Shown here: positions 1 to 64,000 of the stretch, piece by piece
How positions within the stretch are numbered: the first letter of the stretch is position 1
How the letters are laid out: the number at the start of each line of letters is the position of its first letter
Assembly: GCA_045123995.1 (NCBI GenBank)
Contig: JBGVKY010000026.1
Span: 73,600-137,599 of the forward strand
Direction: 5' to 3'
Source of the DNA: Clostridia bacterium
GTDB lineage: Bacteria; Bacillota; Clostridia; CAKSNL01; HGM11501
Length of the DNA: 64,000 nt
Position numbers and translations under genes: made by a program
Notes under the pieces: model-generated
Databases searched by the model: none
What the model was told of the DNA's origin: nothing
Seen by the model: only the letters and a program-made list of their open reading frames with translations

Positions 1-819
1 TATGCAAACATCACTCAGATTATCTTAAATGGTGCAGAGTGGTTCGCAAGCATGGGTACAGAAAAGAGCAAAGGTACAAAAGTATTCGCGCTGGGTGGAA
101 AAATCAACAACACAGGTCTTGTGGAAATCCCCATGGGTACAACACTCCGTGAAGTTATTTATGACATCGGTGGCGGAATTCCGGGAGGCAAGAAGTTTAA
201 GGCAGCTCAGACAGGCGGACCTTCCGGCGGATGTATTCCTGCAGAACATCTTGATGTTCCCATTGACTATGATAACCTTATTGCTATCGGCTCAATGATG
301 GGTTCCGGCGGTCTTATCGTAATGGATGAAGATACCTGTATGGTTGATATCGCTAAATTCTTCCTGGAATTTACCGTTGATGAATCCTGCGGTAAGTGTG
401 CACCCTGCAGAATCGGTACAAAGAGAATGCTCGAAATCTTAGAAAAGATTACAGAGGGTAAGGGTACACTCGAAGATATCGATACTTTGGAAGAACTTGC
501 TGAAACAATTAAGACCAGTGCTTTCTGCGGACTCGGACAGACAGCTCCCAACCCCGTACTCAGCACATTAAGATATTTCAGAGACGAATATATTGCACAC
601 GTTGTGGACAAGACCTGTCCTGCCGGCGTATGTAAGAAGCTTCTTCGTTATGAAATCGACAAAGAAAAGTGTAAAGGCTGCTCTGCTTGTGCAAGAAAGT
701 GCCCTGTTGGCGCAATCACAGGTGAAATCAAGAGCCCCTATACAATTGATCCCAATAAGTGTATTAAGTGCGGCGTATGTGTTGATACCTGTAAGTTCAA
801 TGCAGTAGTGAAGAAATAA
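1..819 (+). CDS. NADH-binding NuoF-like hydrogenase subunit (HndC/HydB-type), C-terminal part with two ferredoxin-like 4Fe-4S domains. The 5' end lies outside the window
   Basis: Frame 1 is open from nt 1 ([22 protein letters not shown]...). The soluble-ligand-binding and 4Fe-4S motifs CGKCAPCR are followed by two CxxCxxCxxxCP ferredoxin motifs. The gene sits directly upstream of hydA. Confidence 0.8.
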
Positions 820-837
820 GAAAGGGAGGGGATTGAA

Positions 838-2589
838 ATGTCAAAAAATATGGTAAATTTAAAGATAAACGGAAAAGATATACAAGTTCCCGAAGGATAT
901 ACAATTCTTCAGGCTGCAAGAGAAGCCAAAATTCATATTCCCACACTGTGCTATCTTAAGGACTTAAACGAACTTGGCGCATGCAGAATGTGTGTTGTTG
1001 AGATTAAGGGTGCAAGAGCGCTTCAGGCAGCTTGCGTATACCCTGTTGCAGAGGGAATTGAAGTTTTCACCAATTCTCCTAAGGTAAGAAGTGCAAGAAA
1101 GGCTACACTTGAGCTTATTTTATCAAACCACAATAAAAAGTGTCTTTCTTGCGTAAGAAACGGAAACTGCGAACTTCAGAAGCTTTCTGAAGAACTTGGT
1201 ATTGACAAGGTTCGTTTCGGAACAGAAGAAGAAAATACAAAATATGAATTAGATAATAGCTCACCTTCTTATGTAAGAGACAACAATAAGTGCGTACTTT
1301 GCAGAAGATGTATTGCAGCTTGCGATAATCAGCAGATCAGTGTAATTCAGGCAAAGGAAAGAGGCTTTGCTACTAATATAGGCGGAGCATTTGACCTTCC
1401 TGTTGCAGAAACTCCCTGTATTTACTGCGGTCAGTGTATCGTTGCTTGCCCCACAGGTGCTCTTTCTGAAAAGGACGACACACAGAAGGTTTGGGATGCC
1501 ATTGCAGATCCTGATAAGCACGTTGTATTCCAGACAGCTCCCGCTGTAAGAGCAGCAATCGGCGAAGAATTCGGTATTAAAGCAGGAACTGCAACTACTG
1601 GTAAGATGGTCGCTGCTATAAGAGCTTTAGGTGCCGATAAGGTATTTGATACAGATACAGGTGCCGACCTTACAATCATGGAAGAGGGAACAGAATTTAT
1701 CAACAGATTTACAAAGGGCGAAAATCTTCCATTGATCACATCCTGCAGCCCCGGTTGGGTTAAGTATTGTGAAACATACTATCCCGAATTTATTAAGAAT
1801 CTTTCATCTGCAAAATCTCCCATGGAAATGTTCGGTGCAATTCTTAAGACTTATTATTGCGAGAAGAACAATATAGACCCTGAAAAGATTTTCGTAGTTG
1901 CTGTTATGCCCTGTACATCCAAGAAGTTTGAGGCTTCACGCCCTGAAATGAGCGATGCTGGACACGGTCAGGATATTGACGTATCCATCACAACAAGAGA
2001 ACTTGCAAGAATGATTAAGTCTGCAGGTATCGACTATGTAAATCTTGAAGATGAGCATTTCGACCAGCCCTTCGGTGATGCAACAGGCGCAGGCGTTATC
2101 TTCGGTGCAACAGGCGGTGTTATGGAAGCTGCTCTTCGTACAGTAAGCGAAGTTCTTACAGGCAAGAGTCTGGAGAACATTGACTTTAAGGCTGTAAGAG
2201 GAACGAAGGGTGTTAAGACTGCTAAGCTTACAATCGCAGGCAAGGAAGTAAGCATTGCGGTTGCTCATGGTGTTGCAAACATCAATAAGGTTTTGGAAGA
2301 CGTTAAGTCAGGAAAAGCTCATTACGATTTCATCGAAATGATGGCTTGCCCCGGCGGTTGCGTATGCGGTGGTGGACAGCCCATTCACAGCGCAGAATAT
2401 CTTATGGACCATGACCTTAAGGCACTTCGTGCAAAGGCTCTCTACTCTGAAGATACACATTCTGAGCTCAGAAAATCTCACGAAAATCCCTCAATCAAGT
2501 TGCTTTATAAGGAGTTCCTTGGTGAACCTTGCGGACATAAGGCTCACGAACTTCTCCATACAAAGTATCAGGAAAGAGCAAAATATTGA
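838..2589 (+). CDS. hydA: [FeFe]-hydrogenase catalytic subunit (HydA/HndD type) with an N-terminal 2Fe-2S ferredoxin domain, 4Fe-4S domains and an H-cluster domain
   Basis: RBS GGGAGGGG lies before the ATG. The N-terminus is 2Fe-2S plant-type. CxxCxxCxxxCP motifs are present. The H-cluster signature is visible in TSCSPGW, MPCTSKK and MACPGGCVCGGGQP. Confidence 0.9.
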   Translation: MSKNMVNLKINGKDIQVPEGYTILQAAREAKIHIPTLCYLKDLNELGACRMCVVEIKGARALQAACVYPVAEGIEVFTNSPKVRSARKATLELILSNHNKKCLSCVRNGNCELQKLSEELGIDKVRFGTEEENTKYELDNSSPSYVRDNNKCVLCRRCIAACDNQQISVIQAKERGFATNIGGAFDLPVAETPCIYCGQCIVACPTGALSEKDDTQKVWDAIADPDKHVVFQTAPAVRAAIGEEFGIKAGTATTGKMVAAIRALGADKVFDTDTGADLTIMEEGTEFINRFTKGENLPLITSCSPGWVKYCETYYPEFIKNLSSAKSPMEMFGAILKTYYCEKNNIDPEKIFVVAVMPCTSKKFEASRPEMSDAGHGQDIDVSITTRELARMIKSAGIDYVNLEDEHFDQPFGDATGAGVIFGATGGVMEAALRTVSEVLTGKSLENIDFKAVRGTKGVKTAKLTIAGKEVSIAVAHGVANINKVLEDVKSGKAHYDFIEMMACPGGCVCGGGQPIHSAEYLMDHDLKALRAKALYSEDTHSELRKSHENPSIKLLYKEFLGEPCGHKAHELLHTKYQERAKY

Positions 2590-2595
2590 TAAAGA

Positions 2596-2624
2596 AAATC
2601 TCCGCTTCGGCGGAGATTTTTTTG
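2596..2624 (+). terminator. Rho-independent terminator of the hydrogenase operon
   Basis: Hairpin ATCTCCGC-TTCG-GCGGAGAT followed by a T7 run. Confidence 0.8.
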
Positions 2625-2633
2625 TTAAGGAGG

Positions 2634-2880
2634 ATTTTCGTGAAAATTTTCTTTAAGCAATGCATGGGGATAATGAGAGTGCGAGCCGAAAAAATGCTGT
2701 TCGCATTTTTCAAAGTATCGCCCTTACCTTTGAACGGGAGGGGCAATTTTCGTAAAAATTTTCTTTAAGCAATGCATGGGGATAATGAGAGTGCGAGCCA
2801 AAAAAATGCTGTTCGCATTTTTCAAAGTATCGTCCTTACCCTTGAACGGGACGGGCGATTTTCGTAAAAATTTTCTTTGT
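2634..2880. repeat. Tandem direct repeat, 112-bp unit, about 2.2 copies (2634-2745, 2746-2857, partial third copy 2858-2878)
   Basis: Copies 1 and 2 are near-identical (about 5 mismatches). Each unit contains TTGAAC-N17-TAAAAT-like and GCGAGC...GTTCGC plus T-run elements. Confidence 0.9.
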
Positions 2881-2893
2881 TGAAAATTTTTAC

Positions 2894-2933
2894 TTGACAA
2901 ACTGTACTAACTGTATTACAATAAATAATACAG
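2894..2933 (+). promoter_or_regulatory. Sigma-A promoter with consensus -35 TTGACA (2894-2899), 17-bp spacer and -10 TACAAT (2917-2922). It is overlapped by an operator-like inverted repeat CTGTATTA-N7-TAATACAG (2911-2933) and direct half-site repeats ACTGTAcTA/ACTGTAtTA (2901-2918)
   Basis: Read directly from the sequence. The element sits immediately upstream of the GntR-family gene, as expected for an autoregulated YtrA-type operon. Confidence 0.7.
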
Positions 2934-2947
2934 ATGGAGGTGATAAA

Positions 2948-3322
2948 GTGATAAAGTTGGATTACAGAGACAGTCGGGCATTATATGAGCAGGTTAAAGA
3001 AGAAATGAAAAAGCTTATAATCAAAGGGGTGGTAAAAACAGATGAAAAAATCCCGTCAGTAAGAGAATTGGCATGCACTCTGTCCATAAATCCCAACACC
3101 ATTCAGCGGGCATACAGAGAGCTTGAACAGGAGGGATACATCTATTCACTTCGAGCTAAAGGGTTTTTCGTATCGCCCGTAAGCGAAGAAAATACTAAAG
3201 ATAAAGTAAATAAGCTTGAAACAGAGCTTAAAAAAATAGCAAAAGAGCTTTTGTACTTAAACATTGACAAAAAAGAAATACAAGGTATTTTAGATGAATT
3301 ATATAGCGAAAAGGAGGAATGA
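2948..3322 (+). CDS. GntR-family transcriptional regulator, YtrA subfamily (short C-terminal domain)
   Basis: GTG start at 2948 lies 7 nt after RBS GGAGG (2936-2940). The N-terminus VIKLDYRDSRALYEQVKEEM is the classic GntR wHTH start. The protein is about 124 aa. The ORF-track start at 2894 is a TTG inside the promoter -35. Confidence 0.8.
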   Translation: MIKLDYRDSRALYEQVKEEMKKLIIKGVVKTDEKIPSVRELACTLSINPNTIQRAYRELEQEGYIYSLRAKGFFVSPVSEENTKDKVNKLETELKKIAKELLYLNIDKKEIQGILDELYSEKEE

Positions 3323-4224
3323 AAAGAATGATTAAAGCAAGCGGAATAATAAAAAAATTCGGTGATTTTACTGCCCTTTCGGGACTTGATCTTAACGCTA
3401 AAAAAGGCTCAGTTTACGGCCTTGTGGGTCCTAACGGTGCAGGAAAAACCACTTTCATAAAATGTCTTTTGGGCATTTATAAAGAAGACGAAGGAAATAT
3501 AGAAGTAGAAGGCTCGCCCGTGGCAGAAAACGATATAAAACAGAAAATAGTGTACATAGGAGATGATTTATATTTCTTTCACGGCTACTCCATAAAGGAT
3601 TTAGCTAAATATTATTCGGGAATTTATAAAAATTTTAGTTGGGAAGAATACGAAAGATTAAAGTCGGTATTTGGTATTGACGAGAAAAGAAAAATAAAAC
3701 GCTTATCTAAAGGTATGCAAAAACAGGTTATGTTCTGGATTGGAATTGCCTGCAGGGGAGAGCTGCTTGTTTTAGACGAGCCCGTTGACGGACTTGACCC
3801 TGTTATGAGAAAAGCCATGTGGGGCATTGTTTTATCTAAAGTAGCAGAAGATAATTTAACGGTATTGGTATCCAGCCACAATCTCCGTGAGCTTGAAGAT
3901 GTGTGCGACCATGTGGGAATCATGCATGAAGGAAAGGTTGTTATAGAAAAGTCATTAGATGATGTAAAGGGAAATATACATAAAATTCAGGTGGCCTTTG
4001 AAAACGAATTTCCCAAAGAAGTTAAACAAGAACTTAATATACTTAATGAAAATAAATTAGGCAGCGTAAATCTTTTGATTGTAAAGGATACGGAAAGCCG
4101 GATAAGAGAAGTTATGGGAAAATACAATCCTTTAATAATGGATATTTTGCCCCTTACCCTTGAAGAAGTATTTATCTATGAGTTAGGAGGAATGGGATAT
4201 GTTGTCAAAAATGTCTTATCTTAA
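3319..4224 (+). CDS. ABC transporter ATP-binding protein
   Basis: Walker A GPNGAGKTT, the LSKGMQKQ signature and Walker B LVLDEPVDGLD are present. The start overlaps the GntR stop (ATGA). Confidence 0.85.
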   Translation: MKRMIKASGIIKKFGDFTALSGLDLNAKKGSVYGLVGPNGAGKTTFIKCLLGIYKEDEGNIEVEGSPVAENDIKQKIVYIGDDLYFFHGYSIKDLAKYYSGIYKNFSWEEYERLKSVFGIDEKRKIKRLSKGMQKQVMFWIGIACRGELLVLDEPVDGLDPVMRKAMWGIVLSKVAEDNLTVLVSSHNLRELEDVCDHVGIMHEGKVVIEKSLDDVKGNIHKIQVAFENEFPKEVKQELNILNENKLGSVNLLIVKDTESRIREVMGKYNPLIMDILPLTLEEVFIYELGGMGYVVKNVLS

Positions 4225-6238
4225 TAAAAGCATTATAAAATCCGACCTTAAGCGTTTTTGGTATCTTGCGGTATTAAATACCCTCGTAACTTTCTTTTCA
4301 GGCACGTTTTTGGTTATGGACAGATTTTTATACGGAAGGCAAAATCCCCAAAGATTAACAAATCTTCCCGGTGATTTTTACTTCGCCATGATTTTTGGTA
4401 TGATCTTTGCCCTCCTAACCACCGTGGCAGTATTTTCCTACTTAAATAAATCAAATCAGGCAGCATTCTGCCACGCTTTTCCTATAAAGAGAAAATGTCA
4501 CTATCTTTCGCATCTTACATCTGTTGTCATACTGATATCGGCATCGGGGATATTAAACTCTTTGGCATTATTCTTTTATACGTTAAATCATAATGTGGCA
4601 AAAAGCTTTACTCCTGACATAGCAATCAAGTTTTTTGTTGTTTACATGACCTATTCTCTTTTAGTAATGTCACTTACCGCATTTACCCAGATGCTTACGG
4701 GACTTTCTAGTGCCTGCGTAGTATTAACAGCATGCTTTGTGGCAATACCTTTTGCCTTTGAAACTTTCATAAAAAGCTTTTTACAAACCCATGTATACGG
4801 CTATTTCGGAGAAAGCGAATATCTTACGGGAAAAATATTTTATCTTTCCTTTGAGAAGATTTTATCGGTAAGAATTTTAATATATTTAGCCCTGATTTTA
4901 GTATTTCTCCTTTTAGGCTATATACTTTATAAATTCAGAAAAATTGAATGCAACGGAGAAGTGGTAGCTTACATAAAAATGAGACCTGTATTTATATATA
5001 CCGTTGCTCTATTTACCGGCATGGCAAGCTATGCATATTTCGGCGGCTTTTATGGGGCGAACATCTTTTTTATGCTGCCTTTTGGTATACTCGGTATAAT
5101 TATTGCTTATATGCTCTCGAGAAAGAGCTTTAATTTAATAGGAGTACATAAACCTCTCATTATCTATACACTTTTTGTAATAGCGGTATTTTTGGTGGTT
5201 AAGCTTGATTTATCGGGATTTGAACGAAGAATGCCTGATATAGAAAACATTTCATCTGTTGAATTTCCGTCTATGAGTCACTATGATAAAGCAGGTTTTT
5301 ATCCTGAGGAAAAACGAACGGATTATGCTATTGAATACTTTTTATGTGACGATGTTTTTGACGGAAAATTCACCGAGTATGAAGATATAGAAAACATCTT
5401 AAAGCTTCATTCCTATAAAATAGAAATCAGAGATAAAAATCAGGGTCCTTCCTTAAGAATAAAATATAATCTTAAAAACGGAAAAACTATGGAAAGACGC
5501 TATAATATAGATGTATATCAAGACAAAGAATATCTTGAAGATATATATAACAGTCAAAAAATGAGAGGTATTCTTTTCGAACTGGCAAACGGAACGAAAA
5601 AAGAACTTGTGGGTCTAGAAGTTTTTGATGACAGATTAAACTATGCTTTTGCATATTATCAGGGCGCAGGAAACTTAGAAGCGGAAAAAATAAAAGATGC
5701 TCTGATAAAGGATTTACTTGAAACTCCTTATGATGAATTGCCCGAAATATACCATCACGAGGGACTTTTCCCCACTAGCATAACCATGTCATTAAAGGTT
5801 GACGGTCACTATCAGAATGAAGAATTTGAAGAAACTACGGCTACAAAACGTTTAAGCTATACAATTTATCCTACTTATAAAAACACCTGGAAAGTTCTTG
5901 AAGAATTGAATCTTACATCAAAGCTTCCGACATCTGACGATGTGCTTGAAATCGGCGTTAACATAAATGATTTCAATACCTCCTGGGATAACAAAGTAGT
6001 AACCTATGAGGAAAGCGCTTATATTGAAGACTATAAGTATATGTATAAGATAACAGATAAAGAGACAATAAAAGAAATATACGAGTGGGCTTTATCCGAC
6101 AAGGTTATATATCCCGAATTTGCCGAGGGGCACAAGAATGTGGATTTATATATAGTATTCAAGAACGGATACTTTTTAAATCATTCTTTCATATTTGACG
6201 AAACCATCTGGCCCGAACCCTTAAAAAATCTTAATTAG
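4199..6238 (+). CDS. Integral membrane protein (ABC-2-type permease-like N-terminal about 330 aa with multiple TM helices, plus about 340-aa C-terminal soluble domain)
   Basis: Hydrophobic segments run through residue about 330, followed by a charged, aromatic-rich domain. The start overlaps the ATPase gene, so translation is coupled. Confidence 0.6.
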   Translation: MLSKMSYLNKSIIKSDLKRFWYLAVLNTLVTFFSGTFLVMDRFLYGRQNPQRLTNLPGDFYFAMIFGMIFALLTTVAVFSYLNKSNQAAFCHAFPIKRKCHYLSHLTSVVILISASGILNSLALFFYTLNHNVAKSFTPDIAIKFFVVYMTYSLLVMSLTAFTQMLTGLSSACVVLTACFVAIPFAFETFIKSFLQTHVYGYFGESEYLTGKIFYLSFEKILSVRILIYLALILVFLLLGYILYKFRKIECNGEVVAYIKMRPVFIYTVALFTGMASYAYFGGFYGANIFFMLPFGILGIIIAYMLSRKSFNLIGVHKPLIIYTLFVIAVFLVVKLDLSGFERRMPDIENISSVEFPSMSHYDKAGFYPEEKRTDYAIEYFLCDDVFDGKFTEYEDIENILKLHSYKIEIRDKNQGPSLRIKYNLKNGKTMERRYNIDVYQDKEYLEDIYNSQKMRGILFELANGTKKELVGLEVFDDRLNYAFAYYQGAGNLEAEKIKDALIKDLLETPYDELPEIYHHEGLFPTSITMSLKVDGHYQNEEFEETTATKRLSYTIYPTYKNTWKVLEELNLTSKLPTSDDVLEIGVNINDFNTSWDNKVVTYEESAYIEDYKYMYKITDKETIKEIYEWALSDKVIYPEFAEGHKNVDLYIVFKNGYFLNHSFIFDETIWPEPLKNLN

Positions 6239-6300
6239 GCATAAAAATCTTACCTTCTGCATATATAGTTAAAGACTTAACAAATGTGGGAGGTAAGAAA

Positions 6301-6915
6301 ATGGCAAATGAGAACAACATCGTAAAACTTGAAGGAACCATGACAGAAGAACCGGAATTAAGCCATAGAGTTTACGGCGAGGGATTTTATAAGACTGTCT
6401 TATCAGTTCCTAGATTATCAGAGTCTCTGGATTTGATTCCTGTAACAGTATCAGAAAGGCTATTGGCAGGGAATTTTGCCGAGGTCGGCGGTAAATATTA
6501 TATAGAGGGAGAGTTTCGGTCTTATAATAATTATTCTGACGAAGGAAGCAAGCTTAAGCTTACGGTTTTTGCAAAAACGTTCTCAGAGGCTTTTCCAGAA
6601 GATAATAATGAACCTAACGACATATTTTTAGATGGTTATTTGTGCAAGGAACCTACATACAGACAAACACCTTTCGGAAGAGAAATTGCCGATATGCTGC
6701 TGGCGGTAAACAGAGCCTATGGTAAATCAGATTATATTCCGCTTATCGCATGGAGCAGAAATGCCAGATTTTGTTCTACATTGCCTGTGGGAACTCATCT
6801 TAGGGTTTACGGAAGAATTCAGTCAAGACAGTACCAAAAGAAACTGGAGGAAGAAGTTTTAACAAAAACCGCATACGAAGTATCCGTATCGAAACTCGAA
6901 ATAGCAGAAGATTAA
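6301..6915 (+). CDS. SSB-like protein with two tandem OB-fold-like halves (putative single-stranded nucleic-acid-binding protein). It has no acidic C-terminal tail
   Basis: ATG at 6301 is preceded by RBS GGGAGG (6288-6293). Two segments resemble SSB OB-fold starts (NIVKLEGTMTEEPEL... and NDIFLDGYLCKEPTYRQTPFGREIADMLLAVNR). Confidence 0.4.
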   Translation: MANENNIVKLEGTMTEEPELSHRVYGEGFYKTVLSVPRLSESLDLIPVTVSERLLAGNFAEVGGKYYIEGEFRSYNNYSDEGSKLKLTVFAKTFSEAFPEDNNEPNDIFLDGYLCKEPTYRQTPFGREIADMLLAVNRAYGKSDYIPLIAWSRNARFCSTLPVGTHLRVYGRIQSRQYQKKLEEEVLTKTAYEVSVSKLEIAED

Positions 6916-6958
6916 AAAAGAGGATGTAAAAAACTTGGTTTTTTACATCCTCTTTTTT
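6916..6958. terminator. Bidirectional rho-independent terminator
   Basis: Perfect hairpin AAAAAGAGGATGTAAAAAA-CTTGG-TTTTTTACATCCTCTTTTT flanked by A and T runs. Confidence 0.85.
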
Positions 6959-7097
6959 ATGATGGAGGTAACTGTTCAGGCGTTGTCCCGATTTTAGGAG
7001 TAGCAGTCCCCTCGTTGGTATAGTTGTTATCACGGGCAATTTTATTTATAGGAGGTGTTGTGCGACCGTGCTTTTTGGGTAATTTCTTTTTAGACAT
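6957..7097 (-). CDS. Small hypothetical protein (46 aa, MSKKKLPKKHGRTTPPINKIARDNNYTNEGTATPKIGTTPEQLPPS), basic and Pro/Thr rich
   Basis: Strong RBS GAGAGGAGAAAC 8 nt upstream of the ATG on the minus strand. The ORF ends at the bidirectional terminator. It is absent from the ORF track (shorter than 60 aa). Confidence 0.35.
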   Translation of the reverse strand: MSKKKLPKKHGRTTPPINKIARDNNYTNEGTATPKIGTTPEQLPPS

Positions 7098-7221
7098 AAG
7101 TTTCTCCTCTCAGGGATTTATTTTTATTTTATTTTTTGCGGGTTTTCGAGGTTTTATTCCCATAGTATAAAATTCCAAGCTATGGCAAAAATAAACATAA
7201 AACCTATAAAGGGAGATTTTT

Positions 7222-8805
7222 ATGTTTTTATCTAAAATTTTTACTTTTACTCCGCCTTCAGAAGAAGACGATTTTGTCATACTAGGGACAGGTTCTTCCA
7301 TAAAGGAAAAAGAAGACATAAAAGTTTCTTCTTGCCTTAAAGAAAATATGGACTATCTTGATAGTGTTTTCAAAAAAGATAAATCCTATGATGTAAAATC
7401 AAGAGAGTTTTTTATAAAAATGGGGAGATTCAAGGTCAATGCCGCCATATATTTCATTGACGGACTGGTTTCTAATACCAGCGTAAATGATGCTATTTTA
7501 ACACCCTTAATGATTGAATCGGAAAAAATAAAAGAAAAGGATTACGATAGCGTTTTTAACTCACTGGTGCCCCAGAATCAGGTTAAAAAATCGGAAGATA
7601 TGAAAGATATAATAGAAGAAATATGCTATGGAACATGCGCACTTTTCATTGACGGTTATAGTGAGGCGATATTGCCTCAGGTAATAGGCTGGGAAAAAAG
7701 AGGTGTAGACGAACCTAAAACTGAACCTGCCATTTTTGGTCCCAACCAGGCATTTAATGAAACTTTGAAGGTAAATACCTCCATGATGAGAAAAATGATC
7801 CGCTCTCCCGAGCTGGTTATTGAAAATATAACCGTAGGGGAGGTTGCTAAATGTAACTGTGCCGTTTTATATATGGAGAATATAACAAATCAGTCATTAG
7901 TAAAAGAAGTGAAAAAACGGATAGAAGGGCTTAAAGTCGACCACATTATAAGCTCGGGAGAGCTTATGCAGTTTATAGAAAACAACAGTTTCATAACGCT
8001 ACCGCAGATTATATCCACAGAAAGGCCTGACAGATGTGTGAAAAGCATTATGTCCGGAAGGGTAGTGGTATTGGTGGATAATTCTCCTCTGGCACTTATC
8101 ATGCCGGCAACTGTTTTTGAACTTACAGAATCGGCAGAAGACGTATATTTAAGGCCTGCATATGCACTTTTGGTAAAAAGCATAAGATATCTTGGGATTT
8201 TACTTTCTATCTACCTTCCTGGTATTTATATAGCTGCAATAACGTATCATACCACGATTTTTCCCACGGGAATGTTAACCACTATAATGAGGGCTGGAAG
8301 AAAAGTCCCCTTCGATTCGGTGACAGAGCTTGTAGTAATGGTTATAGCGTTTGAAATTGTTAGGGAAGCAAGTTCCAGAGTTCCGGGATTTTTGGGGTCA
8401 AGCCTCGGCATAATAGGGCCCTTGGTTTTAGGACAGGCTAGTATAAGTGCCAATATAGTAAGTCCGGTCATGCTTATTGTTTTTTCCATAGCAACCATAG
8501 GTTCTTTTGTTACCCCTAATTTTTCAATGGCGTTTTCGGGCAGAGTATTAAATATAATCTATATAATTCTTGGCAGCACGGGAGGATTTTTAGGGATAGC
8601 CGTTGGAATTTTCTGCCAAATGATGCTGTGGCATGAAACTAAATCTTTTGGCGTAAATATGATTTTACCCTTTTCCGAGAAGCAAAGCTTAATTCCTGAG
8701 CCTCTAAAGGTAACGCCTATATGGAAGCATGAAACAAGGCCGGGTTACCTCAAAACAAAAAGAATTAAGGAACAGGCTCATATAAGCAGACCTTGGAAGA
8801 AATGA
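7222..8805 (+). CDS. Spore germinant receptor, GerA-family A subunit
   Basis: GerA-family core with C-terminal TM helices (FIDGLVSNTSVNDAILTPLM...). RBS AAGGGAG is present. Confidence 0.85.
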   Translation: MFLSKIFTFTPPSEEDDFVILGTGSSIKEKEDIKVSSCLKENMDYLDSVFKKDKSYDVKSREFFIKMGRFKVNAAIYFIDGLVSNTSVNDAILTPLMIESEKIKEKDYDSVFNSLVPQNQVKKSEDMKDIIEEICYGTCALFIDGYSEAILPQVIGWEKRGVDEPKTEPAIFGPNQAFNETLKVNTSMMRKMIRSPELVIENITVGEVAKCNCAVLYMENITNQSLVKEVKKRIEGLKVDHIISSGELMQFIENNSFITLPQIISTERPDRCVKSIMSGRVVVLVDNSPLALIMPATVFELTESAEDVYLRPAYALLVKSIRYLGILLSIYLPGIYIAAITYHTTIFPTGMLTTIMRAGRKVPFDSVTELVVMVIAFEIVREASSRVPGFLGSSLGIIGPLVLGQASISANIVSPVMLIVFSIATIGSFVTPNFSMAFSGRVLNIIYIILGSTGGFLGIAVGIFCQMMLWHETKSFGVNMILPFSEKQSLIPEPLKVTPIWKHETRPGYLKTKRIKEQAHISRPWKK

Positions 8806-8809
8806 GGGG

Positions 8810-9859
8810 TTGATTTTGAAAATAAAAAATAAAACCTTGCTATTTGCAACGGTTAACTTTGTAACTGTAAAAATATTTACTTTTACAAGTCAAAGTATTA
8901 TTGATGCAGGCCAAAACAGTGCTTGGATTATGGTTATATTGAATACTTTTATAAACGCTTTTTTGTTTTATATTATATATCGGCTTTTTTTGAGAAGCGG
9001 AAAGAAAGATATTTTTTCCATCATGACGCCTTTTTTAAGGAAGACTTTTTCTGTTTTGGTATTTTCATACTTTATTTTTACCGCGGGAATTACCCTAAGG
9101 CTTTTAATTCAGGGAGTAATAAGGAACTTTATGCCCGAATCTCCGTCGCTATTTATTTCTTCTTTTTTTATAATTGCAATAATTTATGGAGCCACAAAGG
9201 GGATAAATTCAAATCTTTCCCTTTCGTTAGTTATAGCACCATTACTGGCCTTTACCATAATTGTTTCTGTGGTAATGCTTCCTTATTATGATTTTACCAA
9301 TTTATTTCCGATTTTAGGGGAGAATAATTTTTATATAAAATCTATTTATGCATTTAACTATTTTTCTGATTTTTTGATATTTATACTTTTGATGCCTTAT
9401 ATTGAAAATAAAGGAAACTTCCTTAAAACTGGGCTTTGGGCTATATTTGTTTCCGGTGCGGTGTGCCTTTTGGTAGTCCTTTGCCAGATTTTATCAATCC
9501 CTTTGGAGAAAGAGGTTTTTTCGCCTTTTTACTATATGGTTACGTTTTTATCAGGAAGCAGAAGCCCTATAAATTTTGTGAAAATATTCAAGCTTTTATT
9601 TCTTTTTAATTTTCTTTTGTATTTTTCCACAGCAACAGCTCTTGCAACGTATACATTGAAAAGAGGGTTTTCAATAAAATATGAAAAAAAGCTTGTGGGA
9701 GTATGCGCACTTTTGATTTTACTGACAGAAGAGGTTTTGCAGGGCTCTTGTGTTTTTCTGGATGTGTATACTGTATTTTATAAGTATTCCTTTATTATCT
9801 TTCCTTTGATTCCGTTGCTTTCTTATGCCTTTACTAAAAAGAAGGGGATTGAAAAATGA
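8810..9859 (+). CDS. Spore germinant receptor B subunit (APC-superfamily-like integral membrane protein)
   Basis: About 10 TM helices. It is coupled to the A subunit. TTG start at 8810 or 8816 after GAGGGG. Confidence 0.8.
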   Translation: MILKIKNKTLLFATVNFVTVKIFTFTSQSIIDAGQNSAWIMVILNTFINAFLFYIIYRLFLRSGKKDIFSIMTPFLRKTFSVLVFSYFIFTAGITLRLLIQGVIRNFMPESPSLFISSFFIIAIIYGATKGINSNLSLSLVIAPLLAFTIIVSVVMLPYYDFTNLFPILGENNFYIKSIYAFNYFSDFLIFILLMPYIENKGNFLKTGLWAIFVSGAVCLLVVLCQILSIPLEKEVFSPFYYMVTFLSGSRSPINFVKIFKLLFLFNFLLYFSTATALATYTLKRGFSIKYEKKLVGVCALLILLTEEVLQGSCVFLDVYTVFYKYSFIIFPLIPLLSYAFTKKKGIEK

Positions 9860-11082
9860 AATATTATATAGTTTTTATTATATTGCTTTCAATTTTCCTG
9901 GTATCTACCGGCGGTTTCTATGATGCAAAAGAGATTTCTGATACCGTTTCGGTTGTAGCTATGGCTATAGATAAAGGAGAAAATATGCCACTTAGGGTCT
10001 CGTTTCATATTGAAAGTGCAGGAGGAAAGGAAGGGGAAGAAGAAAAGAAAGGCGGAGAAGAAAAAGAAGGTGAGAACAAAAAAAGCAAAGATGTTGTTGC
10101 TGTAGAAGCTCCTACTATTTTATCAGCATTCGCCAGAGCCAACAGTGTAAACAGCTTGGATTTAAATGTTGACAACGTGAAAATGGTGATTTTTTCTAAA
10201 GAACTGGCTGAAGAAGGTATATTTTTGCCCGTTAAAGAGCTGGCTTCTTCAACGGAGTTTCAGAACAATGCCTATCTTTCAGTAGCAAAAGGGAAAGCAG
10301 AGGATGTACTAAATAATGTTACTCCTGAGGACGAGGAGTATCTTTCTGTTTACTATGAAAAGATAATTTTTAGACATTACAGTTCTGCTACCAGGAATTT
10401 TCTTTTGAGCGAGACTTATTTCTCTCTTATAGAGGAAGATGGTGGAGATTTTCTTCTTCCTTTGGTATCAGTAAGAAAAAAAGACGGCTTCGAAAACTCA
10501 TTTAGTGACGATGTAAGTTCGAACCTGACAGCAGGGATGATACCTAAAGAATCTAAGCATAAAATCGAATTTTTAGGTGGTGCGGTGTTTTCGGAAGGGA
10601 AGCTTAAAGGATACCTTACGGAAAGCGAGATGCTTTCAGCAGGCTTTATAATGAGTTTTTTTGCTACAAGAGATATAAGTGTTGAATATCCTGAAAAATC
10701 GGGGAATTTTGTAACATTGAATTTAGAAGAACACTATAAAAGTAAAATGGATATAGAGGCAAAAGATAAAATGAAAACTTCGGTAAAGCTATACTTGAAA
10801 GGAACGTACGAATTTATTCCCGAGGGAAATTTCGATACATTTAGAAAAGACTTTCCCGAATACCTCAAAAAAACAATAAAAAAAGATGCCGAGGAAGTTA
10901 TAAAGAAATGTATTTTTAATTACAATGCAGATATTTTCGGTATAAAAAAAGAAGCTAAAAAAGAATTTTTAACCAAAGCGAAAATGGATGAATATAAGAT
11001 TCCTGTAAAAATTAAAAGTGCAGAGTTTAATGTAGAGGTGAAGCTCAAAATGACAGAAAACGGGAGGTTTGCCGAAAGATGA
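9856..11082 (+). CDS. Spore germinant receptor C subunit (GerAC-like). It has an N-terminal signal-anchor without a lipobox Cys and a low-complexity E/K-rich insert
   Basis: GerC-like size and position. Overlapping start (ATGA). MKYYIVFIILLSIFLVSTGG has no Cys. Insert EGEEEKKGGEEKEGENKK. Confidence 0.7.
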   Translation: MKYYIVFIILLSIFLVSTGGFYDAKEISDTVSVVAMAIDKGENMPLRVSFHIESAGGKEGEEEKKGGEEKEGENKKSKDVVAVEAPTILSAFARANSVNSLDLNVDNVKMVIFSKELAEEGIFLPVKELASSTEFQNNAYLSVAKGKAEDVLNNVTPEDEEYLSVYYEKIIFRHYSSATRNFLLSETYFSLIEEDGGDFLLPLVSVRKKDGFENSFSDDVSSNLTAGMIPKESKHKIEFLGGAVFSEGKLKGYLTESEMLSAGFIMSFFATRDISVEYPEKSGNFVTLNLEEHYKSKMDIEAKDKMKTSVKLYLKGTYEFIPEGNFDTFRKDFPEYLKKTIKKDAEEVIKKCIFNYNADIFGIKKEAKKEFLTKAKMDEYKIPVKIKSAEFNVEVKLKMTENGRFAER

Positions 11083-11258
11083 TTATATTTGTTAAAATAG
11101 CTGAAATTCTTTTTATGGCACTTACCCTGATACGTACTGCGGTATACGGAATATGGACAATTAAAAACCGAAATGTTTCCGGTGGCATTTTTATTATTTT
11201 TTTGTGTATAACCTCAATAGCACTTTTTGTCATGACCCTTATAACCGATTACAGATAA
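11079..11258 (+). CDS. 59-aa two-TM small membrane protein, candidate germinant-receptor D subunit
   Basis: ATG overlaps the gerC stop (ATGA). Sequence MIIFVKIAEILFMALTLIRTAVYGIWTIKNRNVSGGIFIIFLCITSIALFVMTLITDYR has two hydrophobic helices. Not in the ORF track. Confidence 0.5.
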   Translation: MIIFVKIAEILFMALTLIRTAVYGIWTIKNRNVSGGIFIIFLCITSIALFVMTLITDYR

Positions 11259-11291
11259 TTCTTTACAAAAAAACAAAAATGTATTATAATT

Positions 11292-11330
11292 TATGCGGAG
11301 AGATTAGAAGATTTCTCCGCACAATTTTTG
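11292..11330 (+). terminator. Hairpin plus T-run, likely terminator of the ger operon (or leader element of ruvX)
   Basis: TGCGGAGA-gattagaagatt-TCTCCGCA followed by CAATTTTTG. Confidence 0.5.
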
Positions 11331-11347
11331 TGAAAAAGGGGATTTTT

Positions 11348-11758
11348 ATGAGAATAATGGGGATAGATTACGGTGATGTAAGAATAGGTATTGCCGTAAG
11401 TGATTTAACCGGAATGATTGCACAGGGAGTCGGAGTAATTTCAGGCAGAGACGAAGAAAAGCGTCTTTCAGAGCTTGATACATATATGAAAGAATACAAC
11501 CCTGAAACTGTGGTGTTGGGCTATCCTTTGAATATGAACGGGACAAAAGGAGAGCGTGCTGAAAAATCAGAGGCTTTCAAGGATGTGTTAGTTAAAAAAT
11601 ACAACGTTAATGTGGTTTTGTGGGACGAAAGACTTTCCTCTATGGCAGCACACCGTACATTGGAAGAAGCGGGAGTGAGCGGAAAGAAGCGCAAGGGTAA
11701 GGTTGATCCCCTTGCGGCAGCTTTTATACTTCAGGGATATTTGGACAGTAAGTTTTAA
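11348..11758 (+). CDS. ruvX: Putative pre-16S rRNA nuclease / Holliday-junction-resolvase-like YqgF (RuvX)
   Basis: MRIMGIDYGDVRIGIAVSD start typical of the YqgF RNase H fold. RBS AAAAGGGGA is present. The in-frame upstream extension in the ORF track is not coding-like. Confidence 0.85.
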   Translation: MRIMGIDYGDVRIGIAVSDLTGMIAQGVGVISGRDEEKRLSELDTYMKEYNPETVVLGYPLNMNGTKGERAEKSEAFKDVLVKKYNVNVVLWDERLSSMAAHRTLEEAGVSGKKRKGKVDPLAAAFILQGYLDSKF

Positions 11759-11772
11759 TTTGGAGGATAAAA

Positions 11773-12297
11773 ATGCCTAATTTCAGAAAAGCAGAAGATA
11801 AGGATATAGATGAAGTAGTAAAGATTTACGAAGAAATACATACTTTAGAAGAACAAGGAATTACAAGTGTGGGATGGATTAGAGGTGTGTATCCCACTTA
11901 CGATACTGCTAATAATGCTTTTGGACGCGGAGATTTGTTTGTTGCGGAAAATGAAGGAAAAATAATAGGCTCTGCAATTATAAATAAAATACAGATGGAT
12001 TCCTATAAAGAAGGAAAATGGCACTACGAAGCACCAGAAGACGAAGTTATGGTGCTTCACACTCTTGTTATTTCTCAGAAAGAAGCAAAAAAAGGATACG
12101 GAATGGAATTTGTGAAGTTTTATGAAGAATATGCTTTGTCACACGGCTGTAAACATTTAAGAATGGATACAAACGAGAAGAATCAAAGAGCAAGAACTTT
12201 GTATAAAAAACTGGGATATAACGAAATAGGCATAGTGGATTGTGTATTTAATGGGATAAAGGGTGTTGGCTTGGTTTTACTTGAGAAAAAACTTTAA
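11773..12297 (+). CDS. GNAT-family N-acetyltransferase
   Basis: Size and acetyl-CoA-binding-type motifs are present. RBS GGAGGA. Confidence 0.7.
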   Translation: MPNFRKAEDKDIDEVVKIYEEIHTLEEQGITSVGWIRGVYPTYDTANNAFGRGDLFVAENEGKIIGSAIINKIQMDSYKEGKWHYEAPEDEVMVLHTLVISQKEAKKGYGMEFVKFYEEYALSHGCKHLRMDTNEKNQRARTLYKKLGYNEIGIVDCVFNGIKGVGLVLLEKKL

Positions 12298-12325
12298 TAC
12301 TTTTGAAGGCTGAAAGGAGTCGGAT

Positions 12326-13093
12326 ATGTCTGAGTTTTTATTTTTGGGAACAGGAGCAGCAGACTGGGATATTTCTGACAAAAAGAATTTTGTAAGAAGG
12401 CATTCTGCAGCTTTGGTAAATTATAATCTTATGATAGATTGTGGAAGACATATATTTGATTTTGAAGAGAGTTTTGGAAAAGAAAATCTCTATGATAACA
12501 TCAAAGATGTAATTATAACACATCCTCATGGAGATCATGTTTCTAAAGATTCAATACTTAAGCTGTCGAAAAAAAGAAAGTTTAATTTGTGGTGCGACAG
12601 AAAAATTGCAGAACTCGTGGGAAAGCATCCTAATATTGAAATCCATATATTAAATGCGTTCAAAGAAGAAAAAATCGGCGAATATAAAGTAATTCCCCTT
12701 ATGGCGAACCACAGCGTTGTGACCAATGAAAATTCGACAGCTTTTCACTACATAATAGAAACTTATGATGGGAAAAAGATTTTTTACGGACTTGACGGAG
12801 CTTGGTTTTTAAGACCATCGTGGGAGGAAATGAAGAAACATAAGTTTGACATCATGGTATTCGACTGCACAGTGGGAGAGGGGGAGGACTGGAGACTTTT
12901 TGAGCATAACACCATCCCTATGCTGAGGCTTATGACAAATGAGATAAAAAGACAGAATATGTTGTCGGAAAATGGTAAACTTATAGCTTCTCATATGGCA
13001 AAAAGCTTACACGGCACTCATGAAGAAACCGAAAGTATACTCGGGGAGTTTGATATGACAGCGGCTTACGACGGGCTATTACTTTCGTTTTAA
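12326..13093 (+). CDS. MBL-fold metallo-hydrolase
   Basis: HxHxDH motif ITHPHGDHV. RBS GAAAGGAG. Confidence 0.8.
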   Translation: MSEFLFLGTGAADWDISDKKNFVRRHSAALVNYNLMIDCGRHIFDFEESFGKENLYDNIKDVIITHPHGDHVSKDSILKLSKKRKFNLWCDRKIAELVGKHPNIEIHILNAFKEEKIGEYKVIPLMANHSVVTNENSTAFHYIIETYDGKKIFYGLDGAWFLRPSWEEMKKHKFDIMVFDCTVGEGEDWRLFEHNTIPMLRLMTNEIKRQNMLSENGKLIASHMAKSLHGTHEETESILGEFDMTAAYDGLLLSF

Positions 13094-13097
13094 CTAA

Positions 13098-14165
13098 TTA
13101 AATCTTTTTTAATCGGTAAAGAAAAGACGCTAGAGCGATTGTTAATCCGGATAATGTTTTTTTGACAGAAACGTTATCGCCGTTAACCGGTTCACCCTCT
13201 CCTAAATATTTTTGGAAAATATTCATGATTCCTAAAGTTGCGTGTTGTCTTAGAGTAGGAGGTAGACTCATAATCTCGTCAGAAACCGATTCTATATAAC
13301 CGGAAAGTATCCCTTGTTTGCATAAAGGTCTTAAATTACCTTTATCATCAAGAATCGCCTCTATATTGTGAAGCCCACGGAATGATTCGAAGTAGTACGT
13401 GTTTTCAAAAGGGACAAGTCTTTTTCCCAATGCATTTACATAATCATTGCAAGCAGAAAAACCGAAAACTTTATATCGTCGTTTTTCGTAGTCGATGTTT
13501 AGGTTTTCTTTGAATGAATCGAGCGCTTCAGGAGAAAACCCTTGCCCGTTAAAAGAAAAGCACAATTTTATTATATCGGAATTCATGGTGATGAATTGCG
13601 CTTTGTTTCCGCCCTTCGAGTGACCTGAAACTGTGATTTTAGAATATATGCCCCAGGAATTTTCTGAAGCTTTTTTGTTAAACCAGTTTAATGCTTCGGT
13701 TTGTTGATCGGTAGCGTAGTCGTTTTTAAGAGTAATGAAATTTTCGGCCTTGCCGTCTTTAGCATAGGTTATGTAAGTATTTTCTTCCGGAATCCCTGAC
13801 AAACCTTCGCCGTTATCGATCCATTCACCGTCTCCGGTCCCTTTGAAAACCACGGAAATAGTATTGTCAGGATTATCGAAACAACAGGCAGTAAGTCCGC
13901 TTTTTGAATAAGTGAAGTTTATAAGCTTTGAATCTGATAGAAATTCGTTATCAGAAACAGCATTTTTTATGATGTTTAATCTTTGTATGTCCCGCTTTTT
14001 CCACGGGACAGTTTTTTCGTTTAAATAGGCGTTTTCCAAATCTGATACTATGGTCTTCAAAGTTTTATTTTCTTTTGGGAGGCTCTTATCAGCTAAATAC
14101 AAATAAGTATTTAATATCGCTTCGTTATTAGCTTTCTTAATCAATTCAAGGGGAATTTTATTCAT
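13098..14165 (-). CDS. Alpha/beta-hydrolase, lipase-like (DUF2974/Mbeg1-like)
   Basis: GHSKGG nucleophile-elbow motif. Start chosen at MNKIPLELIKK (ATG 14165). The upstream extension to 14312 in the ORF track is unlikely. Confidence 0.55.
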   Translation of the reverse strand: MNKIPLELIKKANNEAILNTYLYLADKSLPKENKTLKTIVSDLENAYLNEKTVPWKKRDIQRLNIIKNAVSDNEFLSDSKLINFTYSKSGLTACCFDNPDNTISVVFKGTGDGEWIDNGEGLSGIPEENTYITYAKDGKAENFITLKNDYATDQQTEALNWFNKKASENSWGIYSKITVSGHSKGGNKAQFITMNSDIIKLCFSFNGQGFSPEALDSFKENLNIDYEKRRYKVFGFSACNDYVNALGKRLVPFENTYYFESFRGLHNIEAILDDKGNLRPLCKQGILSGYIESVSDEIMSLPPTLRQHATLGIMNIFQKYLGEGEPVNGDNVSVKKTLSGLTIALASFLYRLKKI

Positions 14166-14341
14166 AAAAAGAGACCTTTCTTTTATCTTTATTCTCTTAT
14201 ATGAAGCATTCTGTATTACAATTACAGTAAATACGGAATATTTGGAGTTAAAATTAAAAGTGTTTGATAATTTTCGGCATGTTCTTTTGTTTTTGGGAAT
14301 ATATTGAACCATACGATGAATTTGTATGGGAGGAAATATAT

Positions 14342-14602
14342 GTGAAATGTTATATAGAAGAACGGGCGGTCGAGCTTGCTAAGTATATTATTGATAATAA
14401 ATGCACGGTAAGGACTACGGCGAAACACTTCGGCATTTCTAAATCTACTGTACATAAAGATGTTACGGAACGGCTTAAGAAAGTTAAACCTGCTTTGGCA
14501 AAGGAGGTATACGAAATATTAAAGGAAAACAAAGAAGAAAGGCACATAAGGGGAGGACTTGCTACAAAAAAGAAATATTTCGAAAAACGTATAGGAAAAT
14601 AA
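14342..14602 (+). CDS. spoIIID: Stage III sporulation protein D (SpoIIID), a small HTH mother-cell transcription factor
   Basis: GTG start 8 nt after GGGAGG (14328-14333). Sequence VKCYIEERAVELAKYIIDNKCTVRTTAKHFGISKSTVHKDVTERL closely matches the SpoIIID HTH region. Confidence 0.85.
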   Translation: MKCYIEERAVELAKYIIDNKCTVRTTAKHFGISKSTVHKDVTERLKKVKPALAKEVYEILKENKEERHIRGGLATKKKYFEKRIGK

Positions 14603-14654
14603 AAAATAGTATTGTTATAATTGGAAAAATGTGATATACTTCTACTGGTGATGT

Positions 14655-15779
14655 TTGGTGAAGAAAAAAAGCTTTAAGTATTTTGTAAATAACTTTGACT
14701 GGTATATATTTATTGCGGCAGTTTTGTCCAGTGTTTTTGGAATTATGCTTATTTACAGTGCAGGCATAGCAGGAGGGACAAACGTACGAGACCTTTTGGT
14801 TCAGAGCGTTGCTCTTTTGCTGGGAATCGGCGTGATGGCATTGGTTTGCTATATCGATTATGACATTTTCGAGGTTTTGGGCTGGGCGATAGGCGGAGTC
14901 GGAGTCGCTGTTTTGATTGTCGTGCTTGTAATCGGAACCGGCGGAGAAGAAGTTGGAACAAAGGGCTGGATTGATTTGGGACCGGTCAGCGTACAACCCT
15001 CGGAATTTGCTAAAATTGCTTTTATTATTTCGATGGCTATGCACATTTCCAAGGTTGAGGAAAAGATAAATGAGCCTAAGAATTTATTCTTTTTAATACT
15101 TCATTTCAGTGTATATGCTGCATTGGTGTTGTTTCAGCCGGACTATGGAACCACTATGGTTTTCGGATTCACTTTTATTGGAATGCTCTTTATGGCGGGG
15201 GTGAGAATAAAATACTTTCTCATGGCGATATCTGCAGCTTTGGTTGCAGCTATTCCTGTATGGACGTTTGTCTTAAGCGATTTCCAGAGAGCCAGAATAC
15301 TGACGTTCTTGAATCCTGAAAATTCGCCTTTGGATGATGGATATCAGGTACTTCAATCCATGCTCGCTATTGGTTCCGGCCAAATAACCGGAAACGGATA
15401 CATGAAAGGAAATCAGACGCAGATGGGCTATCTTCCGCAGGCGAGAACAGACTTTATTTTTTCAGTAGCAGGGGAAGAGTTTGGATTTATAGGTTGTCTT
15501 TTAATACTGGCACTCTTGCTTTTTATAATTATAAGATGCTTTATAAATGCTTCAAAAGCCAAAGATACATTTGGAAGACTCCTTTGTATAGGGGTGGGAT
15601 GCTTTCTTTTGTTCCACACAATGGAAAATATCGGCATGTGCTTGAATCTTTTGCCGGTAACCGGAATACCGCTTCCATTTTTCAGTTCGGGAGGCTCAAA
15701 TCTCTTAGCTTCATACATGGCGATAGGTCTTGTGCTTAATGTCGGATTGAGACATAAGGTTTATGGACTTTGGATGTAA
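14655..15779 (+). CDS. SEDS-family protein (FtsW/RodA/SpoVE)
   Basis: 10-TM SEDS architecture with conserved C-terminal PVTGIPLPFFSSGGSNLLA. Confidence 0.85.
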   Translation: MVKKKSFKYFVNNFDWYIFIAAVLSSVFGIMLIYSAGIAGGTNVRDLLVQSVALLLGIGVMALVCYIDYDIFEVLGWAIGGVGVAVLIVVLVIGTGGEEVGTKGWIDLGPVSVQPSEFAKIAFIISMAMHISKVEEKINEPKNLFFLILHFSVYAALVLFQPDYGTTMVFGFTFIGMLFMAGVRIKYFLMAISAALVAAIPVWTFVLSDFQRARILTFLNPENSPLDDGYQVLQSMLAIGSGQITGNGYMKGNQTQMGYLPQARTDFIFSVAGEEFGFIGCLLILALLLFIIIRCFINASKAKDTFGRLLCIGVGCFLLFHTMENIGMCLNLLPVTGIPLPFFSSGGSNLLASYMAIGLVLNVGLRHKVYGLWM

Positions 15780-15812
15780 AAAACCGTTTGCTTTGCAAAC
15801 GGTTTTTTTATA
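15780..15812 (+). terminator. Rho-independent terminator
   Basis: AAACCGTTTGC-TTTG-CAAACGGTTT followed by T7. Confidence 0.85.
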
Positions 15813-15864
15813 AAATTGCCCTAAGACAGGAAGCAGGAAATATTTATACTATGCAATTATACTA

Positions 15865-15893
15865 TTGAAAAAAATGTATTTTTATGGTATACT
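15865..15893 (+). promoter_or_regulatory. Sigma-A-like promoter TTGAAA-N17-TATACT
   Basis: Read from sequence upstream of the MATE gene. Confidence 0.5.
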
Positions 15894-15904
15894 GATACAC
15901 TGAG

Positions 15905-17287
15905 GTGAGATTTTTGCTTAAAAAACTTTTTGCTCCGACAGATATGACAGTCGGCACTCCGTGGAAGAGCATACTTATATTTACTCTTCCTATGATTATA
16001 GGTAATATTGCTCAGCAACTTTATAATACTGTTGACAGTATTGTTGTGGGAAGATATGTTGGAGATAATGCCTTTGGTGCAGTAGGTAGTGCAGGCCCCC
16101 TGCTTAATTTGCTTTTAGTTCTCTTTATGGGAGTATCCACCGGTGCGGGAGTTATGACTGCCCAGTATTTCGGAGCCAAGAACAGAGAAAAACTTTCTTA
16201 TACAGTTGGAAATGCTATTACACTTACGGCTATATGCAGTGTTCTGCTCATAATAATTGCCGCGCCTATTCTTGGGTGGATGCTCGGAGTATTAAAGGTT
16301 AAACCGGAACATTTTAAGTGGTGTTATGACTATCTTATGATTTCCATTATCGGTATTGCGGGAATGGGATATTATAACATATTGAGCGGTATTATAAGAG
16401 GTATGGGGGATTCTGTATCTGCGCTTATTTATCTTTTGGTTGCAACAGTTACCAATATTGTTTTAGATATTTTGTTTGTGGCAAATTTAGGAATGGAAGT
16501 CGGGGGAGTTGCTCTTGCAACGGTAATTTCTCAGTTATTTTCTTCGGTTTTGTGTATTGTTAAGCTCAGCAAAATGAAAGAGAACTTTGATTTCGGATTG
16601 AAATACCTCAAACCAAAGAAAGAATATATGATGAAGATAATAACCCTTGGAGTGCCCTCGGGACTTACCCAGGCTATATTCTCTTCTGCTATGCTCATTG
16701 TACAGGGGCTTACAAACAGTTTTACAACGACATTTGTAAATGCAAACATAATAATTATGCGAGTTGACGGTTTTGCAATGATGCCTAATTTCTCCTTTGG
16801 AATGGCGCTTACTACATATGCAGGACAGAATGTTGGAGCGAAGCTTTATGACAGAGTAACAAAAGGAGCAAAACAGGGAACCTTAATGGCTTTTGGATGC
16901 TCTGCTATAATTACGGGAATCATTCTTCTTTTCGGTAAAAATCTCATGGGTGTATTCACCCAAACAAAAGAACTCATAGATTTAAGCTATCATCTTATGA
17001 CGATTTTAGCTCCCGGTTATCTTGCTATGGCAATAACCCAGAGCTTGTCGGGAATTATGCGCGGTGCAGGAGATACAATGACTCCCATGTGGATTTCTCT
17101 TATGACAACCGTTGCCATAAGAGTGCCGCTTGCGTACGGAATTTCAGAACTTACAAAAACTCCGGAGTTACCTTTCGGAAGGCACGAGTGCATCCAACTT
17201 TCACTTCTGGCTTCCTGGGTTATTGGAGCTATACTTACAGCTATTTTCTATTCAAGAGGAAAGTGGAAGAATAAAGCCGTAAACTGA
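15905..17287 (+). CDS. MATE-family efflux transporter
   Basis: 12-TM architecture with typical MATE N-terminus ILIFTLPMIIGNIAQQLYNTVDSIVVG. The start is ambiguous (GTG 15905 or ATG 15941). Confidence 0.85.
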   Translation: MRFLLKKLFAPTDMTVGTPWKSILIFTLPMIIGNIAQQLYNTVDSIVVGRYVGDNAFGAVGSAGPLLNLLLVLFMGVSTGAGVMTAQYFGAKNREKLSYTVGNAITLTAICSVLLIIIAAPILGWMLGVLKVKPEHFKWCYDYLMISIIGIAGMGYYNILSGIIRGMGDSVSALIYLLVATVTNIVLDILFVANLGMEVGGVALATVISQLFSSVLCIVKLSKMKENFDFGLKYLKPKKEYMMKIITLGVPSGLTQAIFSSAMLIVQGLTNSFTTTFVNANIIIMRVDGFAMMPNFSFGMALTTYAGQNVGAKLYDRVTKGAKQGTLMAFGCSAIITGIILLFGKNLMGVFTQTKELIDLSYHLMTILAPGYLAMAITQSLSGIMRGAGDTMTPMWISLMTTVAIRVPLAYGISELTKTPELPFGRHECIQLSLLASWVIGAILTAIFYSRGKWKNKAVN

Positions 17288-17290
17288 ATC

Positions 17291-17319
17291 TTCAAAACGT
17301 ATAAAATCTATGATATACT
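17291..17319 (+). promoter_or_regulatory. Sigma-A-like promoter TTCAAA-N17-TATACT
   Basis: Read from sequence. Followed by a structured leader (see findings). Confidence 0.45.
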
Positions 17320-17468
17320 GAGTTTGCAAGACAAACTCAATGAATTGCCTTACGGCATGAGCGGAACGCCAATTTATGACAACGAAGTTGTCAATTCATT
17401 AAAATTGGGAACATCTAAATCGTATAAAAATTCTAGAATAGTTTAAACCATTAAAAAGGAGAAATTTT

Positions 17469-18413
17469 ATGTCAGATAGCTTTTTGGGTACCTTGTCACC
17501 TTTACTTATGTTGTTTTTTTGCATTTTGTTCGGATATATTCTAAACAAGCTTAAAATTATGCCGGAGTCCACTACAACGGTACTTTCAAAATGTGAAAAG
17601 TATCTGTTTATGCCGGCTTTAGGATATTCAACTTTTTCTAAATATTGCACGGTTAAAAGTATTTATGAAAATGCAAATGTTGTTTTATATTCTCTGATAG
17701 CAATAGCAATAGCCTTAGTAATAGCTATTCCTCTTTCAAGATGTTTTGAAAAAGACGATATAAATAAAAGAAATATTTATAAGTATGCATTGGTTTTTGC
17801 AAATCATGGCTTTATGGGTAATGCCATAGTTCCCCTTGTTTTAGGAGGACAGAGTCATTTATATACATATCTTTTGTTTACGTTGCCTCTTAATTTTTTA
17901 ACTTATGCATGGGGAGTTGTGATTCTTACACCGAAAGAATTGCGCTCAGGCAATGTGTTTAAAAATCTGCTTAATGCACCAATGATAGGAATGCTTGCCG
18001 GGATGGTTATAGGTCTTACAGGCACACAACAATATATACCCCAGTTTGTAAATACTACTGCCGAAACTCTTCAAGGTTGTATGGGTCCTGTTGCAATGAT
18101 ACTTACAGGTTTTGTTATTGGTAATTATGAATTTAAGGGCTTAATCTCGAATGCAAAAGTTTATATAGCAACTTTTTTAAGATTGATACTTCTTCCGACT
18201 GTAATTTTGACAGTTCTGCTATTACTTGGTGCAAGTAAATATACTATTGCACTTGCATTGTTTGCATATGCAACACCGCTTGGTTTAAATACAGTTGTTT
18301 TCCCGGCGGTTTATGGGGGAGATACGCAAACAGGTGCAAGTATGGCTATGATAAGCCACGTCTTATGTGTTATAACAATACCTGTAATGTATGGCTTGCT
18401 AACTCTGATTTAA
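17469..18413 (+). CDS. AEC-family (auxin efflux carrier / malate permease-like) membrane transporter
   Basis: Two 5-TM halves at AEC length. RBS AAAGGAGA. Confidence 0.75.
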   Translation: MSDSFLGTLSPLLMLFFCILFGYILNKLKIMPESTTTVLSKCEKYLFMPALGYSTFSKYCTVKSIYENANVVLYSLIAIAIALVIAIPLSRCFEKDDINKRNIYKYALVFANHGFMGNAIVPLVLGGQSHLYTYLLFTLPLNFLTYAWGVVILTPKELRSGNVFKNLLNAPMIGMLAGMVIGLTGTQQYIPQFVNTTAETLQGCMGPVAMILTGFVIGNYEFKGLISNAKVYIATFLRLILLPTVILTVLLLLGASKYTIALALFAYATPLGLNTVVFPAVYGGDTQTGASMAMISHVLCVITIPVMYGLLTLI

Positions 18414-18569
18414 TTTATTTTGCATATTCATAAAGGAAAACGAAATGAAAAAATGTTATAATGATTTCAAGCGGTGATTGCATATCGACAAAATAAGTGG
18501 CATCTAAATCATTCACTGATTCTATAATAAAAAAATAATTTATTTTTCGGCAAATAAAGGAGAATGACC

Positions 18570-19526
18570 ATGGATTATACTAAAGTTACCATATACACTA
18601 ACTCAGAAGGTGTGGATTTAATAGCAGCGATGCTTTATGATCTCGATATTACAGGTATTCAGATAATGGACAAGACCGATTTTGAAGAATTTATGAAACA
18701 AAATCTCAGAGCATGGGACGTGGTTGACGAAGAATTTATGAGTTCTATGATGTCGCAGGAAACCACAGTCACATTCTATCTTGAAAATAATGCAGAAAAA
18801 GAAAGCATAATATCTATCATAAAGGATAAGCTTGTAAAGATGCCTGCAGGTGAATGCGGGAGACTAAAAGTTGAAGAGTCTTTAGTTAAAGACGAAGACT
18901 GGGCAAATAACTGGAAGAAATATTATAAGCCTTTAAGAATAGGAGAACATATAATAATAAAACCCACCTGGGAAGAAGTGAAGCCTGAAGAAAAGGATGT
19001 TATTGTGGAGTTAGACCCCGGAATGGCATTCGGAACAGGAAGTCATGCCAGCACAAATATGTGCCTTGAATTTTTAGAAAAGGTTATAAAAAAAGGTGAC
19101 AGAGTTCTGGATATTGGTACCGGAAGCGGAATACTCGGAATTGCTGCTTTGAAATTGGGAGCACAAAGCGTTACTGCCGTAGACATAGATCCTCTTGCGG
19201 TGAAAATAGCAAAGGAAAATGCGGCACTTAACGGCTTTTCAGAGCCTGAATTTACTGTTTTCGAAGGAGATTTGGCAGATAAGGTAAAAGGAGAATATGA
19301 CGTTGTAATAGCTAATATCGTAGCTGATATTATTTGCGAACTCTCAAAAACAGTCGGAAATTACATAAAAAAAGACGGGATTTTTATAACCTCCGGAATT
19401 ATTGATTTTAAAGCAGATAAAGTAAGAAATGCCCTTAAAGAAAATGGCATCAAAATTAAAGGAGAAAAATTAAGCAAGGACTGGAATGCTTTTATGTGCT
19501 GCAGAAAGGAAGATGACAATGAATAG
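18570..19526 (+). CDS. prmA: Ribosomal protein L11 methyltransferase
   Basis: DPGMAFGTGSHASTNMCLEFLE and VLDIGTGSGILGIAA motifs. ATG 18570 has better RBS spacing than 18564. Confidence 0.9.
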   Translation: MDYTKVTIYTNSEGVDLIAAMLYDLDITGIQIMDKTDFEEFMKQNLRAWDVVDEEFMSSMMSQETTVTFYLENNAEKESIISIIKDKLVKMPAGECGRLKVEESLVKDEDWANNWKKYYKPLRIGEHIIIKPTWEEVKPEEKDVIVELDPGMAFGTGSHASTNMCLEFLEKVIKKGDRVLDIGTGSGILGIAALKLGAQSVTAVDIDPLAVKIAKENAALNGFSEPEFTVFEGDLADKVKGEYDVVIANIVADIICELSKTVGNYIKKDGIFITSGIIDFKADKVRNALKENGIKIKGEKLSKDWNAFMCCRKEDDNE

Positions 19527-20856
19527 CTTAAATAAAGATTTTTACGAAAAATTAAAAGGTATTTACACAATACACCCTGAAACATATGAAAAATACGATG
19601 TTAAAAGAGGACTCAGAAACAAAGATGGCACAGGTGTTTTGGTAGGGCTTACTTCCATAGGTGATGTAAGAGGATACATCATTGAAGAAAAGGATAAAAT
19701 AAATGTCCCCGGAAAGCTTACATATCGCGGAATAAATATGGTTGACATTGTTAAAGAAAACGAAAAAAGAGGACAACACGCTTTTGAAGAAACTGTATAT
19801 CTTATTTTAATGGGCGAACTTCCTACAAAAGATGAACTTAAGGAATTTAAGGAAATTTTGGCAAAGAAAAGAGAACTTCCCAGGGGATTTACCGAAGATA
19901 TGATTCTTAAAGCTCCCAGCCCCAACATAATGAATAAGCTGGCAAGAGCAGTTTTAGCATCTTATTCCTATGACGAAAATCCTGACAGCACAAGCATTGA
20001 AAATCTGGTAAGACAATCTATTGAGCTTATTTCCAGATTCCCCTCAATGGTTTCTTACGGATACCAGGCAAAAAAGCATTATTATGATGGAGACAGCTTA
20101 TTTTTACACAGTCCTTTGCCGGAATATGACACTGCACAGAATTTTCTTCATATGATAAGAAAGGATAATAAATTCACAGAACTGGAAGCAAGCGTATTGG
20201 ATCTTCTTTTAGTTATACATGCGGAACACGGCGGTGGTAACAACTCAAGCTTTGCAACTCATGTTGTATCTTCCAGCGGAACAGATACGTACAGCGCAAT
20301 AGCTGCGGCTGTAGGATCTTTAAAAGGACCAAGACACGGCGGTGCAAACGCAAAAGTTATAGGAATGATAGATGAAATAAAAGCCTGCTGCAACTGGAAA
20401 GACGAAGGGGCTCTTAAAGACTATCTTGTAAAAATAGTAAATAAAGAGGCTTACGATAAAAGCGGACTTGTGTACGGTATGGGACACGCTATATATACAT
20501 TAAGTGACCCGAGAGCTGAGCTTCTTAAAGAAAAAGCGGAACATATGGCAGCAGAAACCGGCAGAGAAAAGGAATTTGAGCTTTATAAGAGAATTGAGGC
20601 CTTGACTCCAGGAATTTTCAATGAAATCAAAGGAAATAAAAAGCACTTGTGTGCCAATGTTGATTTGTATTCCGGTTTTGTATACAGCATGCTTGGTATT
20701 CCAGAGGAGCTTTACACTCCCTTGTTTGCAATAGCAAGAGTTCCCAGCTGGTGTGCTCACAGAATGGAAGAAATTGTGGCAGGCGGAAAAATTATTCGTC
20801 CCGCGTATAAGAGCGTCAGCATCAAGAGAAGCTATACTCCTATAGAAGAAAGATAA
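19516..20856 (+). CDS. Citrate synthase (Si-type, GltA family)
   Basis: HAEHGGG...SS and GPRHGGAN motifs and catalytic His/Asp region. RBS GAAAGGAAG. Overlaps the prmA 3' end by 11 nt. Confidence 0.85.
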   Translation, partial: TMNSLNKDFYEKLKGIYTIHPETYEKYDVKRGLRNKDGTGVLVGLTSIGDVRGYIIEEKDKINVPGKLTYRGINMVDIVKENEKRGQHAFEETVYLILMGELPTKDELKEFKEILAKKRELPRGFTEDMILKAPSPNIMNKLARAVLASYSYDENPDSTSIENLVRQSIELISRFPSMVSYGYQAKKHYYDGDSLFLHSPLPEYDTAQNFLHMIRKDNKFTELEASVLDLLLVIHAEHGGGNNSSFATHVVSSSGTDTYSAIAAAVGSLKGPRHGGANAKVIGMIDEIKACCNWKDEGALKDYLVKIVNKEAYDKSGLVYGMGHAIYTLSDPRAELLKEKAEHMAAETGREKEFELYKRIEALTPGIFNEIKGNKKHLCANVDLYSGFVYSMLGIPEELYTPLFAIARVPSWCAHRMEEIVAGGKIIRPAYKSVSIKRSYTPIEER

Positions 20857-20861
20857 AGCTT

Positions 20862-20890
20862 AAAGGTGTGCAGAGAGCACACCTTTAATA
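20862..20890 (+). terminator. Probable terminator
   Basis: AAAGGTGTGC-AGAGA-GCACACCTTT followed by AATAAAA (weak T tail). Confidence 0.5.
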
Positions 20891-20906
20891 AAAGGAAGTG
20901 AAAAAA

Positions 20907-22553
20907 ATGCCATTAGACGGTATAACACTTTACTCGGTAGCGAATGAACTTAAAGAATTAGTTGATTCTTCCGTTCAGAAAATATATCAGCCGGAAAAAG
21001 ACGAAATACTTTTGGTTTTACACACGAAAGATGGAACAAAGAAGCTTATTTTAAGCTCAAGCCCTCAGAATCCAAGGGTATATATAACCAATGCTTCTTA
21101 TAAAAATCCAGAAAGTGCGCCTATGTTTTGCATGCTTTTAAGAAAGCATTTTACAGGGGGAAAAATAAAGGCTGTAAACCAAGCCGGACTTGACAGAATT
21201 ATAGACTTAACCTTTGAATGTCATTCGGAACTTGGAGACCTTACCAATAAGCATATCGTTATTGAAATAATGAGCAGAAATTCAAACATAATTGTAACTG
21301 ACGAAGAATATAAAATTTACGATTGTTTAAGAAAAAACGACCTGTTTTCAGAAAGCGACAGAACAATTTTACCGGGATTTATATATAAATTTCCCTCAAA
21401 AGATGGTAAGTGCGATATATTAAAATCGGATGATAAAGAGATATTAGATTTTCTCAGTTGTGAAAATCCGTCATATCCCAAGCTTTTACTGGGTTTTTCT
21501 CCCTTGGCAGACAGGGAAGGGGAGTTTTACGGTTCTAAAGAAAAATATGCTTTAGAAATAAAAAACAAGCTTGAAAGCAGAGAGTTTAGTCCCACGGTTA
21601 TATTTGATGAAGACAATAAACCTTTTGATTTCTGGTGCTTTGATATAAAAGAATACGGAGATAAATTTACCAAAAAAACTTTCCCGTCAATGAGCGAAGC
21701 CTTGGAGACGTATTACCATGAAAAAGCATTAAAAGAACACCTGAAACAGAAAAATGCAAGCCTTTCCAAACTTCTCTCCAATCTTATCACAAGAGCGGAA
21801 AAAAAGCTCAAAATCCAGAGAAAAGAGCTTTTGGATGCAGGAAAAAAAGAAGAATTCAAGGTTATGGGTGACTTAATAAAGGCAAATCTTTATAAAATAA
21901 AAGAAGGAGAGAAGATAGCGGAAGTTTCCGACTGGTCTTCCTGGGAAGAGAAAATCATCCACATTCCTTTGGACGAAAATCTTTCGCCTTCTGAAAACGC
22001 TCAAAGATATTACAAAAAGTACGCCAAGGCAAAAAAAGCCGAAGAGGTTTTGACAGAACAAATTTCAAAAACCTTAAACGAGATAGAATATCTTAAAAGT
22101 GTGCTCTTATCCTTAAGCGAGTCAGAAAATATTGAAGATATTACTCAAATTAAGGAAGAACTTGCTGACGGGGGCTATATTAAGGTTGAAAAAGGAAAGA
22201 AAAAGAAAGAAAGTGAATCAAAGCCCCTTTTATTTGAGCGTGAAGGATTTTCTATATATGTGGGAAAAAATAACAAGCAAAATGACCTTCTGACATTGAA
22301 AACAGCAGAGCCTTATGATATATGGCTACATGTTAAAAATAATACGGGCTCTCATGTAATAATAGTAACCGACGGCAAAGAGGTTCCGCCATCGGTTATT
22401 GAATACGGGGCAAGTCTTGCGGCAAAACACAGCAAAGCAAAAGGTGCTCCTAAAACAGAGGTGGATTATACATTAGCAAAGTATGTCAAAAAGCCTCAGG
22501 GGGCAAAACCCGGAATGGTAATCTACACTAATTATCAAACCTGTGTGATTTAA
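20907..22553 (+). CDS. rqcH: RqcH (FbpA/Rqc2 homolog, NFACT-domain ribosome quality control protein)
   Basis: N-terminal NFACT-N (MPLDGITLYSVANEL), coiled-coil middle and NFACT-R C-terminus. About 548 aa. Confidence 0.8.
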   Translation: MPLDGITLYSVANELKELVDSSVQKIYQPEKDEILLVLHTKDGTKKLILSSSPQNPRVYITNASYKNPESAPMFCMLLRKHFTGGKIKAVNQAGLDRIIDLTFECHSELGDLTNKHIVIEIMSRNSNIIVTDEEYKIYDCLRKNDLFSESDRTILPGFIYKFPSKDGKCDILKSDDKEILDFLSCENPSYPKLLLGFSPLADREGEFYGSKEKYALEIKNKLESREFSPTVIFDEDNKPFDFWCFDIKEYGDKFTKKTFPSMSEALETYYHEKALKEHLKQKNASLSKLLSNLITRAEKKLKIQRKELLDAGKKEEFKVMGDLIKANLYKIKEGEKIAEVSDWSSWEEKIIHIPLDENLSPSENAQRYYKKYAKAKKAEEVLTEQISKTLNEIEYLKSVLLSLSESENIEDITQIKEELADGGYIKVEKGKKKKESESKPLLFEREGFSIYVGKNNKQNDLLTLKTAEPYDIWLHVKNNTGSHVIIVTDGKEVPPSVIEYGASLAAKHSKAKGAPKTEVDYTLAKYVKKPQGAKPGMVIYTNYQTCVI

Positions 22554-22572
22554 GAAAAAAGCGCAAAAAATA

Positions 22573-22601
22573 TTGACCTTCGACAATTTTTGTGGTATAA
22601 T
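22573..22601 (+). promoter_or_regulatory. Strong sigma-A promoter TTGACC-N17-TATAAT with an extended TG
   Basis: Read from sequence upstream of the ATPase-korDABC cluster. Confidence 0.65.
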
Positions 22602-22631
22602 CTAATAATTAAATTAAAGGGGAGAGGTCTG

Positions 22632-23252
22632 ATGAAAAAAATTCACATTTTTGTAGGGCATTACGGAAGCGGAAAGACAGAATTAGCCGTTAATTTTGCC
22701 CTTAAAAACAAGGTGGATTTAATAGCTGACCTGGATACAGTTAACCCCTATTTCAGAACTAATGATGTAAAGATGCTTTTGGAAAAAGAAAATATCAAAG
22801 TGGTTGTTCCGCATTATGCAGGTACAAATGTGGATTTGCCGTCTTTACCGCCCGAAATCTATTCCGCATTTACCGAAAATAAAGTGGCCGTTTTGGATAT
22901 CGGCGGAGATGATGATGGAGCAGCTGTCTTAGGAAGATTCAAAAACCTTATAACAGAAGAAAATGCAGAAATTTATTTTGTTATAAATGTTTTAAGGCCT
23001 GAAACTGATACGCCTGAGAAGATAATAGAGATGATAAGAGCAATCGAATATACATCAAGGCAAAAGGTTACTTATCTTGTAAACAATACAAATCTTATGG
23101 GAGAAACAGAATATTCTCATGTATTAAAGGGAGAAAAAATCGTCAGGGAAGTTTCTTCTTTAACGGGTATTCCTTTTTACGGGAATTCGGTAAAGAAAGA
23201 GCTTGCAAAAAAAGATGATTTTTCAATAGATAAATATATCACTATGCTTTAG
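22632..23252 (+). CDS. P-loop NTPase of unknown function (Walker A GHYGSGKT)
   Basis: ATG at 22632 after GGGGAGAGG. Walker A and aspartate-rich Walker B VLDIGGDDDG. Co-oriented with and 26 nt upstream of korD. Confidence 0.5.
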   Translation: MKKIHIFVGHYGSGKTELAVNFALKNKVDLIADLDTVNPYFRTNDVKMLLEKENIKVVVPHYAGTNVDLPSLPPEIYSAFTENKVAVLDIGGDDDGAAVLGRFKNLITEENAEIYFVINVLRPETDTPEKIIEMIRAIEYTSRQKVTYLVNNTNLMGETEYSHVLKGEKIVREVSSLTGIPFYGNSVKKELAKKDDFSIDKYITML

Positions 23253-23278
23253 TGTCAATAAAGAAAGGAATGATACAT

Positions 23279-23485
23279 ATGTCAAAGGCTCATTTCAATG
23301 AAGAAGTTTGTAAAGGCTGCGGTCTTTGCACAACAGTTTGTCCTAAAAATATTGTTGTTATCAATAAAGACAAACTCAATAAAAAAGGTTATAATCCCGC
23401 AGGAGTGACGGATGTGGAAAAATGCATAGGTTGTGCATTTTGTGCGATGATTTGTCCCGACTGTGCAATAGAAGTAAAGGAGTGA
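23279..23485 (+). CDS. korD: 2-oxoacid:ferredoxin oxidoreductase delta subunit (2x[4Fe-4S] ferredoxin)
   Basis: Two CxxCxxCxxxCP motifs. RBS AAAGGAA. Confidence 0.8.
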   Translation: MSKAHFNEEVCKGCGLCTTVCPKNIVVINKDKLNKKGYNPAGVTDVEKCIGCAFCAMICPDCAIEVKE

Positions 23486-23490
23486 CAAAA

Positions 23491-24558
23491 ATGGAAGAAA
23501 AGGTTTTAATGAAAGGAAACGAGGCTTTGGCTCGTGCGGCTATAGAGGCCGGATGTAAACATTTCTTCGGCTATCCCATAACTCCTCAGACAGAGGTTGC
23601 GGCTTATATGGCTAAGCAGATGCCAAAAATTGGAGGAACTTTCCTTCAGGCTGAAAGCGAAGTTTCTGCAATCAACATGGTTTACGGAGCGGCAGGTGCA
23701 GGCGCAAGGGTTATGACATCATCTTCAAGCCCCGGAATCAGCTTGAAATCAGAAGGTATTTCATACATCGCAGGAAGCGATCTCCCCTGTGTAATTTGTA
23801 ATATTGTGCGAGGAGGCCCCGGACTTGGCGGTATCCAGCCTGCACAGAGTGACTATTTTCAGGCTACAAAAGGCGGCGGTCACGGTGACTATCATTTAAT
23901 CGTTTTAGCCCCTGCTTCCGTTCAGGAAATGGTAGACCTTGTAAAAGAAGCTTTTGATCTTGCAGACTTTTACAGAATGCCTGTTATGATTATGGGTGAC
24001 GGAATGCTGGGTCAGATGATGGAACCTGTTGTGTTCGGTAACTACAAGAGCAAAAAAGAGCTTTCAGAAAAAACATGGGCTACGAAGGGAACAAACATGG
24101 AAAGAGAACACAATATTGTAAACTCTCTTTACATCACCCCCGATGAGCTTGAAAAACTGGTTCAGGAAAGATATAAAAAGTACGACGTAATCAAGAAAGA
24201 AGAATCAAGAGCAGAAGAATATATGTGCGAGGATGCAGATATTATCATTGCGGCATACGGAACAATTGCCCGCGTGGCAAAATCTGCTATCAGCCGTGCA
24301 AGAGAAAAGGGAATAAAGGTTGGCCTTATTCGTCCTATTACTCTTTGGCCTTTCCCCACGGAAGTATATGCTAAATATGCTGGTAAAATCAAATCTTTCC
24401 TTGCTGTAGAAATGAGCATGGGACAGATGATAGAAGATGTACGACTTTCTGTCGAAGGAAAGACTCCTGTTGATTTCTACGGACGTACAGGCGGTATGAT
24501 TCCCAGCCCTGAAGAAATCGTTGAAAAATTAGAAGCTATGATGGGAGGCAGAAAATAA
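23491..24558 (+). CDS. korA: 2-oxoglutarate/2-oxoacid:ferredoxin oxidoreductase alpha subunit
   Basis: ATG at 23491 after AAGGAG. The N-terminus [22 protein letters not shown] is typical of KorA/PorA. Confidence 0.85.
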
Positions 24559-25301
24559 TGGCAACATTCAAAAGACCTCACGCACTTTGTGATGTGACAC
24601 TCCATTATTGCCCCGGTTGTAATCACGGTATAGTTCACCGTCTGGTTGCAGAGGTAATAGATGAGCTTGGTATAGAGGGAAAAACTGTAGGTATAGCACC
24701 TGTTGGTTGTGCAGTTTTTGCATATAACTATTTCAACTGCGATATGCAGGAAGCAGCACACGGACGTGCTCCCGCTGTAGCAACAGGCGTTAAGAGAGTT
24801 CATCCTGACAATGTAGTATTTACATACCAGGGAGACGGAGACCTCGCTGCAATCGGTACTGCTGAAACTGTACATGCGGCAGCAAGAGGAGAAAATATAA
24901 CCGTTATATTCATAAACAATGCAATATACGGAATGACAGGTGGACAGATGGCGCCCACCACGCTGCCCGGACAGATAACTCAGACTTCCCCTTATGGAAG
25001 AAATACAGAGACTCAGGGGCATCCTATAAGAGTTTGTGAAATGCTTTCAACTTTGGACGGTGTTGCTCTCGCTCAGCGTTGTGCTGTAAACAATATCAAA
25101 AACATCAAAGAGACCAAGAAGGCAATCAAGAAAGCTTTCGAAAATCAGATAAACAAAAAAGGTTTTTCCATAGTTGAAGTTTTATCAACCTGTCCTACCA
25201 ACTGGGGACTTACACCCGTAGAGGCATTAAAGTGGCTTGAAGACAATATGATGCCTTACTATCCTCTTGGAGTATATAAAGACAAGGACGGTGATAAATA
25301 A
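24558..25301 (+). CDS. korB: 2-oxoacid:ferredoxin oxidoreductase beta subunit (TPP-binding)
   Basis: Cys motif CPGCNHG and TPP-binding GDG...N region. Confidence 0.85.
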
Positions 25302-25831
25302 TGGCAACTCATGAAATTATACTTGCAGGTTTCGGCGGACAAGGTATTTTGTTTGCAGGAAAATTACTTGCATATTGCGGAATGGTTTCTGATAAAGAGC
25401 TTTCATGGCTTCCTTCTTATGGTCCTGAAATGAGAGGCGGAACATGTAACTGCCATGTTATTTTATCCGATGAGCCCGTAAGCTCTCCATTGATCACAAA
25501 ACCCAGCGTTCTTTTTGCAATGAACCAGCCCTCTTTGGACAAATTTATTGATTCGGTACAGGAAGGCGGAGTTGTGGTATACGATGCTTCTTTGGTATCA
25601 GGCGATATAAAGAGAAAGGACATAAAGGCGGTTGGTATTCCTGCAACAAAGCTTGCCAATGAAATGGGAGCTTCCAAGCTTGCCAACATGATTTTGGTAG
25701 GAGCAATGCTTAAGGCTACTGATATTGCAGATATCAAGGTTGTTGAAACTGCACTTTCAAAGGTTATTCCTGCGAAAAAGACTGATATGCTCGAACTTAA
25801 CTTAAATTGCATCAAAAAAGGTATGGAATAA
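25301..25831 (+). CDS. korC: 2-oxoacid:ferredoxin oxidoreductase gamma subunit
   Basis: ILAGFGGQGILFAGK motif. Confidence 0.85.
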   Translation: MATHEIILAGFGGQGILFAGKLLAYCGMVSDKELSWLPSYGPEMRGGTCNCHVILSDEPVSSPLITKPSVLFAMNQPSLDKFIDSVQEGGVVVYDASLVSGDIKRKDIKAVGIPATKLANEMGASKLANMILVGAMLKATDIADIKVVETALSKVIPAKKTDMLELNLNCIKKGME

Positions 25832-25834
25832 GAA

Positions 25835-25872
25835 AAAAAGCTGAAATTTACGAAAGTGAATTTCAGCTTTTT
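25835..25872 (+). terminator. Rho-independent terminator
   Basis: AAAGCTGAAATT-tacgaaagtg-AATTTCAGCTTT followed by T run. Confidence 0.8.
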
Positions 25873-25875
25873 CTA

Positions 25876-25904
25876 TTGCAATAAATATTTACCTATGCTA
25901 TAAT
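25876..25904 (+). promoter_or_regulatory. Sigma-A-like promoter TTGCAA-N17-TATAAT
   Basis: Read from sequence. Confidence 0.55.
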
Positions 25905-25951
25905 TTGCTTGTATATTAAGAAAATAACCATTTTTGAAAAGAGGGGTAAAT

Positions 25952-26947
25952 ATGAATTACTATGTAGGTCATCATTCACAGATAAGAGGAGCAGAAGAAC
26001 ATATCTTAGTGGGCGGAAAAGGAAACGGAATGAGACTTCTTACTGTAAGAAACGGAAAAGGTCTTGATTTAACCATTTCTGTTGACAGATGTATGGATGT
26101 GCCAAGAATTAGTTATAAAGGCGTGAATGTAGGTTATTTCGCCCCATCAGGCTATGTGGCACCTTCTTACTATAACGGAGATTTCTTAAACTCTTTTACA
26201 GCAGGATTTTTTACTACTTGCGGTCTTACAACTGTGGGCGGTCCCTCTGAAGACCAGGGGGAATTTTGCCCTATGCATGGGACAATTTCTAATATTCCTG
26301 CAGAAAGTTTTTCTATTGAAGAAACAGACGAGGGAATAACCATTTCTGGTAAAATTAGAGATGCGGCACTTTTCAGAAGAAAGCTTACACTTAACCGTAA
26401 ATATTTTATTTCATACAAAGAAAACATAATAAAAATGGAGGATGAGATTGTAAACGAGGGCACAGAAGAGTCTCCCTTAATGCTTCTCTATCATTGCAAC
26501 ATTGGATATCCTCTTTTAAGCGAAAATTCAAAGGTTGTAATTCCTGCTAACAGTGTCATTCCCAGAAACGAGATCGCTGCTAAAGGCCTTAAAGATGCAC
26601 TTAAAATGACAAAGCCTCAGCACGGCATAGAAGAAGAGTGCTTCTTCTATGATGTCAAGGATAAGGATAGTTATGCTAAGGTTGGAATATATTCTCCTTC
26701 AGAAAACATAGGACTTACCCTTGGTTTTGATAAAAGACAGCTTAGCAAGTTTACGGAGTGGAAAATGATGGGAGAAATTGAATATGCTTTAGGGTTGGAA
26801 CCAGGCATTTGTTTCCCCGAAGAAAGAAAGGTTTTAAGAGAAAGAGGAGAGCTTAAATTCTTAAAACCCTCTGAAAGCTATAAAACATCATTATCTTTTG
26901 AATTTTTTAATAGCATTGAAGCTTTCGATGAAGAATTATTAAAATAA
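25952..26947 (+). CDS. Aldose-1-epimerase-like (galactose mutarotase fold, DUF4432-type) protein
   Basis: ATG at 25952 after AAGAGGGG. Beta-sandwich-like composition. Located next to galT. Confidence 0.4.
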   Translation: MNYYVGHHSQIRGAEEHILVGGKGNGMRLLTVRNGKGLDLTISVDRCMDVPRISYKGVNVGYFAPSGYVAPSYYNGDFLNSFTAGFFTTCGLTTVGGPSEDQGEFCPMHGTISNIPAESFSIEETDEGITISGKIRDAALFRRKLTLNRKYFISYKENIIKMEDEIVNEGTEESPLMLLYHCNIGYPLLSENSKVVIPANSVIPRNEIAAKGLKDALKMTKPQHGIEEECFFYDVKDKDSYAKVGIYSPSENIGLTLGFDKRQLSKFTEWKMMGEIEYALGLEPGICFPEERKVLRERGELKFLKPSESYKTSLSFEFFNSIEAFDEELLK

Positions 26948-28272
26948 AAGGCAGTACTGCCTTTTATTTTTTTTCCATAAAAGTATAAAGGTAAACCGGA
27001 TAAAGTTATTCCGATACTAAAAAAAGCTAAAATTCTTGCTTTTAGACCGGAGAAAAATAATTGGTTTATCAGAACATAAATGCCACTTAAAATGGCGATT
27101 AAGGGGATAAAAGGGTAGAGGGGTACTTTATAATTTCGTTTTAGATTAGGCTTCTTTTTTCTCAAAATAATAACAGCCAGAAATGTCATGGTATAAAAAA
27201 TCCAAGAAGAAAAAGTAGCTAAGTCTGTAAGAGAGTCAAAGGAGCCGAAAAATATATAAATACAAGCTAATATACCTATAAAACACATAGAATTGCTGGG
27301 GACAGAATTTTCATTGAGAAAAAGCCAGGTTCTGCTTAAAGGAAAAAGCTTATTTATACTTAAAGCATATAAAACACGGGAACCCGTTATCAAAAAAGCG
27401 TTTGCTGCCCCCGTTACACACAAAATTATCCCGAGTTTTACAAGCATTTTTCCGGTAGGACCAAAGATTTTTAATGCAACCGTGGTTGCAGGGGATGTAG
27501 ATGCCATAAGCTCATTTGCAGACACAACATTAAGATAGGAAATGTTTATAATTACATATAAAATAATAATTAGTGTAACTCCGATAATTATAGCTTTGGG
27601 AAGATGCTTTTTTGGATTTTTTATCTCGCCCGAAATTGCACCTATATTAGCCCAACCTTCAAAGGTGAATAATACGGCTAAAAGAGTTGCACTTAAGGAA
27701 GTAAGTATATTTTTATCCTCGGATACCAACGGAATAATAACGCTGCCGTTGCCTTTACCTTTTATAAAACCACCAAATATAAAAAGTGCCAACAATATAA
27801 TTTTAGAAATTGTAAAAAGTGCCTGAGATTTTAAGATATTTTTCCCTTTGCAATTAAGGCATAGCAAAATAATTACAAATGAAATTGCCAAGGGTAAAAT
27901 AAATTCTTCACTGAAATATTCTGATAATTCAGCGCTGATTCTTACAGCATATCCAGCTATAAAAGCAGGATAAAAAATGATTATTTGCGTGTATCCTGCA
28001 AGAAAACCTATTTTTTCATTATAGACAGAAGTGAGATAATTCATCATTCCTCCGGTATCAGGAAAAATAGTAGCAATTTCTGCAAAAGTCAAGGCTGAAA
28101 AAAGGGTTATAACGCCACCTAAAATCCATGAAAGAATTCCGCCTCCGGGAGCTCCTCCTGTGGCATTATATATGACGTAAGGTTTGAAAAACACGCCTGC
28201 TCCTATAACATTGTCTAAAATCAATAAGACCGCTCCTGTCAGCCCCAAATGCCTTTTAAGTTCACTTTTCAT
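26878..28272 (-). CDS. APC-superfamily amino acid permease
   Basis: 12-TM APC-type protein (GAVLLILDNVIGAGVF...). The C-terminal 28 aa are low-complexity, run through the terminator hairpin and extend 70 bp into the convergent gene. Confidence 0.8.
   Translation of the reverse strand: MKSELKRHLGLTGAVLLILDNVIGAGVFFKPYVIYNATGGAPGGGILSWILGGVITLFSALTFAEIATIFPDTGGMMNYLTSVYNEKIGFLAGYTQIIIFYPAFIAGYAVRISAELSEYFSEEFILPLAISFVIILLCLNCKGKNILKSQALFTISKIILLALFIFGGFIKGKGNGSVIIPLVSEDKNILTSLSATLLAVLFTFEGWANIGAISGEIKNPKKHLPKAIIIGVTLIIILYVIINISYLNVVSANELMASTSPATTVALKIFGPTGKMLVKLGIILCVTGAANAFLITGSRVLYALSINKLFPLSRTWLFLNENSVPSNSMCFIGILACIYIFFGSFDSLTDLATFSSWIFYTMTFLAVIILRKKKPNLKRNYKVPLYPFIPLIAILSGIYVLINQLFFSGLKARILAFFSIGITLSGLPLYFYGKKIKGSTAFYFNNSSSKASMLLKNSKDNDVL
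26947..26973. terminator. Bidirectional terminator hairpin AAAGGCAGTACTGCCTTT followed by T8
   Basis: Read from sequence. The terminator lies inside the last 20 codons of the convergent permease ORF. Confidence 0.7.
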
Positions 28273-28378
28273 AAAATGCCTCTTTTTGTTTATTTAGTTA
28301 TATATATAAAATGATCATATTAATTATTCTAAAGACATAAAAAGATATAATTAAAAGTAAAAAAAGAGCCAAAATTCA

Positions 28379-28407
28379 TTGACACTTTTTCTTTGCTGTG
28401 GCATAAT
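28379..28407 (+). promoter_or_regulatory. Sigma-A promoter TTGACA-N17-CATAAT
   Basis: Read from sequence upstream of galT. Confidence 0.55.
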
Positions 28408-28444
28408 TATAATAAGAGATTTTTGACAAAAGGGAGTTGCTTAA

Positions 28445-29935
28445 ATGATTTTTAAAAGCATTAAAAAATTAGTTACTTATGGTCTTGAGAAAGGTTTAAT
28501 AAAAAAGGAAGACGAAATTTTCATCATAAATCAGTTAATAGCAGAACTTAATCTTGATTTTTATAATGACTGCGATGAAACATTTTCCAATATAAATTTA
28601 GAGGAAACTCTGAAAGAATTGTGTGATTATGCCGTTAATGAAAAAATCATTGATGACGGAATAGTTTCTAAAGACCTTTTTGATACGAAATTAATGGGTA
28701 TTTTAACTCCAAGACCGTCAGAAGTTATAAATAAATTTAAAGAGGCTTATTTGGTTTCCCCCAAGGAAGCAACAGATTTTTACTATAAATTCAGCCGTGA
28801 TACAGATTATATAAGAACTTACAGGGTAAAGAAGGACTTGAAATGGGTGACCGAAAGCTCATACGGAGATATAGATATAACAATAAATTTATCTAAGCCT
28901 GAAAAAGACCCAAAAGCCATTGCCTTAGCTAAAACGGAAAAGCAGACAGGCTATCCTAAATGTCAACTTTGCAAAGAAAGCGAAGGATATAGAGGAAGAA
29001 TGGATTTTCCCGCAAGAGAAAACCACAGAATTATACCTATAACAATTAACAATAAACCATGGTGCTTTCAGTATTCACCCTATGTTTATTACAATGAACA
29101 TTGCATAGTGTTTAATAAAGACCATACACCTATGGCGATAAATAAGGAAACATTTGAAAAGCTTTTGAGCTTTGTTGAACAATTTCCTCACTATTTCTTG
29201 GGTTCCAACGCTGACCTTCCGATAGTAGGAGGTTCGATTTTGAGTCATGACCATTTTCAGGGAGGAAACTATGAATTTGCAATGGCTAAAGCTCCTATAG
29301 AAAAGGAAATAGAGTTTGTTGGCTTCAGCGATATAACTGCAGGCGTAGTAAAGTGGCCTATGTCTACCATAAGAATTAAAGGAAAAGACAAAGTAAGGCT
29401 TTGTCTTTTGGCTGATAAAATATTGAAATCCTGGATTGGTTATACCGACGAAGATGCGTTTATAATTGCAGAAACAAACGGAGAAAGACATAATACTATA
29501 ACGCCTATTGCCAGAATGAGAGACGGATTTTTCGAGCTTGATTTAGTTTTAAGAAATAATATTACTACAGAAGAACACCCTATGGGAGTTTATCATCCAC
29601 ATAAGGAACTGCACAATATCAAAAAAGAAAATATAGGTTTAATTGAAGTTATGGGACTTGCTGTACTTCCGTCACGCCTCAAAGAAGAATTGAAGCTTTT
29701 GGGAGAGGCTTTGGCAGAGAATATAGATTTTGCAAACGACGAAAGAATCTCAAAGCATAAAGAATGGTCAGATAACTTCAGGGATAAATATACTTTTACA
29801 AAGGACAATGCAGAAGATATATTAAAAGATGAAGTAGGAAAGACATTCGTAAAGGTTTTAGAGCATGCAGGTGTTTATAAATGTACAAAAGAGGGAAGAT
29901 GTGCGTTTGACAGATTTATAAATTCTGTAAAATAA
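28445..29935 (+). CDS. galT: UDP-glucose--hexose-1-phosphate uridylyltransferase (long Gram-positive type GalT)
   Basis: About 496 aa with ILSHDHFQGG and CQLC/CFQYSPYVYYNEHCIVF motifs. Confidence 0.8.
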   Translation: MIFKSIKKLVTYGLEKGLIKKEDEIFIINQLIAELNLDFYNDCDETFSNINLEETLKELCDYAVNEKIIDDGIVSKDLFDTKLMGILTPRPSEVINKFKEAYLVSPKEATDFYYKFSRDTDYIRTYRVKKDLKWVTESSYGDIDITINLSKPEKDPKAIALAKTEKQTGYPKCQLCKESEGYRGRMDFPARENHRIIPITINNKPWCFQYSPYVYYNEHCIVFNKDHTPMAINKETFEKLLSFVEQFPHYFLGSNADLPIVGGSILSHDHFQGGNYEFAMAKAPIEKEIEFVGFSDITAGVVKWPMSTIRIKGKDKVRLCLLADKILKSWIGYTDEDAFIIAETNGERHNTITPIARMRDGFFELDLVLRNNITTEEHPMGVYHPHKELHNIKKENIGLIEVMGLAVLPSRLKEELKLLGEALAENIDFANDERISKHKEWSDNFRDKYTFTKDNAEDILKDEVGKTFVKVLEHAGVYKCTKEGRCAFDRFINSVK

Positions 29936-29957
29936 ATTAAATCTAAGAGGTAAGGGT

Positions 29958-31028
29958 ATGAAGATTATACATACTGCCGATTTTCATTTAGACTCGGCGA
30001 TGAAAACCAATTTATCAAAAGAAGATGCAAAAACAAGAAAAAATGAAATACTGAATACCTTCGAAAGAATGGTTGATTTCGCCGTCAAAAATGAAGTTAA
30101 AGTTATTTTGATAGCAGGGGATCTGTTCGATACAAAAGCTGTAACTAGAAAGACAAAAAATGTTATTACCGACTGCATAGAAAGAAATCCTCACATTGAT
30201 TTTCTTTACCTAAAAGGAAATCACGACAAAGAGGTTTCTTTATATGAAGAAGAAATGCCTTCAAATCTTAAACTTTTTTCTGATGAATGGACAACTTACA
30301 GCTACGGTGACTTAAAGATTACAGGCGCCAATCTTACAGGCAATACAACTTTGTATAATTCTTTGTTACTTAATAGCTCAGATATTAATATTGTAGTTTT
30401 ACATGGACAGGAAACGAAATATGTAGGCAAGGATAAAACCGAGGCTGTAAATATACCCTTACTTAAAAATCGTTTTATAGATTATCTCGCATTAGGGCAC
30501 ATTCACACCTACAAGGAAGATTTAATTGATAACAGAGGAAGATGGGTTTATTCGGGTTGTCCTGATGGAAGAGGCTATGATGAATGCGGAGTTAAAGGTT
30601 TTGTTTTGATTGACGTAAAAGACGGTATTTTGACTCACGAATTTATTGAGTTTCAGAGCCGTTTGATAACTGAAGTGCCTGTTGATATATCACATTGTCT
30701 TAAGACCACAGAAGTTGATGCAGCTGTTGCCAAGGAGCTTCGAAAGATTGATAAAGATAATTTAGTCAAGGTTAAACTCACGGGTAAAGTATCTGTTGAC
30801 GCAAATTATGATATATCCTATATGGAAGATAAATATAAAAACGATTTCTTCGCTTTCAAAATTGACGGAGATGATGTGGGACTTAAGTTCGATATTGAAG
30901 ATTATAAATATTCTTCATCCCTTAAAGGAGAATTTATAAGAACCGTATTATCTGAGGATTATACCGAGGAAGAAAAAAGAGCAGTAATTGAACTTGGGAT
31001 CCGTGCTCTTTCAGGAGAGGAGATCTGA
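29958..31028 (+). CDS. Metallophosphoesterase, SbcD/Mre11-like nuclease (YhaO-like)
   Basis: DFHLD, GDLFD and GNHD calcineurin-like motifs. Confidence 0.8.
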   Translation: MKIIHTADFHLDSAMKTNLSKEDAKTRKNEILNTFERMVDFAVKNEVKVILIAGDLFDTKAVTRKTKNVITDCIERNPHIDFLYLKGNHDKEVSLYEEEMPSNLKLFSDEWTTYSYGDLKITGANLTGNTTLYNSLLLNSSDINIVVLHGQETKYVGKDKTEAVNIPLLKNRFIDYLALGHIHTYKEDLIDNRGRWVYSGCPDGRGYDECGVKGFVLIDVKDGILTHEFIEFQSRLITEVPVDISHCLKTTEVDAAVAKELRKIDKDNLVKVKLTGKVSVDANYDISYMEDKYKNDFFAFKIDGDDVGLKFDIEDYKYSSSLKGEFIRTVLSEDYTEEEKRAVIELGIRALSGEEI

Positions 31029-31029
31029 C

Positions 31030-33447
31030 ATGAAATTAAAAGAATGTTTTGTGGAAAATTTCGGCAAGCTCCATCACTATAAAATGGAATTTACAGATGG
31101 CCTTAATATCCTTCTCGAAGAAAACGGATTTGGTAAAACCACTTTAGCAGCATTTATAGAAGCTGTTTTTTATGGCCTTGATTCCGGAAGAGGAAAAGAA
31201 AGCAACAGAAAGAAATATGACCCGTGGCAGGGAGGACGCTTCGGCGGAAGTGTTGTTTTTTCCATCGGGGATAAAAACTATCGTTTGGAACGTTTTTTCG
31301 GCAAAAAAGAAAAAGAGGATACATTCACTCTTTATAATAACGATACAGGCCTTATTTCTAAAGACTACACAGAAAACATCGGAACGGAACTTTTCGGCAT
31401 TGACAAAGAATCTTATGAAAAAAGCGCATTTATCCCTCAGGGCAAGGTGGAAGCAGACCTTTCGAAAACAGGTGATATAAATGCCAGACTTTCTGATTTA
31501 TTAGAAAGTGAAAATGATTTAGCTTCTTTTGAGGATGCAATAAAGGCAATTATTGATGCAAAAAATAAATTCAAAAGAACAGGTGGAATAATTAAAACTT
31601 TAGAAAACAGTATAAGCTCTTTGGAGGATGAAATAAAAAAGGCCGAGGAACTTATTGGAATTCAGGAAGATATCAAAAACTACATTTCAGAAAAAAGAAA
31701 AAATAAAAAGAGCGTTCAATTAAATATAGAAAAGGCCCATTCCGACCTGCAGAAAAAAGAGAAGATTGCTTTTTATGAAAATCTCAAAAAAGATGTAGAA
31801 CTGTCCGAGAAGAGGATAGAGGCTTTATTGGCTGAAGTTAAAAAAATTCCTGAAGAAAAAGAACTTTCTGAAATCAGGATAAATACAGAAAACTATAAAA
31901 GCGTTTTAGCCATATACAATTCAAAAAAACTCACTTTTGAAGAAGAGGAGACTTTAAGGGAGCTAAAAGGTGAACTTGGAGAAAAAATTCTTCTGCCCGA
32001 CGAGGTAGGAGAGATAAAGACTCTTTTTTCTAAGTATCATACGTTGAAAGAACTGGTAACCTCGGCTGATTTAACAGACGAGGAAGATAAAAAGCTTTCC
32101 GCTCTTATTTCTTTGTTCGAAAGAAGTAAACCCGAAGAAGAGCTTAATGAAATTCTTTGCGAAGCAAAAAAATGCGAAGAAGGCGGAAGAAATAAGAAGT
32201 TTATACCTCTCATAACAGGGCTTCTCGTTATTTTTGCAGGAATTGTGCCTTTGCTAATGAATAAAGCCATATTCTCTGTACCTTTCTTTATAATTGGAGC
32301 AAGTTTCTTATTTATTTCTGTATTAAAAAATAAAATAGCAACGAAAAAAAACAAAGAATTCGATAGCAAAGTTAAAGCTTTCTTCAAAAAATACGATATT
32401 TCTTATACCGGTGACATACAGTTTTCTGCCAGAGAATTGAAAGAAAAGACAGAAGAGTATTTTACACTTTCAAACAAAAGAAATCAGGCTGATTCCTATA
32501 AGAAAAATGCCGAACTTTTATCTCAGGAAGATAAAATCAGGGAAAAAGCAAAATGTTTTTTTGCCGGATTTGAAAGTGTAGATGAGGCGGAAAGAGAATT
32601 TAATGACTTGATAAAAAAGTCAGGACTCTTATATAATTTAATAAATAAAATTAAAGAGTTGGAATTAGGCAAAGGTCAGATTGATACAGCGCTTGTTAAA
32701 TTAAAGGATTTAACGGACGAATACACTGACAAAGAGCCGGAAACGGCTTATGAATACCTATCTGCCCTCAAAGTAAAAAAAGACAGAGAAGAGGAAGTTT
32801 TGGAAGAAAAAAAAGCTAAGCTTAAGGAGTTTTTAAAGGAAAACGGCGTTTTAGAAATAGAAAACAAAGAAGAAATAAGTAAATCTCAGCTCGAAGCATT
32901 GAATGAAAGTTTAGAATTACTGGATGAAGAAATTATATCTTCCGAAAAACGCCTTATGGACATGGCAACCAAAACAGATTTGCTTCCTGAGCTCATTGAG
33001 GAGAAAGACGCTCTTGACGACAAGCTCAATTTAGCTAAAAAGAAATTATCCATTACAGAAAAAGCTGAAGAGGCTTTAAGTAAGGCAAAAGAAAATCTGG
33101 CCATTAAGTATCTGGGGCCGCTTACGGAAAATTTCGAAAAGTATAAAAAGCTTCTCCTGGCACCCGGTGATGCAAAATTAGATACAGAACTTAACGTAGG
33201 CGTTGTGGAAGCAGGGGAAAAACATTCTTCTGCAAGTTATAGTGCGGGAATAAGGGATATTTTGGCTTTAGCGCTACGGTTTTCACTTATAGAATCTCTT
33301 TTTGAAAATGAAAAACCCCTTGTAATTTTAGATGATCCTTTTGTAAATCTTGATGAAGAAAGGATAAGAGAAGCTAAAAAAGCTCTGGAAATTCTTTCCG
33401 AAGAATATCAGATTTTGTATTTTATCTGCCACGAAAGCCGAAAATAA
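31030..33447 (+). CDS. SbcC/Rad50-like AAA ATPase with long coiled coil and an internal TM hairpin (YhaN-like)
   Basis: ATG at 31030 after AGGAGAGGAG. N-terminal Walker A GFGKTT, C-terminal signature/D-loop ILDDPFVNLD. Two hydrophobic helices around residues 400-445. Confidence 0.75.
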   Translation: MKLKECFVENFGKLHHYKMEFTDGLNILLEENGFGKTTLAAFIEAVFYGLDSGRGKESNRKKYDPWQGGRFGGSVVFSIGDKNYRLERFFGKKEKEDTFTLYNNDTGLISKDYTENIGTELFGIDKESYEKSAFIPQGKVEADLSKTGDINARLSDLLESENDLASFEDAIKAIIDAKNKFKRTGGIIKTLENSISSLEDEIKKAEELIGIQEDIKNYISEKRKNKKSVQLNIEKAHSDLQKKEKIAFYENLKKDVELSEKRIEALLAEVKKIPEEKELSEIRINTENYKSVLAIYNSKKLTFEEEETLRELKGELGEKILLPDEVGEIKTLFSKYHTLKELVTSADLTDEEDKKLSALISLFERSKPEEELNEILCEAKKCEEGGRNKKFIPLITGLLVIFAGIVPLLMNKAIFSVPFFIIGASFLFISVLKNKIATKKNKEFDSKVKAFFKKYDISYTGDIQFSARELKEKTEEYFTLSNKRNQADSYKKNAELLSQEDKIREKAKCFFAGFESVDEAEREFNDLIKKSGLLYNLINKIKELELGKGQIDTALVKLKDLTDEYTDKEPETAYEYLSALKVKKDREEEVLEEKKAKLKEFLKENGVLEIENKEEISKSQLEALNESLELLDEEIISSEKRLMDMATKTDLLPELIEEKDALDDKLNLAKKKLSITEKAEEALSKAKENLAIKYLGPLTENFEKYKKLLLAPGDAKLDTELNVGVVEAGEKHSSASYSAGIRDILALALRFSLIESLFENEKPLVILDDPFVNLDEERIREAKKALEILSEEYQILYFICHESRK

Positions 33448-33456
33448 GAGGTAAAT

Positions 33457-34128
33457 ATGGAACTTTTATATTCAGACAAATATATGGTTATTTGCATAAA
33501 AGAGCCCGGGATTTTATCTCAGGGAGATGAAAAAGGCGGAGAAAACATGATTTCGCTGCTTAAAAATGAATCGGATGGGGACATTTATCCGGTACATCGT
33601 TTGGACAGGAATGTAGGAGGGGTAATGGTCTTTGCAAAAACAAAGGAAGCAGCTAAAAAACTGTCTGAAATCATATCAGATAAGGAGAAATTCACTAAAG
33701 AATATCTTGCAATAGTACATGGAGAAACCGAAAAATCAGGAACATATAAAGACTTAATATATAAAAGTGCCCGTGAAAGCAAGGCTTTTGTAGTAAAAAA
33801 AGAAAGAAAAGGCGTAAAAGAAGGAGTTTTGGAATTCACCCGTATAAATACAAAAGAAACTCCTTCGGGCATTTACAGCCTTTTGAAGGTGAAGCTGCAC
33901 ACAGGAAGATTCCACCAGATAAGAGTTCGATTTGCATCCAGAAAACATCCGCTGGCAGGAGACGGAAAGTATGGCAGTCGTGACAATAAGTGCGATGTGG
34001 CTCTCTGGTCGTATAAAATAGGCTTTATGCATCCTGAAACTAAAGAGGAATTAAAATTCATATCATTACCTTGTGTGGAGTCCTACCCATGGGATTTATT
34101 TCGAGATAATTTAATTGAGTCAAAATAG
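33457..34128 (+). CDS. RluA-family pseudouridine synthase (no S4 domain)
   Basis: HRLDRNVGGVMVFAKT catalytic Asp motif. Confidence 0.8.
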   Translation: MELLYSDKYMVICIKEPGILSQGDEKGGENMISLLKNESDGDIYPVHRLDRNVGGVMVFAKTKEAAKKLSEIISDKEKFTKEYLAIVHGETEKSGTYKDLIYKSARESKAFVVKKERKGVKEGVLEFTRINTKETPSGIYSLLKVKLHTGRFHQIRVRFASRKHPLAGDGKYGSRDNKCDVALWSYKIGFMHPETKEELKFISLPCVESYPWDLFRDNLIESK

Positions 34129-34158
34129 CAATATATTTATATAAAATAGCAATATATT
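34122..34158 (+). promoter_or_regulatory. Two perfect 16-bp direct repeats AAAATAGCAATATATT with 21-bp spacing, abutting the -35 of the downstream promoter (TTTACT ... TATAAT, about 34163-34192)
   Basis: Read from sequence. The first repeat overlaps the rluA-family stop codon. Confidence 0.55.
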
Positions 34159-34221
34159 CCATTTACTTTAAGTTTTTTTGTTATATAATGAAATCATCCT
34201 AATTACGAAAGGGTGTATATA

Positions 34222-35259
34222 ATGAAAGATAAGTTAAGACTTGGTATTATCGGGGCTTGTGGATTTGGTGAATTCCATCTGGATGGTATTTCCAGAATTC
34301 ACAATGCAGAAGTTGTGGCGATTTGCGATTTAAAGGAAGAATATGCTCAGCATGTCATGAAAAGATATCGCATAGAAAGTTTCTACAAAGACTATAAGGA
34401 ACTTCTTGCAAGAGAAGATATTGATGCGGTAACACTTCCTCTTCCTGACCAGTTACATAAGCAGATTACAATCGATGCTTTAAGAGCAGGAAAGCACGTT
34501 CTTTGCGAAAAGCCCATGGCTTTAAATCTTGAAGACTGCAAAGAAATGATTAAAGTTGCAGAAGAATGCGGCAAGAAACTTATGGTAGGACAGGTAGGAA
34601 GATATACTCCTTCTGTTGTAGAAGTTAAGAAGCTTTTAGATGCCAACGAAATTGGCGAGATATTCATGATTGAATCCGAATATTCCCATGACTATTCAAA
34701 GGTCAGAGGAGCAAATGACTGGAGAGTTGTTCCTGAAAGAGAACCAATCATCGGTGGAGGATGCCATTCAGTTGACTTAATCCGTATACTTGTAGGTGAT
34801 CCCGAAGAAGTATTTGCTTATGCGAACAATAAATCACTCACAGACTGGCCTATACACGACTGCACAATGGCTCTTATGAAGTTCCCCTCAGGTATAATAG
34901 GTAAGGTTACAACCACAATAGGTTGCAAGAGAAGATATGCTCACCGTACAATGATATATGGAACAAAAGGAACAATCGAGTTTGATAACACTTCACCTAC
35001 AATTACACTTTTCAAAGAAAAGTTTACGGATGAAGGCTCCTTAAATAAATACAGCCAGCAGACATTGGAAATCAAAATCCCTGTTTCCATCAACAATCAC
35101 AATCTGGGCGGTGAAGTAGAAGATTTCTGCAATAGTATAATTAACGATACTCCTATACTCTGCACAGGTTTAGAGGGTGCAAAGACAGTTTCTGTTTGCG
35201 AAGCTATTGTTAAATCTTTCAAATCAGGCGAAAAAGTTAAAGTTGATTACAATATATAA
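34222..35259 (+). CDS. Gfo/Idh/MocA-family NAD(P)-dependent oxidoreductase
   Basis: LRLGIIGACGFGEFH Rossmann start and EKP motif. ATG 34222 after AAAGGGTG. Confidence 0.8.
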   Translation: MKDKLRLGIIGACGFGEFHLDGISRIHNAEVVAICDLKEEYAQHVMKRYRIESFYKDYKELLAREDIDAVTLPLPDQLHKQITIDALRAGKHVLCEKPMALNLEDCKEMIKVAEECGKKLMVGQVGRYTPSVVEVKKLLDANEIGEIFMIESEYSHDYSKVRGANDWRVVPEREPIIGGGCHSVDLIRILVGDPEEVFAYANNKSLTDWPIHDCTMALMKFPSGIIGKVTTTIGCKRRYAHRTMIYGTKGTIEFDNTSPTITLFKEKFTDEGSLNKYSQQTLEIKIPVSINNHNLGGEVEDFCNSIINDTPILCTGLEGAKTVSVCEAIVKSFKSGEKVKVDYNI

Positions 35260-35265
35260 AAAAAT

Positions 35266-35305
35266 AAAACCCTTGCAATGCAAGGGTTTTATTTTTTATT
35301 TTTCT
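35266..35305. terminator. Bidirectional terminator
   Basis: AAAACCCTTGCAATGCAAGGGTTTT flanked by A and T runs. Confidence 0.8.
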
Positions 35306-36591
35306 TTTATGATTTCTGTGCCGCCCATATAGGGTCTTAATGCAGCCGGGATTTTTATGCTGTATTTTTCTCCGTCGAAGAGCAAGTTGTTTTCAAGGAA
35401 TGCTATAAGCATTCTGGGAGGAGCAACCACAGTATTATTAAGAGTATGAGCAAGATACTTTCTGCCGTCTGCTCCTTTAACTCTTATGCCGAGTCTTCTT
35501 GCCTGAGCATCTCCTAAGTTAGAGCAAGAGCAAACTTCAAAGTATTTCTGCTGCTTGGGACTCCAGGCTTCAACGTCATAGGACTTAACCTTAAGATCAG
35601 CAAGGTCGCCTGTACAGCACTCTAAAGTACGAACAGGAATGTCCAAAGAACGGAAAAGCTCTACAGAATAGCTCCACATTTTGTTAAACCAATCCATGCT
35701 CTCTTCAGGTTTGCATATAACAATCATTTCCTGTTTTTCAAACTGGTGTATTCTGTAAATACCACGTTCTTCAATACCGTGAGCACCCTTTTCTTTTCTG
35801 AAGCAGGGAGAATAACTTGTAAGAGTTAAAGGCAAGATTGCCTCATCGTTAATTGTATCAATGAATTTTCCTATCATTGAGTGTTCGCTTGTACCGATTA
35901 AGTATAAATCTTCACCTTCGATTTTATACATCATTGCATCCATTTCTTCAAAGCTCATAACACCGGTTACAACGTTGCTTCTAATCATGTAGGGAGGGAT
36001 GCAATAGGTAAAGCCTTTATTTATCATAAAATCTCTTGCATAAGCTAAAACAGCACTGTGAAGTCTTGCAATATCACCCATAAGATAGTAAAAGCCTTCA
36101 CCGGCAACCTTGCCTGCAGCTTCTTTATCGATACCATTAAATTTAGCCATTATATCTGTGTGATAGGGTATTTCAAAAGAAGGAACGCTTTTTTCGCCAA
36201 ACTGCTCAACCTCTACGTTTTCGGCATCGTCTTTTCCTACGGGAACAGAAGGGTCAACGATATTGGGAATTTTCATCATGACTTCTTTGAGTTCTGCTTC
36301 TAAGGAAACTTCCTTTTCTTCAAGAGCCTTAAGCTCTTCTGCCTGAGCGTTAACCTGAGCTTTGATTTCTTCAGCTTCATCTTTTTTTCCTTGACCTATA
36401 AGCATACCGATCTGCTTACTTAATGTGTTTCTGTTTGAACGAAGGGAAGAGGCCTTGGTGTTTGCGGCACATTTTTCATCATACAGACGAATTGCTTCAT
36501 CTACTAAAGGAAGCTTTGCATCCTTGAATTTCTTTTTAATATTTTCCTTTACAATATCGGGATTTTCTTTGACGAATTTAATATCTAACAT
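35296..36591 (-). CDS. serS: Seryl-tRNA synthetase
   Basis: MLDIKFVKENPD start and class II motifs. ATG 36591 after AGAGAGGA. Confidence 0.9.
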   Translation of the reverse strand: MLDIKFVKENPDIVKENIKKKFKDAKLPLVDEAIRLYDEKCAANTKASSLRSNRNTLSKQIGMLIGQGKKDEAEEIKAQVNAQAEELKALEEKEVSLEAELKEVMMKIPNIVDPSVPVGKDDAENVEVEQFGEKSVPSFEIPYHTDIMAKFNGIDKEAAGKVAGEGFYYLMGDIARLHSAVLAYARDFMINKGFTYCIPPYMIRSNVVTGVMSFEEMDAMMYKIEGEDLYLIGTSEHSMIGKFIDTINDEAILPLTLTSYSPCFRKEKGAHGIEERGIYRIHQFEKQEMIVICKPEESMDWFNKMWSYSVELFRSLDIPVRTLECCTGDLADLKVKSYDVEAWSPKQQKYFEVCSCSNLGDAQARRLGIRVKGADGRKYLAHTLNNTVVAPPRMLIAFLENNLLFDGEKYSIKIPAALRPYMGGTEIIKEK

Positions 36592-36623
36592 ATGAATTCC
36601 TCTCTTTATAATGTAATAAATAA

Positions 36624-36652
36624 ATTTTACATCAAAAAGCATTAAATGTCAA
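36624..36652 (-). promoter_or_regulatory. Sigma-A promoter for serS (TTGACA-N17-TAAAAT on the minus strand)
   Basis: Read from sequence. Gives a 5' UTR of about 26 nt. Confidence 0.5.
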
Positions 36653-36690
36653 TATTTAGGCGGTTTTTATTTTACTAAATCCGTTTTTTA

Positions 36691-36719
36691 TTGACATAAG
36701 AACAGTATTTAGATATAAT
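36691..36719 (+). promoter_or_regulatory. Sigma-A promoter TTGACA-N17-TATAAT for the ABC exporter
   Basis: Read from sequence. Confidence 0.6.
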
Positions 36720-36756
36720 TAAAGTATGCTAAGTAGTACTATTTTTGAGGTGAGTT

Positions 36757-38421
36757 ATGAATAACGATAAATTTAACAGAGGAGTATTATCCTGGCTATT
36801 TAATAAAATAAAAACGCAGAAACTCGGCATAATTTTTTTAACTATTATAGGTGTTGCAGTTTCGCTTTTATCTGTTTACAGAGCTTTCTGTTACAGAGAG
36901 ATAATTGATTTAATCAAGCCTGTTTCTGAAGGGCTTAAGCAGGACGAAATTACAAAATGGATTATTACTTTTATCATCATTGTAATTTTATCTATTATTT
37001 TAAGTCTTTTATCCAATTACATCAAAGAATATTCTCTTATAACACTACTTAATAAAATCAGAAAAGAAATAATCACTTCAGTTTATAAAAAAGATTACGG
37101 TAAAATCTCGGAATTTCATTCAGGAGATATATTAAACAGAGTATTCAGTGACGCAAGAATTGTATCCAATAACGCAATAAGCTTGGCACCTTCATTTTTC
37201 GCCTTAACTGTAAGGCTTTTGGGCTCTTTTGTATTTATGTATATGATTAGTCCCGGAATATCTTTGATTTTGCTTTTTGCAGGGCTTATATTAAGCGGAC
37301 TTTCTCTACTTTTTAAGAAGAAGGCTAAAAAATTACATAAAGAAACACAAAAAGCCGAAGGCGATGTAAGAGCGGTATTTCAGGAGCAAACCACAGGACT
37401 TCTGATGATAAAAGTTTTTTCTGCGGAAAAGCAAATGGAAGAAAAGGCAGATAGTGTACAGTCTATCTATAAAAAGAAGCATCTTCATCAGAAGCTTTTT
37501 TCATGCCTTTTGGGATTTATTCATCTCGCTGCTTATAATTTCGCACTGGTAATTGTTTTCTTATACAGCATTTATGCTATAATGAACGGAGCTATGGGAT
37601 ACGGTTCGTTGACAGCCATGCTGCAACTGGCAAACAGCATACAGAGCTCATTGAATGAAATAGGAGGAATATTGCCCAGAATCTATTCCACAACAGCATC
37701 CGGTGAAAGAATTATTGAAATCCTTGAACTGCAAGAGGAAAAAGAGCAGAATCTTCCAAATAACGATTTTGAAAAAATCACTTTTGATAAGGTTTGTTTC
37801 AATTACGGAAGAAAAGACATACTTAAAGATTTATCTTTTTCTTTTAAGAAGAATGAGATTATCGGAATACAAGGTCCATCCGGCATAGGTAAAAGTACCA
37901 TTCTTCTGCTTTTGCTTGGCATTTATAATCCTTTATCAGGAAAAATCTCTCTTATAAATAAAGACACAGAAACAGAAATATGCAAGGATACAAGAAAGCT
38001 TTTTTCTTATATTCCGCAGGGAAATTTGCTTTTTTCCGGAACAATAAAAGAAAACATTCTTTTTGCAAAAGAAAAAGCCACTGAAAAGGAGATTAAAAAT
38101 GCTCTTGCGGCATCCTGCGCAGACGATTTTATAAAGGATTTACCATTAGGAACAGATACTTTGATAGGGGAGGGAGGCTTAGGTCTTTCTGAAGGGCAGC
38201 AACAAAGAATAGCCATTGCAAGAGCCATTGTTTCTGATTCTGAAATTATGCTTTTTGACGAAGCTACAAGTGCTCTTGATGAAGCTACAGAAAGCAAGCT
38301 CATAGAAAATCTCAAAGGAATAAATAAGACTTGCGTTATTGTAACTCACAGAAAGTCAGCCTTGAGCATTTGCGATTCCTCATATATCTTAACCGAAGAT
38401 GGCTTTGACAAAGTAAAATAA
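36757..38421 (+). CDS. ABC exporter, fused permease-ATPase (ABCB type)
   Basis: 6-TM N-terminal domain. Walker A GPSGIGKST, LSEGQQQRIAIARA and Walker B LFDEATSALD. Confidence 0.85.
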   Translation: MNNDKFNRGVLSWLFNKIKTQKLGIIFLTIIGVAVSLLSVYRAFCYREIIDLIKPVSEGLKQDEITKWIITFIIIVILSIILSLLSNYIKEYSLITLLNKIRKEIITSVYKKDYGKISEFHSGDILNRVFSDARIVSNNAISLAPSFFALTVRLLGSFVFMYMISPGISLILLFAGLILSGLSLLFKKKAKKLHKETQKAEGDVRAVFQEQTTGLLMIKVFSAEKQMEEKADSVQSIYKKKHLHQKLFSCLLGFIHLAAYNFALVIVFLYSIYAIMNGAMGYGSLTAMLQLANSIQSSLNEIGGILPRIYSTTASGERIIEILELQEEKEQNLPNNDFEKITFDKVCFNYGRKDILKDLSFSFKKNEIIGIQGPSGIGKSTILLLLLGIYNPLSGKISLINKDTETEICKDTRKLFSYIPQGNLLFSGTIKENILFAKEKATEKEIKNALAASCADDFIKDLPLGTDTLIGEGGLGLSEGQQQRIAIARAIVSDSEIMLFDEATSALDEATESKLIENLKGINKTCVIVTHRKSALSICDSSYILTEDGFDKVK

Positions 38422-38445
38422 TCATTATGAGTTAGGGGACAGTTT

Positions 38446-39390
38446 ATGAAAATAGTTGTACTTGATGCGAAAACTTTAGGAGACGATATATCTTTAGATA
38501 TATTAAAAAAAGCGGGGGAGTGTACCTTTTATAAAGAAACTGCCCCGTCAGAAATTCGCGAAAGAATTATTGATGCGGATGTTCTTGTGTTAAATAAATT
38601 GAAGCTCAACGAGGGCAATCTTGCTGATGCTGAAAACTTAAAGCTTATTTGTGTAACTGCCACAGGCTATGATAATATTGATATTGAATACTGTAAAAAA
38701 AGAAATATAGCCGTTTCCAATGTGGTGGGATATTCTTCTCATTCCGTGGCTCAAAACACTTTAGCACAGGTTTTGGCACTTTACACGAATCTTTTTGCTT
38801 ATAACAACTTTGTAAGAAGCGGAGATTATACTAAAAGCGGTGTTGCAAACAGACTTACCCCTGTATACCACGAGCTTTTCGGGAAAACCTGGGGAATAAT
38901 AGGATACGGAAACATAGGAAAAGAGGTAGGGGAGGCAGCTAAAGCTTTAGGATGTAACATCCTTTATACAAGACATAAAAATGATGGTATTTCCGTGGAT
39001 TTGAAAACTTTGTGTGAAAAATCTGATATCATAACAATACACACCCCATTAAATGAAGATACAAGAGCTATTATAAACGAAGAAAAGATTTTCATTATGA
39101 AGGATGGAGTTTTAATAGTAAATGCAGCCAGAGGGGCTGTTACTGACGAAAAAGCCATTGTAAAAGGAATAAAAAGCGGGAAAATTGGATTTTTCGGATC
39201 AGATGTTTATTCCGAAGAGCCTTTTAGCAAAGAGCATCCCTTTAATGAAATAAAAGATTATCCTAATGTGCTTTTAACTCCGCACATGGCCTGGGGATCT
39301 TTTGAAGCCAGAATACGTTGCATTGAAGAAATATATGAAAATATAAAGGCTTTTAACGAGGGAAAGTTAAGAAACCGGGTGGATTTATAA
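38446..39390 (+). CDS. D-isomer-specific 2-hydroxyacid dehydrogenase (glycerate/hydroxypyruvate reductase family)
   Basis: GIIGYGNIGKEV NAD-binding motif and catalytic R/E/H region. Confidence 0.8.
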   Translation: MKIVVLDAKTLGDDISLDILKKAGECTFYKETAPSEIRERIIDADVLVLNKLKLNEGNLADAENLKLICVTATGYDNIDIEYCKKRNIAVSNVVGYSSHSVAQNTLAQVLALYTNLFAYNNFVRSGDYTKSGVANRLTPVYHELFGKTWGIIGYGNIGKEVGEAAKALGCNILYTRHKNDGISVDLKTLCEKSDIITIHTPLNEDTRAIINEEKIFIMKDGVLIVNAARGAVTDEKAIVKGIKSGKIGFFGSDVYSEEPFSKEHPFNEIKDYPNVLLTPHMAWGSFEARIRCIEEIYENIKAFNEGKLRNRVDL

Positions 39391-39427
39391 AAAACAGCTA
39401 TTACGGAAAACGTAATAGCTGTTTTTT
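39390..39427. terminator. Bidirectional terminator
   Basis: AAAAACAGCTATTACG-GAAAA-CGTAATAGCTGTTTTT. Confidence 0.85.
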
Positions 39428-40473
39428 TACTTTTCTTCGGGAAATTCACGGCTTCGCATAATTTCTTTTTTCGCTTTCGCACTGTATTGTGCATAGAATT
39501 TATGTGTTACCTCAATGTTTTTGTGACCCATAAGTTCTGCGACCATTTTAATATCGACTCCTTCTTCCAAAAGAGTGCATGCAAAGGTTCTTCTGAGTGC
39601 GTGAGGTCTTGTTTTATCCTTATTTGTTATTCCTGCCATAAGACAGTAGGTTTTAAGATTGTGTTCAACGCTGGAAATGGTAAGTCTTTCGCCGTTTCTT
39701 GATACAAAAAGAGCATCTGTCTTATAATTTTGTTCGTTTCGCCATTCTATGTAGCTTAAAAGTTCATTTTCAACCTGAACAGGCATAAAAATCTCATCTT
39801 CATTTCCGCCTTTTCTGGTAACAGTAAAGGAAGAAGTTTCGAAATCCACATCAGAAACGTCTAAATTAACCAATTCGCTAACACGAACACCTGTTCCTAA
39901 ATAGGTGAGATACAGCGCTATATCGCGTTTTTTTCTGTTTAGGTATTCGGTGAGGAGGCGGCCTGTAAAATAGTTTTCACCGTTCAATATTACATCCATA
40001 AGACGCATGGTTTCCTGAATAGTCAGTGGTTTTTTTATTTTCTGAACCAGTTTATTCATATCAATCTTAAGAGTAACATTTTGGGAAATTTTATCTGTTT
40101 TATAAAGATAAGAAAACAAGCTCCTTAAAGAAGACATTTTACGGTTTATCCCGAAAGAAGAATTTCTGTGGGTTCTTGTGTAGCTTTCTCCGTCAGATGT
40201 AACGTAGGAGAGTGTGTACTGCTTTAAATAAGATTTATATTCAAGCAGGTCATCTACAGAAATTTTATCCATATCAGCTTCAGAGAAAGACTCCAATGAA
40301 TCATAATTAAAACGACCTGATTCTATTAAAAAATTTAAGAAGATACGAACGTCAAGAGCGAGAGCAAGCTGTGTATTTATTGATTCGCCGTCGTAATAGT
40401 AGTCAATGAATCTGAATACAAAATCAGGTAATTCTGAAAGACGGCTTCTTAATTTAGTTTGTTTATCTATCAT
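39427..40473 (-). CDS. Tyrosine site-specific recombinase (Xer-like, phage-integrase family)
   Basis: C-terminal catalytic motifs HALRRTFA, LMGH and Y in KFYAQYS. N-terminal SAM-like core-binding domain. Confidence 0.8.
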   Translation of the reverse strand: MIDKQTKLRSRLSELPDFVFRFIDYYYDGESINTQLALALDVRIFLNFLIESGRFNYDSLESFSEADMDKISVDDLLEYKSYLKQYTLSYVTSDGESYTRTHRNSSFGINRKMSSLRSLFSYLYKTDKISQNVTLKIDMNKLVQKIKKPLTIQETMRLMDVILNGENYFTGRLLTEYLNRKKRDIALYLTYLGTGVRVSELVNLDVSDVDFETSSFTVTRKGGNEDEIFMPVQVENELLSYIEWRNEQNYKTDALFVSRNGERLTISSVEHNLKTYCLMAGITNKDKTRPHALRRTFACTLLEEGVDIKMVAELMGHKNIEVTHKFYAQYSAKAKKEIMRSREFPEEK

Positions 40474-40523
40474 TGTGAAAAACTCCTTAAAAGCCCGGGG
40501 AGGGCTAAAATACGTTAATCCAA

Positions 40524-40554
40524 TTAAGATAAATAGTTATTTATCTTAATTTAT
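40524..40554. repeat. Perfect 31-bp palindrome AATTAAGATAAATA-GTT-TATTTATCTTAATT
   Basis: Read from sequence. Located 50 bp upstream of the recombinase start and downstream of pgm. Confidence 0.8.
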
Positions 40555-40599
40555 TTATAAATCAGCCTTAATCTCTCCTGTCGGATTTTTTAGATTTTT

Positions 40600-42303
40600 T
40601 TATAAAACCAGCTTTTTTAAATCCTCGATTAACTTATCTGATAATTCTTCCGAAGACTTTTTGTCTGGAGCTTTTGCCCCTACATAAATTTTGAGTTTTG
40701 GTTCTGTTCCTGAAGGACGAAGCACTGCCCAGATTCCGCCTTCAATTTCAAAGTATAATACATTTGATTTTGGTAATATGAGCTTTTCGGTTTCGCCGGT
40801 TTCAAAATTCTTTTTGAGCTGTTTATTATAATCCCTTAAAGCCAATACCTTCTTCCCTGCTAAAAGTGCGGGAGGATTATTTCTTACATTTTCCATAGAA
40901 GCTTTTATTTCATCAGCTCCGGTTAATCCCTCTCTCACTATGTTGTAAACGCCTTCTTTATACCAGCCATACTTATTGTAAAGCTTTGTGAGAGCATCGT
41001 AAAGTGTCATGCCTTTTTGGTTGTAATAGGTTGCCATTTCGGCTATAAGCATAGAAGATACAACACCGTCTTTATCTCTAGCGTGAATTCCTGCAAGATA
41101 TCCGTAGCTTTCTTCAAAACCGAAAACATAGTGCATATTTCCGTTTTCTTCGTGTTTATAAATAAGCTCCCCTATAAACTTAAAGCCTGTAAGACATTCA
41201 AACATGGTAACGCCGTAATTCTCTGCAATTGAACGGATTATATCTGTAGTTACGATTGTTTTAACAACAAAAGGATTTTGAGGCATACTTCCCTTTTTGG
41301 CGCGTTCTGAAAGAATATATTCACATAAAAGAGCGCCTATCTGATTACCGGTAAGACAAACGTATTCGCCACAGGAATTTTTAACAACAACGCCCACTCT
41401 GTCGCAGTCCGGGTCTGTTCCCAGAATAAGATCAACATCGTGTTTTTTAGCTATTTCAATACCTAAATTAAAGCCTTCTTTTTCTTCAGGATTAGGCGAT
41501 TTAACAGTAGGAAAATCTCCGTCAGGAGTACATTGCTCCTTAACTTCATATACATTTTTAAGTCCTATATGAGAAAAAGCTTTCATTACGGGTTTATATC
41601 CCGCTCCGTGAAACGGAGTATATATAATCTTGAAACTCTCCCCTGCTTTTTCTGTAATTTCAGGATTTATTCTCTGTTTATAAACCTCTTTAAGGAATTC
41701 GTTTTCTGTTTCTTCTCCGATAATCTCTATAAGCTCCGGATTAACGGGATTTTCAAATTCCTGGAATAAAGGCATTGATTTTATGAGTTTTACTATCTCC
41801 GCTGCAACTTCAGGGCCTATCTGGCATCCGTCATCTCCGTAAACTTTATATCCGTTGTATTTGGCCGGATTGTGGCTAGCGGTTATCATGATTCCTGCCG
41901 CACATTTATAAAATCGGGTTGCGAAACTTACCAACGGAACAGGTTTTAATTCATCAAAAAGATATACTTTTATGCCGTATCTTGTGAGGGTTTCGGCAGA
42001 TTCTTTTGCAAATTCTTTTGACTTGTGTCTTGAATCGTAACCTATTAAAACGGAAAGGTTTTCTTTGTTCAGGCTTTTTAAGTAAAGAGCCAGTGCTTTT
42101 GTTGCACGTCTCACAACGTATATATTCATTCTGTTTGTTCCGGCAGCTATTATTCCCCTTAAGCCCGCAGTACCGAATTCCAGTTCTGCACCAAAACGTT
42201 CCTTTATCTCTTCTTCGTTATCTTTGATGCTTAAAAGTTCGTTTTTAAGCTCAAAATCCAAGTTTTCATACGAAAGCCATTCGTTGTATTTTTCTTTATG
42301 CAT
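40600..42303 (-). CDS. Phosphoglucomutase/phosphomannomutase (alpha-D-phosphohexomutase)
   Basis: Active-site TASHNP and GTAGLRG motifs. Confidence 0.9.
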   Translation of the reverse strand: MHKEKYNEWLSYENLDFELKNELLSIKDNEEEIKERFGAELEFGTAGLRGIIAAGTNRMNIYVVRRATKALALYLKSLNKENLSVLIGYDSRHKSKEFAKESAETLTRYGIKVYLFDELKPVPLVSFATRFYKCAAGIMITASHNPAKYNGYKVYGDDGCQIGPEVAAEIVKLIKSMPLFQEFENPVNPELIEIIGEETENEFLKEVYKQRINPEITEKAGESFKIIYTPFHGAGYKPVMKAFSHIGLKNVYEVKEQCTPDGDFPTVKSPNPEEKEGFNLGIEIAKKHDVDLILGTDPDCDRVGVVVKNSCGEYVCLTGNQIGALLCEYILSERAKKGSMPQNPFVVKTIVTTDIIRSIAENYGVTMFECLTGFKFIGELIYKHEENGNMHYVFGFEESYGYLAGIHARDKDGVVSSMLIAEMATYYNQKGMTLYDALTKLYNKYGWYKEGVYNIVREGLTGADEIKASMENVRNNPPALLAGKKVLALRDYNKQLKKNFETGETEKLILPKSNVLYFEIEGGIWAVLRPSGTEPKLKIYVGAKAPDKKSSEELSDKLIEDLKKLVL

Positions 42304-42384
42304 ATTATAGCCTCCTCATAGAATATTACATTGATATTATACCACAAAGCGGGAATTTCGTAAAGTTTTTTATTTGTCGAAAAT

Positions 42385-42415
42385 AAAAAAAGAACGCCAA
42401 CGGCGTTCTTTTTTA
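42385..42415 (-). terminator. Terminator of ispH-rpsA
   Basis: AAGAACGCCGTTGGCGTTCTT followed by TTTTTATTTT on the minus strand. Confidence 0.8.
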
Positions 42416-42423
42416 CAAGTAAA

Positions 42424-44427
42424 TTATTCAGCCTCAGTAGTTTCTGCGTCTTCAGCAGGAGCTTCTTCTGTTGCGGAAGCTTCCTCAACTACCTCTTCGG
42501 GAAGTAATGCTCTTATGGAAAGAGCGATCTTGGGAGCAGGAGTTGCATCCCAGTTGATGTCAATTATCTTAGCATCAACTTTCTGTCCCTTTGAAAGTTC
42601 ATCAGAGGGCTTTGCAATTCTCTTGTTAGCAATCTGAGAAATGTGGATAAGACCTTCTACTCCGGGGATGAGTTCTGCAAAAGCACCGAATGCTGTAACG
42701 TTTGTGATTGTAACATTTACAACGTTGCCAATTTCGAACTTGCTCTTAGCAATTACCCAGGGATTTTCCTCATCCTTCTTGTAGCCTAAGGAAATCTTAT
42801 TTTTTCCGTTTTCATCTGTATCAATCTTTAAGATTCTTACGGTGATTTCATCACCAACATTAACTACTTCCGTGGGATGCTTAATCTTAGCCCAGGAAAG
42901 CTGAGAAATGTGAAGAAGGCCTTCTACCCCTCCTAAGTCAACGAATGCACCAAAATCAGTAATAGTCTTAACTACACCGGTGTATTCCTTGCCAACTTCA
43001 GCGTCAGCCCAAAAAGCTTCGGACTTCTTTGCTTTTTCAGCAAGAAGAACCTGCTTGATGGAACCTAAAATCTTCTTGGAACGTCTGTCAAGCTTAATAA
43101 TCTTAACAGGAACTGTTTTTGCAGGATCTACTAAAACAGAAAGATCGCTTAAATATCTGTCATTAGCCTGAGAGCCGGGAACGAATACTCTGATTCCTTC
43201 GCAAAGTACGATAACTCCGCCTTTAACAGCTTCAATTACGATACCAGAAAGAACAGTGCCGTTTTCCATAGCTTCTTCTAAAACAGCGAATTTCTTCTCG
43301 TTGTCAAGTTTCTTCTTAGAAAGAAGAACGGTGCCTTCTACATCGTTTACGCGAATTACAAATACATCGATAACATCGCCCACTTTAACAATATCTTCGG
43401 GTGCGAGTGTAGGATCGTCTGTTAATTCGCTTGCAGGAATGATACCGTCTGACTTATAATTAAGGTTGACGATAACTTCGTTGGGATGAACCGCAACGAC
43501 TGTTCCTTTAACCTTTTCCCCTGTATGTAAGGTAACGAGAGTGTTTTCAAGCACTTCCGCCCAGTTTTCCTCCTCATTTATATTCTGTGTTACTTTTGTG
43601 TTTTCTTCCATTGTATGAAGAACCTCCTTTATTATCCAGTCCGGTGTTGATGCACCGGCTGTTACACCAATTCGTTTGCGGATATATTCCTCCGCGTCCG
43701 GCAGTTCATATGCGCCCTCTATATGATATACTTTATCACATACTGTCCTTGCTATCTCTACCAGTTTTTTATTGTTGGAGCTGTGCTTCCCTCCTATTAC
43801 AAAGAAAACGTCCGACTCCTTTGCGATTTTTTCGGCTTCTTTTTGCCTTAATTCAGTCGCACTACATATTGTATCAAAAAACAGTGCTGTTTGGCAAGTG
43901 TTTTTTATAAATTCTTTTAAATCTTTCCAAAAAATTGTGCTTGCGGTGGTCTGGGATACGACACAAAGCTTTTTTTCTTTTAAATCTTTGAGTTTTTCAC
44001 GAGCTTCTGCCATATCTTTGATTATTATAGCTGAGTTATCACACCATCCGTTTATGCCTATTACTTCAGGGTGGCTCTCATCCCCCGCAATTATTATATT
44101 ATAACACTCATTATGATATTTTTCAACTATTGTTTGAATTTTTTTTACAAAGGGACATGTTGCATCTATGAATTTTCCGTTTATTCTTTCTAAAACATCT
44201 TTTGAAACACCGTGACTTCTTATTACGAGGGTTTCGGAAGAGGCAAGATTTTCGGGATAATCTGCAACCTTTACTCCTTTTTTTGAAAGTTCTTCCACAA
44301 CTCTTTCGTTATGGATTATCGGGCCTAATGTAACTATATTATCCCCGTTGTTTATACCCTTATTAACAAAATCCAAAGCTCTTGAAACTCCGAAGCAGAA
44401 GCCTGCAGATTTAGCAACCTTAATCAT
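42424..44427 (-). CDS. ispH: Bifunctional 4-hydroxy-3-methylbut-2-enyl diphosphate reductase (IspH) fused to ribosomal protein S1 domains
   Basis: N-terminal IspH (AGFCFGV, Cys ligands) followed by four S1 repeats and an acidic tail. Confidence 0.85.
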   Translation of the reverse strand: MIKVAKSAGFCFGVSRALDFVNKGINNGDNIVTLGPIIHNERVVEELSKKGVKVADYPENLASSETLVIRSHGVSKDVLERINGKFIDATCPFVKKIQTIVEKYHNECYNIIIAGDESHPEVIGINGWCDNSAIIIKDMAEAREKLKDLKEKKLCVVSQTTASTIFWKDLKEFIKNTCQTALFFDTICSATELRQKEAEKIAKESDVFFVIGGKHSSNNKKLVEIARTVCDKVYHIEGAYELPDAEEYIRKRIGVTAGASTPDWIIKEVLHTMEENTKVTQNINEEENWAEVLENTLVTLHTGEKVKGTVVAVHPNEVIVNLNYKSDGIIPASELTDDPTLAPEDIVKVGDVIDVFVIRVNDVEGTVLLSKKKLDNEKKFAVLEEAMENGTVLSGIVIEAVKGGVIVLCEGIRVFVPGSQANDRYLSDLSVLVDPAKTVPVKIIKLDRRSKKILGSIKQVLLAEKAKKSEAFWADAEVGKEYTGVVKTITDFGAFVDLGGVEGLLHISQLSWAKIKHPTEVVNVGDEITVRILKIDTDENGKNKISLGYKKDEENPWVIAKSKFEIGNVVNVTITNVTAFGAFAELIPGVEGLIHISQIANKRIAKPSDELSKGQKVDAKIIDINWDATPAPKIALSIRALLPEEVVEEASATEEAPAEDAETTEAE

Positions 44428-45014
44428 TTTTTATCCTCTTTTGCAAGGTCATAGATTTTATCCATAAGTTCTTTTGTAAGCTTATCATAATCCTCTTCTG
44501 TAAGTTTCTGTTTCTTATATTCAGAGTAATCAATAGGCTCTCCTATTTTTATATGTACTTTTCTGAAAATGCGGTTGTTGTCAGAAAGTCCAACCGGAAC
44601 TATTTTTGCCCCGGTAAGCATCGAAAGCCTCACTGCTCCCTGTTTACCCGGTGTATTATCTTCCTTTTTTGATCTTGTTCCCTGGGGGAACATTAAAAGA
44701 GCGTGACCGCTTTTTAGAAGCTTTATTGCTGTTTTTATTGCAGCTATATCATTTGATCCTCTGTCAACAGGGAACGCTCCCAAAGAGGATATCAGTTTAG
44801 CAAAAAGCTTGTTTTTGAAAAGCTCTTTTTTGGACATAAATGTGAGTTTTCTGTCCATGGATTCTGCTATATATACAGGGTCTTTAAGGCCGGGGTGATT
44901 TGAACATACTATAATTCCTTCTTCTTTGGGAACCATAGAGTTATCGGGCTTTTTAAATCCGTAAAAAATACTGTCATAAATCCTTATTATAAATATCAAT
45001 ATTTTATAAAACAT
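44424..45014 (-). CDS. plsC: 1-acyl-sn-glycerol-3-phosphate acyltransferase
   Basis: NHPGLKDP (HX4D) and FPQGTRS motifs. Confidence 0.8.
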   Translation of the reverse strand: MFYKILIFIIRIYDSIFYGFKKPDNSMVPKEEGIIVCSNHPGLKDPVYIAESMDRKLTFMSKKELFKNKLFAKLISSLGAFPVDRGSNDIAAIKTAIKLLKSGHALLMFPQGTRSKKEDNTPGKQGAVRLSMLTGAKIVPVGLSDNNRIFRKVHIKIGEPIDYSEYKKQKLTEEDYDKLTKELMDKIYDLAKEDKK

Positions 45015-45026
45015 AAAGTTCCTCTT

Positions 45027-45692
45027 TCACATCTTTTCGATGATTAGATTTTTCACTTTTTCGATAGATTCTTCCAAAGTAAAAGAAGTAGTGTCCACCA
45101 ATATGGCGTCAGAAGCCTGAGCCAGAGGCATGTATTCTCTGGAGCTGTCATTTTTATCTCTGAAACGCATATCCTCCAGAACTTCTTCAAAAGTCACATT
45201 TTCTCCCTTTTCCTTAAGTTCAAGAAAACGTCTTTCTGCTCTTGCTTTTACGTCGGCAGTCAAAAATATTTTGACTTTAGCAAACGGGAGTACATTTGTG
45301 CCTATATCACGTCCGTCCATAATGCAATTATGGTTTTTTGCCAAAGCTCTCTGGAAATCCACCATTTTTTCACGAACCTCGCGGATTACTGCAACGTGAG
45401 ATGCAGCTAAAGAAATTTCAGGTGTTCTGATTAACCCGGAAACGTCTTCCCCGTTTAAGAATACGTGCTGTACTCCGTCTATATAATCAATGTCTATATT
45501 TATGTTTTTAAGGGAATCTATAACACCTTTTATGTCTTTCGAAGAGTCAATACCCGCTCTTACACAATAAAGCCCTACAGCTCTGTACATAGCGCCTGTA
45601 TCTATATAGATAAAGCCCAGTTCCTTGGCTACCGCCTTTGCTATAGTGCTCTTTCCAGCTCCTGAAGGACCATCTATCGCTATATTTATCAT
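45027..45692 (-). CDS. cmk: Cytidylate kinase
   Basis: IAIDGPSGAGKST motif. Confidence 0.9.
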   Translation of the reverse strand: MINIAIDGPSGAGKSTIAKAVAKELGFIYIDTGAMYRAVGLYCVRAGIDSSKDIKGVIDSLKNINIDIDYIDGVQHVFLNGEDVSGLIRTPEISLAASHVAVIREVREKMVDFQRALAKNHNCIMDGRDIGTNVLPFAKVKIFLTADVKARAERRFLELKEKGENVTFEEVLEDMRFRDKNDSSREYMPLAQASDAILVDTTSFTLEESIEKVKNLIIEKM

Positions 45693-45717
45693 TTGAATCC
45701 TCCTTTGTCACTATTAT

Positions 45718-46131
45718 TTATATAACTCTGTGACCTAAACCTATTGCAACTTCGTTTAAATGCAACAACCCTATTCCGCAGAAAATACATACTGTTATAT
45801 GCTCGTTAAAACGCGCAATACCGATTTTTCCACCGGCATTTAGCCCTATTGCCTTTGTCATAATTGCTGCCAGTGCCTCTCTTGCTGCCCCAGCAACAGC
45901 TCCTTCTTCTGAGTGAGAAGAGCCTATAAGACCTTCTCTCTTGGCGCCAACCACAGAACGTTCTACAATTTTGTTTACAGAGCTTATAAATTCTCCGCCG
46001 AAATCAATGGCGCAGCAGGAAATTCCTTTAGAGGAGGTATCTTCTTTGAAAGACTTTTCTTCCTCTCTGTCTTTAGTTAAAGCTGCTTTTATTGCGAAAG
46101 CAGCAATATCTTTGCTACCGTAATCGGGCAT
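45718..46131 (-). CDS. HutP-family protein (putative RNA-binding antiterminator-like)
   Basis: Resembles HutP in the SHSEEGAVAGAAREAL and GLLHLNEVAIGLGH regions. About 137 aa. Confidence 0.4.
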   Translation of the reverse strand: MPDYGSKDIAAFAIKAALTKDREEEKSFKEDTSSKGISCCAIDFGGEFISSVNKIVERSVVGAKREGLIGSSHSEEGAVAGAAREALAAIMTKAIGLNAGGKIGIARFNEHITVCIFCGIGLLHLNEVAIGLGHRVI

Positions 46132-46197
46132 AACATTGCCTCCTTTAGGGATTAAATCGTCTAATTATATCACATTCTAAAAAAATAATCAATATTT

Positions 46198-47412
46198 TTA
46201 TAGATTTTTTCCTGCCAGATAACCGGTAGAAAAAGCTATCTGAAGATTAAAGCCTCCTGTATAGGCGTCAACATCGATAATTTCACCTGCAAAGAAGAGC
46301 CCTTCTATTATTTTAGATTCCATTGTGGAAGGATTTATTTCTGACACCTTTATACCGCCTGACGTTATTATAGCCTCGGATACAGGTCTGAACTCTTTTA
46401 TTCTGACGGTTAGATGCTTAAGAAGAAAACAAAGATGCTTTCTTTCCTCTTTAGTAATTTCGTTAGGCTTTTTTCTCTGGTCTATACCGCTTAAGCTGAC
46501 TATTACAGGTATCATTTTTTGCGGAAGAAGGTCATTAAGAGAATTTATAAAATCTTTGTTGGAATACTTTTCAAAGTCTCTTAAAACTCTTTTATCCAGT
46601 GTTTCTTCATCCAGTGCAGGTTTTAAGTCTATCTCAATTTTATAATCTGTTACTTTCTTTTTTATATGTGCACTTGCACTTAAAATCAAAGGTCCCGATA
46701 CTCCAAAGTGGGTAAATAACATTTCGCCCATGTCGGAAAATTTCTTTTTTTCTTTTTCGAATAAAGTAACTTTAACATTCTTAAGAGAAAGTCCCATCAT
46801 TTCCCTGGGAAAAGTTTCCTCCGTAACTAAAGGAACTAACGATGGTCTTATTTCTGTTACGGTGTGTCCGAGATTTTTTGCAAACTTGTACCCGTCTCCC
46901 GTAGAGCCTGTTGTGGGATAGCTAAGTCCTCCTGTCGCAAGAATTACTCTGTCTGCATATATAATGCTTTTATCAGAAAGAATAACGCCTTTTACTTTTC
47001 CCTCTTGTGCGATTATCTCAGTGACACATGCTTTTTTTGTAACAACATCATACTTTTTCATTTTGGAAACCAAAGCATTTACTATATCCTGAGCTTTGTC
47101 AGACTCAGGAAAAACTCTGTTGCCGCGCTCGGTTTTAAGTTTTACACCTTCATTTTCGAAAAACTCAATTGTGTCTTCCGTAGAAAATGCATTTAAAGCA
47201 CTGTATAAAAAGCGGCCGTTAACCGGAACGTTTTTTATAACTTCTTCGGGGGAACAGTTATTTGTAACGTTACATCTTCCCTTCCCTGTTATGGAAAGCT
47301 TTTTGCCAAAACGGTCGTTTTTTTCTATTAAAATGACTTCGTTACCGTTTTCTCCTGCAGAGGCTGCGGCCATAAGACCTGCAGCTCCGGCACCTATTAT
47401 AATTACTTTCAT
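46198..47412 (-). CDS. FAD-dependent flavoprotein, HI0933/YhiN (BaiN) family
   Basis: IIGAGAAGLMAA dinucleotide-binding motif and KGRCNVTN. Confidence 0.8.
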   Translation of the reverse strand: MKVIIIGAGAAGLMAAASAGENGNEVILIEKNDRFGKKLSITGKGRCNVTNNCSPEEVIKNVPVNGRFLYSALNAFSTEDTIEFFENEGVKLKTERGNRVFPESDKAQDIVNALVSKMKKYDVVTKKACVTEIIAQEGKVKGVILSDKSIIYADRVILATGGLSYPTTGSTGDGYKFAKNLGHTVTEIRPSLVPLVTEETFPREMMGLSLKNVKVTLFEKEKKKFSDMGEMLFTHFGVSGPLILSASAHIKKKVTDYKIEIDLKPALDEETLDKRVLRDFEKYSNKDFINSLNDLLPQKMIPVIVSLSGIDQRKKPNEITKEERKHLCFLLKHLTVRIKEFRPVSEAIITSGGIKVSEINPSTMESKIIEGLFFAGEIIDVDAYTGGFNLQIAFSTGYLAGKNL

Positions 47413-47413
47413 A

Positions 47414-48148
47414 TTATTTCTCCCGCTTTACGGCTGATATAAAAATGCGTTCTTCTTTTGCTTTGGGTCTTTTAAGTGTTTTATCACCATAAAAATTTAT
47501 ATGGGTAAATCCAGCTTTTTTCAAAAGGGTTTTAAGTTTTTTTAAAGACCATGCTCTTTCTGTCTGTTCTTCAGTTATCTTTGAAAAAGCACCTTCTTCA
47601 TCCTCGGTAAAAAACGTAAGATAAAAATCACAAAGTTTTTCTTTTTTGTCGTAAAAACTTTCCCATACATAAAAAATCCCGTTTTCATCATAGGTGTAAC
47701 AGTTTTCGCCCAGTACTTTTTTTAGTTTGTATGGGGTATTTATATCAAATATAAACATCCCGTCGTAATCAAGATAATTATGGACTAAAGAAAATGTTTT
47801 TAAAAGGTCATTCTCATCTAAAATATAATTTACACAGTCAAGACTTGAAATTATTGCTCCCATAGTACCGTAAAGCTCAAATTCAGTCATATCCTGACTT
47901 AAGTATAAGCTATTTTCATCCTTTTCTCTAGCCTTATTAAGCATGGATAAGGATGAATCTACCCCTGTCATATCAAAACCTCTTTCTGACATGATTTTGG
48001 TGAGAGTCCCTGTTCCACACCCTAAATCAAGTATGAGTTTGGGGGCTATTTTATGTTTTTCGAATAAGGCACAGTAAAAATCAGCCCATTTTTCGTATTT
48101 CACATCACACATTAACTTATCATAAATATCAGCAAATTCTGTGTACAT
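47414..48148 (-). CDS. Class I SAM-dependent methyltransferase
   Basis: LDLGCGTG motif I. Confidence 0.75.
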   Translation of the reverse strand: MYTEFADIYDKLMCDVKYEKWADFYCALFEKHKIAPKLILDLGCGTGTLTKIMSERGFDMTGVDSSLSMLNKAREKDENSLYLSQDMTEFELYGTMGAIISSLDCVNYILDENDLLKTFSLVHNYLDYDGMFIFDINTPYKLKKVLGENCYTYDENGIFYVWESFYDKKEKLCDFYLTFFTEDEEGAFSKITEEQTERAWSLKKLKTLLKKAGFTHINFYGDKTLKRPKAKEERIFISAVKREK

Positions 48149-48166
48149 AAAATCACCCCTTAATGA

Positions 48167-50356
48167 TTAAAGTTTAGTAAGTTTTGCATATACTGCCATG
48201 AGATTTTTCTCTCCGCAATCATCGAAAGCTATTTTAAGTCTCATATCGTTGCCCACTGCCTGAGCTTCAAGTATTGTTCCGTTACCGAATTTAGCATGAC
48301 TCACCCTATCCCCTTTTTCAAAATCAAATTTCACTAAAGGAGAAGCAGTCCTGGTCTTAAAGGATTTGAAATTAACAGTTTCAGCTCTCGTTTCTTTTTG
48401 GATGTAGGGATAGTCTTCAAAGGTCAATTTAGGAGTTATATCTTCCTTGCAAAAGTCTGGTATTTCTTTGATAAATATGGATGGTTTATGAAATTCTGTT
48501 TTTCCGAAAACTCTTCTCTGGTTAGCATGAGTGATAAAAAGTTCTTTTTTAGCTCTGGTAATAGCTACATATGCCAGTCTTCTTTCCTCTTCGATACCGT
48601 CTTCTTCATATTTTGAACGTTCGCTGGGAAAAAGACCATCTTCGCAACCTGCTATGAATACAACAGGAAATTCAAGACCTTTAGCCATATGTATGGTCAT
48701 TAAAGTAACCGAATCTTCTGCCTCATCATAGTTATCTATGTCTGAAACTAAAGATATGCTGTCTACATAGCTTCTTAAAGAAGAATCTTCTTCGCTTTCT
48801 TCAAAGCTCTTAGCTCCGCTTATAAGTTCTCCCAGATTATCCAATCTTGATTGAGACTCTATGTCGTTTACCATGGTCAAAGCATTGTAATAACCGGTCT
48901 TTTTAATAACTTTTTCAACAAATTCTCCCAAAGGTAAGCTTTCTGATTCCTGCCTTAAGTCCTCTATCATTGATGCATATTCAAGCATTTTCTCACCGCT
49001 TTTACCTATCTCAGAAGAATAGTTAACTATTGTTTCGTAAAGGCTTATCCCTTTTTCTAAAGCAAGGTCTTCAGCCTTATCCATAGAGGTCTTACCTATA
49101 CCCCTCTTAGGCTCATTTATGCTTCTTTTGAGGCTTATGTCATCGTCTGGGTTAACAATTACTCTTAAATAAGCTAAAATATCCTTTATTTCTTTTCTGT
49201 CATAAAATCTTACTCCTGATAAAAGTCTGTGAGGAATTCCGGCAAATCTGAAACGCTCTTCCAAAACTCTCGACTGATTGTTGGTTCTGAAAAGAACAAC
49301 CATATCTTTAAGGGCAAAATTTTTCTTAAGTTCATTTATTTTTCCTGCAATAAAATCGGCTTCGGAATATTCGTTGTCCGATCTATAAATTTTGATTAAA
49401 TCTCCTTTTCCCATATCAGTCCAGAGATTTTTTCCTTTACGACCGGTATTATGCTCTATAACTCCGTTTGCGGCATCTAATATATTTTGCGTAGACCGGT
49501 AATTTTGTTCGAGGCGGATAGTTAAAGCCTCGGGAAATTCCTTTTCAAAATCCAGAATGTTTCTTATGTCTGCTCCTCTGAACTTATAAATGCTCTGATC
49601 ATCATCGCCTACAACACAAATGTTTCTGTGTTCTCCGCAAAGGAGACTTATGAGCTGATACTGCGCATTATTTGTATCCTGATACTCATCAACTAAAATA
49701 TATCTGAATTTCCTTTTATAAAAACCAAGGACTTCAGGGTTTTCTTTAAAAAGTCTCACCGTGAGCATAATGAGGTCATCGAAATCCATGGCGTTATTAG
49801 AAAGGAGCATCTTTTGATATTCCGAATAAATTCTTCCGTAAATACTTCTTAAATAATCATTCCCGTAGGTATATAAAAACTCTTCAGGAGTAATCATTTT
49901 ATTTTTAGCATCAGAAATAACAGAAGCACAATTCTTGACAGGAATTTTATCCGAATCGATATTGAGGCGTTTCATACATTCTTTCACTACATTTTTCTGG
50001 TCGGAATCGTCATATATAGTAAAACCGGATTTGTAGCCAAGGTATTCTGAATTGCTCCTTAATATAGCAAGGCAGGTGCTATGGAAGGTTTTTATCCACA
50101 TTGAATCAGCATAGTCTCCGCAAAGAGTGGTAAGTCTTTCCTTCATTTCTGCCGCGGCTTTGTTTGTAAAGGTAATGGCCAGAATGCTATACGGAGACAC
50201 ATTTTTTTCAGATAACAGATATGCAATTCTATGGGTAAGGACTCTTGTTTTGCCGCTTCCTGCTCCTGCCAATATTAAAATTGGTCCGTCAGGGGATGTT
50301 ACGGCTTTTAACTGTTCTGGGTTTAAGCCTTCTAAAAGTTGGCTCATCTTATTCAT
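48167..50356 (-). CDS. pcrA: ATP-dependent DNA helicase PcrA (UvrD family)
   Basis: GAGSGKT Walker A and UvrD helicase motifs. About 729 aa. Confidence 0.9.
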   Translation of the reverse strand: MNKMSQLLEGLNPEQLKAVTSPDGPILILAGAGSGKTRVLTHRIAYLLSEKNVSPYSILAITFTNKAAAEMKERLTTLCGDYADSMWIKTFHSTCLAILRSNSEYLGYKSGFTIYDDSDQKNVVKECMKRLNIDSDKIPVKNCASVISDAKNKMITPEEFLYTYGNDYLRSIYGRIYSEYQKMLLSNNAMDFDDLIMLTVRLFKENPEVLGFYKRKFRYILVDEYQDTNNAQYQLISLLCGEHRNICVVGDDDQSIYKFRGADIRNILDFEKEFPEALTIRLEQNYRSTQNILDAANGVIEHNTGRKGKNLWTDMGKGDLIKIYRSDNEYSEADFIAGKINELKKNFALKDMVVLFRTNNQSRVLEERFRFAGIPHRLLSGVRFYDRKEIKDILAYLRVIVNPDDDISLKRSINEPKRGIGKTSMDKAEDLALEKGISLYETIVNYSSEIGKSGEKMLEYASMIEDLRQESESLPLGEFVEKVIKKTGYYNALTMVNDIESQSRLDNLGELISGAKSFEESEEDSSLRSYVDSISLVSDIDNYDEAEDSVTLMTIHMAKGLEFPVVFIAGCEDGLFPSERSKYEEDGIEEERRLAYVAITRAKKELFITHANQRRVFGKTEFHKPSIFIKEIPDFCKEDITPKLTFEDYPYIQKETRAETVNFKSFKTRTASPLVKFDFEKGDRVSHAKFGNGTILEAQAVGNDMRLKIAFDDCGEKNLMAVYAKLTKL

Positions 50357-50379
50357 TCCTTTCAGTCTGTTCAGTAAAA

Positions 50380-50412
50380 TACAGGGCTAAGCCAAGCTTT
50401 AGCCCTGTAATA
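50380..50412 (-). terminator. Terminator downstream of transketolase
   Basis: ACAGGGCTAAAGCTTGGCTTAGCCCTGT followed by ATTTT on the minus strand. Confidence 0.6.
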
Positions 50413-50418
50413 AAGCCC

Positions 50419-51354
50419 TTATTTGTTGTCTATAGCATCTTTCGCTGCGTTTTTGATATCTTCTGATGTCATTCCGTAAACCTTCAAAAGTTCTGCGGGC
50501 TTACCGCTTCTTCCGAATATATCCTTTACGCCGATTTTTCTTAAAATCGCAGGGGATTTTTCCGAAAGCACATCCGCAACCGCTGTTCCGAGACCGCCTA
50601 TAACGCTGTGGTCTTCTACAGTCACAATTGCACCGGTTTCCTTTGCCGCTTTAACTATAATTTCTTCATCAATAGGTTTAATTGAAGCCATATTGATGAC
50701 TCTTGCGTTGATACCTTCTTCCTTGAGCATTTCAGCAGCTTCAAGGGATGCTTTTGCCATAAGTCCGGTGGTAATTATAGTAACATCTCCACCCTCTTTG
50801 ATAACCTGAGCTTTTCCTATTTCAAACTTAAAGTTTTCAGCATCGAAAATATCTTCAGATGCAAGTCGGCAGAATCTTAAATATACAGGACCGTTATGGT
50901 TGATTGCGAATTCGACTGCTGCTCTCGCCTCAACTGAATCAGCAGGATTTATTACAACCATACCGGGAATGGAGCGCATGAGAGCCATATCCTCGAGACA
51001 CTGATGAGTCGCTCCGTCTTCCCCGACTGTAATACCTGCATGGGTTGCTCCTATTTTTACATTGAGGTGAGGATATCCTACGGAGTTTCTTATCTGCTCA
51101 AAAGCTCTTCCTGCCGCAAACATAGCGAAGGAACTTGCAAAAACTGTTTTACCTGTCGCTGCAATGCCCGATGCAACACCGATCATATTTGCTTCCGCAA
51201 TACCGGTATCGAAGAAACGGTCAGGATATGCTTTTTTGAAAATTCCGGTTTTTGTTGCTTCTGCAAGGTCAGCATCCAAAACCACAAAGTCGTATTTATC
51301 GGCGAATTCCTTAAGAGCCTCGCCGTAAGCTTCTCTTGTTGCCTTTTTAGCCAT
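50419..51354 (-). CDS. Transketolase, C-terminal subunit
   Basis: Pyrimidine-binding and C-terminal domains. Split-tkt arrangement. Confidence 0.85.
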   Translation of the reverse strand: MAKKATREAYGEALKEFADKYDFVVLDADLAEATKTGIFKKAYPDRFFDTGIAEANMIGVASGIAATGKTVFASSFAMFAAGRAFEQIRNSVGYPHLNVKIGATHAGITVGEDGATHQCLEDMALMRSIPGMVVINPADSVEARAAVEFAINHNGPVYLRFCRLASEDIFDAENFKFEIGKAQVIKEGGDVTIITTGLMAKASLEAAEMLKEEGINARVINMASIKPIDEEIIVKAAKETGAIVTVEDHSVIGGLGTAVADVLSEKSPAILRKIGVKDIFGRSGKPAELLKVYGMTSEDIKNAAKDAIDNK

Positions 51355-51371
51355 AATCCTTTCCCCTCCTC

Positions 51372-52202
51372 TTAGTTAAGCTTCGCAAGATATGTATCAA
51401 GCTCTTTTATTGCAATGTTGTACTGTTCTTCATTCGGGGCTTTTCCGTGCCATTCAACGGCATTTTCCATATACGAAACACCCTTGCCCTTTACAGTGTT
51501 CATAATTACCGCTGTAGGTTTGTTCTTGGTTTCTTTAGCTGCTTTAAGGGAAGCTCTTATTTCATCATAATTATGACCGTCTATTGTAATTACATTCCAG
51601 CCGAAAGCCTCGTATTTCTTGTCAATAGGAGCAGAGTTCATTACATCCTTTGTTGCACCGTCAATTTGAAGCCCGTTTACGTCTACGAAAATACAAAGGT
51701 TATCCAGCTTGTAGTGACTTGCATACATCGCTGCTTCCCAGACCTGCCCTTCTTCTATTTCGCCGTCACCCAGTACTGCATATACTCTGTAATCTTTTTT
51801 GTATATCTTTCCGGAGAGAGCCATACCGCAAGCGGCAGAAACACCCATACCCAAAGAACCGGTGGACATATCAACACCGGGAACATTTTTCATATCAGGA
51901 TGTCCCTGAAGGTAGCTGTCTGTATGACGGAAAGTTTTTAAATCTTCCTTGTCGAAAAATCCTCTTTCAGCCAAAGCACCGTAAAGAGCAGGACTGCAAT
52001 GTCCTTTTGAAAGAACGAATCTGTCCCTGTCCTCCTTTTTGGGATTCTTGGGGTCAATATTCATTTCCTCGAAATAAAGAACCGCCATAAGGTCAGCTAT
52101 GGAAAGTGAGCCTCCGGGATGTCCGGCTGCTGCGTGATATACTGCCGTTACAGCGTTTTTTCGAATGTTATATGCTACTTTTTCTAACTCTTTGTTCTGC
52201 AA
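51372..52202 (-). CDS. Transketolase, N-terminal (TPP-binding) subunit
   Basis: GHPGGSLS, GDGE and GSLGMG motifs. TTG start after AAGGAG. Confidence 0.85.
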   Translation of the reverse strand: MQNKELEKVAYNIRKNAVTAVYHAAAGHPGGSLSIADLMAVLYFEEMNIDPKNPKKEDRDRFVLSKGHCSPALYGALAERGFFDKEDLKTFRHTDSYLQGHPDMKNVPGVDMSTGSLGMGVSAACGMALSGKIYKKDYRVYAVLGDGEIEEGQVWEAAMYASHYKLDNLCIFVDVNGLQIDGATKDVMNSAPIDKKYEAFGWNVITIDGHNYDEIRASLKAAKETKNKPTAVIMNTVKGKGVSYMENAVEWHGKAPNEEQYNIAIKELDTYLAKLN

Positions 52203-52243
52203 TTCGATTCGCTCCTTTTTATGTAAAGTAAAATTCTTTTAAA

Positions 52244-52272
52244 TTATAGCATAAATTAGCCTGAATTTCAAG
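52244..52272 (-). promoter_or_regulatory. Sigma-A promoter (TTGAAA-N17-TATAAT on the minus strand) for transketolase
   Basis: Read from sequence. Confidence 0.5.
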
Positions 52273-52292
52273 GCTTTTATAGATAAAATACC

Positions 52293-52970
52293 TTAAATAA
52301 TTCCAAAAAGAATAAAACCTATTGTGTTAATGGCAAAGTTTGCAAACATGTGTACCAGATATGAAGAAAAAAGGGTTTTTGTTTTTTCGTTAAGGTATGA
52401 AAAAATGATTCCGCCAATAAACAGTCCAGTAAGCAAAAGTATAAATACCCAAACTGAAAACCAACCTATCATCATAGCTATGTGATAGACGGAAAAAATC
52501 AAACTGTTGAATATGTACGAAAACTTCTTCCCTTTACTTTTTTTAAGCTGGGAAAACGTAAATCCTCTGAAAAAGAACTCTTCCAGTAAAGAATTGATAA
52601 AAGAAATATATATGGATACAAAAATAAAGTTTTCTTTGTTTACGCCGATGTTTTTAGAGAGAGTTCCTGCAACATTGGAAAAATCAAATACATCTCTAAG
52701 CAGAAAATAGCCTGTAATTATTACAAGATATACCGAAACGCCAAGAAGTAATGAAATTGCAAACCCTTTTTTTGAGAAATTGAGAATTTCTTTTAAAGAG
52801 ATTGTCCTATCAATAAAAATGAAAATTAACGGTATTATCAAAAAAAGAACTGTTTTTATAAGTGATTTTATAAAATAAGGGGGCATAAAAACACCGTCAA
52901 CAAGTGCCATTATAAAGCAGGCAAAAGTTATAAATATACATAAATAAAGCGATCGTTTTTCTTTAATCAA
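52293..52970 (-). CDS. CPBP-family intramembrane metalloprotease (CAAX protease / Abi-like)
   Basis: EEFFFRG and FSVYH motifs in a multi-TM protein. Confidence 0.75.
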   Translation of the reverse strand: MIKEKRSLYLCIFITFACFIMALVDGVFMPPYFIKSLIKTVLFLIIPLIFIFIDRTISLKEILNFSKKGFAISLLLGVSVYLVIITGYFLLRDVFDFSNVAGTLSKNIGVNKENFIFVSIYISFINSLLEEFFFRGFTFSQLKKSKGKKFSYIFNSLIFSVYHIAMMIGWFSVWVFILLLTGLFIGGIIFSYLNEKTKTLFSSYLVHMFANFAINTIGFILFGII

Positions 52971-53013
52971 CCCTATCCCCTCCTTCTTAATACAGAAATC
53001 ATTATAATATAAA

Positions 53014-53040
53014 ATGAATTTTTTTGCAATATAAAAACGT
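53014..53040. terminator. Bidirectional-type terminator after rsmA
   Basis: AAAAACGTAGCC-TTTG-GCTACGTTTTT. Confidence 0.8.
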
Positions 53041-53060
53041 AGCCTTTGGCTACGTTTTTA

Positions 53061-53921
53061 TTACCCATTCTTTTTTGATTCGGAAAATCTTAATGCTAAT
53101 TGAGAAAACTCCTGCATCGAAAGGGTTTCACCTCTTAAATTTGAGTCGTAACCCGCTTTTTCGAGAATTGCTCTGATTTCTTCCTTGCTTCCGTAGTTAT
53201 TGGAATTAGAAAGAGCATTCAGCATTGTTTTCCTTCTTTGTGCAAAGGATGCTTTGACTAACCTAAAATAGTCTTTTTCAGGTGTCTCTATAGGCGGAGA
53301 ATCAAGCAAAGTCAATTTAACTACTGCCGAATCTACTTTAGGCGCAGGAATAAAGCTTTCCTTTGGCACAAGGGCTATGATTTCGGCGTCTGCATAGTAA
53401 GAAATAGCTAAAGTAAGAGCGCCGTAATCCTTTGTCCCTGCCTTAGCCACAATTCTGTCCGCTACTTCCTTCTGAACCATGACCACTATGTTTCTGAAAG
53501 GTAGTTTTTCTTCCAGGAGCTTCATCAAGATAGGACTCGTAAGATAGTAAGGCAAGTTAGCCGCTACGCTTACATTCATTCCCTGAAATTCCTCTTCAAG
53601 AAGCTTTTTAAGGTCGGTTTTCATTACGTCAGAAAAAAGAACTTTAATATTGTCAAAGCCAACCAAAGTGGATTTTAAGACCGGTTCCAGTGTCTTATCA
53701 ATTTCTAAAGAAATTACTTTCTTTGCACACGTACCTAAAACTGCAGTAAGAGTTCCGAAACCAGGGCCTATTTCAAGGATACCGTCAGCATCTGCCGCGT
53801 CTGCTATTTTTTTAAGTATACTTGCATCTGTAAGGAAGTTCTGGCCAAAGCCTTTTTTGAAGCTGAAACCAAACTCGTCACACAGATGCTTTATCACTGT
53901 AGGATTAGTTAAATCGTACAT
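53061..53921 (-). CDS. rsmA: 16S rRNA (adenine1518/1519-N6)-dimethyltransferase
   Basis: GQNFL and LEIGPGFGTLT motifs. Confidence 0.9.
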   Translation of the reverse strand: MYDLTNPTVIKHLCDEFGFSFKKGFGQNFLTDASILKKIADAADADGILEIGPGFGTLTAVLGTCAKKVISLEIDKTLEPVLKSTLVGFDNIKVLFSDVMKTDLKKLLEEEFQGMNVSVAANLPYYLTSPILMKLLEEKLPFRNIVVMVQKEVADRIVAKAGTKDYGALTLAISYYADAEIIALVPKESFIPAPKVDSAVVKLTLLDSPPIETPEKDYFRLVKASFAQRRKTMLNALSNSNNYGSKEEIRAILEKAGYDSNLRGETLSMQEFSQLALRFSESKKNG

Positions 53922-53924
53922 GGC

Positions 53925-55319
53925 TTAAACTGGATATGCGCTGTTTTCAGCGTCTACAAGATTTGAGTCCACCTTGTATTTACGGGCCTGTCTTTCCTTG
54001 AAGTATTTAACGGCAACCTGACCGAAAAGTGCATAGGAAAGAACATCTTCTTCCTGCTCCATATACTCTGCCATTTCTGCTCTGTATTTATCAAGCTCGG
54101 CAGGAATCTTATCTGCAGGTCTACAGGTTATGGTTTTTTCGTCGCCGATTATCTTCTTCCTTATTTCATCGGAAATCGGAACGGGAGTTCTGCCGTATTC
54201 CCCTCTTACAATGCCCTTTGTTTCGTTGGAAATCATTTTATATCTTTCGCCGCAGATTACGTTCAAAACAGCCTGAGTACCTACAATCTGGCTTGTAGGG
54301 GTAACGAGAGGAGGAAATCCTAAATCTTCACGAACCTTGGGAACTTCCATGAGAACTTCTTCAAGCTTGTCTTCTTTTCCTTGCTGTTTAAGCTGAGAAA
54401 CAAGGTTTGAAAGCATACCCCCGGGAACCTGATAGAGAAGTGTGTTTACGTCAACAGATAAAAGTTTGGGATCAAGCAATCCGCTCTTTATATATTCTGC
54501 TCTTAATGACTTGAAATAGTCGGCTATTTCGGTAAGGACCTCAAGCTTTAAGCCTGTATCGTAAGGCGTTCCTTTAAGTGTTTCTACCAAAGGCTCCGTG
54601 GGAGGCTGGCTTGTTCCCATTGCCATGGGAGAAAGAGCAGTATCTACTATATCACAACCTGCTTCAATGGCCTTTAAATAGGTCATGGAAGCAACACCGC
54701 TGGTATAGTGAGTGTGAAGCTCAATGGGAATTTTAACATTCTGCTTCAAAGCTTTTACTAAATCTGCTGCAGCATAGGGAACCAAGAGCCCTGCCATATC
54801 TTTTATGCAAATACTGTCAGCGCCCATTTCTTCAAGTTCCTTAGCCAGTTTTACGAAGCTGTCATGTGTGTGAGGACCGCCGATTGTATAAGAAAGTGCT
54901 GCCTGAACATGGCCTTTTTCCTTTTTTGTTGCTTCAATTGCTGTTCTTAAATTTCTTGTATCATTCAATGCATCGAAAATTCTTATTATATCTATACCAT
55001 TAGCAATGGATTTTTGCACAAAATATTCAACAACATCATCCCCGTAATGCTTATAGCCAAGTATATTCTGACCTCTGAAAAGCATCTGGAGTTTTGTATT
55101 TTTCACTTTATCTCTTATTTTTCTTAATCTTTCCCAGGGGTCTTCATTAAGGAATCTTAAGCATGAATCAAATGTAGCTCCTCCCCATGCTTCCAAAGCG
55201 TGATAACCCGCTTTGTCAAGCATTTCAAGAGCCGGGAGCATTTGTTCTGTTGTCATTCTTGTTGCAATCAGTGACTGATGCGCATCACGAAGAACGGTTT
55301 CTGTAATTTTAACACCCAT
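53925..55319 (-). CDS. Pyruvate/oxaloacetate carboxyltransferase domain protein (OadA/5S-like, no biotinyl domain)
   Basis: TIM-barrel carboxyltransferase start MGVKITETVLRDAHQSL. The C-terminus lacks an AMKM motif. Confidence 0.8.
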   Translation of the reverse strand: MGVKITETVLRDAHQSLIATRMTTEQMLPALEMLDKAGYHALEAWGGATFDSCLRFLNEDPWERLRKIRDKVKNTKLQMLFRGQNILGYKHYGDDVVEYFVQKSIANGIDIIRIFDALNDTRNLRTAIEATKKEKGHVQAALSYTIGGPHTHDSFVKLAKELEEMGADSICIKDMAGLLVPYAAADLVKALKQNVKIPIELHTHYTSGVASMTYLKAIEAGCDIVDTALSPMAMGTSQPPTEPLVETLKGTPYDTGLKLEVLTEIADYFKSLRAEYIKSGLLDPKLLSVDVNTLLYQVPGGMLSNLVSQLKQQGKEDKLEEVLMEVPKVREDLGFPPLVTPTSQIVGTQAVLNVICGERYKMISNETKGIVRGEYGRTPVPISDEIRKKIIGDEKTITCRPADKIPAELDKYRAEMAEYMEQEEDVLSYALFGQVAVKYFKERQARKYKVDSNLVDAENSAYPV

Positions 55320-55343
55320 TTAATTATCTCCTATCTAAATGAA

Positions 55344-56552
55344 TTAAGAATAAATTGCCAGGAAAACACCGGCCGCAACTGCAGAGCCGATTACGCCCGC
55401 AACATTAGGCCCCATGGCATGCATCAAAAGGAAGTTTGATGGATTTTCCTCCTGTCCTACCTTCTGGCTCATTCTTGCAGCCATAGGAACGGCAGAAACG
55501 CCTGCTGAACCGATTAAAGGATTAATCTTACCACCGGAAAATTTATACATAAGTTTACCGAATAATACTCCGCCTGCAGTGCTTATGGAAAATGCCACAA
55601 GACCGAGTGCTATGATTTTAATAGTATCCCAGGTAAGGAATGTATCTGCGGTAGCTGTTGCACCCACAGTAACGCCCAAGAATATTGTAACTATATTCAT
55701 AAGCTCGTTCTGTGCGGTTTTTGTAAGTCTTTCTGTTACTCCGCATTCCTTGAAAAGATTCCCCAGCATAAGCATACCTACAAGAGGCACTGCATCAGGA
55801 ACAATGAGTCCAACCACGATAGTAACTGTAATCGGGAAAATTATCTTTTCCTTTTTTGATACTGGGCGAAGCTGCCCCATGACAACGCTTCTCTCCTTTT
55901 TGGTTGTGAGAGCTTTCATTATAGGGGGCTGAATCATAGGAATCAACGCCATATAAGAGTATGCTGCCACAGCTATAGCTGAAAGCAATTCAGGCGCCAG
56001 AGTCTTTGTTACATAAATTGCCGTGGGTCCGTCGGCGCCACCGATTATCCCGATAGCTGATGCCTGTTTTTCCGTGAATCCTATAAGATTTGCACCGAGA
56101 TATGTTATGAAAACACCAAGCTGTGCTGCTGCACCAAGCAATATGCTCTTGGGATTTGCTATTAAAGGGCCAAAGTCCGTCATGGCACCGATTCCGAGGA
56201 AAATCAAAGGAGGATATATACCAAGTTTAACACCTAAGTAAAGAAGGTCTAAAAGTCCCCCCTCTTTTGCGATTTTAGCGAAATCTATACCTTTTTCAAC
56301 CGCTTCGGCTCCGGTGAAATAATCGGCGTGAAAAACGCCGGCTCCTGGCAGATTTGCAAGAAGCATACCAAAAGCAATCGGAAGCAAAAGCAAAGGTTCA
56401 TACTGCTTTACGATTGCAAGATAGAAAAGGACACAGGCAATTGCTACCATCACAAGGTTTAACGGGTTTCCGTTTTCACCAAACAATATAGAAACACCTG
56501 TTTTATCGAGGAAGTTTAACATACCTTCCCCTAATATATTTAAGAAATTCAA
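55344..56552 (-). CDS. Na+-transporting decarboxylase beta subunit (OadB/GcdB family)
   Basis: Multi-TM protein at characteristic OadB length with Gly-rich helices. Confidence 0.8.
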
Positions 56553-56566
56553 TGTGTTTCCCTCCC

Positions 56567-56962
56567 TTAGTTAAGGGTTACCAATACGTCGCCTGTATTA
56601 ACTGACTGACCCTGATTTACTGCAACAGATGCTACAACACCGTCAGCTTCAGCCATAATCTCATTTTCCATCTTCATGGCTTCAAGTATAACTAAAACCT
56701 GTCCCTTTGTAACAGAATCTCCTGCTTTCACCTTTACAGCATTGATAGTTCCGGGCATCGGAGCATTAACTGTTACGTTGCCTGATACCTGAGGAGCCTT
56801 CTGGCTCTGAGGAGCAGCCTGTACCGGAGCAGGAGTTGCCTGAGGAGGTGCCTGAACCACCGGAGCCACGGGCATTGCTGCCTGAGAAACGCCAAGTTCT
56901 TCTACTTCTACTTCATATGCTTTTCCGTTTACTTTTATATTGAATTTTCTCATTATAAACAC
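56567..56962 (-). CDS. Biotin carboxyl carrier protein (biotinyl domain)
   Basis: EAMKMENEI biotinylation motif with an Ala/Pro-rich linker. Confidence 0.85.
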
Positions 56963-56979
56963 CCTTTTTCTTTAATATT

Positions 56980-57288
56980 TTAGTTTTTGGTTTTGAGTCT
57001 TCTGTATGAACGAATACGAAGATTGCTTACCGATGTGTTGAGTGAAGAAGCTAATGCGGCAGCAAGAACCGCTATAAGTTCCTCTTCGTCAGTGTTATTT
57101 GAAATTGTTTTTGGGGTTGTTTCCGGAGCCTTTACTTCTGATTTATTAGTTTTCACCTCGTTATTTTCAGAAGGTGCAAATACCTTCATAAAGGTAAGAA
57201 CAAGCATCAATATAATTAAGACCGAGAAAATAACTAATACGCCGAGTAAAGTTATGGATAAAACCGGTATAAGGTTATCACCTGACAT
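56980..57288 (-). CDS. Decarboxylase small membrane subunit (OadG-like)
   Basis: Single N-terminal TM helix, about 100 aa. Position within the decarboxylase operon. Confidence 0.6.
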   Translation of the reverse strand: MSGDNLIPVLSITLLGVLVIFSVLIILMLVLTFMKVFAPSENNEVKTNKSEVKAPETTPKTISNNTDEEELIAVLAAALASSLNTSVSNLRIRSYRRLKTKN

Positions 57289-57301
57289 TTATAATACCTC
57301 C

Positions 57302-58747
57302 TTAAAAACAGAATTTCCCGTGTTTTTTAAGAGGAATATCTTCTCTTTTGTCATAGAGCATCTCTAAAGCTGCTGCTACCAAGGGACGGGTTTCGGCAGG
57401 GTTTATGACATCGTCTATAAATCCTAATTGTGCCGCAGAGAATGCACTTGCTGCATGGTTGCAATAATCTCTCTTTGCTTCATCCTTGGTCATTCCGTCT
57501 TTAATTTTATCTTCGTAAAGAAGTACCGTTGCCATATCCGGAGAAAATACTCCAATTGTGGCATCAGCCCAAGCTATAACCTGATCAGCACCTACAGCTC
57601 TTGAACCCATTGCTATTCCGGCGCTTGTGCAGGCTTTAGAGCAAATAACAGTTACCTTAGGTACTGTTGCGTTGCTATATGCATATACAAGCTTGGAAAC
57701 ATATTTGGAAAGTCCGTTTTTCTCTTCTTCGTAAGAAGCCTTATAACCCTCTGTGTCGCTGAAAGTCAATACGGGAATGTTGAAGCTGTCTGCAAAGCTT
57801 ATAAATCCGGCAGCCTTTTCAGAAGCCTTAATATCTATCTCCCCGTTATTTGCAACTACTGCAACAGTTCTTCCGTTGATACGTATAAATCCTGTTAATA
57901 TATTTTCTGCGTAAAAAGGAGAAATCTCAAAAAATTCAAAGTTGTCAGCCACTTGCTTTATAACATCTGCCATATGAAATCCGGGGGCCTGCAACTGCTC
58001 TGAAACTCTGTTTAAATCATCTTTGCATTCTGTTTCGGGAGAAAGCTCTTCTGCATTTCCAGGAAGTAAAGCAATGAGCTCTCGTATCTTTAATACTGCT
58101 TCGGTGTCATTTTCTGCTAAAACATGAGCATTTCCGTTTTCTTTTGCATTTACTTCTCCTCCGGCCATATCCTCAGATGTTATGATTTTGCCGTCTTCTC
58201 CGCATACAGAAGCCCCGTTTAACATAAGCGCACTCTTTTTGGTCATAACTAAAAAATCAGACATTAAAGGAGTGAAAGATGCACCGCCCGCACAGATTCC
58301 AAAAATTGCTGAAATCTGCAAAATGGAACCGGAAGCTTTAGCCGCTTTGCAACTTAATTCACCTAAAGCTGCCAGAGCATCAAGACCTTCGTCAAATCTT
58401 ATGCCTTTAGAATCAAGCATTGATACCAAAGGAGCTCCTGCCTTAAGTGCCATATTTGTTATTTTAGAAATCTTTTTTGCCTGCTCTACACCAAATGCGC
58501 CGCCTTCCGCGTTACCATCCTGAGCATAAACAAAAACCAACCTTGAGTCAACTGTTCCGTAGCCTGTTATAACTCCTTCCTGAGTTAAACCGTCTTTTCT
58601 GCCTGAAAACATATCTGTTTCAATAAAGCTCCCCTCATCAAAGAGAAGGTTTATTCTGTCCCTAGCAGACATGCTTCCGTTTTCGGATTCGTTGGCTTTT
58701 GAAATAATAGTATTTTTACGATTCAAAAGTTCCTGAAGCTTGTCCAA
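57302..58747 (-). CDS. Acyl-CoA carboxyltransferase (methylmalonyl-CoA decarboxylase alpha / propionyl-CoA carboxylase beta-like, 12S-type)
   Basis: Two crotonase-like CT halves. TTG start after AGGGGGT. Confidence 0.8.
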   Translation of the reverse strand: MDKLQELLNRKNTIISKANESENGSMSARDRINLLFDEGSFIETDMFSGRKDGLTQEGVITGYGTVDSRLVFVYAQDGNAEGGAFGVEQAKKISKITNMALKAGAPLVSMLDSKGIRFDEGLDALAALGELSCKAAKASGSILQISAIFGICAGGASFTPLMSDFLVMTKKSALMLNGASVCGEDGKIITSEDMAGGEVNAKENGNAHVLAENDTEAVLKIRELIALLPGNAEELSPETECKDDLNRVSEQLQAPGFHMADVIKQVADNFEFFEISPFYAENILTGFIRINGRTVAVVANNGEIDIKASEKAAGFISFADSFNIPVLTFSDTEGYKASYEEEKNGLSKYVSKLVYAYSNATVPKVTVICSKACTSAGIAMGSRAVGADQVIAWADATIGVFSPDMATVLLYEDKIKDGMTKDEAKRDYCNHAASAFSAAQLGFIDDVINPAETRPLVAAALEMLYDKREDIPLKKHGKFCF

Positions 58748-58817
58748 AAAAATACCCCCTATTATATTAAATTTATAAATTATTTATTATTTAATCCCGC
58801 AAAAGCGGAAAAATAAT

Positions 58818-59168
58818 CTAATGATTGCAATGTGCTCCCGGATCAAAAAAACCCTTTAAGCTTACATTCATATCTTCATCGAAGCCGTACCTGTCGCATA
58901 AATCCTTAAGTGATTTATTGAGGCAAGTTCCTTTTTTGGCCCCTCTTTTTTCAAAATAGCTTAACATACTTAAAAACATAAGTGTTCTTGCATCATCATA
59001 AGGAGCGTCTATTTCTGTTATATAAACAGTATCATGTCTGATTTCGCAAATGCCTTTGCCTGTAAATTTTCCGTCTTCATTGACAGCGAAAAGCAACTGA
59101 CCTTCCTTAAGATCAGGATATAAACTTTTTGCTACTAAAATTTCCTCTATGGGATGTATTTTATACAC
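58818..59168 (-). CDS. Hypothetical protein (116 aa)
   Basis: ORF with coding-like composition. No motif I can name. Confidence 0.4.
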   Translation of the reverse strand: MYKIHPIEEILVAKSLYPDLKEGQLLFAVNEDGKFTGKGICEIRHDTVYITEIDAPYDDARTLMFLSMLSYFEKRGAKKGTCLNKSLKDLCDRYGFDEDMNVSLKGFFDPGAHCNH

Positions 59169-59181
59169 TCTGATGCCGCCT

Positions 59182-59904
59182 TTATCTTATATTTTTATAT
59201 TTTTTTACTTCTTTCATTTCGTTTTCATTAAATTCGCGCCATTTTCCAAGAGGGAGATTACCTATATTAAATACTCCGACAGAAACTCTTTTTAACGCCA
59301 CAACATTGCAGGTGACCGCATTAAACATCTTTTTAACCTGTCTGTTTCTTCCCTCGTGAATTTTCACCTTTATTTCTTGGATTCTGCCGTCATTTTTAAG
59401 CACAGTTATGCCTGCAGGGGAAGTCATTTTTCCGTCAATCAATACGCCGTGTCTGAGTTTTTCTGCTTTTTCTTCTGTAAATTCACCTTTTACGCGTGCG
59501 ATGTAAACCTTATCTATTTCATTTTTGGGGTGAGCAATTGCATTGGCAAAATCTCCGTCGTTTGTTAAAATCAAAAGTCCTTCCGTATCGTAATCCAATC
59601 TTCCTACAGGAAAAACTCTCTCTTTGACATCTTCTATAAGAGATGTAATATCCGCTCTGTCGAACTGGTCTTTTAAGGTGGTAACATATCCTTTTGGCTT
59701 ATTAAGAATTATATATCTTTTTTTCGTTTCTGCTCTAAGCTTTCGTCCATCTAACAAAACCGTGTCTTTATATTCGTCGACAGACATCCCCATTTCTATT
59801 ATGACATGACCATTTACTGTTACTCTTCCGGAAGCTATTATTTCTTCTGCTTTTCTTCTGGAAGCTACGCCGCAAAGCGCCAAATACTTTTGTAATCTTA
59901 TCAT
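59182..59904 (-). CDS. rluB: Pseudouridine synthase, RsuA/RluB family (S4 domain plus catalytic domain)
   Basis: N-terminal S4 (LQKYLALCGVASRRKAEE) and catalytic GRLDYDTEGL. Confidence 0.85.
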   Translation of the reverse strand: MIRLQKYLALCGVASRRKAEEIIASGRVTVNGHVIIEMGMSVDEYKDTVLLDGRKLRAETKKRYIILNKPKGYVTTLKDQFDRADITSLIEDVKERVFPVGRLDYDTEGLLILTNDGDFANAIAHPKNEIDKVYIARVKGEFTEEKAEKLRHGVLIDGKMTSPAGITVLKNDGRIQEIKVKIHEGRNRQVKKMFNAVTCNVVALKRVSVGVFNIGNLPLGKWREFNENEMKEVKKYKNIR

Positions 59905-59909
59905 TATTC

Positions 59910-61037
59910 CTACCTCACCAAATTAAGTAAAGTAATAAGCGTTTTTTTGAACAATTCCTTAAGTATGTAGGATTTTTTATCCAATTCCGCCTGATTTAAG
60001 GCTTTGAGCGGTACGCTCTTGCATAATTCACCGTTAAAATAAACATTTGCGAAACCGAGAGTTTCATCTTTTATGACAGGAGCTTTTATATTTCCATTCA
60101 TAGAATATTCTACGAAAAAATTATCGGACGTTAAAAATCTTCTTACTTCAACTCGTTCATCTACACCGAAAGAAACCTTCTTAGTACTTCCTATAACTTC
60201 TATTTCCCCTAAAGAAATACCGTCATTTAAAAGAACTTCCTTTTTAGGAGGATTTCCAAAAGCGAAATCCAACAATTTCGTATGGTCGTTCCAATCGTCG
60301 GGAGCATTTAATGTTACGGCAATTACTTCCCATCCGTCTCTTTTTGCCGAAGATACCAGGCATCTGCCGGATTTTTTTGTAAATCCGGTCTTTATACCTG
60401 TTGCTCCGGGATACATATCCAAAAGCTTATTGTGATTAACCAGGGTTCTGTCCCACTCTTCCCCCTCCCAGGGGATTGTCGTTTTAGTGCAGGATACTAT
60501 TTCTCTGAATATTTCGGATTTCATGGCGTATGCAGAAATCTTTGCCAGATCATAGGCTGTAGTATAATGAAAATCATCATCTAAACCGTTTGTTGTTGCA
60601 CAGTTAGTGTTATTGGCTCCTGCTAAAGATGCCGTATGATTCATCATCTTAAGAAAATCATCACTGTTCCCCGCAATATGCTCGGCTATAGCAACAGCAG
60701 CATCATTTCCGGACTCCAACATCAGAGCATATAAAAGCTGAGATAGTGTAAGCTGTTCCCCTGCTTCCAACCATACAGATGAGCCTTCAGTGTTGGATGC
60801 ATTTTCAGAAACAGTTACAACATCAGAAAGGGTTCCGTTTTCAATGGCTGTTATAGCCGTAATAATCTTTGTGGTACTGGCCATTGGAAGTTTTTCATAT
60901 GCGTTTTTTTCGAATATAATTCTTCCCGTATCAGCATCGATAACCACCGCCGCTTTTGCAGAAACAGAAACGGCGGAAGTATTTATCGGAGTAATTAAAA
61001 AGATTATTAAAAAGATGAAAAAGATTTTTTTGTGCAC
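59910..61037 (-). CDS. dacB: Serine-type D-alanyl-D-alanine carboxypeptidase (low-molecular-weight PBP, DacB-like)
   Basis: Signal peptide, active-site SxxK (ASTTKI), SGN and KTG motifs. Confidence 0.8.
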   Translation of the reverse strand: MHKKIFFIFLIIFLITPINTSAVSVSAKAAVVIDADTGRIIFEKNAYEKLPMASTTKIITAITAIENGTLSDVVTVSENASNTEGSSVWLEAGEQLTLSQLLYALMLESGNDAAVAIAEHIAGNSDDFLKMMNHTASLAGANNTNCATTNGLDDDFHYTTAYDLAKISAYAMKSEIFREIVSCTKTTIPWEGEEWDRTLVNHNKLLDMYPGATGIKTGFTKKSGRCLVSSAKRDGWEVIAVTLNAPDDWNDHTKLLDFAFGNPPKKEVLLNDGISLGEIEVIGSTKKVSFGVDERVEVRRFLTSDNFFVEYSMNGNIKAPVIKDETLGFANVYFNGELCKSVPLKALNQAELDKKSYILKELFKKTLITLLNLVR

Positions 61038-61096
61038 AACAAGTCACCTGCCTAAAGTATTATATGAGCAGGTAAATTGTTTATTACGACTGTTTA

Positions 61097-61510
61097 TTAT
61101 TCCGCATATTCGTTTTTCTTATTTCCCTTTTCCTTTACAATGTTGTTTACCTTGTCCACCATCTGAGGAATGAACTCAAAAAGCTTGTCAAGTGGTCCGG
61201 GATTGCCGGAATCTATAGGAAGCATTTTAATCTGGTCTGCTCCCACAACTAAAAAACCAACGGGCTTTATGGAAACGCCGGCACCGCTGCCCCCTCCAAA
61301 GGGAGAATCAGCAGTTGCAGTATTAGTCTTAACAGGAATGTCAGAACCGCCTGCTCCAAAACCGAATGCAACTTTTGAAACAGGAATTATGGTTGTTCCG
61401 TCAGGTGTCTGAACAGGCTCTCCTATAATTGTGTTAACATCAACCATTTCCTTGATGTTCTTCATAGAGGCTTCCATTAAACCTTGTATGGGATGTGTCA
61501 TAAAAATCAA
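61097..61510 (-). CDS. ytfJ: Sporulation protein YtfJ (GerW family)
   Basis: Gly-rich GFGAGG/FGGGSGAG core characteristic of YtfJ/GerW. Confidence 0.75.
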   Translation of the reverse strand: MIFMTHPIQGLMEASMKNIKEMVDVNTIIGEPVQTPDGTTIIPVSKVAFGFGAGGSDIPVKTNTATADSPFGGGSGAGVSIKPVGFLVVGADQIKMLPIDSGNPGPLDKLFEFIPQMVDKVNNIVKEKGNKKNEYAE

Positions 61511-62067
61511 TCCTTTCCTTTTAAAGCTTTTTTATAGCTTGTATAAAATTTGTAGCCAGCGAAAATAATATGTGCTAATTTTGTTTTTATTATGCTTTTG
61601 CACTCTATATTAAATACATATCTGTCTTCGAAAATTGGAGTTATATCAATTTTCGGTGGTTCCAAAGTGAATATGACAGACAAAAATCCTATAAGCTTGT
61701 ATATTTCAGAATAAGCCAAACCCACAGCCAGACCTGTAAAGGCGGCATCTTCTGTACCAAAACTCGATTTAATTTCCAATTTTTCAATTATTAAGGCTTT
61801 TTTAATTAAGTGTGATGCATTGTAAAACCCTTGTATTACTGAGAAAAATCGAGTGAAAGCGTCAAACCCGTCTTTATTTTCCTTTTCTTTTTTCTCGGTG
61901 TTTATAACGTTTTTTTCTTTTTGCTTTTTTTCTTTATTTAAGGGAATTTTAATCTTTATAAATCCGAAACTTAAAAAAGTTTCAAACAAACTTTTTTTAT
62001 AACTTATCCTTAGTTTTATAGGGATATAAAGAATTAAAACAAGCAAAAGAATAACTATCAAAATCAA
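61507..62067 (-). CDS. YtfI-like (DUF2953) sporulation-associated membrane protein
   Basis: N-terminal TM segment. Genetic linkage upstream of ytfJ with overlapping stop/start. Confidence 0.5.
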   Translation of the reverse strand: MILIVILLLVLILYIPIKLRISYKKSLFETFLSFGFIKIKIPLNKEKKQKEKNVINTEKKEKENKDGFDAFTRFFSVIQGFYNASHLIKKALIIEKLEIKSSFGTEDAAFTGLAVGLAYSEIYKLIGFLSVIFTLEPPKIDITPIFEDRYVFNIECKSIIKTKLAHIIFAGYKFYTSYKKALKGKD

Positions 62068-62091
62068 CCCTGTAATCAGATTAACACAACC

Positions 62092-62664
62092 TTATTCTTC
62101 ATCTATTTCTTCGGTCTCTATAGTAAGCTGTTCAGCTTCTTCTGTTTCAAGCTCCCTTTCAAGCTCCCCTATATCAGGAAGCTCCTTAAGACTTTCAAGC
62201 CCGAAAACTCTTAAAAATTCTTTTGTAGTGGAGTAAAGCGAGGGTCTTCCGGGAGCATCAGATACTCCTGTAGCCTCTATAAGTCCGCAACCTATAAGTC
62301 TGCTCATGGAGCTCGAACTATCTACACCTCTTATGTAATCCACCTGACTTCTTGTAACAGGTTGTTTATAGGCAACGATGGATAAAACCTCCAACGCCGC
62401 GTTGGATAAAGGTGTATTTCTTTTAGGCTCAGTAACCCTTCTCACATACTCGTAATATTCTTTTTTAGTGGTAAGCTGATAGTCGTTTTCCAGCTTTATC
62501 ACTGCAATTCCGCTTTCTTTATACTTTTCAGAAAGCTTTACGAAAAGGTTCTCAACCTCTTCTTCGGTGATTTCTAAAGATTCTGCAATTAAACTTCTTT
62601 CTACACTTTCCCCGGAAGCGAACAAAATAGCTTCAAAGGCCTTTAATTTTTCACTCTCGCCCAT
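62092..62664 (-). CDS. scpB: Segregation and condensation protein B
   Basis: Two wHTH repeats and acidic C-terminus. ILFASGESV start. Confidence 0.85.
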   Translation of the reverse strand: MGESEKLKAFEAILFASGESVERSLIAESLEITEEEVENLFVKLSEKYKESGIAVIKLENDYQLTTKKEYYEYVRRVTEPKRNTPLSNAALEVLSIVAYKQPVTRSQVDYIRGVDSSSSMSRLIGCGLIEATGVSDAPGRPSLYSTTKEFLRVFGLESLKELPDIGELERELETEEAEQLTIETEEIDEE

Positions 62665-62668
62665 AATT

Positions 62669-63391
62669 TCACCTCTTTACATCAGAAATTGTAATATCGT
62701 CTCCCTCACCCTCGAATTTAACTCGGCTCAATTTTATAAGCTCCAAAAGGGCAAGAAACGAAGCGACTCTCTCGCTTTTTGTTCCGCGGAAAATTTCCTT
62801 GTATTTAAGTTTTGTCTTTCGTTTTATGCTTTTTAATATATCTTTTACTTTCGAGAAAATACTTGCGGGTTTTTTAACCATTACGTCTTTTAAGTTTTCT
62901 TTTCCCGGAGGAAGCATCAAAGCTTTTCTTTCCGCGAGATTAAAAAGAGAGGTCAAGAGCTTTTCTTTCGGCATCTCTTTCATGGGCTTGGCCTTAAATT
63001 TTATAGGCTCTGCCAGACGGAAGAAAATATATTTCGATTCAAACTGTCTGTCCTTTATTTTTTCTGCCGTTTTCTTGAAGAGCTTGTACTCTTTTAAGCG
63101 CTGAAGCAAATCTTTTTCAGGATCATCGCCATTTTCATTTTCTTCTTCGTGCTTAGGTAACAAAAACTTGGATTTTATATATAAAAGTTCTGATGCTACG
63201 ACTAAAAATTCGCTGGAAAAATCAATATTTTCCTCCTGCCAGGAATTGATATATTCAAAATACTGGTCTGTTATTTTAGCCAAGGAAACATCTACAATGC
63301 TTAGTTTATTTTTACTTATGAGATGCAAAAGCAAATCAAGCGGTCCCTCGAATTCATCGAATTTAAATACTATATCTTTCGTTTTTGTCAC
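62669..63391 (-). CDS. scpA: Segregation and condensation protein A (kleisin)
   Basis: FEGPLDLLLHLI N-terminal motif. Confidence 0.85.
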   Translation of the reverse strand: MTKTKDIVFKFDEFEGPLDLLLHLISKNKLSIVDVSLAKITDQYFEYINSWQEENIDFSSEFLVVASELLYIKSKFLLPKHEEENENGDDPEKDLLQRLKEYKLFKKTAEKIKDRQFESKYIFFRLAEPIKFKAKPMKEMPKEKLLTSLFNLAERKALMLPPGKENLKDVMVKKPASIFSKVKDILKSIKRKTKLKYKEIFRGTKSERVASFLALLELIKLSRVKFEGEGDDITISDVKR

Positions 63392-63416
63392 CTCCCCTTT
63401 ATCTTATTAAAAGCTT

Positions 63417-64000
63417 TTATAACTCGAGGCTTAATAAATCCTCATAGCTTTCTCTTTTTACAACAAGTCTGTCTTTGCCGTCCTTTACAAAAACAATAGC
63501 AGGTCTTGGTATTCTGTTATAATTGCTTGCCATAGAATAATTATACGCCCCTGTGGCAAGAACCCCTAAGATATCACCGCTTTCAACAGGACCAATGGGA
63601 ACGTTTTCACCCAACACATCTCCTGATTCGCAGCATTTTCCACAAACTGTAACGATTTTTTCTTTAGGGAGCTCGGCTTTTTCCGGAAGTACAAACTCAT
63701 ATTTTGCTTGATACAAAGCAAATCTGGGATTGTCACTCATTCCCCCATCTACAGACACATAGGTTCTAATTCCTTTGATTTCTTTAACGCTTCCAACAGT
63801 ATAAAGAGTCATCCCAGCAGGTCCGGCTATTGATCTTCCGGGTTCGAAACCAAGGAAAATAAGCTTTTTGCCTTCTTTAATACGTCTTTCTTTTATATAT
63901 GTTAATACCGGCTTTAACACCTCGCTTAAAGGCAGAGGATTATCTTCCTGGGTGTAAATTATTCCAAATCCACCGCCCAGAACAAGATCCTTAAATTCAA
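63417..64000 (-). CDS. lysA: Diaminopimelate decarboxylase, C-terminal part (5' end outside the window)
   Basis: CGKCCESGD and GAYNYSMASNYN motifs. The frame stays open upstream of the tracked GTG to the window edge. Confidence 0.8.
   Translation of the reverse strand, partial: EFKDLVLGGGFGIIYTQEDNPLPLSEVLKPVLTYIKERRIKEGKKLIFLGFEPGRSIAGPAGMTLYTVGSVKEIKGIRTYVSVDGGMSDNPRFALYQAKYEFVLPEKAELPKEKIVTVCGKCCESGDVLGENVPIGPVESGDILGVLATGAYNYSMASNYNRIPRPAIVFVKDGKDRLVVKRESYEDLLSLEL

What the first reader, a model, noticed from the sequence alone, without database searches (positions are those of the whole stretch)
2634..2880. 112-bp tandem repeat array with a promoter-like junction and terminator-like hairpin in each unit, between the hydrogenase operon and a GntR operon
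There are two near-identical full copies and one truncated copy. At each unit junction TTGAAC, a 17-bp spacer and TAAAAT/TGAAAAT form a sigma-A-like promoter. About 40 nt downstream, each unit has GCGAGC-N12-GTTCGC followed by ATTTTT, which could act as a weak intrinsic terminator. The array could therefore encode tandem sRNAs of about 55-60 nt. Alternatively it could be a recently duplicated regulatory region. Tandem duplication of a promoter unit is unusual in a compact genome and is not explained by the flanking genes.
Basis: seen in the sequence. Interest (0 to 1): 0.6.

Follow-up and report, generated by a model that had tools for sequence, protein, structure and literature searches.

The report
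Variable tandem repeat in an intergenic spacer
The 112-bp tandem repeat is real, but it is best read as a locus-specific, strain-variable duplication of a shortened non-coding element rather than a pair of small-RNA genes, so it is a fairly ordinary feature.

Summary
The array is real: 2634-2878, period 112, 2.2 copies, 106/112 identical, and the only sizeable tandem repeat in 64 kb. It lies between the hydA terminator and the strong promoter of a GntR/ABC operon. The sequence is TTGAAC-17-TAAAAA(T), an 8/12 match, and such matches are commoner elsewhere in the window than in the array. The TTGAAC box sits in a hairpin loop, is TTTAAC in a relative, and is missing in front of the first or only unit. 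No Rfam family, coding signal or dispersed copies were found. Four related assemblies show four states of the same spacer: no unit, one 165-bp unit, one long plus one short unit, and (here) two short units. The window's units are 53-nt internal-deletion forms of the 165-bp element. Every array is bounded by a 21-bp direct repeat. Units are more conserved than nearby 4-fold sites (91-95% against 76.5%), but the locus is a recombination mosaic, so this is not decisive. Best reading: a minisatellite-type locus that changes by unequal exchange, whose units carry + strand terminator-like hairpins. A clade-specific structured RNA remains possible for the long form. Interest is low to moderate.

The parts
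2594..2626 (+). Intrinsic terminator of the hydrogenase operon: a 12-bp stem with a UUCG loop, then U7. It is symmetric, so it could act on both strands. It lies outside the array and forms its upstream boundary.
   Evidence: dG -17.0 kcal/mol. All weak Rfam hits in the region are driven by this hairpin. The same hairpin is present in L002, L003 and L004.
2634..2745 (+). Unit 1 of the array (short, 112-bp form)
   Evidence: It differs from unit 2 at unit positions 9, 55, 88, 96, 107 and 112.
2746..2857 (+). Unit 2 of the array (short, 112-bp form)
   Evidence: It is 104/112 identical to the short unit of L004.
2858..2878 (+). Partial third unit. This is the 21-bp direct repeat ATTTTCGTAAAAATTTTCTTT that also starts units 1 and 2 and bounds every allele of the array.
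   Evidence: In L002 and L003 the same 21-mer flanks a single 165-bp-period unit.
2675..2710 (+). It has 12 pairs, 5 of them G-U, so the outer part forms only on the + strand. The GC core is followed by UUUUUC.
   Evidence: dG -13.4 kcal/mol (GC core alone -8.2). Pairs form in 92% of cells on the + strand against 68% on the - strand across 6 copies, with no compensatory change.
2787..2822 (+). Hairpin 1 of unit 2
   Evidence: dG -12.3 kcal/mol (GC core -7.1).
2695..2696 (+). Site of the 53-nt deletion in unit 1, between ...AAAAAAT and GCTG... The long form in relatives has GTCTCACGACCTTTCGCCGACTTAAGCTCCCTTCGGGAGCATCGCTGGCTGGG here. The equivalent site in unit 2 is 2807/2808.
   Evidence: Alignment A1. 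Unit period is 165 in L002 and L003 against 112 here.
2718..2746 (+). It is terminator-like on the + strand only.
   Evidence: dG -12.9 kcal/mol. It is folded the same way in the unit and whole-spacer folds. The scan misses it because the stem is interrupted.
2830..2858 (+). Hairpin 2 of unit 2, followed by UUUUCGU
   Evidence: dG -11.9 kcal/mol here and -14.6 in L002. Pairs form in 97% of cells on both strands.
2864..2893 (.). A+T-rich inverted repeat GTAAAAATTTTC-6-GAAAATTTTTAC directly upstream of the GntR -35 box. Its left arm is part of the 21-bp direct repeat, so each unit carries one copy of that arm.
   Evidence: The 12-mer occurs 4 times in or next to the array; the other 3 hits in 64 kb each carry one mismatch and match the chance level. 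L005 has a perfect palindrome at the same place.
2894..2922 (+). Promoter of the GntR/ABC operon (TTGACA-17-TACAAT). It is not part of the array and forms its downstream boundary.
   Evidence: 11/12 match and the only strong promoter call in 2400-3100. It is conserved in all relatives down to 65% GntR identity.

Best explanation
The array is a locus-specific minisatellite, that is, a variable-number tandem repeat. It is built from a clade-specific non-coding element that sits between the hydrogenase terminator and the GntR promoter. The full element has a 165-bp period and is bounded by a 21-bp direct repeat (ATTTTCGTAAAAATTTTCTTT). The window carries two copies of a derivative that has lost 53 internal bases. 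Copy number and unit composition change by unequal homologous exchange or slipped misalignment between the direct repeats and between units, and alleles also move between strains by homologous recombination. The units are not independent genes: they have no promoter above background on either strand. Each unit does carry two + strand hairpins followed by U-runs. Hairpin 2 is the stronger (dG -12 to -15 kcal/mol, then UUUUCGU). The most likely effect, if there is one, is that the array acts as a stack of back-up intrinsic terminators, shielding the tightly controlled GntR/ABC promoter from read-through out of the hydrogenase operon. Shown: the anatomy, the alleles, the absence of promoters, of known families and of dispersed copies, and the conservation figures. 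Inferred: the exchange mechanism, and any terminator or insulator activity.
For: Four states of one spacer occur in close relatives. L005 (GntR 80%) has a 132-bp spacer with no unit. L002 and L003 (99%) have one long unit. L004 (87%) has one long unit lacking its 5' part, one short unit, and about 400 bp of other sequence. The window and L001 have two short units. The same 21-bp direct repeat bounds every allele. The unit is absent elsewhere in the window and in all fetched loci. In 185,579 species-representative genomes it occurs only at this same locus in the L004 MAG. JGI metagenomes, IMG/VR, phages and plasmids have no match. Both L004 units share CGTTG and TTTAAC where all units of the window's species have CAAAG and TTGAAC, which means the units are homogenised within a genome. 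The flanking genes are recombination mosaics. No site in the array reaches a 9/12 promoter match on either strand in any allele, and 8/12 is below the window average. There is no Rfam family, no conserved ORF and no Pfam hit. Hairpins with U-runs are present on the + strand in every copy.
Against: Between the window or L002 and L004, the units are 91-95% identical, against 76.5% at 4-fold degenerate sites in the adjacent 450 nt of hydA plus gntR (Fisher p = 0.004 to 8e-5). The 53-nt insert is 100% identical in three assemblies. This argues for some sequence-level constraint that a purely neutral repeat would not have, and a terminator stack would constrain mainly the stems. The hydA terminator is already strong, and relatives manage with it alone. 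Neither unit hairpin passes the terminator scan. No transcript data exist.
Confidence: 0.5

Rival explanations
1. The 165-nt long element is, or recently was, a functional structured RNA read from the + strand. It would have a three-way junction closed by the GAGAGUGCGA/UUCGCAUUUUU stem, an inner hairpin capped by a C(UUCG)G tetraloop, and then hairpin 2 plus a U-run as its terminator. It could be a 3'-UTR-derived or read-through RNA of the hydrogenase operon, or an sRNA with a non-sigma-A promoter. The window's two short units would then be truncated paralogues that have lost the junction.
For: Conservation exceeds that of adjacent 4-fold sites, and the 53-nt insert is invariant. The outer stem pairs through G-U on the + strand only, and in L004 two of these become A-U. 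The UUCG tetraloop is on the + strand. Substitutions tend to fall in loops and linkers (14 unpaired against 9 paired).
Against: Folding is not better than shuffled sequence (z = -0.6 to -0.8 on the + strand). No pair shows a compensatory double change, and some single changes break pairs. The excess of loop and linker substitutions is not significant (9 in 44 paired positions against 14 in 48 unpaired). No promoter lies upstream in the single-unit alleles, where only about 20 nt follow a strong terminator. Rfam has no match. The element is absent from the 80% relative and beyond. A 300-nt block of 99-100% identity inside hydA shows that recent recombination alone can produce this level of identity.
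Confidence: 0.2
2. The array works at the DNA level. Each unit brings one more copy of the A+T-rich half-site GTAAAAATTTTC, which forms an inverted repeat directly upstream of the GntR -35 box. The array would then be a set of extra binding sites for a regulator, or a run of curved, UP-element-like DNA that tunes the GntR/ABC promoter.
For: The 12-mer occurs 4 times in or next to the array and otherwise only at chance level. An A+T-rich palindrome occupies the same position relative to the -35 box in L005, which has no units. The 21-bp repeat is the most invariant part of the unit across all alleles.
Against: Only the left arm is repeated, so the extra copies are half-sites. They lie 112-254 bp from the promoter, and the 112-bp and 165-bp spacings are not whole numbers of helical turns. 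The motif is low-complexity A/T sequence in a 37% G+C genome. This reading does not explain conservation of the other roughly 90-145 nt of the unit.
Confidence: 0.12
3. One reading: each junction is a sigma-A promoter and hairpin 1 is a terminator, so the array encodes two tandem sibling sRNAs of about 55-60 nt.
For: The geometry is self-consistent: TTGAAC, a 17-18 nt spacer, an A/T-rich hexamer, then a hairpin with a U-run about 40 nt downstream. Sibling sRNAs encoded in tandem are a known arrangement (PrrF1/2, OmrA/B, AbcR1/2; PMC4211561).
Against: The match is 8/12, which is background level, and no scan calls it. With a 17-nt spacer the hexamer lacks the final T. The -35 box is in a hairpin loop and reads TTTAAC in L004. 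The first or only unit has no such promoter upstream. The GC core of the proposed terminator is weak (dG -7 to -8 kcal/mol), and in the long form its 'loop' is a 65-nt insert.
Confidence: 0.08
4. The second copy is an assembly artefact.
For: Short-read assemblies do mishandle tandem repeats, and the Logan contig from SRR25030063 breaks inside the array.
Against: The two units differ at 6 positions, so they are distinct sequences and not a collapsed or duplicated read path. L001 carries the unit-2-specific T of CGTCC and matches the window 100% over 5,520 nt. L004, an independent MAG, also has two units in tandem.
Confidence: 0.02

Closest known systems
Bacterial minisatellites / VNTR loci (for example the MIRU loci of Mycobacterium tuberculosis; PMC3635867)
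   Same: Head-to-tail repeats with units of tens to about a hundred bp in an intergenic spacer between co-directional genes. Copy number and unit composition differ between close strains. Change is by unequal exchange or slippage. There is no product of its own.
   Different: MIRUs are a dispersed family present at many loci, whereas this unit exists at one locus only. The unit here is long (112 or 165 bp), occurs as only 1-2 copies, and is more conserved across lineages than nearby synonymous sites.
Tandemly encoded sibling sRNAs (PrrF1/PrrF2, OmrA/OmrB, AbcR1/AbcR2; review PMC4211561)
   Same: Two about 95% identical non-coding units sit head to tail in an intergenic region next to a regulator gene, and each has a hairpin plus a U-run.
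   Different: Those genes were found through, or shown to have, their own regulated promoters and Rho-independent terminators, and their transcripts have been observed. Here no promoter rises above background and no transcript evidence exists.
Tandem (back-up) intrinsic terminators between co-directional operons (my own knowledge; no paper was read on this)
   Same: Several hairpin plus U-run elements in series downstream of a highly expressed operon and upstream of the next promoter, all on the coding strand.
   Different: The unit hairpins have interrupted stems or weak GC cores and short, broken U-runs. None passes the consensus scan. Termination was not measured.

Membership tests
Tandem sibling sRNA genes | Each copy has its own promoter | tested here: not met
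   The best match in any allele on either strand is 8/12. The array has 6 such sites against a window mean of 8.7 per 266 nt. The -35 box is not conserved (TTTAAC in L004) and is absent upstream of the first or only unit.
Tandem sibling sRNA genes | Each copy ends in a Rho-independent terminator | tested here: inconclusive
   Hairpin 1 has a GC core of dG -7 to -8 kcal/mol followed by U5. Hairpin 2 has dG -12 to -15 kcal/mol followed by UUUUCGU. Neither passes the consensus scan.
Tandem sibling sRNA genes | Discrete transcripts are detected | not testable with these tools
   No expression data are available for this uncultured Clostridia lineage.
Bacterial VNTR / minisatellite locus | Head-to-tail repeats of a unit longer than about 10 bp with no spacers | tested here: met
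   Period 112, 2.2 copies, 95% matches, contiguous.
Bacterial VNTR / minisatellite locus | Copy number or unit composition varies between related strains at the same locus | tested here: met
   0, 1 or 2 units, in long and short forms, at the same hydA-gntR spacer in L005, L002/L003, L004 and the window.
MIRU-like, REP or MITE-type dispersed repeat family | The same unit occurs at many loci in a genome | tested here: not met
   There is no other copy in the 64-kb window or the fetched loci. The L004 MAG holds it only at this locus. The unit has no terminal inverted repeats.
Any curated RNA family (Rfam 15) | A covariance-model match at or near the gathering score | tested here: not met
   Window 2400-3100, L002 4700-5000 and L004 4230-5000 were searched at E<=1-10. 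Only hits driven by the hydA terminator appeared. The whole window at the gathering threshold gave 0 hits.
Structured RNA under selection (new family) | Compensatory base-pair changes, and folding better than shuffled sequence | tested here: inconclusive
   There are only 6 near-identical copies and 0 pairs with a change on both sides. Fold z-scores are -0.6 to -1.8. Conservation exceeds 4-fold sites, but the locus is a recombination mosaic.
Protein-coding gene or pseudogene | A conserved reading frame with a ribosome-binding site, or similarity to a protein family | tested here: not met
   The 53-nt indel shifts every frame. The GTG start in the window is GTA in L002 and L003. Five ORF translations gave no Pfam hit at E<=1.

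The most novel reading that the evidence does not exclude
The 165-nt long form found in relatives would be a previously undescribed, clade-restricted structured RNA. It would have a three-way junction with a UUCG-capped arm followed by its own intrinsic terminator, and would be kept under purifying selection downstream of the electron-bifurcating hydrogenase operon. The window's array would preserve two truncated paralogues of it that retain the closing stem and the terminator.
Probability: 0.15. Interest if true: 0.45.

Novelty: new member of a known kind. Interest (0 to 1): 0.22.

Why it matters
The practical value is mostly negative. This is not a tandem sRNA locus and should not be annotated as one. 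The locus does give a small, clean example of how an intergenic element in an uncultured gut-type Clostridia lineage changes. It shows internal deletion, unequal exchange between 21-bp direct repeats, homogenisation of units within a genome, and allele replacement by recombination. It could also serve as a strain marker for this lineage. If the long form proved to be a transcribed structured RNA, it would add a narrow-range RNA next to a hydrogenase operon, which would be of modest interest.

Tried and rejected
- **Known RNA family:** rejected. Four Rfam searches gave only terminator-driven hits.
- **Dispersed or mobile repeat:** rejected. There are no other copies in the window or the fetched loci. 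The one genome hit is at the same locus. Metagenome and viral scans gave nothing, and phage and plasmid blastn gave nothing.
- **Coding region or pseudogene:** rejected. No frame is conserved and there is no Pfam hit.
- **Sigma-A promoter on either strand:** rejected at the level of sequence evidence.
- **Minus-strand RNA:** less likely. The outer pairs of hairpin 1 fail on that strand, there is no U-run after the hairpins on that strand, and there is no promoter.
- **More alleles:** exact look-ups of HydA (583 aa) and my first ABC coordinates (301 aa) found nothing. The corrected 298-aa ABC look-up returned only contigs I already had. Relatives at 65-68% GntR identity have different upstream genes and unrelated spacers.
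- **Operator-type motifs:** Rex, cre, Spo0A and sporulation-sigma motifs were compared by eye only. None matched convincingly and none is claimed.
- **7,962-bp periodicity of weak repeats elsewhere in the window:** coincidence.
- **Not run:** a second and third large protein search (for example with HydA), because the GntR search had already shown only four clusters at 80% identity or more.

Full report
**1. The observation**

The tandem repeat exists as described. Tandem Repeats Finder gives 2634-2878, period 112, 2.2 copies, 95% matches and score 448. The next best array in the 64-kb window scores 61.
- Unit 1 (2634-2745) and unit 2 (2746-2857) differ at six positions. A 21-nt partial third unit follows.
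- Upstream is the large subunit of an [FeFe]-hydrogenase operon, ending at 2589. Its terminator is strong: a 12-bp stem with a UUCG loop and U7, dG -17 kcal/mol.
- Downstream is the only strong promoter of the region, TTGACA-17-TACAAT at 2894-2922. It drives a GntR regulator (GTG start at 2948), an ABC ATPase and a large membrane protein.
- A read-level assembly of SRR25030063 (L001) is identical to the window over 5,520 nt. It begins at 2803, at the front of the 32-nt stretch (2802-2833) that is identical in both units, as expected for a repeat-induced contig break.

One detail was misread. The -10 box is TAAAAAT, not TAAAAT, so the junction motif is TTGAAC-17-TAAAAA or TTGAAC-18-AAAAAT. Either way it is an 8/12 match.

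**2. Promoter and terminator claims**

Promoter:
- The consensus scan calls no promoter or terminator inside the array.
- No site on either strand, in any allele, reaches 9/12.
- Matches of 8/12 are background. The array has 6, the window averages 8.7 per 266-nt tile, and 186 of 240 tiles have at least as many.
- The TTGAAC box lies in the loop of a G+C-rich hairpin and reads TTTAAC in the relative L004.
- Nothing comparable precedes the first unit, or the only unit in the single-unit alleles.

Hairpins. Each unit has two + strand hairpins.
Its GC core is weak (dG -7 to -8 kcal/mol) and is followed by UUUUUC.
It is stronger (dG -12 to -15 kcal/mol) and is followed by UUUUCGU. The scan misses it because the stem is interrupted.

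**3. What relatives show**

The GntR protein has only four close clusters in a 5.8-billion-protein database, at 100, 99, 87 and 80% identity. Their contigs give four states of the same hydA-gntR spacer.

| Locus | GntR identity | Spacer | Content |
|---|---|---|---|
| L005 | 80% | 132 bp | Terminator and promoter only; no unit |
| L002, L003 | 99% | 299 bp | One unit of 165-bp period |
| L004 | 87% | 763 bp | One long unit lacking its first ~20-40 nt, one short unit, ~400 bp of unrelated sequence |
| Window, L001 | 100% | 358 bp | Two short units |

- The long unit carries 53 extra bases exactly where the window's units have the 'loop' of hairpin 1 (alignment A1).
- The window's units are therefore internal-deletion derivatives of a longer element.
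- Every allele is bounded by the same 21-bp direct repeat, ATTTTCGTAAAAATTTTCTTT.
- In relatives at 65-68% GntR identity the operon has other neighbours and unrelated spacers. Only the GntR promoter and operator persist.

**4. Not dispersed, not a known family, not coding**

- The unit has no other copy in the window or in any fetched locus.
- A degenerate 26-nt pattern from the part shared by all unit types hits one of 185,579 species-representative genomes. That genome is the L004 MAG ('Clostridia bacterium'), and both hits are at this same locus.
- JGI metagenomes, IMG/VR, phage records and plasmid records give nothing.
- Rfam gives nothing for the short or the long form, and nothing at the gathering threshold in the whole window.
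- No reading frame survives the 53-nt indel. The GTG that opens an ORF in the window is GTA in L002 and L003. Five ORF translations have no Pfam match.

**5. Conservation and its caveat**

- Between the window (or L002) and L004, third-codon-position identity is 81% in hydA, 70% in gntR, 60% in the ABC ATPase gene and 65% in the membrane-protein gene.
- 4-fold sites in the adjacent 450 nt of hydA plus gntR are 76.5% identical.
- The units are 102-104/112 and 115/121 identical. The excess is significant, with Fisher p between 0.004 and 8e-5.
- The 53-nt insert is invariant in three assemblies.
- This would normally indicate constraint. However, hydA contains a 300-nt block of 99-100% identity flanked by 60-86% at third positions. 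Between the window and L002 the ABC gene is 100% identical while the membrane-protein gene is only 88.7%. Recent recombination tracts of a few hundred bases clearly occur at this locus and could explain the figures.
- Both L004 units share CGTTG and TTTAAC where all units of the window's species have CAAAG and TTGAAC, while the long/short difference is shared across genomes. That is the signature of units being homogenised within a genome.

**6. Structure evidence**

- Across six copies, hairpin 1 pairs in 92% of cells on the + strand and 68% on the - strand. Hairpin 2 pairs in 97% on both.
- No pair changes on both sides. Two G-U pairs become A-U in L004, but one G-C pair becomes A·C and one terminal pair is lost.
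- Substitutions fall 9 in 44 paired positions against 14 in 48 unpaired positions, which is not significant.
- Fold energies are unremarkable: z = -0.9 to -1.8 for short units and -0.6 to -0.8 for the long form on the + strand.
- The inner arm of the long form ends in a C(UUCG)G tetraloop on the + strand.
- Overall this favours the + strand if any RNA is made, but it does not establish an RNA.

**7. Most likely explanation (confidence about 0.5)**

This is a minisatellite-type locus, formed and reshaped by unequal exchange or slipped misalignment between the 21-bp direct repeats and between units, and by allele replacement through recombination.
- Its units are shortened copies of a clade-specific non-coding element and are not separate genes.
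- Because every unit carries + strand hairpins followed by U-runs, the likeliest effect is additional termination between a highly expressed hydrogenase operon and an autoregulated GntR/ABC promoter.
- The anatomy, the alleles and the negative searches are shown. The exchange mechanism and the terminator effect are inferred.

**8. Rival explanations**

- **Long form is or was a structured + strand RNA, with the window holding truncated paralogues (0.2).** This fits the conservation and the strand-specific pairs. It lacks a promoter, covariation and fold support.
- **DNA-level module (0.12).** Each unit adds one copy of GTAAAAATTTTC, the left arm of an A+T-rich inverted repeat that abuts the GntR -35 box. 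This does not explain conservation of the rest of the unit.
It fails the promoter tests above.
- **Assembly artefact (0.02).** The six differences between units, L001 and the independent two-unit array in L004 all argue against it.

**9. Comparison with known systems**

- The locus behaves like a bacterial VNTR or minisatellite. MIRUs, described as minisatellites with copy-number variation (PMC3635867), are the textbook case. It is not a member of a dispersed family, because that feature was tested and not met.
- It resembles tandem sibling sRNAs such as PrrF1/2, OmrA/B and AbcR1/2 (PMC4211561) only in layout. The defining feature of a separate promoter for each copy was tested and not met.
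- I rate it a new member of a known kind. Interest is low to moderate (0.22).

**10. Side observations**

- L004 holds two strong minus-strand promoter matches (TTGACT-17-TATACT with TG) in the sequence that the window lacks.
- One is followed by a 69-nt hairpin plus U5 with z = -5.3. The other is followed by about 216 nt of non-coding sequence with z = -2.7. Neither has an Rfam match.
- These are better sRNA candidates than anything in the window's array. They suggest this spacer is a place where small transcription units are gained and lost.

Noticed in passing
L004:4270-4665 (MAG contig JAZNEB010000020.1; absent from the window): Two minus-strand transcription units, each with a TTGACT-17-TATACT promoter match and an extended -10 TG (4388-4360 and 4643-4615). 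The first is followed by a 69-nt hairpin plus U5 (dG -30.4 kcal/mol, z = -5.3). The second is followed by about 216 nt of non-coding sequence (z = -2.7). Neither has an Rfam match or a plausible ORF. They are unnamed sRNA candidates.
   Followed up: partly
window 838-6238 compared with L004 and L002: The locus is a recombination mosaic. Window against L004: hydA has a 300-nt block of 99-100% identity flanked by 60-86% identity at third codon positions. Window against L002: the ABC ATPase gene is 100% identical but the adjacent membrane-protein gene is only 88.7%.
   Followed up: partly
window 2894-2947: The GntR promoter overlaps repeated ACTGTA motifs and the inverted repeat CTGTATTA-N7-TAATACAG. 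The pattern TTGACAAACTGTnnnAACTGTATTA...TAnTACAG is kept in relatives down to 65% GntR identity that have quite different upstream genes. It is probably the autoregulatory operator.
   Followed up: partly
window 2864-2893; L005:4921-4953: An A+T-rich inverted repeat (GTAAAAATTTTC-6-GAAAATTTTTAC) abuts the GntR -35 box. L005, which has no repeat units, has a perfect 33-bp palindrome (AGTCAAGAAAAATTTTTAAAATTTTTCTTGACT) at the same place. L004 has an extra 13-bp duplication (TTGAAATTTTTAC) there.
   Followed up: partly
window 2627-2768: AAGGAGG, six bases and then GTG open a 42-codon ORF that runs through unit 1. The GTG is GTA in L002 and L003 and the ribosome-binding site is lost in L003, so this is a chance ORF.
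   Followed up: yes
window 11788-30881 (repeat families D2, D6 and D8): Weak 26-37-nt repeats recur at spacings of 7,961-7,962 bp, which looked like a large segmental duplication. The genes involved are unrelated (NFACT/RqcH-like against galactose-1-phosphate uridylyltransferase; an unknown protein against a calcineurin-like phosphoesterase), so it is coincidence.
   Followed up: yes
window 1-64000: There is no Rfam family at the gathering score and no tRNA or tmRNA gene in the whole 64 kb of a 37% G+C Clostridia chromosome segment.
   Followed up: no
window 4199-6238: The 679-aa membrane protein that ends the GntR/ABC operon has no Pfam match here. Its counterparts in relatives carry only DUF6449: a weak hit in L004 and a full hit in the 685-aa homologue of L007. 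It is also the most divergent gene of the operon between near-identical strains.
   Followed up: no

What the first reader, a model, noticed from the sequence alone, without database searches (positions are those of the whole stretch)
2894..2947. Consensus promoter with an overlapping triple CTGTA.TA operator for a YtrA-type GntR regulator
TTGACA, a 17-bp spacer and TACAAT form a near-perfect sigma-A promoter. Two direct 9-bp half-sites and an 8-bp inverted repeat (CTGTATTA-N7-TAATACAG) cover the spacer, the -10 and the +1 region. This is the classic geometry for autorepression by the downstream GntR (YtrA subfamily), so it is a ready-made regulator-operator pair for an operon of unknown inducer.
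Basis: partly seen in the sequence, partly recalled or inferred. Interest (0 to 1): 0.5.

Follow-up and report, generated by a model that had tools for sequence, protein, structure and literature searches.

The report
Self-repressed promoter of a YtrA–ABC transporter operon
This is a strong housekeeping-type promoter with three built-in binding boxes for the small GntR/YtrA repressor encoded just downstream; the arrangement recurs in front of the same three-gene transporter operon across many Firmicutes, so it is real but an ordinary example of a known kind of switch.

Summary
TTGACA (2894-2899), a 17-bp spacer and TACAAT (2917-2922) form the promoter. Three half-sites follow: ACTGTACTA (2901-2909), ACTGTATTA (2910-2918) and TAATACAGA (2926-2934).

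Within this window alone the signal is only moderately above chance. Comparative evidence settles it:
- In seven orthologous upstream regions (65-87% regulator identity), conservation begins exactly at the -35 and the CTGT/ACAG cores are invariant.
- Among 86 loci from Clostridia and Bacilli, 63 carry the same core palindrome within 110 bp of the regulator's start. The G-to-C distance is 18 bp (CTGTA-N13-TACAG), the geometry reported for the B. subtilis YtrA operator.
- 60 of those 63 have extra half-sites in 9-bp register.
- All 76 core sites found in 608 kb lie upstream of the regulator gene.

The regulator is a true YtrA-subfamily protein: a GntR winged helix plus two C-terminal helices. 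It heads a conserved operon of regulator, ABC ATPase and a DUF6449 membrane protein.

Best explanation: autorepression by promoter occlusion. A dimer sits on boxes 2 and 3, and box 1 is an auxiliary site. The inducer is unknown. Binding was not tested. This is a new member of a known kind, of low to moderate interest.

The parts
2894..2899 (+). -35 hexamer TTGACA
   Evidence: 11 of 12 match. TTGAC is invariant in 7 orthologous upstream regions, and conservation starts exactly here.
2917..2922 (+). -10 hexamer TACAAT, overlapping the 3' end of box 2. The transcription start is predicted near 2928-2930, inside box 3.
   Evidence: Orthologues have TAAAAT, TATAAT, TATTAT or TAATAT at the same position. 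The transcription start is inferred from spacing and was not mapped.
2901..2909 (+). Box 1, an auxiliary direct half-site ACTGTACTA lying 9 bp upstream of box 2, in the promoter spacer
   Evidence: CTGT is invariant in 7 orthologues. An outer-left box with 2 or fewer mismatches is present in 24 of 63 loci, against 0.8% at control positions.
2910..2918 (+). Box 2, left half of the core palindrome, ACTGTATTA
   Evidence: It forms the F-R pair at 18 bp that recurs in 60 of 84 upstream regions and in none of 200 shuffles.
2926..2934 (+). Box 3, right half of the core palindrome, TAATACAGA. It covers the predicted +1.
   Evidence: I22. TACAGA is invariant in 7 orthologues.
2936..2940 (+). Shine-Dalgarno GGAGG, 7 nt before the GTG start
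   Evidence: Read directly. It aligns with the GG[A/G]GG at the same position in the orthologues.
2948..3322 (+). Gene for the 124-aa YtrA-subfamily GntR regulator, the presumed repressor
   Evidence: Homologues begin with MIKLDYRD, which supports the GTG start.
3319..4224 (+). ABC transporter ATP-binding protein. The likely true start is ATG 3328, because homologues align from residue 4. It abuts or overlaps the regulator's stop codon.
   Evidence: It follows the regulator in essentially all 86 loci.
4199..6238 (+). 679-aa membrane protein with about 8 hydrophobic segments in residues 1-340 and a C-terminal DUF6449-like domain. It overlaps the ATPase gene by 26 bp.
   Evidence: DUF6449, 19 bits, below the cut-off; hydropathy; DUF6449 above Pfam's cut-off in 7 of 9 orthologues.

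Best explanation
The region is a sigma-A-type promoter that carries the operator of the YtrA-subfamily GntR repressor encoded by the first gene it transcribes.

A repressor dimer recognises the 25-bp core palindrome ACTGTATTA-N7-TAATACAGA (boxes 2 and 3). The conserved G and C lie 18 bp apart, about two helical turns. Box 1, 9 bp upstream, is an auxiliary half-site that probably recruits or stabilises a second dimer.

The boxes fill the -35/-10 spacer, overlap the -10 and cover the predicted +1. An occupied operator therefore excludes RNA polymerase. This shuts off the three-gene operon (regulator, ABC ATPase, DUF6449 membrane protein), which is negative autoregulation.

Derepression most likely follows a signal sensed through the transporter itself, either a membrane-active or peptide substrate or capture of the repressor by the ATPase. 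This is by analogy with PmtR and MbrR.

Shown here: the sequence anatomy, the regulator's family, the synteny and the conservation of the boxes. Inferred: binding, stoichiometry, repression and the inducing signal.
For: **Anatomy.**

**Regulator family.**
- Pfam GntR scores 56.3 bits against a cut-off of 27.
- The AF2 model has the winged helix plus helices 80-103 and 108-123.
- The top Foldseek matches are full-length YtrA-type structures. The PDB sequence search also puts short YtrA-type regulators on top.

**Phylogenetic footprint.** In 7 orthologous upstream regions, sequence upstream of TTGACA cannot be aligned. TTGAC, the CTGT of box 1, the AACTGT of box 2 and the TACAGA of box 3 are invariant.

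**Family-wide survey.**
- 63 of 86 upstream regions have the core palindrome.
- The F-R pair at 18 bp occurs 60 times, against 0 in 200 shuffles.
- 60 of 63 have additional half-sites in 9-bp register, against 0.8% at control positions.
- All 76 core sites in 608 kb of fetched loci lie upstream of the GntR gene: 71 within 160 bp and 5 at 200-370 bp.

**Position relative to the promoter.** In 39 of the 43 loci with a good promoter-like match, the operator centre falls between -12 and +25 of the end of the -10.

**Synteny.** The order regulator, ABC ATPase, DUF6449 protein is kept in nearly all loci.

**Literature.**
- The B. subtilis YtrA operator is AGTGTA-13bp-TACACT (PMC8060467).
- YtrA motifs are long with distal GT/AC pairs, their regulons are usually a single ABC-transporter operon, and extra boxes lie 7-12 nt away (PMC4494728).
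- Secondary half-sites contribute to binding of YtrASa (PMC6746942).
- PmtR autorepression was shown by footprinting (PMC5080381).
- MbrR binds a palindrome, forms two complexes and is sequestered by its ATPase (bioRxiv 10.64898/2026.02.18.706565).
Against: - No binding, transcription-start or expression data exist for this locus.
- Within the window alone the inverted repeat is only about a 1-in-100 event, and no second site exists in 64 kb to define a regulon.
- The role of box 1 is uncertain. Its partner position for a second 18-bp palindrome (2917-2925) is not a half-site (5 mismatches), so a second dimer would have only one specific contact.
- A test for co-variation between regulator residues and half-site position 2 gave only a suggestive hit. 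It was wing residue 71 K-to-R, uncorrected p = 5e-4, which is not significant after multiple testing or allowing for phylogeny.
Confidence: 0.85

Rival explanations
1. The inverted repeat works as an RNA hairpin in the leader (attenuator, stability element or terminator) or as a DNA cruciform, not as a protein-binding operator.
For: The region folds as RNA at -8.9 kcal/mol, z = -1.94. In the 7 close orthologues all 8 arm pairs stay pairable if G-U pairs are allowed.
Against: - The left arm (2911-2918) lies in the spacer and -10, upstream of the predicted start, so it is not transcribed from this promoter.
- No U-tract follows the hairpin.
- There are no compensatory double changes.
- Across the family the two arms vary independently. 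Position 2 is C/G or G/C in 16 of 65 loci, which breaks complementarity.
- Box 1 and the 9-bp register of extra boxes have no place in a hairpin model.
- There is no Rfam match above threshold.
Confidence: 0.03
2. The boxes are bound by a different regulator encoded elsewhere (for example another YtrA/GntR paralogue or a global factor), and the adjacent GntR protein acts on other targets.
For: Binding was not tested. GntR-family half-sites with a TGTA core are shared by several subfamilies (for example the FarR direct repeats TGTATTAWTT cited in PMC4494728).
Against: - The motif co-occurs with this regulator gene in about 70 genomes of different families and classes.
- It was never found elsewhere in 608 kb.
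- The 18-bp span fits the extended YtrA dimer (62 A between recognition helices, PMC6746942) and the B. subtilis YtrA operator.
- No other GntR-like ORF is present in the window.
Confidence: 0.05
3. The repeats are a chance feature of an AT-rich promoter, conserved only because the compared genomes are close relatives.
For: The window-only statistics are modest. The total number of promoter-like hits is at chance level.
Against: - Flanking intergenic DNA is already unalignable at 65-80% protein identity, while the boxes stay invariant.
- The same half-site consensus and spacing are found in Bacillaceae, Oscillospiraceae, Lachnospiraceae and others at 42-57% regulator identity.
Confidence: 0.02

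Closest known systems
Bacillus subtilis YtrA and its operator upstream of ytrGABCDEF and ywoBCD (Salzberg 2011, as cited in PMC8060467)
   Same: It is a short YtrA-subfamily GntR repressor encoded in the ABC-transporter operon it represses. Its operator is an inverted repeat of 6-mers separated by 13 bp (AGTGTA-N13-TACACT, against ACTGTA-N13-TACAGA here), so the G-to-C span is the same 18 bp.
   Different: - Position 2 of the half-site is C here and G in B. subtilis.
- The transporter differs: here a single ATPase plus one large DUF6449 membrane protein, there YtrBCDEF.
- Here an extra direct half-site lies 9 bp upstream and the operator sits inside the promoter spacer and -10.
- No second target is known here.
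Staphylococcus aureus PmtR / pmtR-pmtABCD (PMC5080381)
   Same: It is a YtrA-type autorepressor that is the first gene of an ABC exporter operon, with a footprinted operator in the shared promoter. NCBIfam PmtR and PmtA give the best or near-best full-length partial matches.
   Different: Scores are far below the equivalog cut-offs (76.9 against 200 bits; 149.5 against 350), so this is not an orthologue. The pmt system has two ATPases and two permeases. PSM peptides are the known effectors there; here the effector is unknown.
Streptococcus salivarius MbrR-MbrAB (bioRxiv 10.64898/2026.02.18.706565)
   Same: It has the order YtrA-like repressor, ABC ATPase, membrane component. It has a palindromic promoter-proximal operator. 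Two EMSA complexes suggest more than one oligomeric state. The authors propose that sequestration by the ATPase is general for YtrA-ABC modules.
   Different: Homology to MbrR and MbrA was not tested here. The membrane partner is a different protein (DUF6449 type). Sequestration is only an analogy for this locus.
Sulfolobus acidocaldarius YtrASa (PMC6746942; PDB 6sbs)
   Same: It is an autorepressor whose core palindrome covers the transcription start. The palindrome is flanked by secondary half-sites that contribute measurably to binding. There is a structural match to the model.
   Different: It is archaeal, with a compact dimer and a 14-bp core. The locus here has the long bacterial-type spacing.
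Additional half-site boxes next to GntR-family palindromes (Suvorova, Korostelev and Gelfand 2015, PMC4494728)
   Same: They predicted weaker extra boxes 7-12 nt from the site in 6 YtrA orthologous groups. Box 1 here and the 9-bp-register boxes in relatives are the same phenomenon.
   Different: In this operon family the extra boxes are nearly universal (60 of 63) and often as strong as the core. I could not check whether this orthologous group was among their 12, because the YtrA sheet of the supplement is truncated in the held copy.

Membership tests
YtrA subfamily of GntR-family regulators | N-terminal GntR-type winged helix-turn-helix domain | tested here: met
   Pfam PF00392, residues 12-75, 56.3 bits against a cut-off of 27. 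The model shows three helices and a beta hairpin.
YtrA subfamily of GntR-family regulators | Reduced C-terminal domain of about 50 residues made of two helices (PMC4494728) | tested here: met
   The protein is 124 aa. The AF2 model has helices 80-103 and 108-123, mean pLDDT 77.5. There are full-length Foldseek matches to 4ham, 3neu, 3by6, 4r1h, 2du9/2ek5 and 6sbs.
YtrA subfamily of GntR-family regulators | Gene in an operon with ABC-transporter genes | tested here: met
   The regulator's stop abuts or overlaps the ATPase start, and the ATPase and membrane genes overlap by 26 bp. The same order is seen in nearly all 86 loci.
YtrA subfamily of GntR-family regulators | Long (about 24 bp) palindromic operator with conserved GT and AC far from the centre | tested here: met
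   There is a 25-bp palindrome at 2910-2934 with G2913 and C2931 18 bp apart. It is conserved in 63 of 86 loci. Physical binding was not tested.
YtrA subfamily of GntR-family regulators | Homodimer that binds the operator and represses transcription | not testable with these tools
   This needs EMSA or footprinting and a reporter or knockout.
PmtR equivalog (NCBIfam NF047563) | Score at or above the curated equivalog cut-off of 200 bits | tested here: not met
   76.9 bits over the full length. It is a relative, not an orthologue.
Sigma-A (sigma-70-type) promoter | -35 TTGACA and -10 TATAAT hexamers separated by 16-18 bp | tested here: met
   The -35 matches 6 of 6 and the -10 matches 5 of 6, with a 17-bp spacer. 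The -35 and the TAnnnT frame are conserved in orthologues.
Sigma-A (sigma-70-type) promoter | Transcription starts about 7 nt downstream of the -10 | not testable with these tools
   This needs 5'-RACE or dRNA-seq.
Transporter-mediated sequestration module (MbrRAB type) | Repressor physically captured by the cognate ABC ATPase in an ATP-dependent way | not testable with these tools
   Only the gene order is shared. The structure tool here takes one protein at a time, so no complex could be modelled.

The most novel reading that the evidence does not exclude
The regulator, ABC ATPase and DUF6449 membrane protein form a widespread, wholly uncharacterised envelope-stress or antimicrobial-peptide sensing module of Firmicutes. 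Its operator is an array of 3-4 half-sites in strict 9-bp register rather than a simple palindrome. This would imply an obligate higher-order assembly, such as two interlocked dimers or a tetramer, that gives switch-like autorepression. Release would occur through capture of the repressor by the transporter's ATPase rather than through a small-molecule ligand.
Probability: 0.25. Interest if true: 0.45.

Novelty: new member of a known kind. Interest (0 to 1): 0.25.

Why it matters
The work yields a well-supported regulator-operator pair, with a half-site consensus (ACTGTAYTA), a fixed 18-bp core span and a 9-bp register for auxiliary boxes. The pair belongs to a three-gene transporter module found in many Clostridia and Bacilli. 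Its membrane component (DUF6449) appears in no paper in the searchable library.

This makes three things directly testable: the stoichiometry of YtrA-type binding to multi-box operators, the role of auxiliary half-sites, and whether ATPase-mediated sequestration extends to this module.

It does not change any concept. YtrA-type autorepression of ABC operons through long palindromes is established.

Tried and rejected
- **Regulon search in the window.** The exact pattern with up to 3 mismatches, and half-site pairs at 18 bp, gave only the site itself. Weaker pairs are at or below the shuffle expectation.
- **Rfam scan of 2560-3000.** Nothing reached threshold. The weak hits are only the hydA terminator hairpin.
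- **RNA-hairpin reading.** The fold is marginal (z = -1.94) and there is no covariation. It was rejected mainly on position and on the independent variation of the arms.
- **CodY-box idea for the AT-rich palindrome upstream of the -35.** Matches in the window are exactly at chance, 18 against 18 expected.
- **Internal promoter-like site at 3264-3291** (10 of 12). It is not conserved in L081 or L083 and is probably a chance match.
- **Co-variation between regulator residues and half-site position 2.** The best hit was K71R in the wing, uncorrected p = 5e-4, not significant after correction.
- **Whether Suvorova et al. had already described this orthologous group.** The YtrA sheet of their supplement is truncated in the held copy.
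- **Source record of the window.** The look-up via the 100%-identical protein P0001 found nothing on record.
- **Literature on DUF6449.** No papers were found.

Full report
**1. What is in the sequence**

- TTGACA lies at 2894-2899.
- The 17-bp spacer AACTGTACTAACTGTAT lies at 2900-2916.
- TACAAT lies at 2917-2922.
- Two abutting direct 9-mers are ACTGTACTA (2901-2909, box 1) and ACTGTATTA (2910-2918, box 2).
- A perfect 8-bp inverted repeat is CTGTATTA (2911-2918) and TAATACAG (2926-2933), 7 bp apart. The right arm is box 3 (I22).
- GGAGG follows at 2936-2940. A GTG at 2948 opens a 124-aa ORF that ends at 3322.
- The N-terminus MIKLDYRD is shared by homologues, which fixes the start codon.
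- The consensus scan rates the promoter 11 of 12, the best site between 2400 and 6400.

**2. Is it more than chance?**

On the window alone, only moderately.
- The number of promoter-like hits in the region is at the shuffle expectation, 12 against 14.
- A perfect 8-bp inverted repeat with a 3-15 bp spacer arises in 0.9% of shuffles of the 54-bp segment. It is present in 30 of 1185 real 54-bp windows.
- The full pattern with up to 3 mismatches occurs once in the window, against 0.33 expected.

The decisive evidence is comparative.

**3. The genes downstream**

- The 124-aa protein matches Pfam GntR at 56.3 bits, against a cut-off of 27.
- Its best full-length NCBIfam match is PmtR, far below the equivalog cut-off (76.9 against 200 bits).
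- Its closest solved relatives by sequence are short YtrA-type regulators: 4ham, 3neu, 4r1h, 3by6, 6sbs and 2du9.
- An AlphaFold2 model (mean pLDDT 77.5) shows the winged helix-turn-helix followed by exactly two helices, 80-103 and 108-123.
- Foldseek returns the same YtrA-type structures over the full length. These include CGL2947 (2du9/2ek5) and YtrASa (6sbs).
- The next gene (3319 or 3328 to 4224) is an ABC ATPase.
- The third gene (4199-6238) overlaps the ATPase gene by 26 bp. It encodes a 679-aa protein with about eight hydrophobic segments in its first half and a C-terminal region with a weak DUF6449 match.
- In orthologues DUF6449 passes Pfam's cut-off in 7 of 9 proteins tested.

**4. 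Orthologous promoters**

Homologues of the regulator were traced to contigs. Seven upstream regions were aligned, from genomes whose regulators are 65-87% identical to this one.
- Sequence upstream of the -35 cannot be aligned.
- Conservation begins exactly at TTGACA and runs to the start codon.
- TTGAC, the CTGT of box 1, the AACTGT of box 2, and TTA and TACAGA of box 3 are invariant.
- The -10 drifts within a TAnnnT frame (TACAAT, TAAAAT, TATAAT, TATTAT, TAATAT).

This is the footprint expected of a promoter with an embedded operator.

**5. The wider family**

A scan of GTDB representative genomes with an alignment of close homologues returned 80 loci from Clostridia and Bacilli, with 42-66% regulator identity.
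- In nearly all of them the regulator is followed by homologues of the same ATPase and the same large membrane protein.
- I defined a half-site as ACTGTAYTA, allowing C/G at position 2, A/G at position 6 and one mismatch.
- On that definition, 60 of 84 non-redundant 110-bp upstream regions contain a forward-reverse pair whose G and C are exactly 18 bp apart. None appeared in 200 shuffles.
- With two further orthologues added, 63 of 86 regions have this core.
- Extra half-sites in strict 9-bp register accompany the core in 60 of 63. There are 24 outer-left and 26 outer-right boxes, including 7 loci with both. Other extra boxes lie inside the palindrome.
- 9-mers at control positions reach the same score in only 0.8% of cases.
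- The window and its six closest relatives belong to the 'core plus outer-left box' class.
- Across all 608 kb of fetched loci there are 76 core sites. Every one lies upstream of the regulator gene: 71 within 160 bp and 5 at 200-370 bp. Those five are in loci that had no site in the proximal 110 bp.
- Where a good promoter-like match exists (43 loci), the operator centre falls between -12 and +25 of the end of the -10 in 39 loci. The preferred offsets are 0 (this clade), +3, +14, +16/17 and +25.
- The site therefore overlaps the -10 or sits just downstream of it, close enough to interfere with RNA polymerase.

**6. How it most likely works**

- The 18-bp span equals that of the experimentally defined B. 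subtilis YtrA operator, AGTGTA-13bp-TACACT (PMC8060467, citing Salzberg et al. 2011).
- It matches the roughly two-turn separation of recognition helices in the CGL2947 dimer (PMC6746942, citing Gao et al. 2007).
- The best-supported mechanism is a repressor dimer on boxes 2 and 3 that occludes the spacer, the -10 and +1. Box 1 would serve as an auxiliary half-site for a second dimer or a higher-order complex.
- Auxiliary boxes next to YtrA palindromes have been predicted (PMC4494728). For YtrASa they were shown by mutation to contribute to affinity (PMC6746942).
- MbrR forms two complexes in EMSA (bioRxiv 10.64898/2026.02.18.706565).
- In the window, the position that would pair with box 1 at 18 bp is not a half-site (5 mismatches). 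A second dimer would therefore have only one specific contact, and the stoichiometry remains an inference.
- Induction is unknown. The closest precedents are displacement by exported peptides (PmtR, PMC5080381) and ATP-dependent capture of the repressor by the transporter's ATPase. The MbrR preprint's authors propose the latter as general for YtrA-ABC modules.

**7. Rivals**

- **RNA hairpin or cruciform.** This is unlikely.
  - The left arm lies upstream of the predicted start, and no U-tract follows.
  - The fold is marginal (-8.9 kcal/mol, z = -1.94).
  - Close orthologues show no compensatory changes.
  - In the wider family the arms differ at position 2 in 16 of 65 loci.
- **Another regulator binds the site.** This is disfavoured. 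The site is found only next to this gene, its geometry is YtrA-specific, and the window holds no other GntR-like ORF.
- **Chance or mere relatedness.** This is excluded by the unalignable flanks and by conservation across classes.

**8. Comparison with known systems and novelty**

- The regulator meets all testable defining features of the YtrA subfamily.
- It fails the PmtR equivalog cut-off, so it is a relative and not an orthologue.
- The promoter-operator design is the established YtrA pattern: a single autoregulated ABC operon with a long palindrome.
- The particular points here are:
  - the half-site sequence, with C where B. subtilis YtrA has G;
  - the placement of the operator inside the promoter in this clade;
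  - the near-universal 9-bp-register auxiliary boxes;
  - the uncharacterised DUF6449 membrane partner, for which no paper was found.
- I could not establish whether this orthologous group was already catalogued by Suvorova et al., because the held supplement is truncated.
- Verdict: a correct observation and a supported interpretation. It is a new member of a known kind, of low to moderate interest.

Noticed in passing
window 2634-2878: A 112-bp unit is tandemly duplicated (2634-2745 and 2746-2857, 95% identical), with a 22-bp partial third copy that runs up to the promoter's upstream edge. Each unit carries a small hairpin, AAAAATGC-N5-GCATTTTT. The unit occurs nowhere else in the 64-kb window. 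The 87% orthologue L081 has one full and one partial copy, and more distant orthologues have none. There is no Rfam match. Its function is unknown; it may be a local duplication of promoter-upstream DNA.
   Followed up: partly
window 2864-2893: A perfect 12-bp AT-rich inverted repeat, GTAAAAATTTTC-N6-GAAAATTTTTAC, directly abuts the -35. L082 has a different perfect 15-bp palindrome at the same place (AGTCAAGAAAAATTT/AAATTTTTCTTGACT) that includes its -35. Other orthologues simply have AT-rich DNA there. It could be an UP-like element or a site for another factor. A CodY-box search was at chance level.
   Followed up: partly
window 2941-2956: A direct repeat TGATAAAG TGATAAAG spans the end of the leader and the first codons (GTG ATA AAG). 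The same GATAAAGTGATAAAG string is kept in L083 and L001 and, with a single substitution, in L089. Its significance is unknown.
   Followed up: no
window 6286-6915: An SSB-like protein of 209 aa (NCBIfam PRK05813, 291 bits; the single Pfam SSB match covers residues 111-205) lies 48 bp after the transporter operon. No terminator-like site was detected between them. The same gene follows the operon in L081 and L083 but not in distant loci, so it may be co-transcribed.
   Followed up: partly
window 52-2623: These are HydB-like (52-819, cut at the window start) and HydA-like [FeFe]-hydrogenase (838-2589) genes. They are followed by a strong terminator hairpin at 2592-2623 (14-nt arms, 93% complementary, then a T-run). 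The same hydrogenase genes precede the operon in L081 and L082.
   Followed up: no
window 7222-9859: The 527-aa ORF at 7222-8805 corresponds to the product with a Pfam GerA hit at the same position in L081. By its sequence, the 349-aa multi-pass membrane ORF at 8810-9859 is probably its GerAB-type partner. This would point to a spore-forming Clostridia host.
   Followed up: no
window 3264-3291: There is a promoter-like match, TTGACA-16-TATTTT (10 of 12), inside the 3' end of the regulator gene. It could in principle give regulator-independent transporter expression. The hexamers are not conserved in L081 or L083, so it is probably a chance match.
   Followed up: yes
L015, L029, L042, L047, L059 (200-370 bp upstream of the regulator gene): In these loci the operator lies further upstream and the proximal 110 bp looks like coding sequence. 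This suggests a small extra gene between the promoter and the regulator, comparable to ytrG in B. subtilis.
   Followed up: no

What the first reader, a model, noticed from the sequence alone, without database searches (positions are those of the whole stretch)
7222..11258. GerA-family germinant receptor operon with a coupled 59-aa two-TM D-subunit candidate and a non-lipoprotein C subunit
A, B and C genes overlap or abut, and a fourth ORF starts with an ATGA overlap on the gerC stop. It encodes a 59-aa protein with two predicted TM helices, the reported architecture of germinant-receptor D subunits. The C subunit lacks the usual lipobox cysteine and instead has an uncleavable-looking signal anchor. 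It also carries an E/K-rich low-complexity insert near the N-terminus. A candidate forespore-type -10 (CATAGTA) sits about 70 nt upstream of gerA.
Basis: partly seen in the sequence, partly recalled or inferred. Interest (0 to 1): 0.55.

Follow-up and report, generated by a model that had tools for sequence, protein, structure and literature searches.

The report
Spore germinant receptor operon with fourth subunit
This is an ordinary spore nutrient-receptor (GerA-type) operon from an uncultured gut Clostridia bacterium, but its fourth gene proves to be a real, conserved, un-annotated small membrane protein that follows gerC in every related locus examined, and its C subunit belongs to a clade that has lost the usual lipid-anchor cysteine.

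Summary
Window 7222-11258 carries gerA (527 aa), gerB (347 aa, TTG 8816), gerC (408 aa) and a 59-aa two-helix ORF whose ATG overlaps the gerC stop.

The small ORF is a real gene. A 52-64 aa homologue lies directly after gerC in all 32 GerC-related loci fetched, and in 3 of 3 loci reached independently through the small protein. dN/dS is 0.14-0.44. A profile search finds 77 cluster representatives, none with a name or Pfam/NCBIfam family.

It meets the positional and architectural definition of a germinant-receptor D subunit. It shows no similarity to the characterised GerUD, and its basic loop predicts the opposite topology.

GerC has no lipobox under any start. The site L-x-G-C is T-G-G-F/Y in 11 of 11 clade members, while all distant relatives keep the Cys. 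Whether the signal peptide is cleaved cannot be told.

The proposed CATAGTA -10 is not conserved. The conserved promoter is GTATA-N14-GGCAAAAATA (7165-7193), a perfect sigma-F consensus match and unique in the window.

Verdict: new member of a known kind, with modest variant features. Interest is moderate to low.

The parts
7165..7193 (+). Forespore-type promoter: -35 GTATA (7165-7169), 14-nt spacer, -10 GGCAAAAATA (7184-7193). It ends 28 nt before the gerA ATG.
   Evidence: It matches the published B. subtilis sigma-F consensus GTATA / GGNAANAMTR exactly, and the sigma-G consensus GNATA / CAWAMTA at 6 of 7 positions in the -10 (PMC3416734 Table 4). It is the only match in 64 kb on both strands, against 0.04 expected. 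With position 7 of the -10 relaxed to R, it is present upstream of gerA in L001, L003-5 and L008-12.
7222..8805 (+). gerA: germinant receptor A subunit, 527 aa.
   Evidence: PF03323 GerA with E 1.7e-145, covering profile positions 3-464 of 466. It is 70-86% identical in clade loci and 35-43% in distant loci.
8816..9859 (+). gerB: germinant receptor B subunit (APC-type permease fold), 347 aa. It starts at TTG 8816; an alternative TTG lies at 8810.
   Evidence: PF03845 Spore_permease with E 8e-21 and TIGR00912. The public record calls the start at 8816. The GAGGGG ribosome-binding site is at 8804-8809.
9856..11082 (+). gerC: germinant receptor C subunit, 408 aa. It has an N-terminal hydrophobic helix (residues 2-18), T-G-G-F in place of the lipobox L-x-G-C, and a disordered E/K-rich loop (residues ~55-79, nt ~10018-10092).
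   Evidence: PF25198 plus PF05504. The AF2 model's only significant PDB match is GerBC 3N54, at E 4e-14. The lipobox replacement is conserved in 11 of 11 clade members, while the distant homologues keep the Cys. dN/dS is 0.06-0.13.
11079..11258 (+). D-like gene: 59-aa two-TM protein with a short basic loop (IKNRNVSGG). It is translationally coupled to gerC through an ATGA overlap.
   Evidence: The gene is conserved in position and sequence in all related loci. The family motif is [ST]-[YF]-[GA]-x-[WYF]-x-[WL]-[KR]-x-x-N-x-x-G-[AG]. dN/dS is 0.14-0.44. The AF2 model is a helical hairpin with pLDDT 83. There is no Pfam or NCBIfam hit.
11294..11331 (+). A 12-bp GC-containing hairpin followed by CAATTTTTGT: the likely end of the ger transcript. 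It overlaps the presumed ruvX promoter and leader.
   Evidence: It is the top terminator-like site in the scan. A hairpin at the same place is conserved in clade loci, but the T-run is not present in all of them.
6957..7097 (-). Divergent 46-aa hydrophilic ORF that travels with the ger operon in the close clade. It may be a small forespore/spore protein and is not shown to be part of the receptor.
   Evidence: It is 74-96% identical in L003-L012. It is retained next to gerA in L006, where the genes further upstream differ. Sigma-G/F-like promoter elements lie on the minus strand, with exact GGATA-N17/18-CATACTA in L005 and L011. No family hit was found.

Best explanation
The region is one forespore-transcribed operon, gerA-gerB-gerC-D, encoding a GerA-type nutrient germinant receptor of the spore inner membrane in an uncultured Clostridia bacterium.

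Inferred from family knowledge:
- The A subunit forms the channel and transducer.
- The B subunit is the APC-fold ligand-binding permease.
- The C subunit is the peripheral outer-face subunit.

The fourth gene encodes a 59-aa helical-hairpin membrane protein made in fixed stoichiometric coupling with GerC through the ATGA overlap. It most likely acts as a D-type accessory subunit that sits in the membrane beside the A/B/C complex and tunes its assembly, stability or germinant sensitivity, as shown for Bacillus D proteins.

It belongs to a distinct, un-annotated sequence family found in anaerobic Bacillota. Its most conserved part is the end of TM1 plus a short basic loop. The positive-inside rule places that loop on the spore-core side, the reverse of GerUD.

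In this clade GerC can no longer be lipidated, because the lipobox L-x-G-C has become T-G-G-F/Y. GerC must therefore be held at the membrane either by its uncleaved N-terminal helix or, after signal peptidase I cleavage, by protein contacts alone.

Shown here: gene identities, conservation, synteny, purifying selection, loss of the lipobox, and the promoter match.

Inferred: forespore expression, membrane location, topology, and accessory function.
For: - Family assignments for A, B and C come. The GerC fold matches GerBC 3N54.
- The overlaps and abutments are read directly from the sequence.
- The consensus sigma-F/G promoter is unique in the window and conserved across the clade (consensus from PMC3416734).
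- A terminator-like hairpin appears only after the small ORF.
- The D-like gene follows gerC in 7 clade loci, in all 32 loci found with GerC, and in 3 of 3 loci found independently through D-like proteins. The gene order A-B-C-D holds throughout.
- Across the fetched loci and the 64-kb window, the family HMM's only significant hits (E <= 1e-10) are one ORF per clostridial ger locus, always directly after gerC.
- dN/dS is below 1.
- 77 representatives reach E < 1e-3 in 1.84 billion proteins, nearly all 52-64 aa long.
- The D-subunit definition and functional data come from PMC4661057.
- The lipobox loss is conserved across the clade, and GerC is under strong constraint.
Against: - There is no experimental evidence for any member of this small-protein family.
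- It shows no detectable similarity to GerUD (hhalign probability 0.09%).
- No member was found in the five Bacillus, Priestia or C. acetobutylicum plasmid ger loci checked.
- Homology to the short B. megaterium GerKD or to B. subtilis YfkS could not be tested, because their sequences were not obtainable with these tools.
- D evolves faster than A, B and C (46% identity against 50-71% at the same divergence).
- The promoter assignment rests on a consensus match only.
- The TIGR02887 score for GerC (150.1) is below NCBI's cutoff of 163.25.
Confidence: 0.75

Rival explanations
1. The small ORF is a genuine conserved membrane protein that is co-transcribed with gerABC but does not work with the receptor. 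It could be, for example, a general spore-membrane protein or a membrane-insertion helper that is merely linked to gerC.
For: It shows no similarity to the functionally tested GerUD. It is constrained less strongly than GerC. GerUD function tolerates almost any TM helix (PMC4661057), so specific partnership is hard to infer from sequence.
Against: Linkage to gerC is strict in 35 of 35 independent loci across very divergent lineages, where GerC identity is 22-81% and the flanking genes differ. The overlap with gerC supports translational coupling in this clade. The loop motif is conserved.
Confidence: 0.15
2. The small ORF is a chance or non-translated reading frame in the gerC-ruvX spacer.
For: It is short. 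Only an identical copy was found by the single-sequence word-seeded search. It has no family annotation.
Against: An intact frame of 52-64 codons is kept in more than 40 loci. Profile E-values are 1e-10 to 1e-24, although most of these sequences were used to build the model. Independent members were retrieved from a 1.84-billion-protein library. dN/dS is 0.14-0.44. A ribosome-binding site and start-stop coupling are present.
Confidence: 0.02
3. Loss of the lipobox means the C subunit, and hence the receptor, is decaying or non-functional in this clade.
For: In B. subtilis, lipidation of some C subunits is needed for receptor function (own knowledge: studies of gerF/lgt and the GerAC Cys mutant). 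The TIGR02887 score for GerC is below its cutoff.
Against: All four genes are intact in every clade member. GerC dN/dS is 0.06-0.13. The replacement motif LVSTGG[FY]YDA is itself invariant across members that are 55-82% identical. [quoted passage not shown]
Confidence: 0.05

Closest known systems
Bacillus germinant-receptor D subunits, GerUD type (B. megaterium GerUD, GerK3D, BMQ_3896; B. subtilis GerKD)
   Same: Both are small proteins with two TM helices joined by a loop, encoded in or next to a gerABC operon. Both are presumed to be forespore-expressed inner-membrane proteins that modulate the linked receptor (PMC4661057).
   Different: - Size: 59 aa here against ~76 aa.
- Loop: about 8-10 residues and strongly basic here, against about 20 residues.
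- Topology: the charge distribution predicts the loop on the core side with termini outside. GerUD's loop was shown to face outward, with a basic C-tail inside.
- Similarity: none detectable (hhalign probability 0.09%).
- Position: gerUD lies upstream of gerUA and divergent from it. Here the gene is the last in the operon and overlaps gerC.
- Conservation: the loop region here is the most conserved part, whereas GerUD's loop is dispensable.
B. megaterium GerKD (short D-subunit type)
   Same: The published TM map (TM1 4-22, loop 23-30, TM2 31-50; supplement of PMC4661057) is nearly the same architecture as this family, which has TM1 ~2-24, a loop of ~8-10 residues and TM2 ~33-55. GerKD is likewise reported as not alignable with GerUD.
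   Different: Sequence relationship is untested, because the GerKD sequence could not be obtained with these tools. No named member of the family found here comes from Bacillales.
Canonical GerC lipoproteins (B. subtilis GerBC, PDB 3N54; GerAC; B. megaterium GerUC)
   Same: They share the two Pfam domains and the fold. They share an N-terminal signal-like helix and a low-complexity loop after the second beta-strand.
   Different: The lipobox Cys and the -3 Leu are replaced (T-G-G-F/Y), so no diacylglycerol anchor is possible. The loop is E/K-rich instead of Gly-rich. Reference C subunits checked here carry LSSC, LTSC or LTGC.
GerA-type ABC germinant receptor operons of Clostridia (e.g. C. botulinum / C. 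sporogenes gerX, C. perfringens gerK)
   Same: The same three subunit families are present, and the order A-B-C matches the related clostridial loci fetched here. A forespore-type promoter is expected.
   Different: No D subunit is present in the C. perfringens GerK orthologue (PMC12433478). In the papers I could search, I found no description of a conserved D-like family in Clostridia.

Membership tests
GerA-family germinant receptor, A subunit (PF03323) | Full-length match to the GerA profile above the gathering score | tested here: met
   485.6 bits against a cutoff of 27, covering profile positions 3-464 of 466.
Germinant receptor B subunit (PF03845 / TIGR00912) | Match to the Spore_permease profile above the gathering score | tested here: met
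   Pfam gives 74.6 bits against a cutoff of 23.4. The TIGR00912 score of 70.3 is below its cutoff of 139.55, so this is a divergent member.
Germinant receptor C subunit (Ger(x)C; PF25198 + PF05504) | Both GerAC domains present and a GerBC-like fold | tested here: met
   Pfam scores are 93.6 and 66.1 bits, both above cutoff. Foldseek against the PDB returns only GerBC 3N54, at E 4e-14 and probability 1.00.
Germinant receptor C subunit (Ger(x)C; PF25198 + PF05504) | N-terminal lipoprotein signal peptide with a lipobox Cys. This is typical and is described as a property of C subunits (PMC13170314, PMC4161481). | tested here: not met
   There is no Cys before about residue 352 and no upstream start. 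The homologous site is T-G-G-F/Y in all 11 clade members, against L-x-G-C in the distant homologues.
Germinant-receptor D-subunit proteins (functional class, PMC4661057) | Encoded within or adjacent to a GR operon | tested here: met
   It is the last gene of the operon and overlaps the gerC stop. The same position is seen in 35 of 35 related loci.
Germinant-receptor D-subunit proteins (functional class, PMC4661057) | Small protein with two TM helices, a connecting loop, and short N- and C-termini | tested here: met
   Hydropathy gives segments 1-19 and 32-57. The AF2 hairpin has H2-29 and H33-58.
Germinant-receptor D-subunit proteins (functional class, PMC4661057) | [quoted passage not shown] | not testable with these tools
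   Only indirect support is available. A sigma-F/G consensus promoter lies upstream of gerA, and no terminator-like site with a long stem (>= 8 pairs) lies before the small ORF; the best site, a 12-pair hairpin, comes after it.
Germinant-receptor D-subunit proteins (functional class, PMC4661057) | Modulates germination through the associated receptor only | not testable with these tools
   This requires genetics in a sporulating carrier.
GerUD / GerKD(bs) sequence family | Alignable sequence similarity to GerUD | tested here: not met
   hhalign of the 32-sequence family alignment against GerUD (76 aa, from pBM700) gives probability 0.09%. The family HMM finds nothing in the pBM700 gerU locus or in four other plasmid ger loci.
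B. megaterium GerKD / B. subtilis YfkS | Sequence similarity | not tested
Only the published TM coordinates of GerKDbm could be compared.
Sigma-F / sigma-G forespore promoters | Match to GTATA-N(14-16)-GGNAANAMTR (sigma-F) or GNATA-N(17-18)-CAWAMTA (sigma-G), placed upstream of the operon | tested here: met
The sigma-F match at 7165-7193 is exact and is the only one in 64 kb, against 0.04 expected. It is conserved in clade loci with one relaxed position.

The most novel reading that the evidence does not exclude
The small protein defines a previously undescribed fourth subunit that is obligate for a large subfamily of germinant receptors in anaerobic Bacillota. On this reading it has a conserved core-facing basic loop, giving a topology opposite to the Bacillus D subunit GerUD, and this loop contacts the cytoplasmic face of GerA or GerB. 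In the window's clade, GerC has exchanged its lipid anchor for a retained N-terminal helix that packs against this subunit; the clade-specific invariant Glu9 and Arg19 in TM1 of D may reflect that contact. Under this reading the protein is a structural component of the receptor rather than a dispensable modulator.
Probability: 0.15. Interest if true: 0.55.

Novelty: new member of a known kind. Interest (0 to 1): 0.33.

Why it matters
Germinant receptors decide when spores of gut and environmental Firmicutes wake up. What D subunits do is still unknown, and the work I could find used Bacillus proteins that tolerate almost any sequence change.

The family found here offers a better handle on that question:
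- It is tightly linked to gerC.
- It has a conserved loop motif.
- It occurs in cultivable Desulfotomaculum-group species and in many gut Clostridia MAGs.

It should also be given a family model so that these genes stop being annotated as 'hypothetical'.

The lipobox-less GerC clade is a natural experiment on whether the C subunit's lipid anchor is needed. None of this changes the basic picture of the receptor.

Tried and rejected
- A single-sequence word-seeded search with the 59-aa protein found only itself. This was a sensitivity limit, not absence; synteny and profile searches then recovered the family.
- Pfam and NCBIfam scans of six family members at E <= 10 gave only scattered chance-level hits. 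The best was DUF3953 at E 0.015 for one member. These were rejected as noise.
- tblastn of two family members against 72,556 plasmids found nothing at E <= 10.
A5 is biased toward the Desulfotomaculum-type members.
- The key D-subunit papers (Ramirez-Peralta 2013, Paredes-Sabja 2011) and two reviews are not held. I therefore could not check whether clostridial D genes of this family were already listed, and could not get the GerKD or YfkS sequences.
- The AFDB fold library was unavailable. A two-helix hairpin would have been uninformative in any case.
- phmmer of GerC against PDB sequences gave nothing; the fold search was needed instead.
- CATAGTA was considered as a sigma-G -10 element, and CATAGTATA as a sigma-K/E -10 element. 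Both were rejected: neither has a matching -35, and neither is conserved.
- The hairpin at 11294-11321 was considered as a purely ger terminator. It is kept only as 'likely', because the conserved feature in relatives is a TGTATAAT box plus hairpin in front of ruvX, and several lack a T-run.


Full report
**Observation**

- gerA is 7222-8805.
- gerB starts at TTG 8810 or 8816 and ends at 9859. The public gene call for the identical contig uses 8816, giving 347 aa.
- gerC is 9856-11082.
- A 59-codon ORF is at 11079-11258.

The gerB/gerC and gerC/small-ORF junctions are both ATGA overlaps, and gerA and gerB are 4-10 nt apart. The small ORF has a GGGAGG ribosome-binding site 11 nt upstream.

Pfam assigns the large products as follows:
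- gerA: GerA, E 1.7e-145.
- gerB: Spore_permease, E 8e-21.
- gerC: Spore_GerAC_N plus Spore_GerAC.

NCBIfam agrees, although the B and C scores are below its trusted cutoffs, which marks them as divergent members. The AF2 model of GerC has one significant PDB neighbour, the GerBC crystal structure 3N54 (E 4e-14).

The window is identical to a contig of a Clostridia MAG, GCA_045595485.1.

**Is the small ORF real?**

A single-sequence search found only the identical protein. That search needs shared 5-residue words, so I looked at synteny instead.

GerC has a clade of relatives at 55-82% identity. Every contig of these that I fetched has a 56-59 codon ORF overlapping the gerC stop by 4 nt. These ORFs align without frame-breaking gaps at 38-61% identity.

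A scan of one genome per species with the GerC alignment gave 32 loci. They come from Clostridia MAGs, Desulfotomaculum, Desulfoscipio, Desulfotruncus, Desulfallas and Peptococcaceae, with GerC identity down to 22%. In every one, a 52-64 aa two-helix ORF starts between -3 and +80 nt of the gerC stop. All of them share the motif [ST]-[YF]-[GA]-x-[WYF]-x-[WL]-[KR]-x-x-N-x-x-G-[AG] at the end of helix 1 and in the loop. The gene order is A-B-C-D throughout.

An HMM built from the family gives exactly one significant hit (E <= 1e-10) per clostridial ger locus, always at that position. It finds nothing else significant in the flanks or in the 64-kb window. Most of those sequences were used to build the model, so this result speaks to specificity rather than discovery.

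Independent support comes from several directions:
- A word-seeded profile search returned 33 proteins, all 48-73 aa and all 'hypothetical', with no Pfam domain.
- An exhaustive profile search of 1.84 billion cluster representatives returned 77 at E < 1e-3, nearly all 52-64 aa.
- Three proteins found through the small-protein profile (P0109, P0046, P0037) each lie directly after gerA-gerB-gerC on their contigs.
- Pairwise dN/dS is 0.14-0.44 for the small gene, against 0.06-0.13 for gerC. Synonymous sites are near saturation, so these values are rough.

The AF2 model is a helical hairpin, H2-29 and H33-58, at pLDDT 83. The ORF is therefore a real gene under purifying selection and strictly linked to gerC.

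**Is it a D subunit?**

The published description of D subunits has four elements (PMC4661057):
- They are small.
- They have two TM helices joined by a loop of variable length.
- They are encoded within or adjacent to a GR operon.
- They are forespore-expressed and modulate the linked receptor.

The first three are met here. Expression and function cannot be tested with these tools.

I recovered the characterised GerUD (76 aa) from plasmid pBM700. Its length and TM positions match the paper. A profile comparison with the new family gives probability 0.09%. The family HMM finds no member in five Bacillus, Priestia or C. acetobutylicum plasmid ger loci.

That alone does not exclude membership of the functional class. 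The same paper's supplement states that B. megaterium GerKD has no discernible alignment with GerUD. Its TM map (4-22, loop 23-30, 31-50) is almost exactly the architecture seen here. I could not obtain the GerKD or YfkS sequences, so homology to the short type is untested.

One difference is worth noting. Across 116 family members the loop carries on average 3.0 Lys+Arg, against 0.4 in the N-terminal zone and 0.7 in the C-terminal zone. The positive-inside rule therefore puts the loop on the core side. GerUD's loop was shown to face outward, with a basic C-tail inside. The loop region is also the most conserved part of this family, whereas GerUD's loop is dispensable.

Named members all come from anaerobic Bacillota, and no Bacillales member was seen among those with names. 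Other D-like families probably exist. A second gerC in L047 is followed by a 51-aa two-TM ORF that the HMM does not match.

**The C subunit**

GerC has one Cys, near residue 352. The ORF cannot be extended upstream.

Anchoring the alignment on the conserved Y-D-A-[KR]-E-I shows the change directly. The lipobox L-[AT]-G-C of the distant homologues corresponds to T-G-G-F in the window and T-G-G-[FY] in all 11 clade members. Every one of the ~25 distant GerCs keeps L-x-G-C, as do the reference proteins GerUC, a C. acetobutylicum GerC and a B. thuringiensis GerC.

The loss is therefore a fixed, clade-wide trait in a protein under strong constraint. It is neither an error nor decay.

It is not unprecedented. 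Brunt et al. report the GCX lipobox in only some C. botulinum and C. sporogenes gerXC genes, and state that diacylglycerol addition does not appear essential (PMC4161481).

The hydrophobic region (~15 residues) is no longer than in the lipoprotein homologues. T-G-G|F also satisfies the -3/-1 rule for signal peptidase I. 'Uncleavable signal anchor' therefore remains one of two open possibilities.

The E/K-rich segment (residues ~55-79) is modelled as disordered. It sits where other GerCs have a Gly-rich loop.

**Promoter and transcript ends**

CATAGTA (7161-7167) has no GNATR-type -35 at 17-18 nt. In the orthologous loci only its last bases are conserved.

Those bases belong to a conserved GTATA, which is followed 14 nt later by GG(N)AAA(A/G)ATA. 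In the window this reads GTATA-N14-GGCAAAAATA (7165-7193). That is an exact match to the B. subtilis sigma-F consensus GTATA / GGNAANAMTR, and close to the sigma-G consensus GNATA / CAWAMTA (PMC3416734 Table 4).

The published pattern occurs once in the 64-kb window on either strand, against 0.04 expected. A one-position-relaxed version occurs once upstream of gerA in each clade locus. The relaxed version was derived after looking at the alignment; the exact-consensus test was not.

Forespore expression is therefore supported, but through a different element from the one proposed.

The strongest terminator-like site of the region, a 12-bp hairpin plus T-run at 11294-11331, follows the small ORF. 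This is consistent with a four-gene transcript. In relatives, the conserved feature at this place is a TGTATAAT box plus hairpin ahead of ruvX.

**Verdict**

This is a GerA-type germinant receptor operon whose fourth gene is a genuine, conserved, un-annotated D-like membrane protein. Its C subunit belongs to a lipobox-less clade.

The promoter element, the cleavability claim and the novelty of the low-complexity loop need correction.

I file it as a new member of a known kind. It has modest variant features: a distinct D-like sequence family, a predicted inverted topology, and no lipid anchor on C. I set interest at about 0.33.

Noticed in passing
window 6957-7097 (-); L003 3101-3241, L004 3139-3279, L005 2192-2332, L006 3158-3298: A 46-aa hydrophilic ORF (MSKKKLPKKHGRTTPPINKIARDNNYTNEGTATPKIGTTPEQLPPS) is transcribed divergently from gerA. 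It is 74-96% identical across the clade, which is better conserved than GerB, GerC or D. It has no Pfam or NCBIfam hit. It stays next to gerA in L006, where the upstream genes differ. Sigma-G/F-type promoter elements lie on its strand, with exact GGATA-N17/18-CATACTA in L005 and L011. It may be a small spore protein linked to the receptor locus.
   Followed up: partly
window 11262-11331: A sigma-70-like promoter, TTTACA-17-TATAAT (11262-11290), sits immediately before the hairpin at 11294-11321, ahead of ruvX (11348). A TGTATAAT box plus GC hairpin is conserved at this spot in the clade loci. A transcript starting at this promoter would begin inside the 5' arm of the hairpin, so the hairpin could stop ger read-through without stopping ruvX transcripts. 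This is speculative.
   Followed up: partly
L013 6053-7093; L015 5598-6470: In two distant loci a second gerB-like gene follows the D-like gene, giving the order A-B-C-D-B'.
   Followed up: no
L047 9445-9600 (-) and 9192-9389 (-): A second gerC on this contig is followed by a 51-aa two-TM ORF with a basic loop (MILLVMFSMLAIVLLEVPRLIKNKLWRELGAFFFILTLAYALALAEMLDLF), and then by a 65-aa hydrophobic ORF. Neither matches the D-like family HMM. This suggests there are several unrelated families of small membrane proteins after gerC.
   Followed up: no
L042 4692-4907 (C. acetobutylicum pSMBa): A 71-aa hydrophobic 'hypothetical protein' lies immediately upstream of gerA, on the same strand, in this plasmid ger locus. 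It could be another D-type candidate. It is not matched by the family HMM.
   Followed up: no
L013 (MAG labelled Ignavibacteriales); KKT77361.1 (MAG labelled Parcubacteria): A complete gerABC-D locus and a D-like protein occur in MAGs assigned to lineages that do not form spores. The most likely explanation is mis-binned Bacillota contigs.
   Followed up: no
window 6286-6915 (+): A 209-aa SSB paralogue matches NF004476 (PRK05813) over its full length. Pfam sees an SSB domain only in residues 111-205. It is conserved upstream of the ger locus in most clade members.
   Followed up: no
window ~38000-40000: Cumulative GC skew rises steadily to about 38-40 kb and then falls. This points to a switch in the dominant coding or replication strand within the window.
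   Followed up: no
window 12326-13093 (+): An MBL-fold hydrolase with a precomputed Pfam hit to Anti-Pycsar_Apyc1 (PF23023) lies three genes downstream of the ger operon. NCBIfam gives only weak PhnP and RNase Z-like matches.
   Followed up: no
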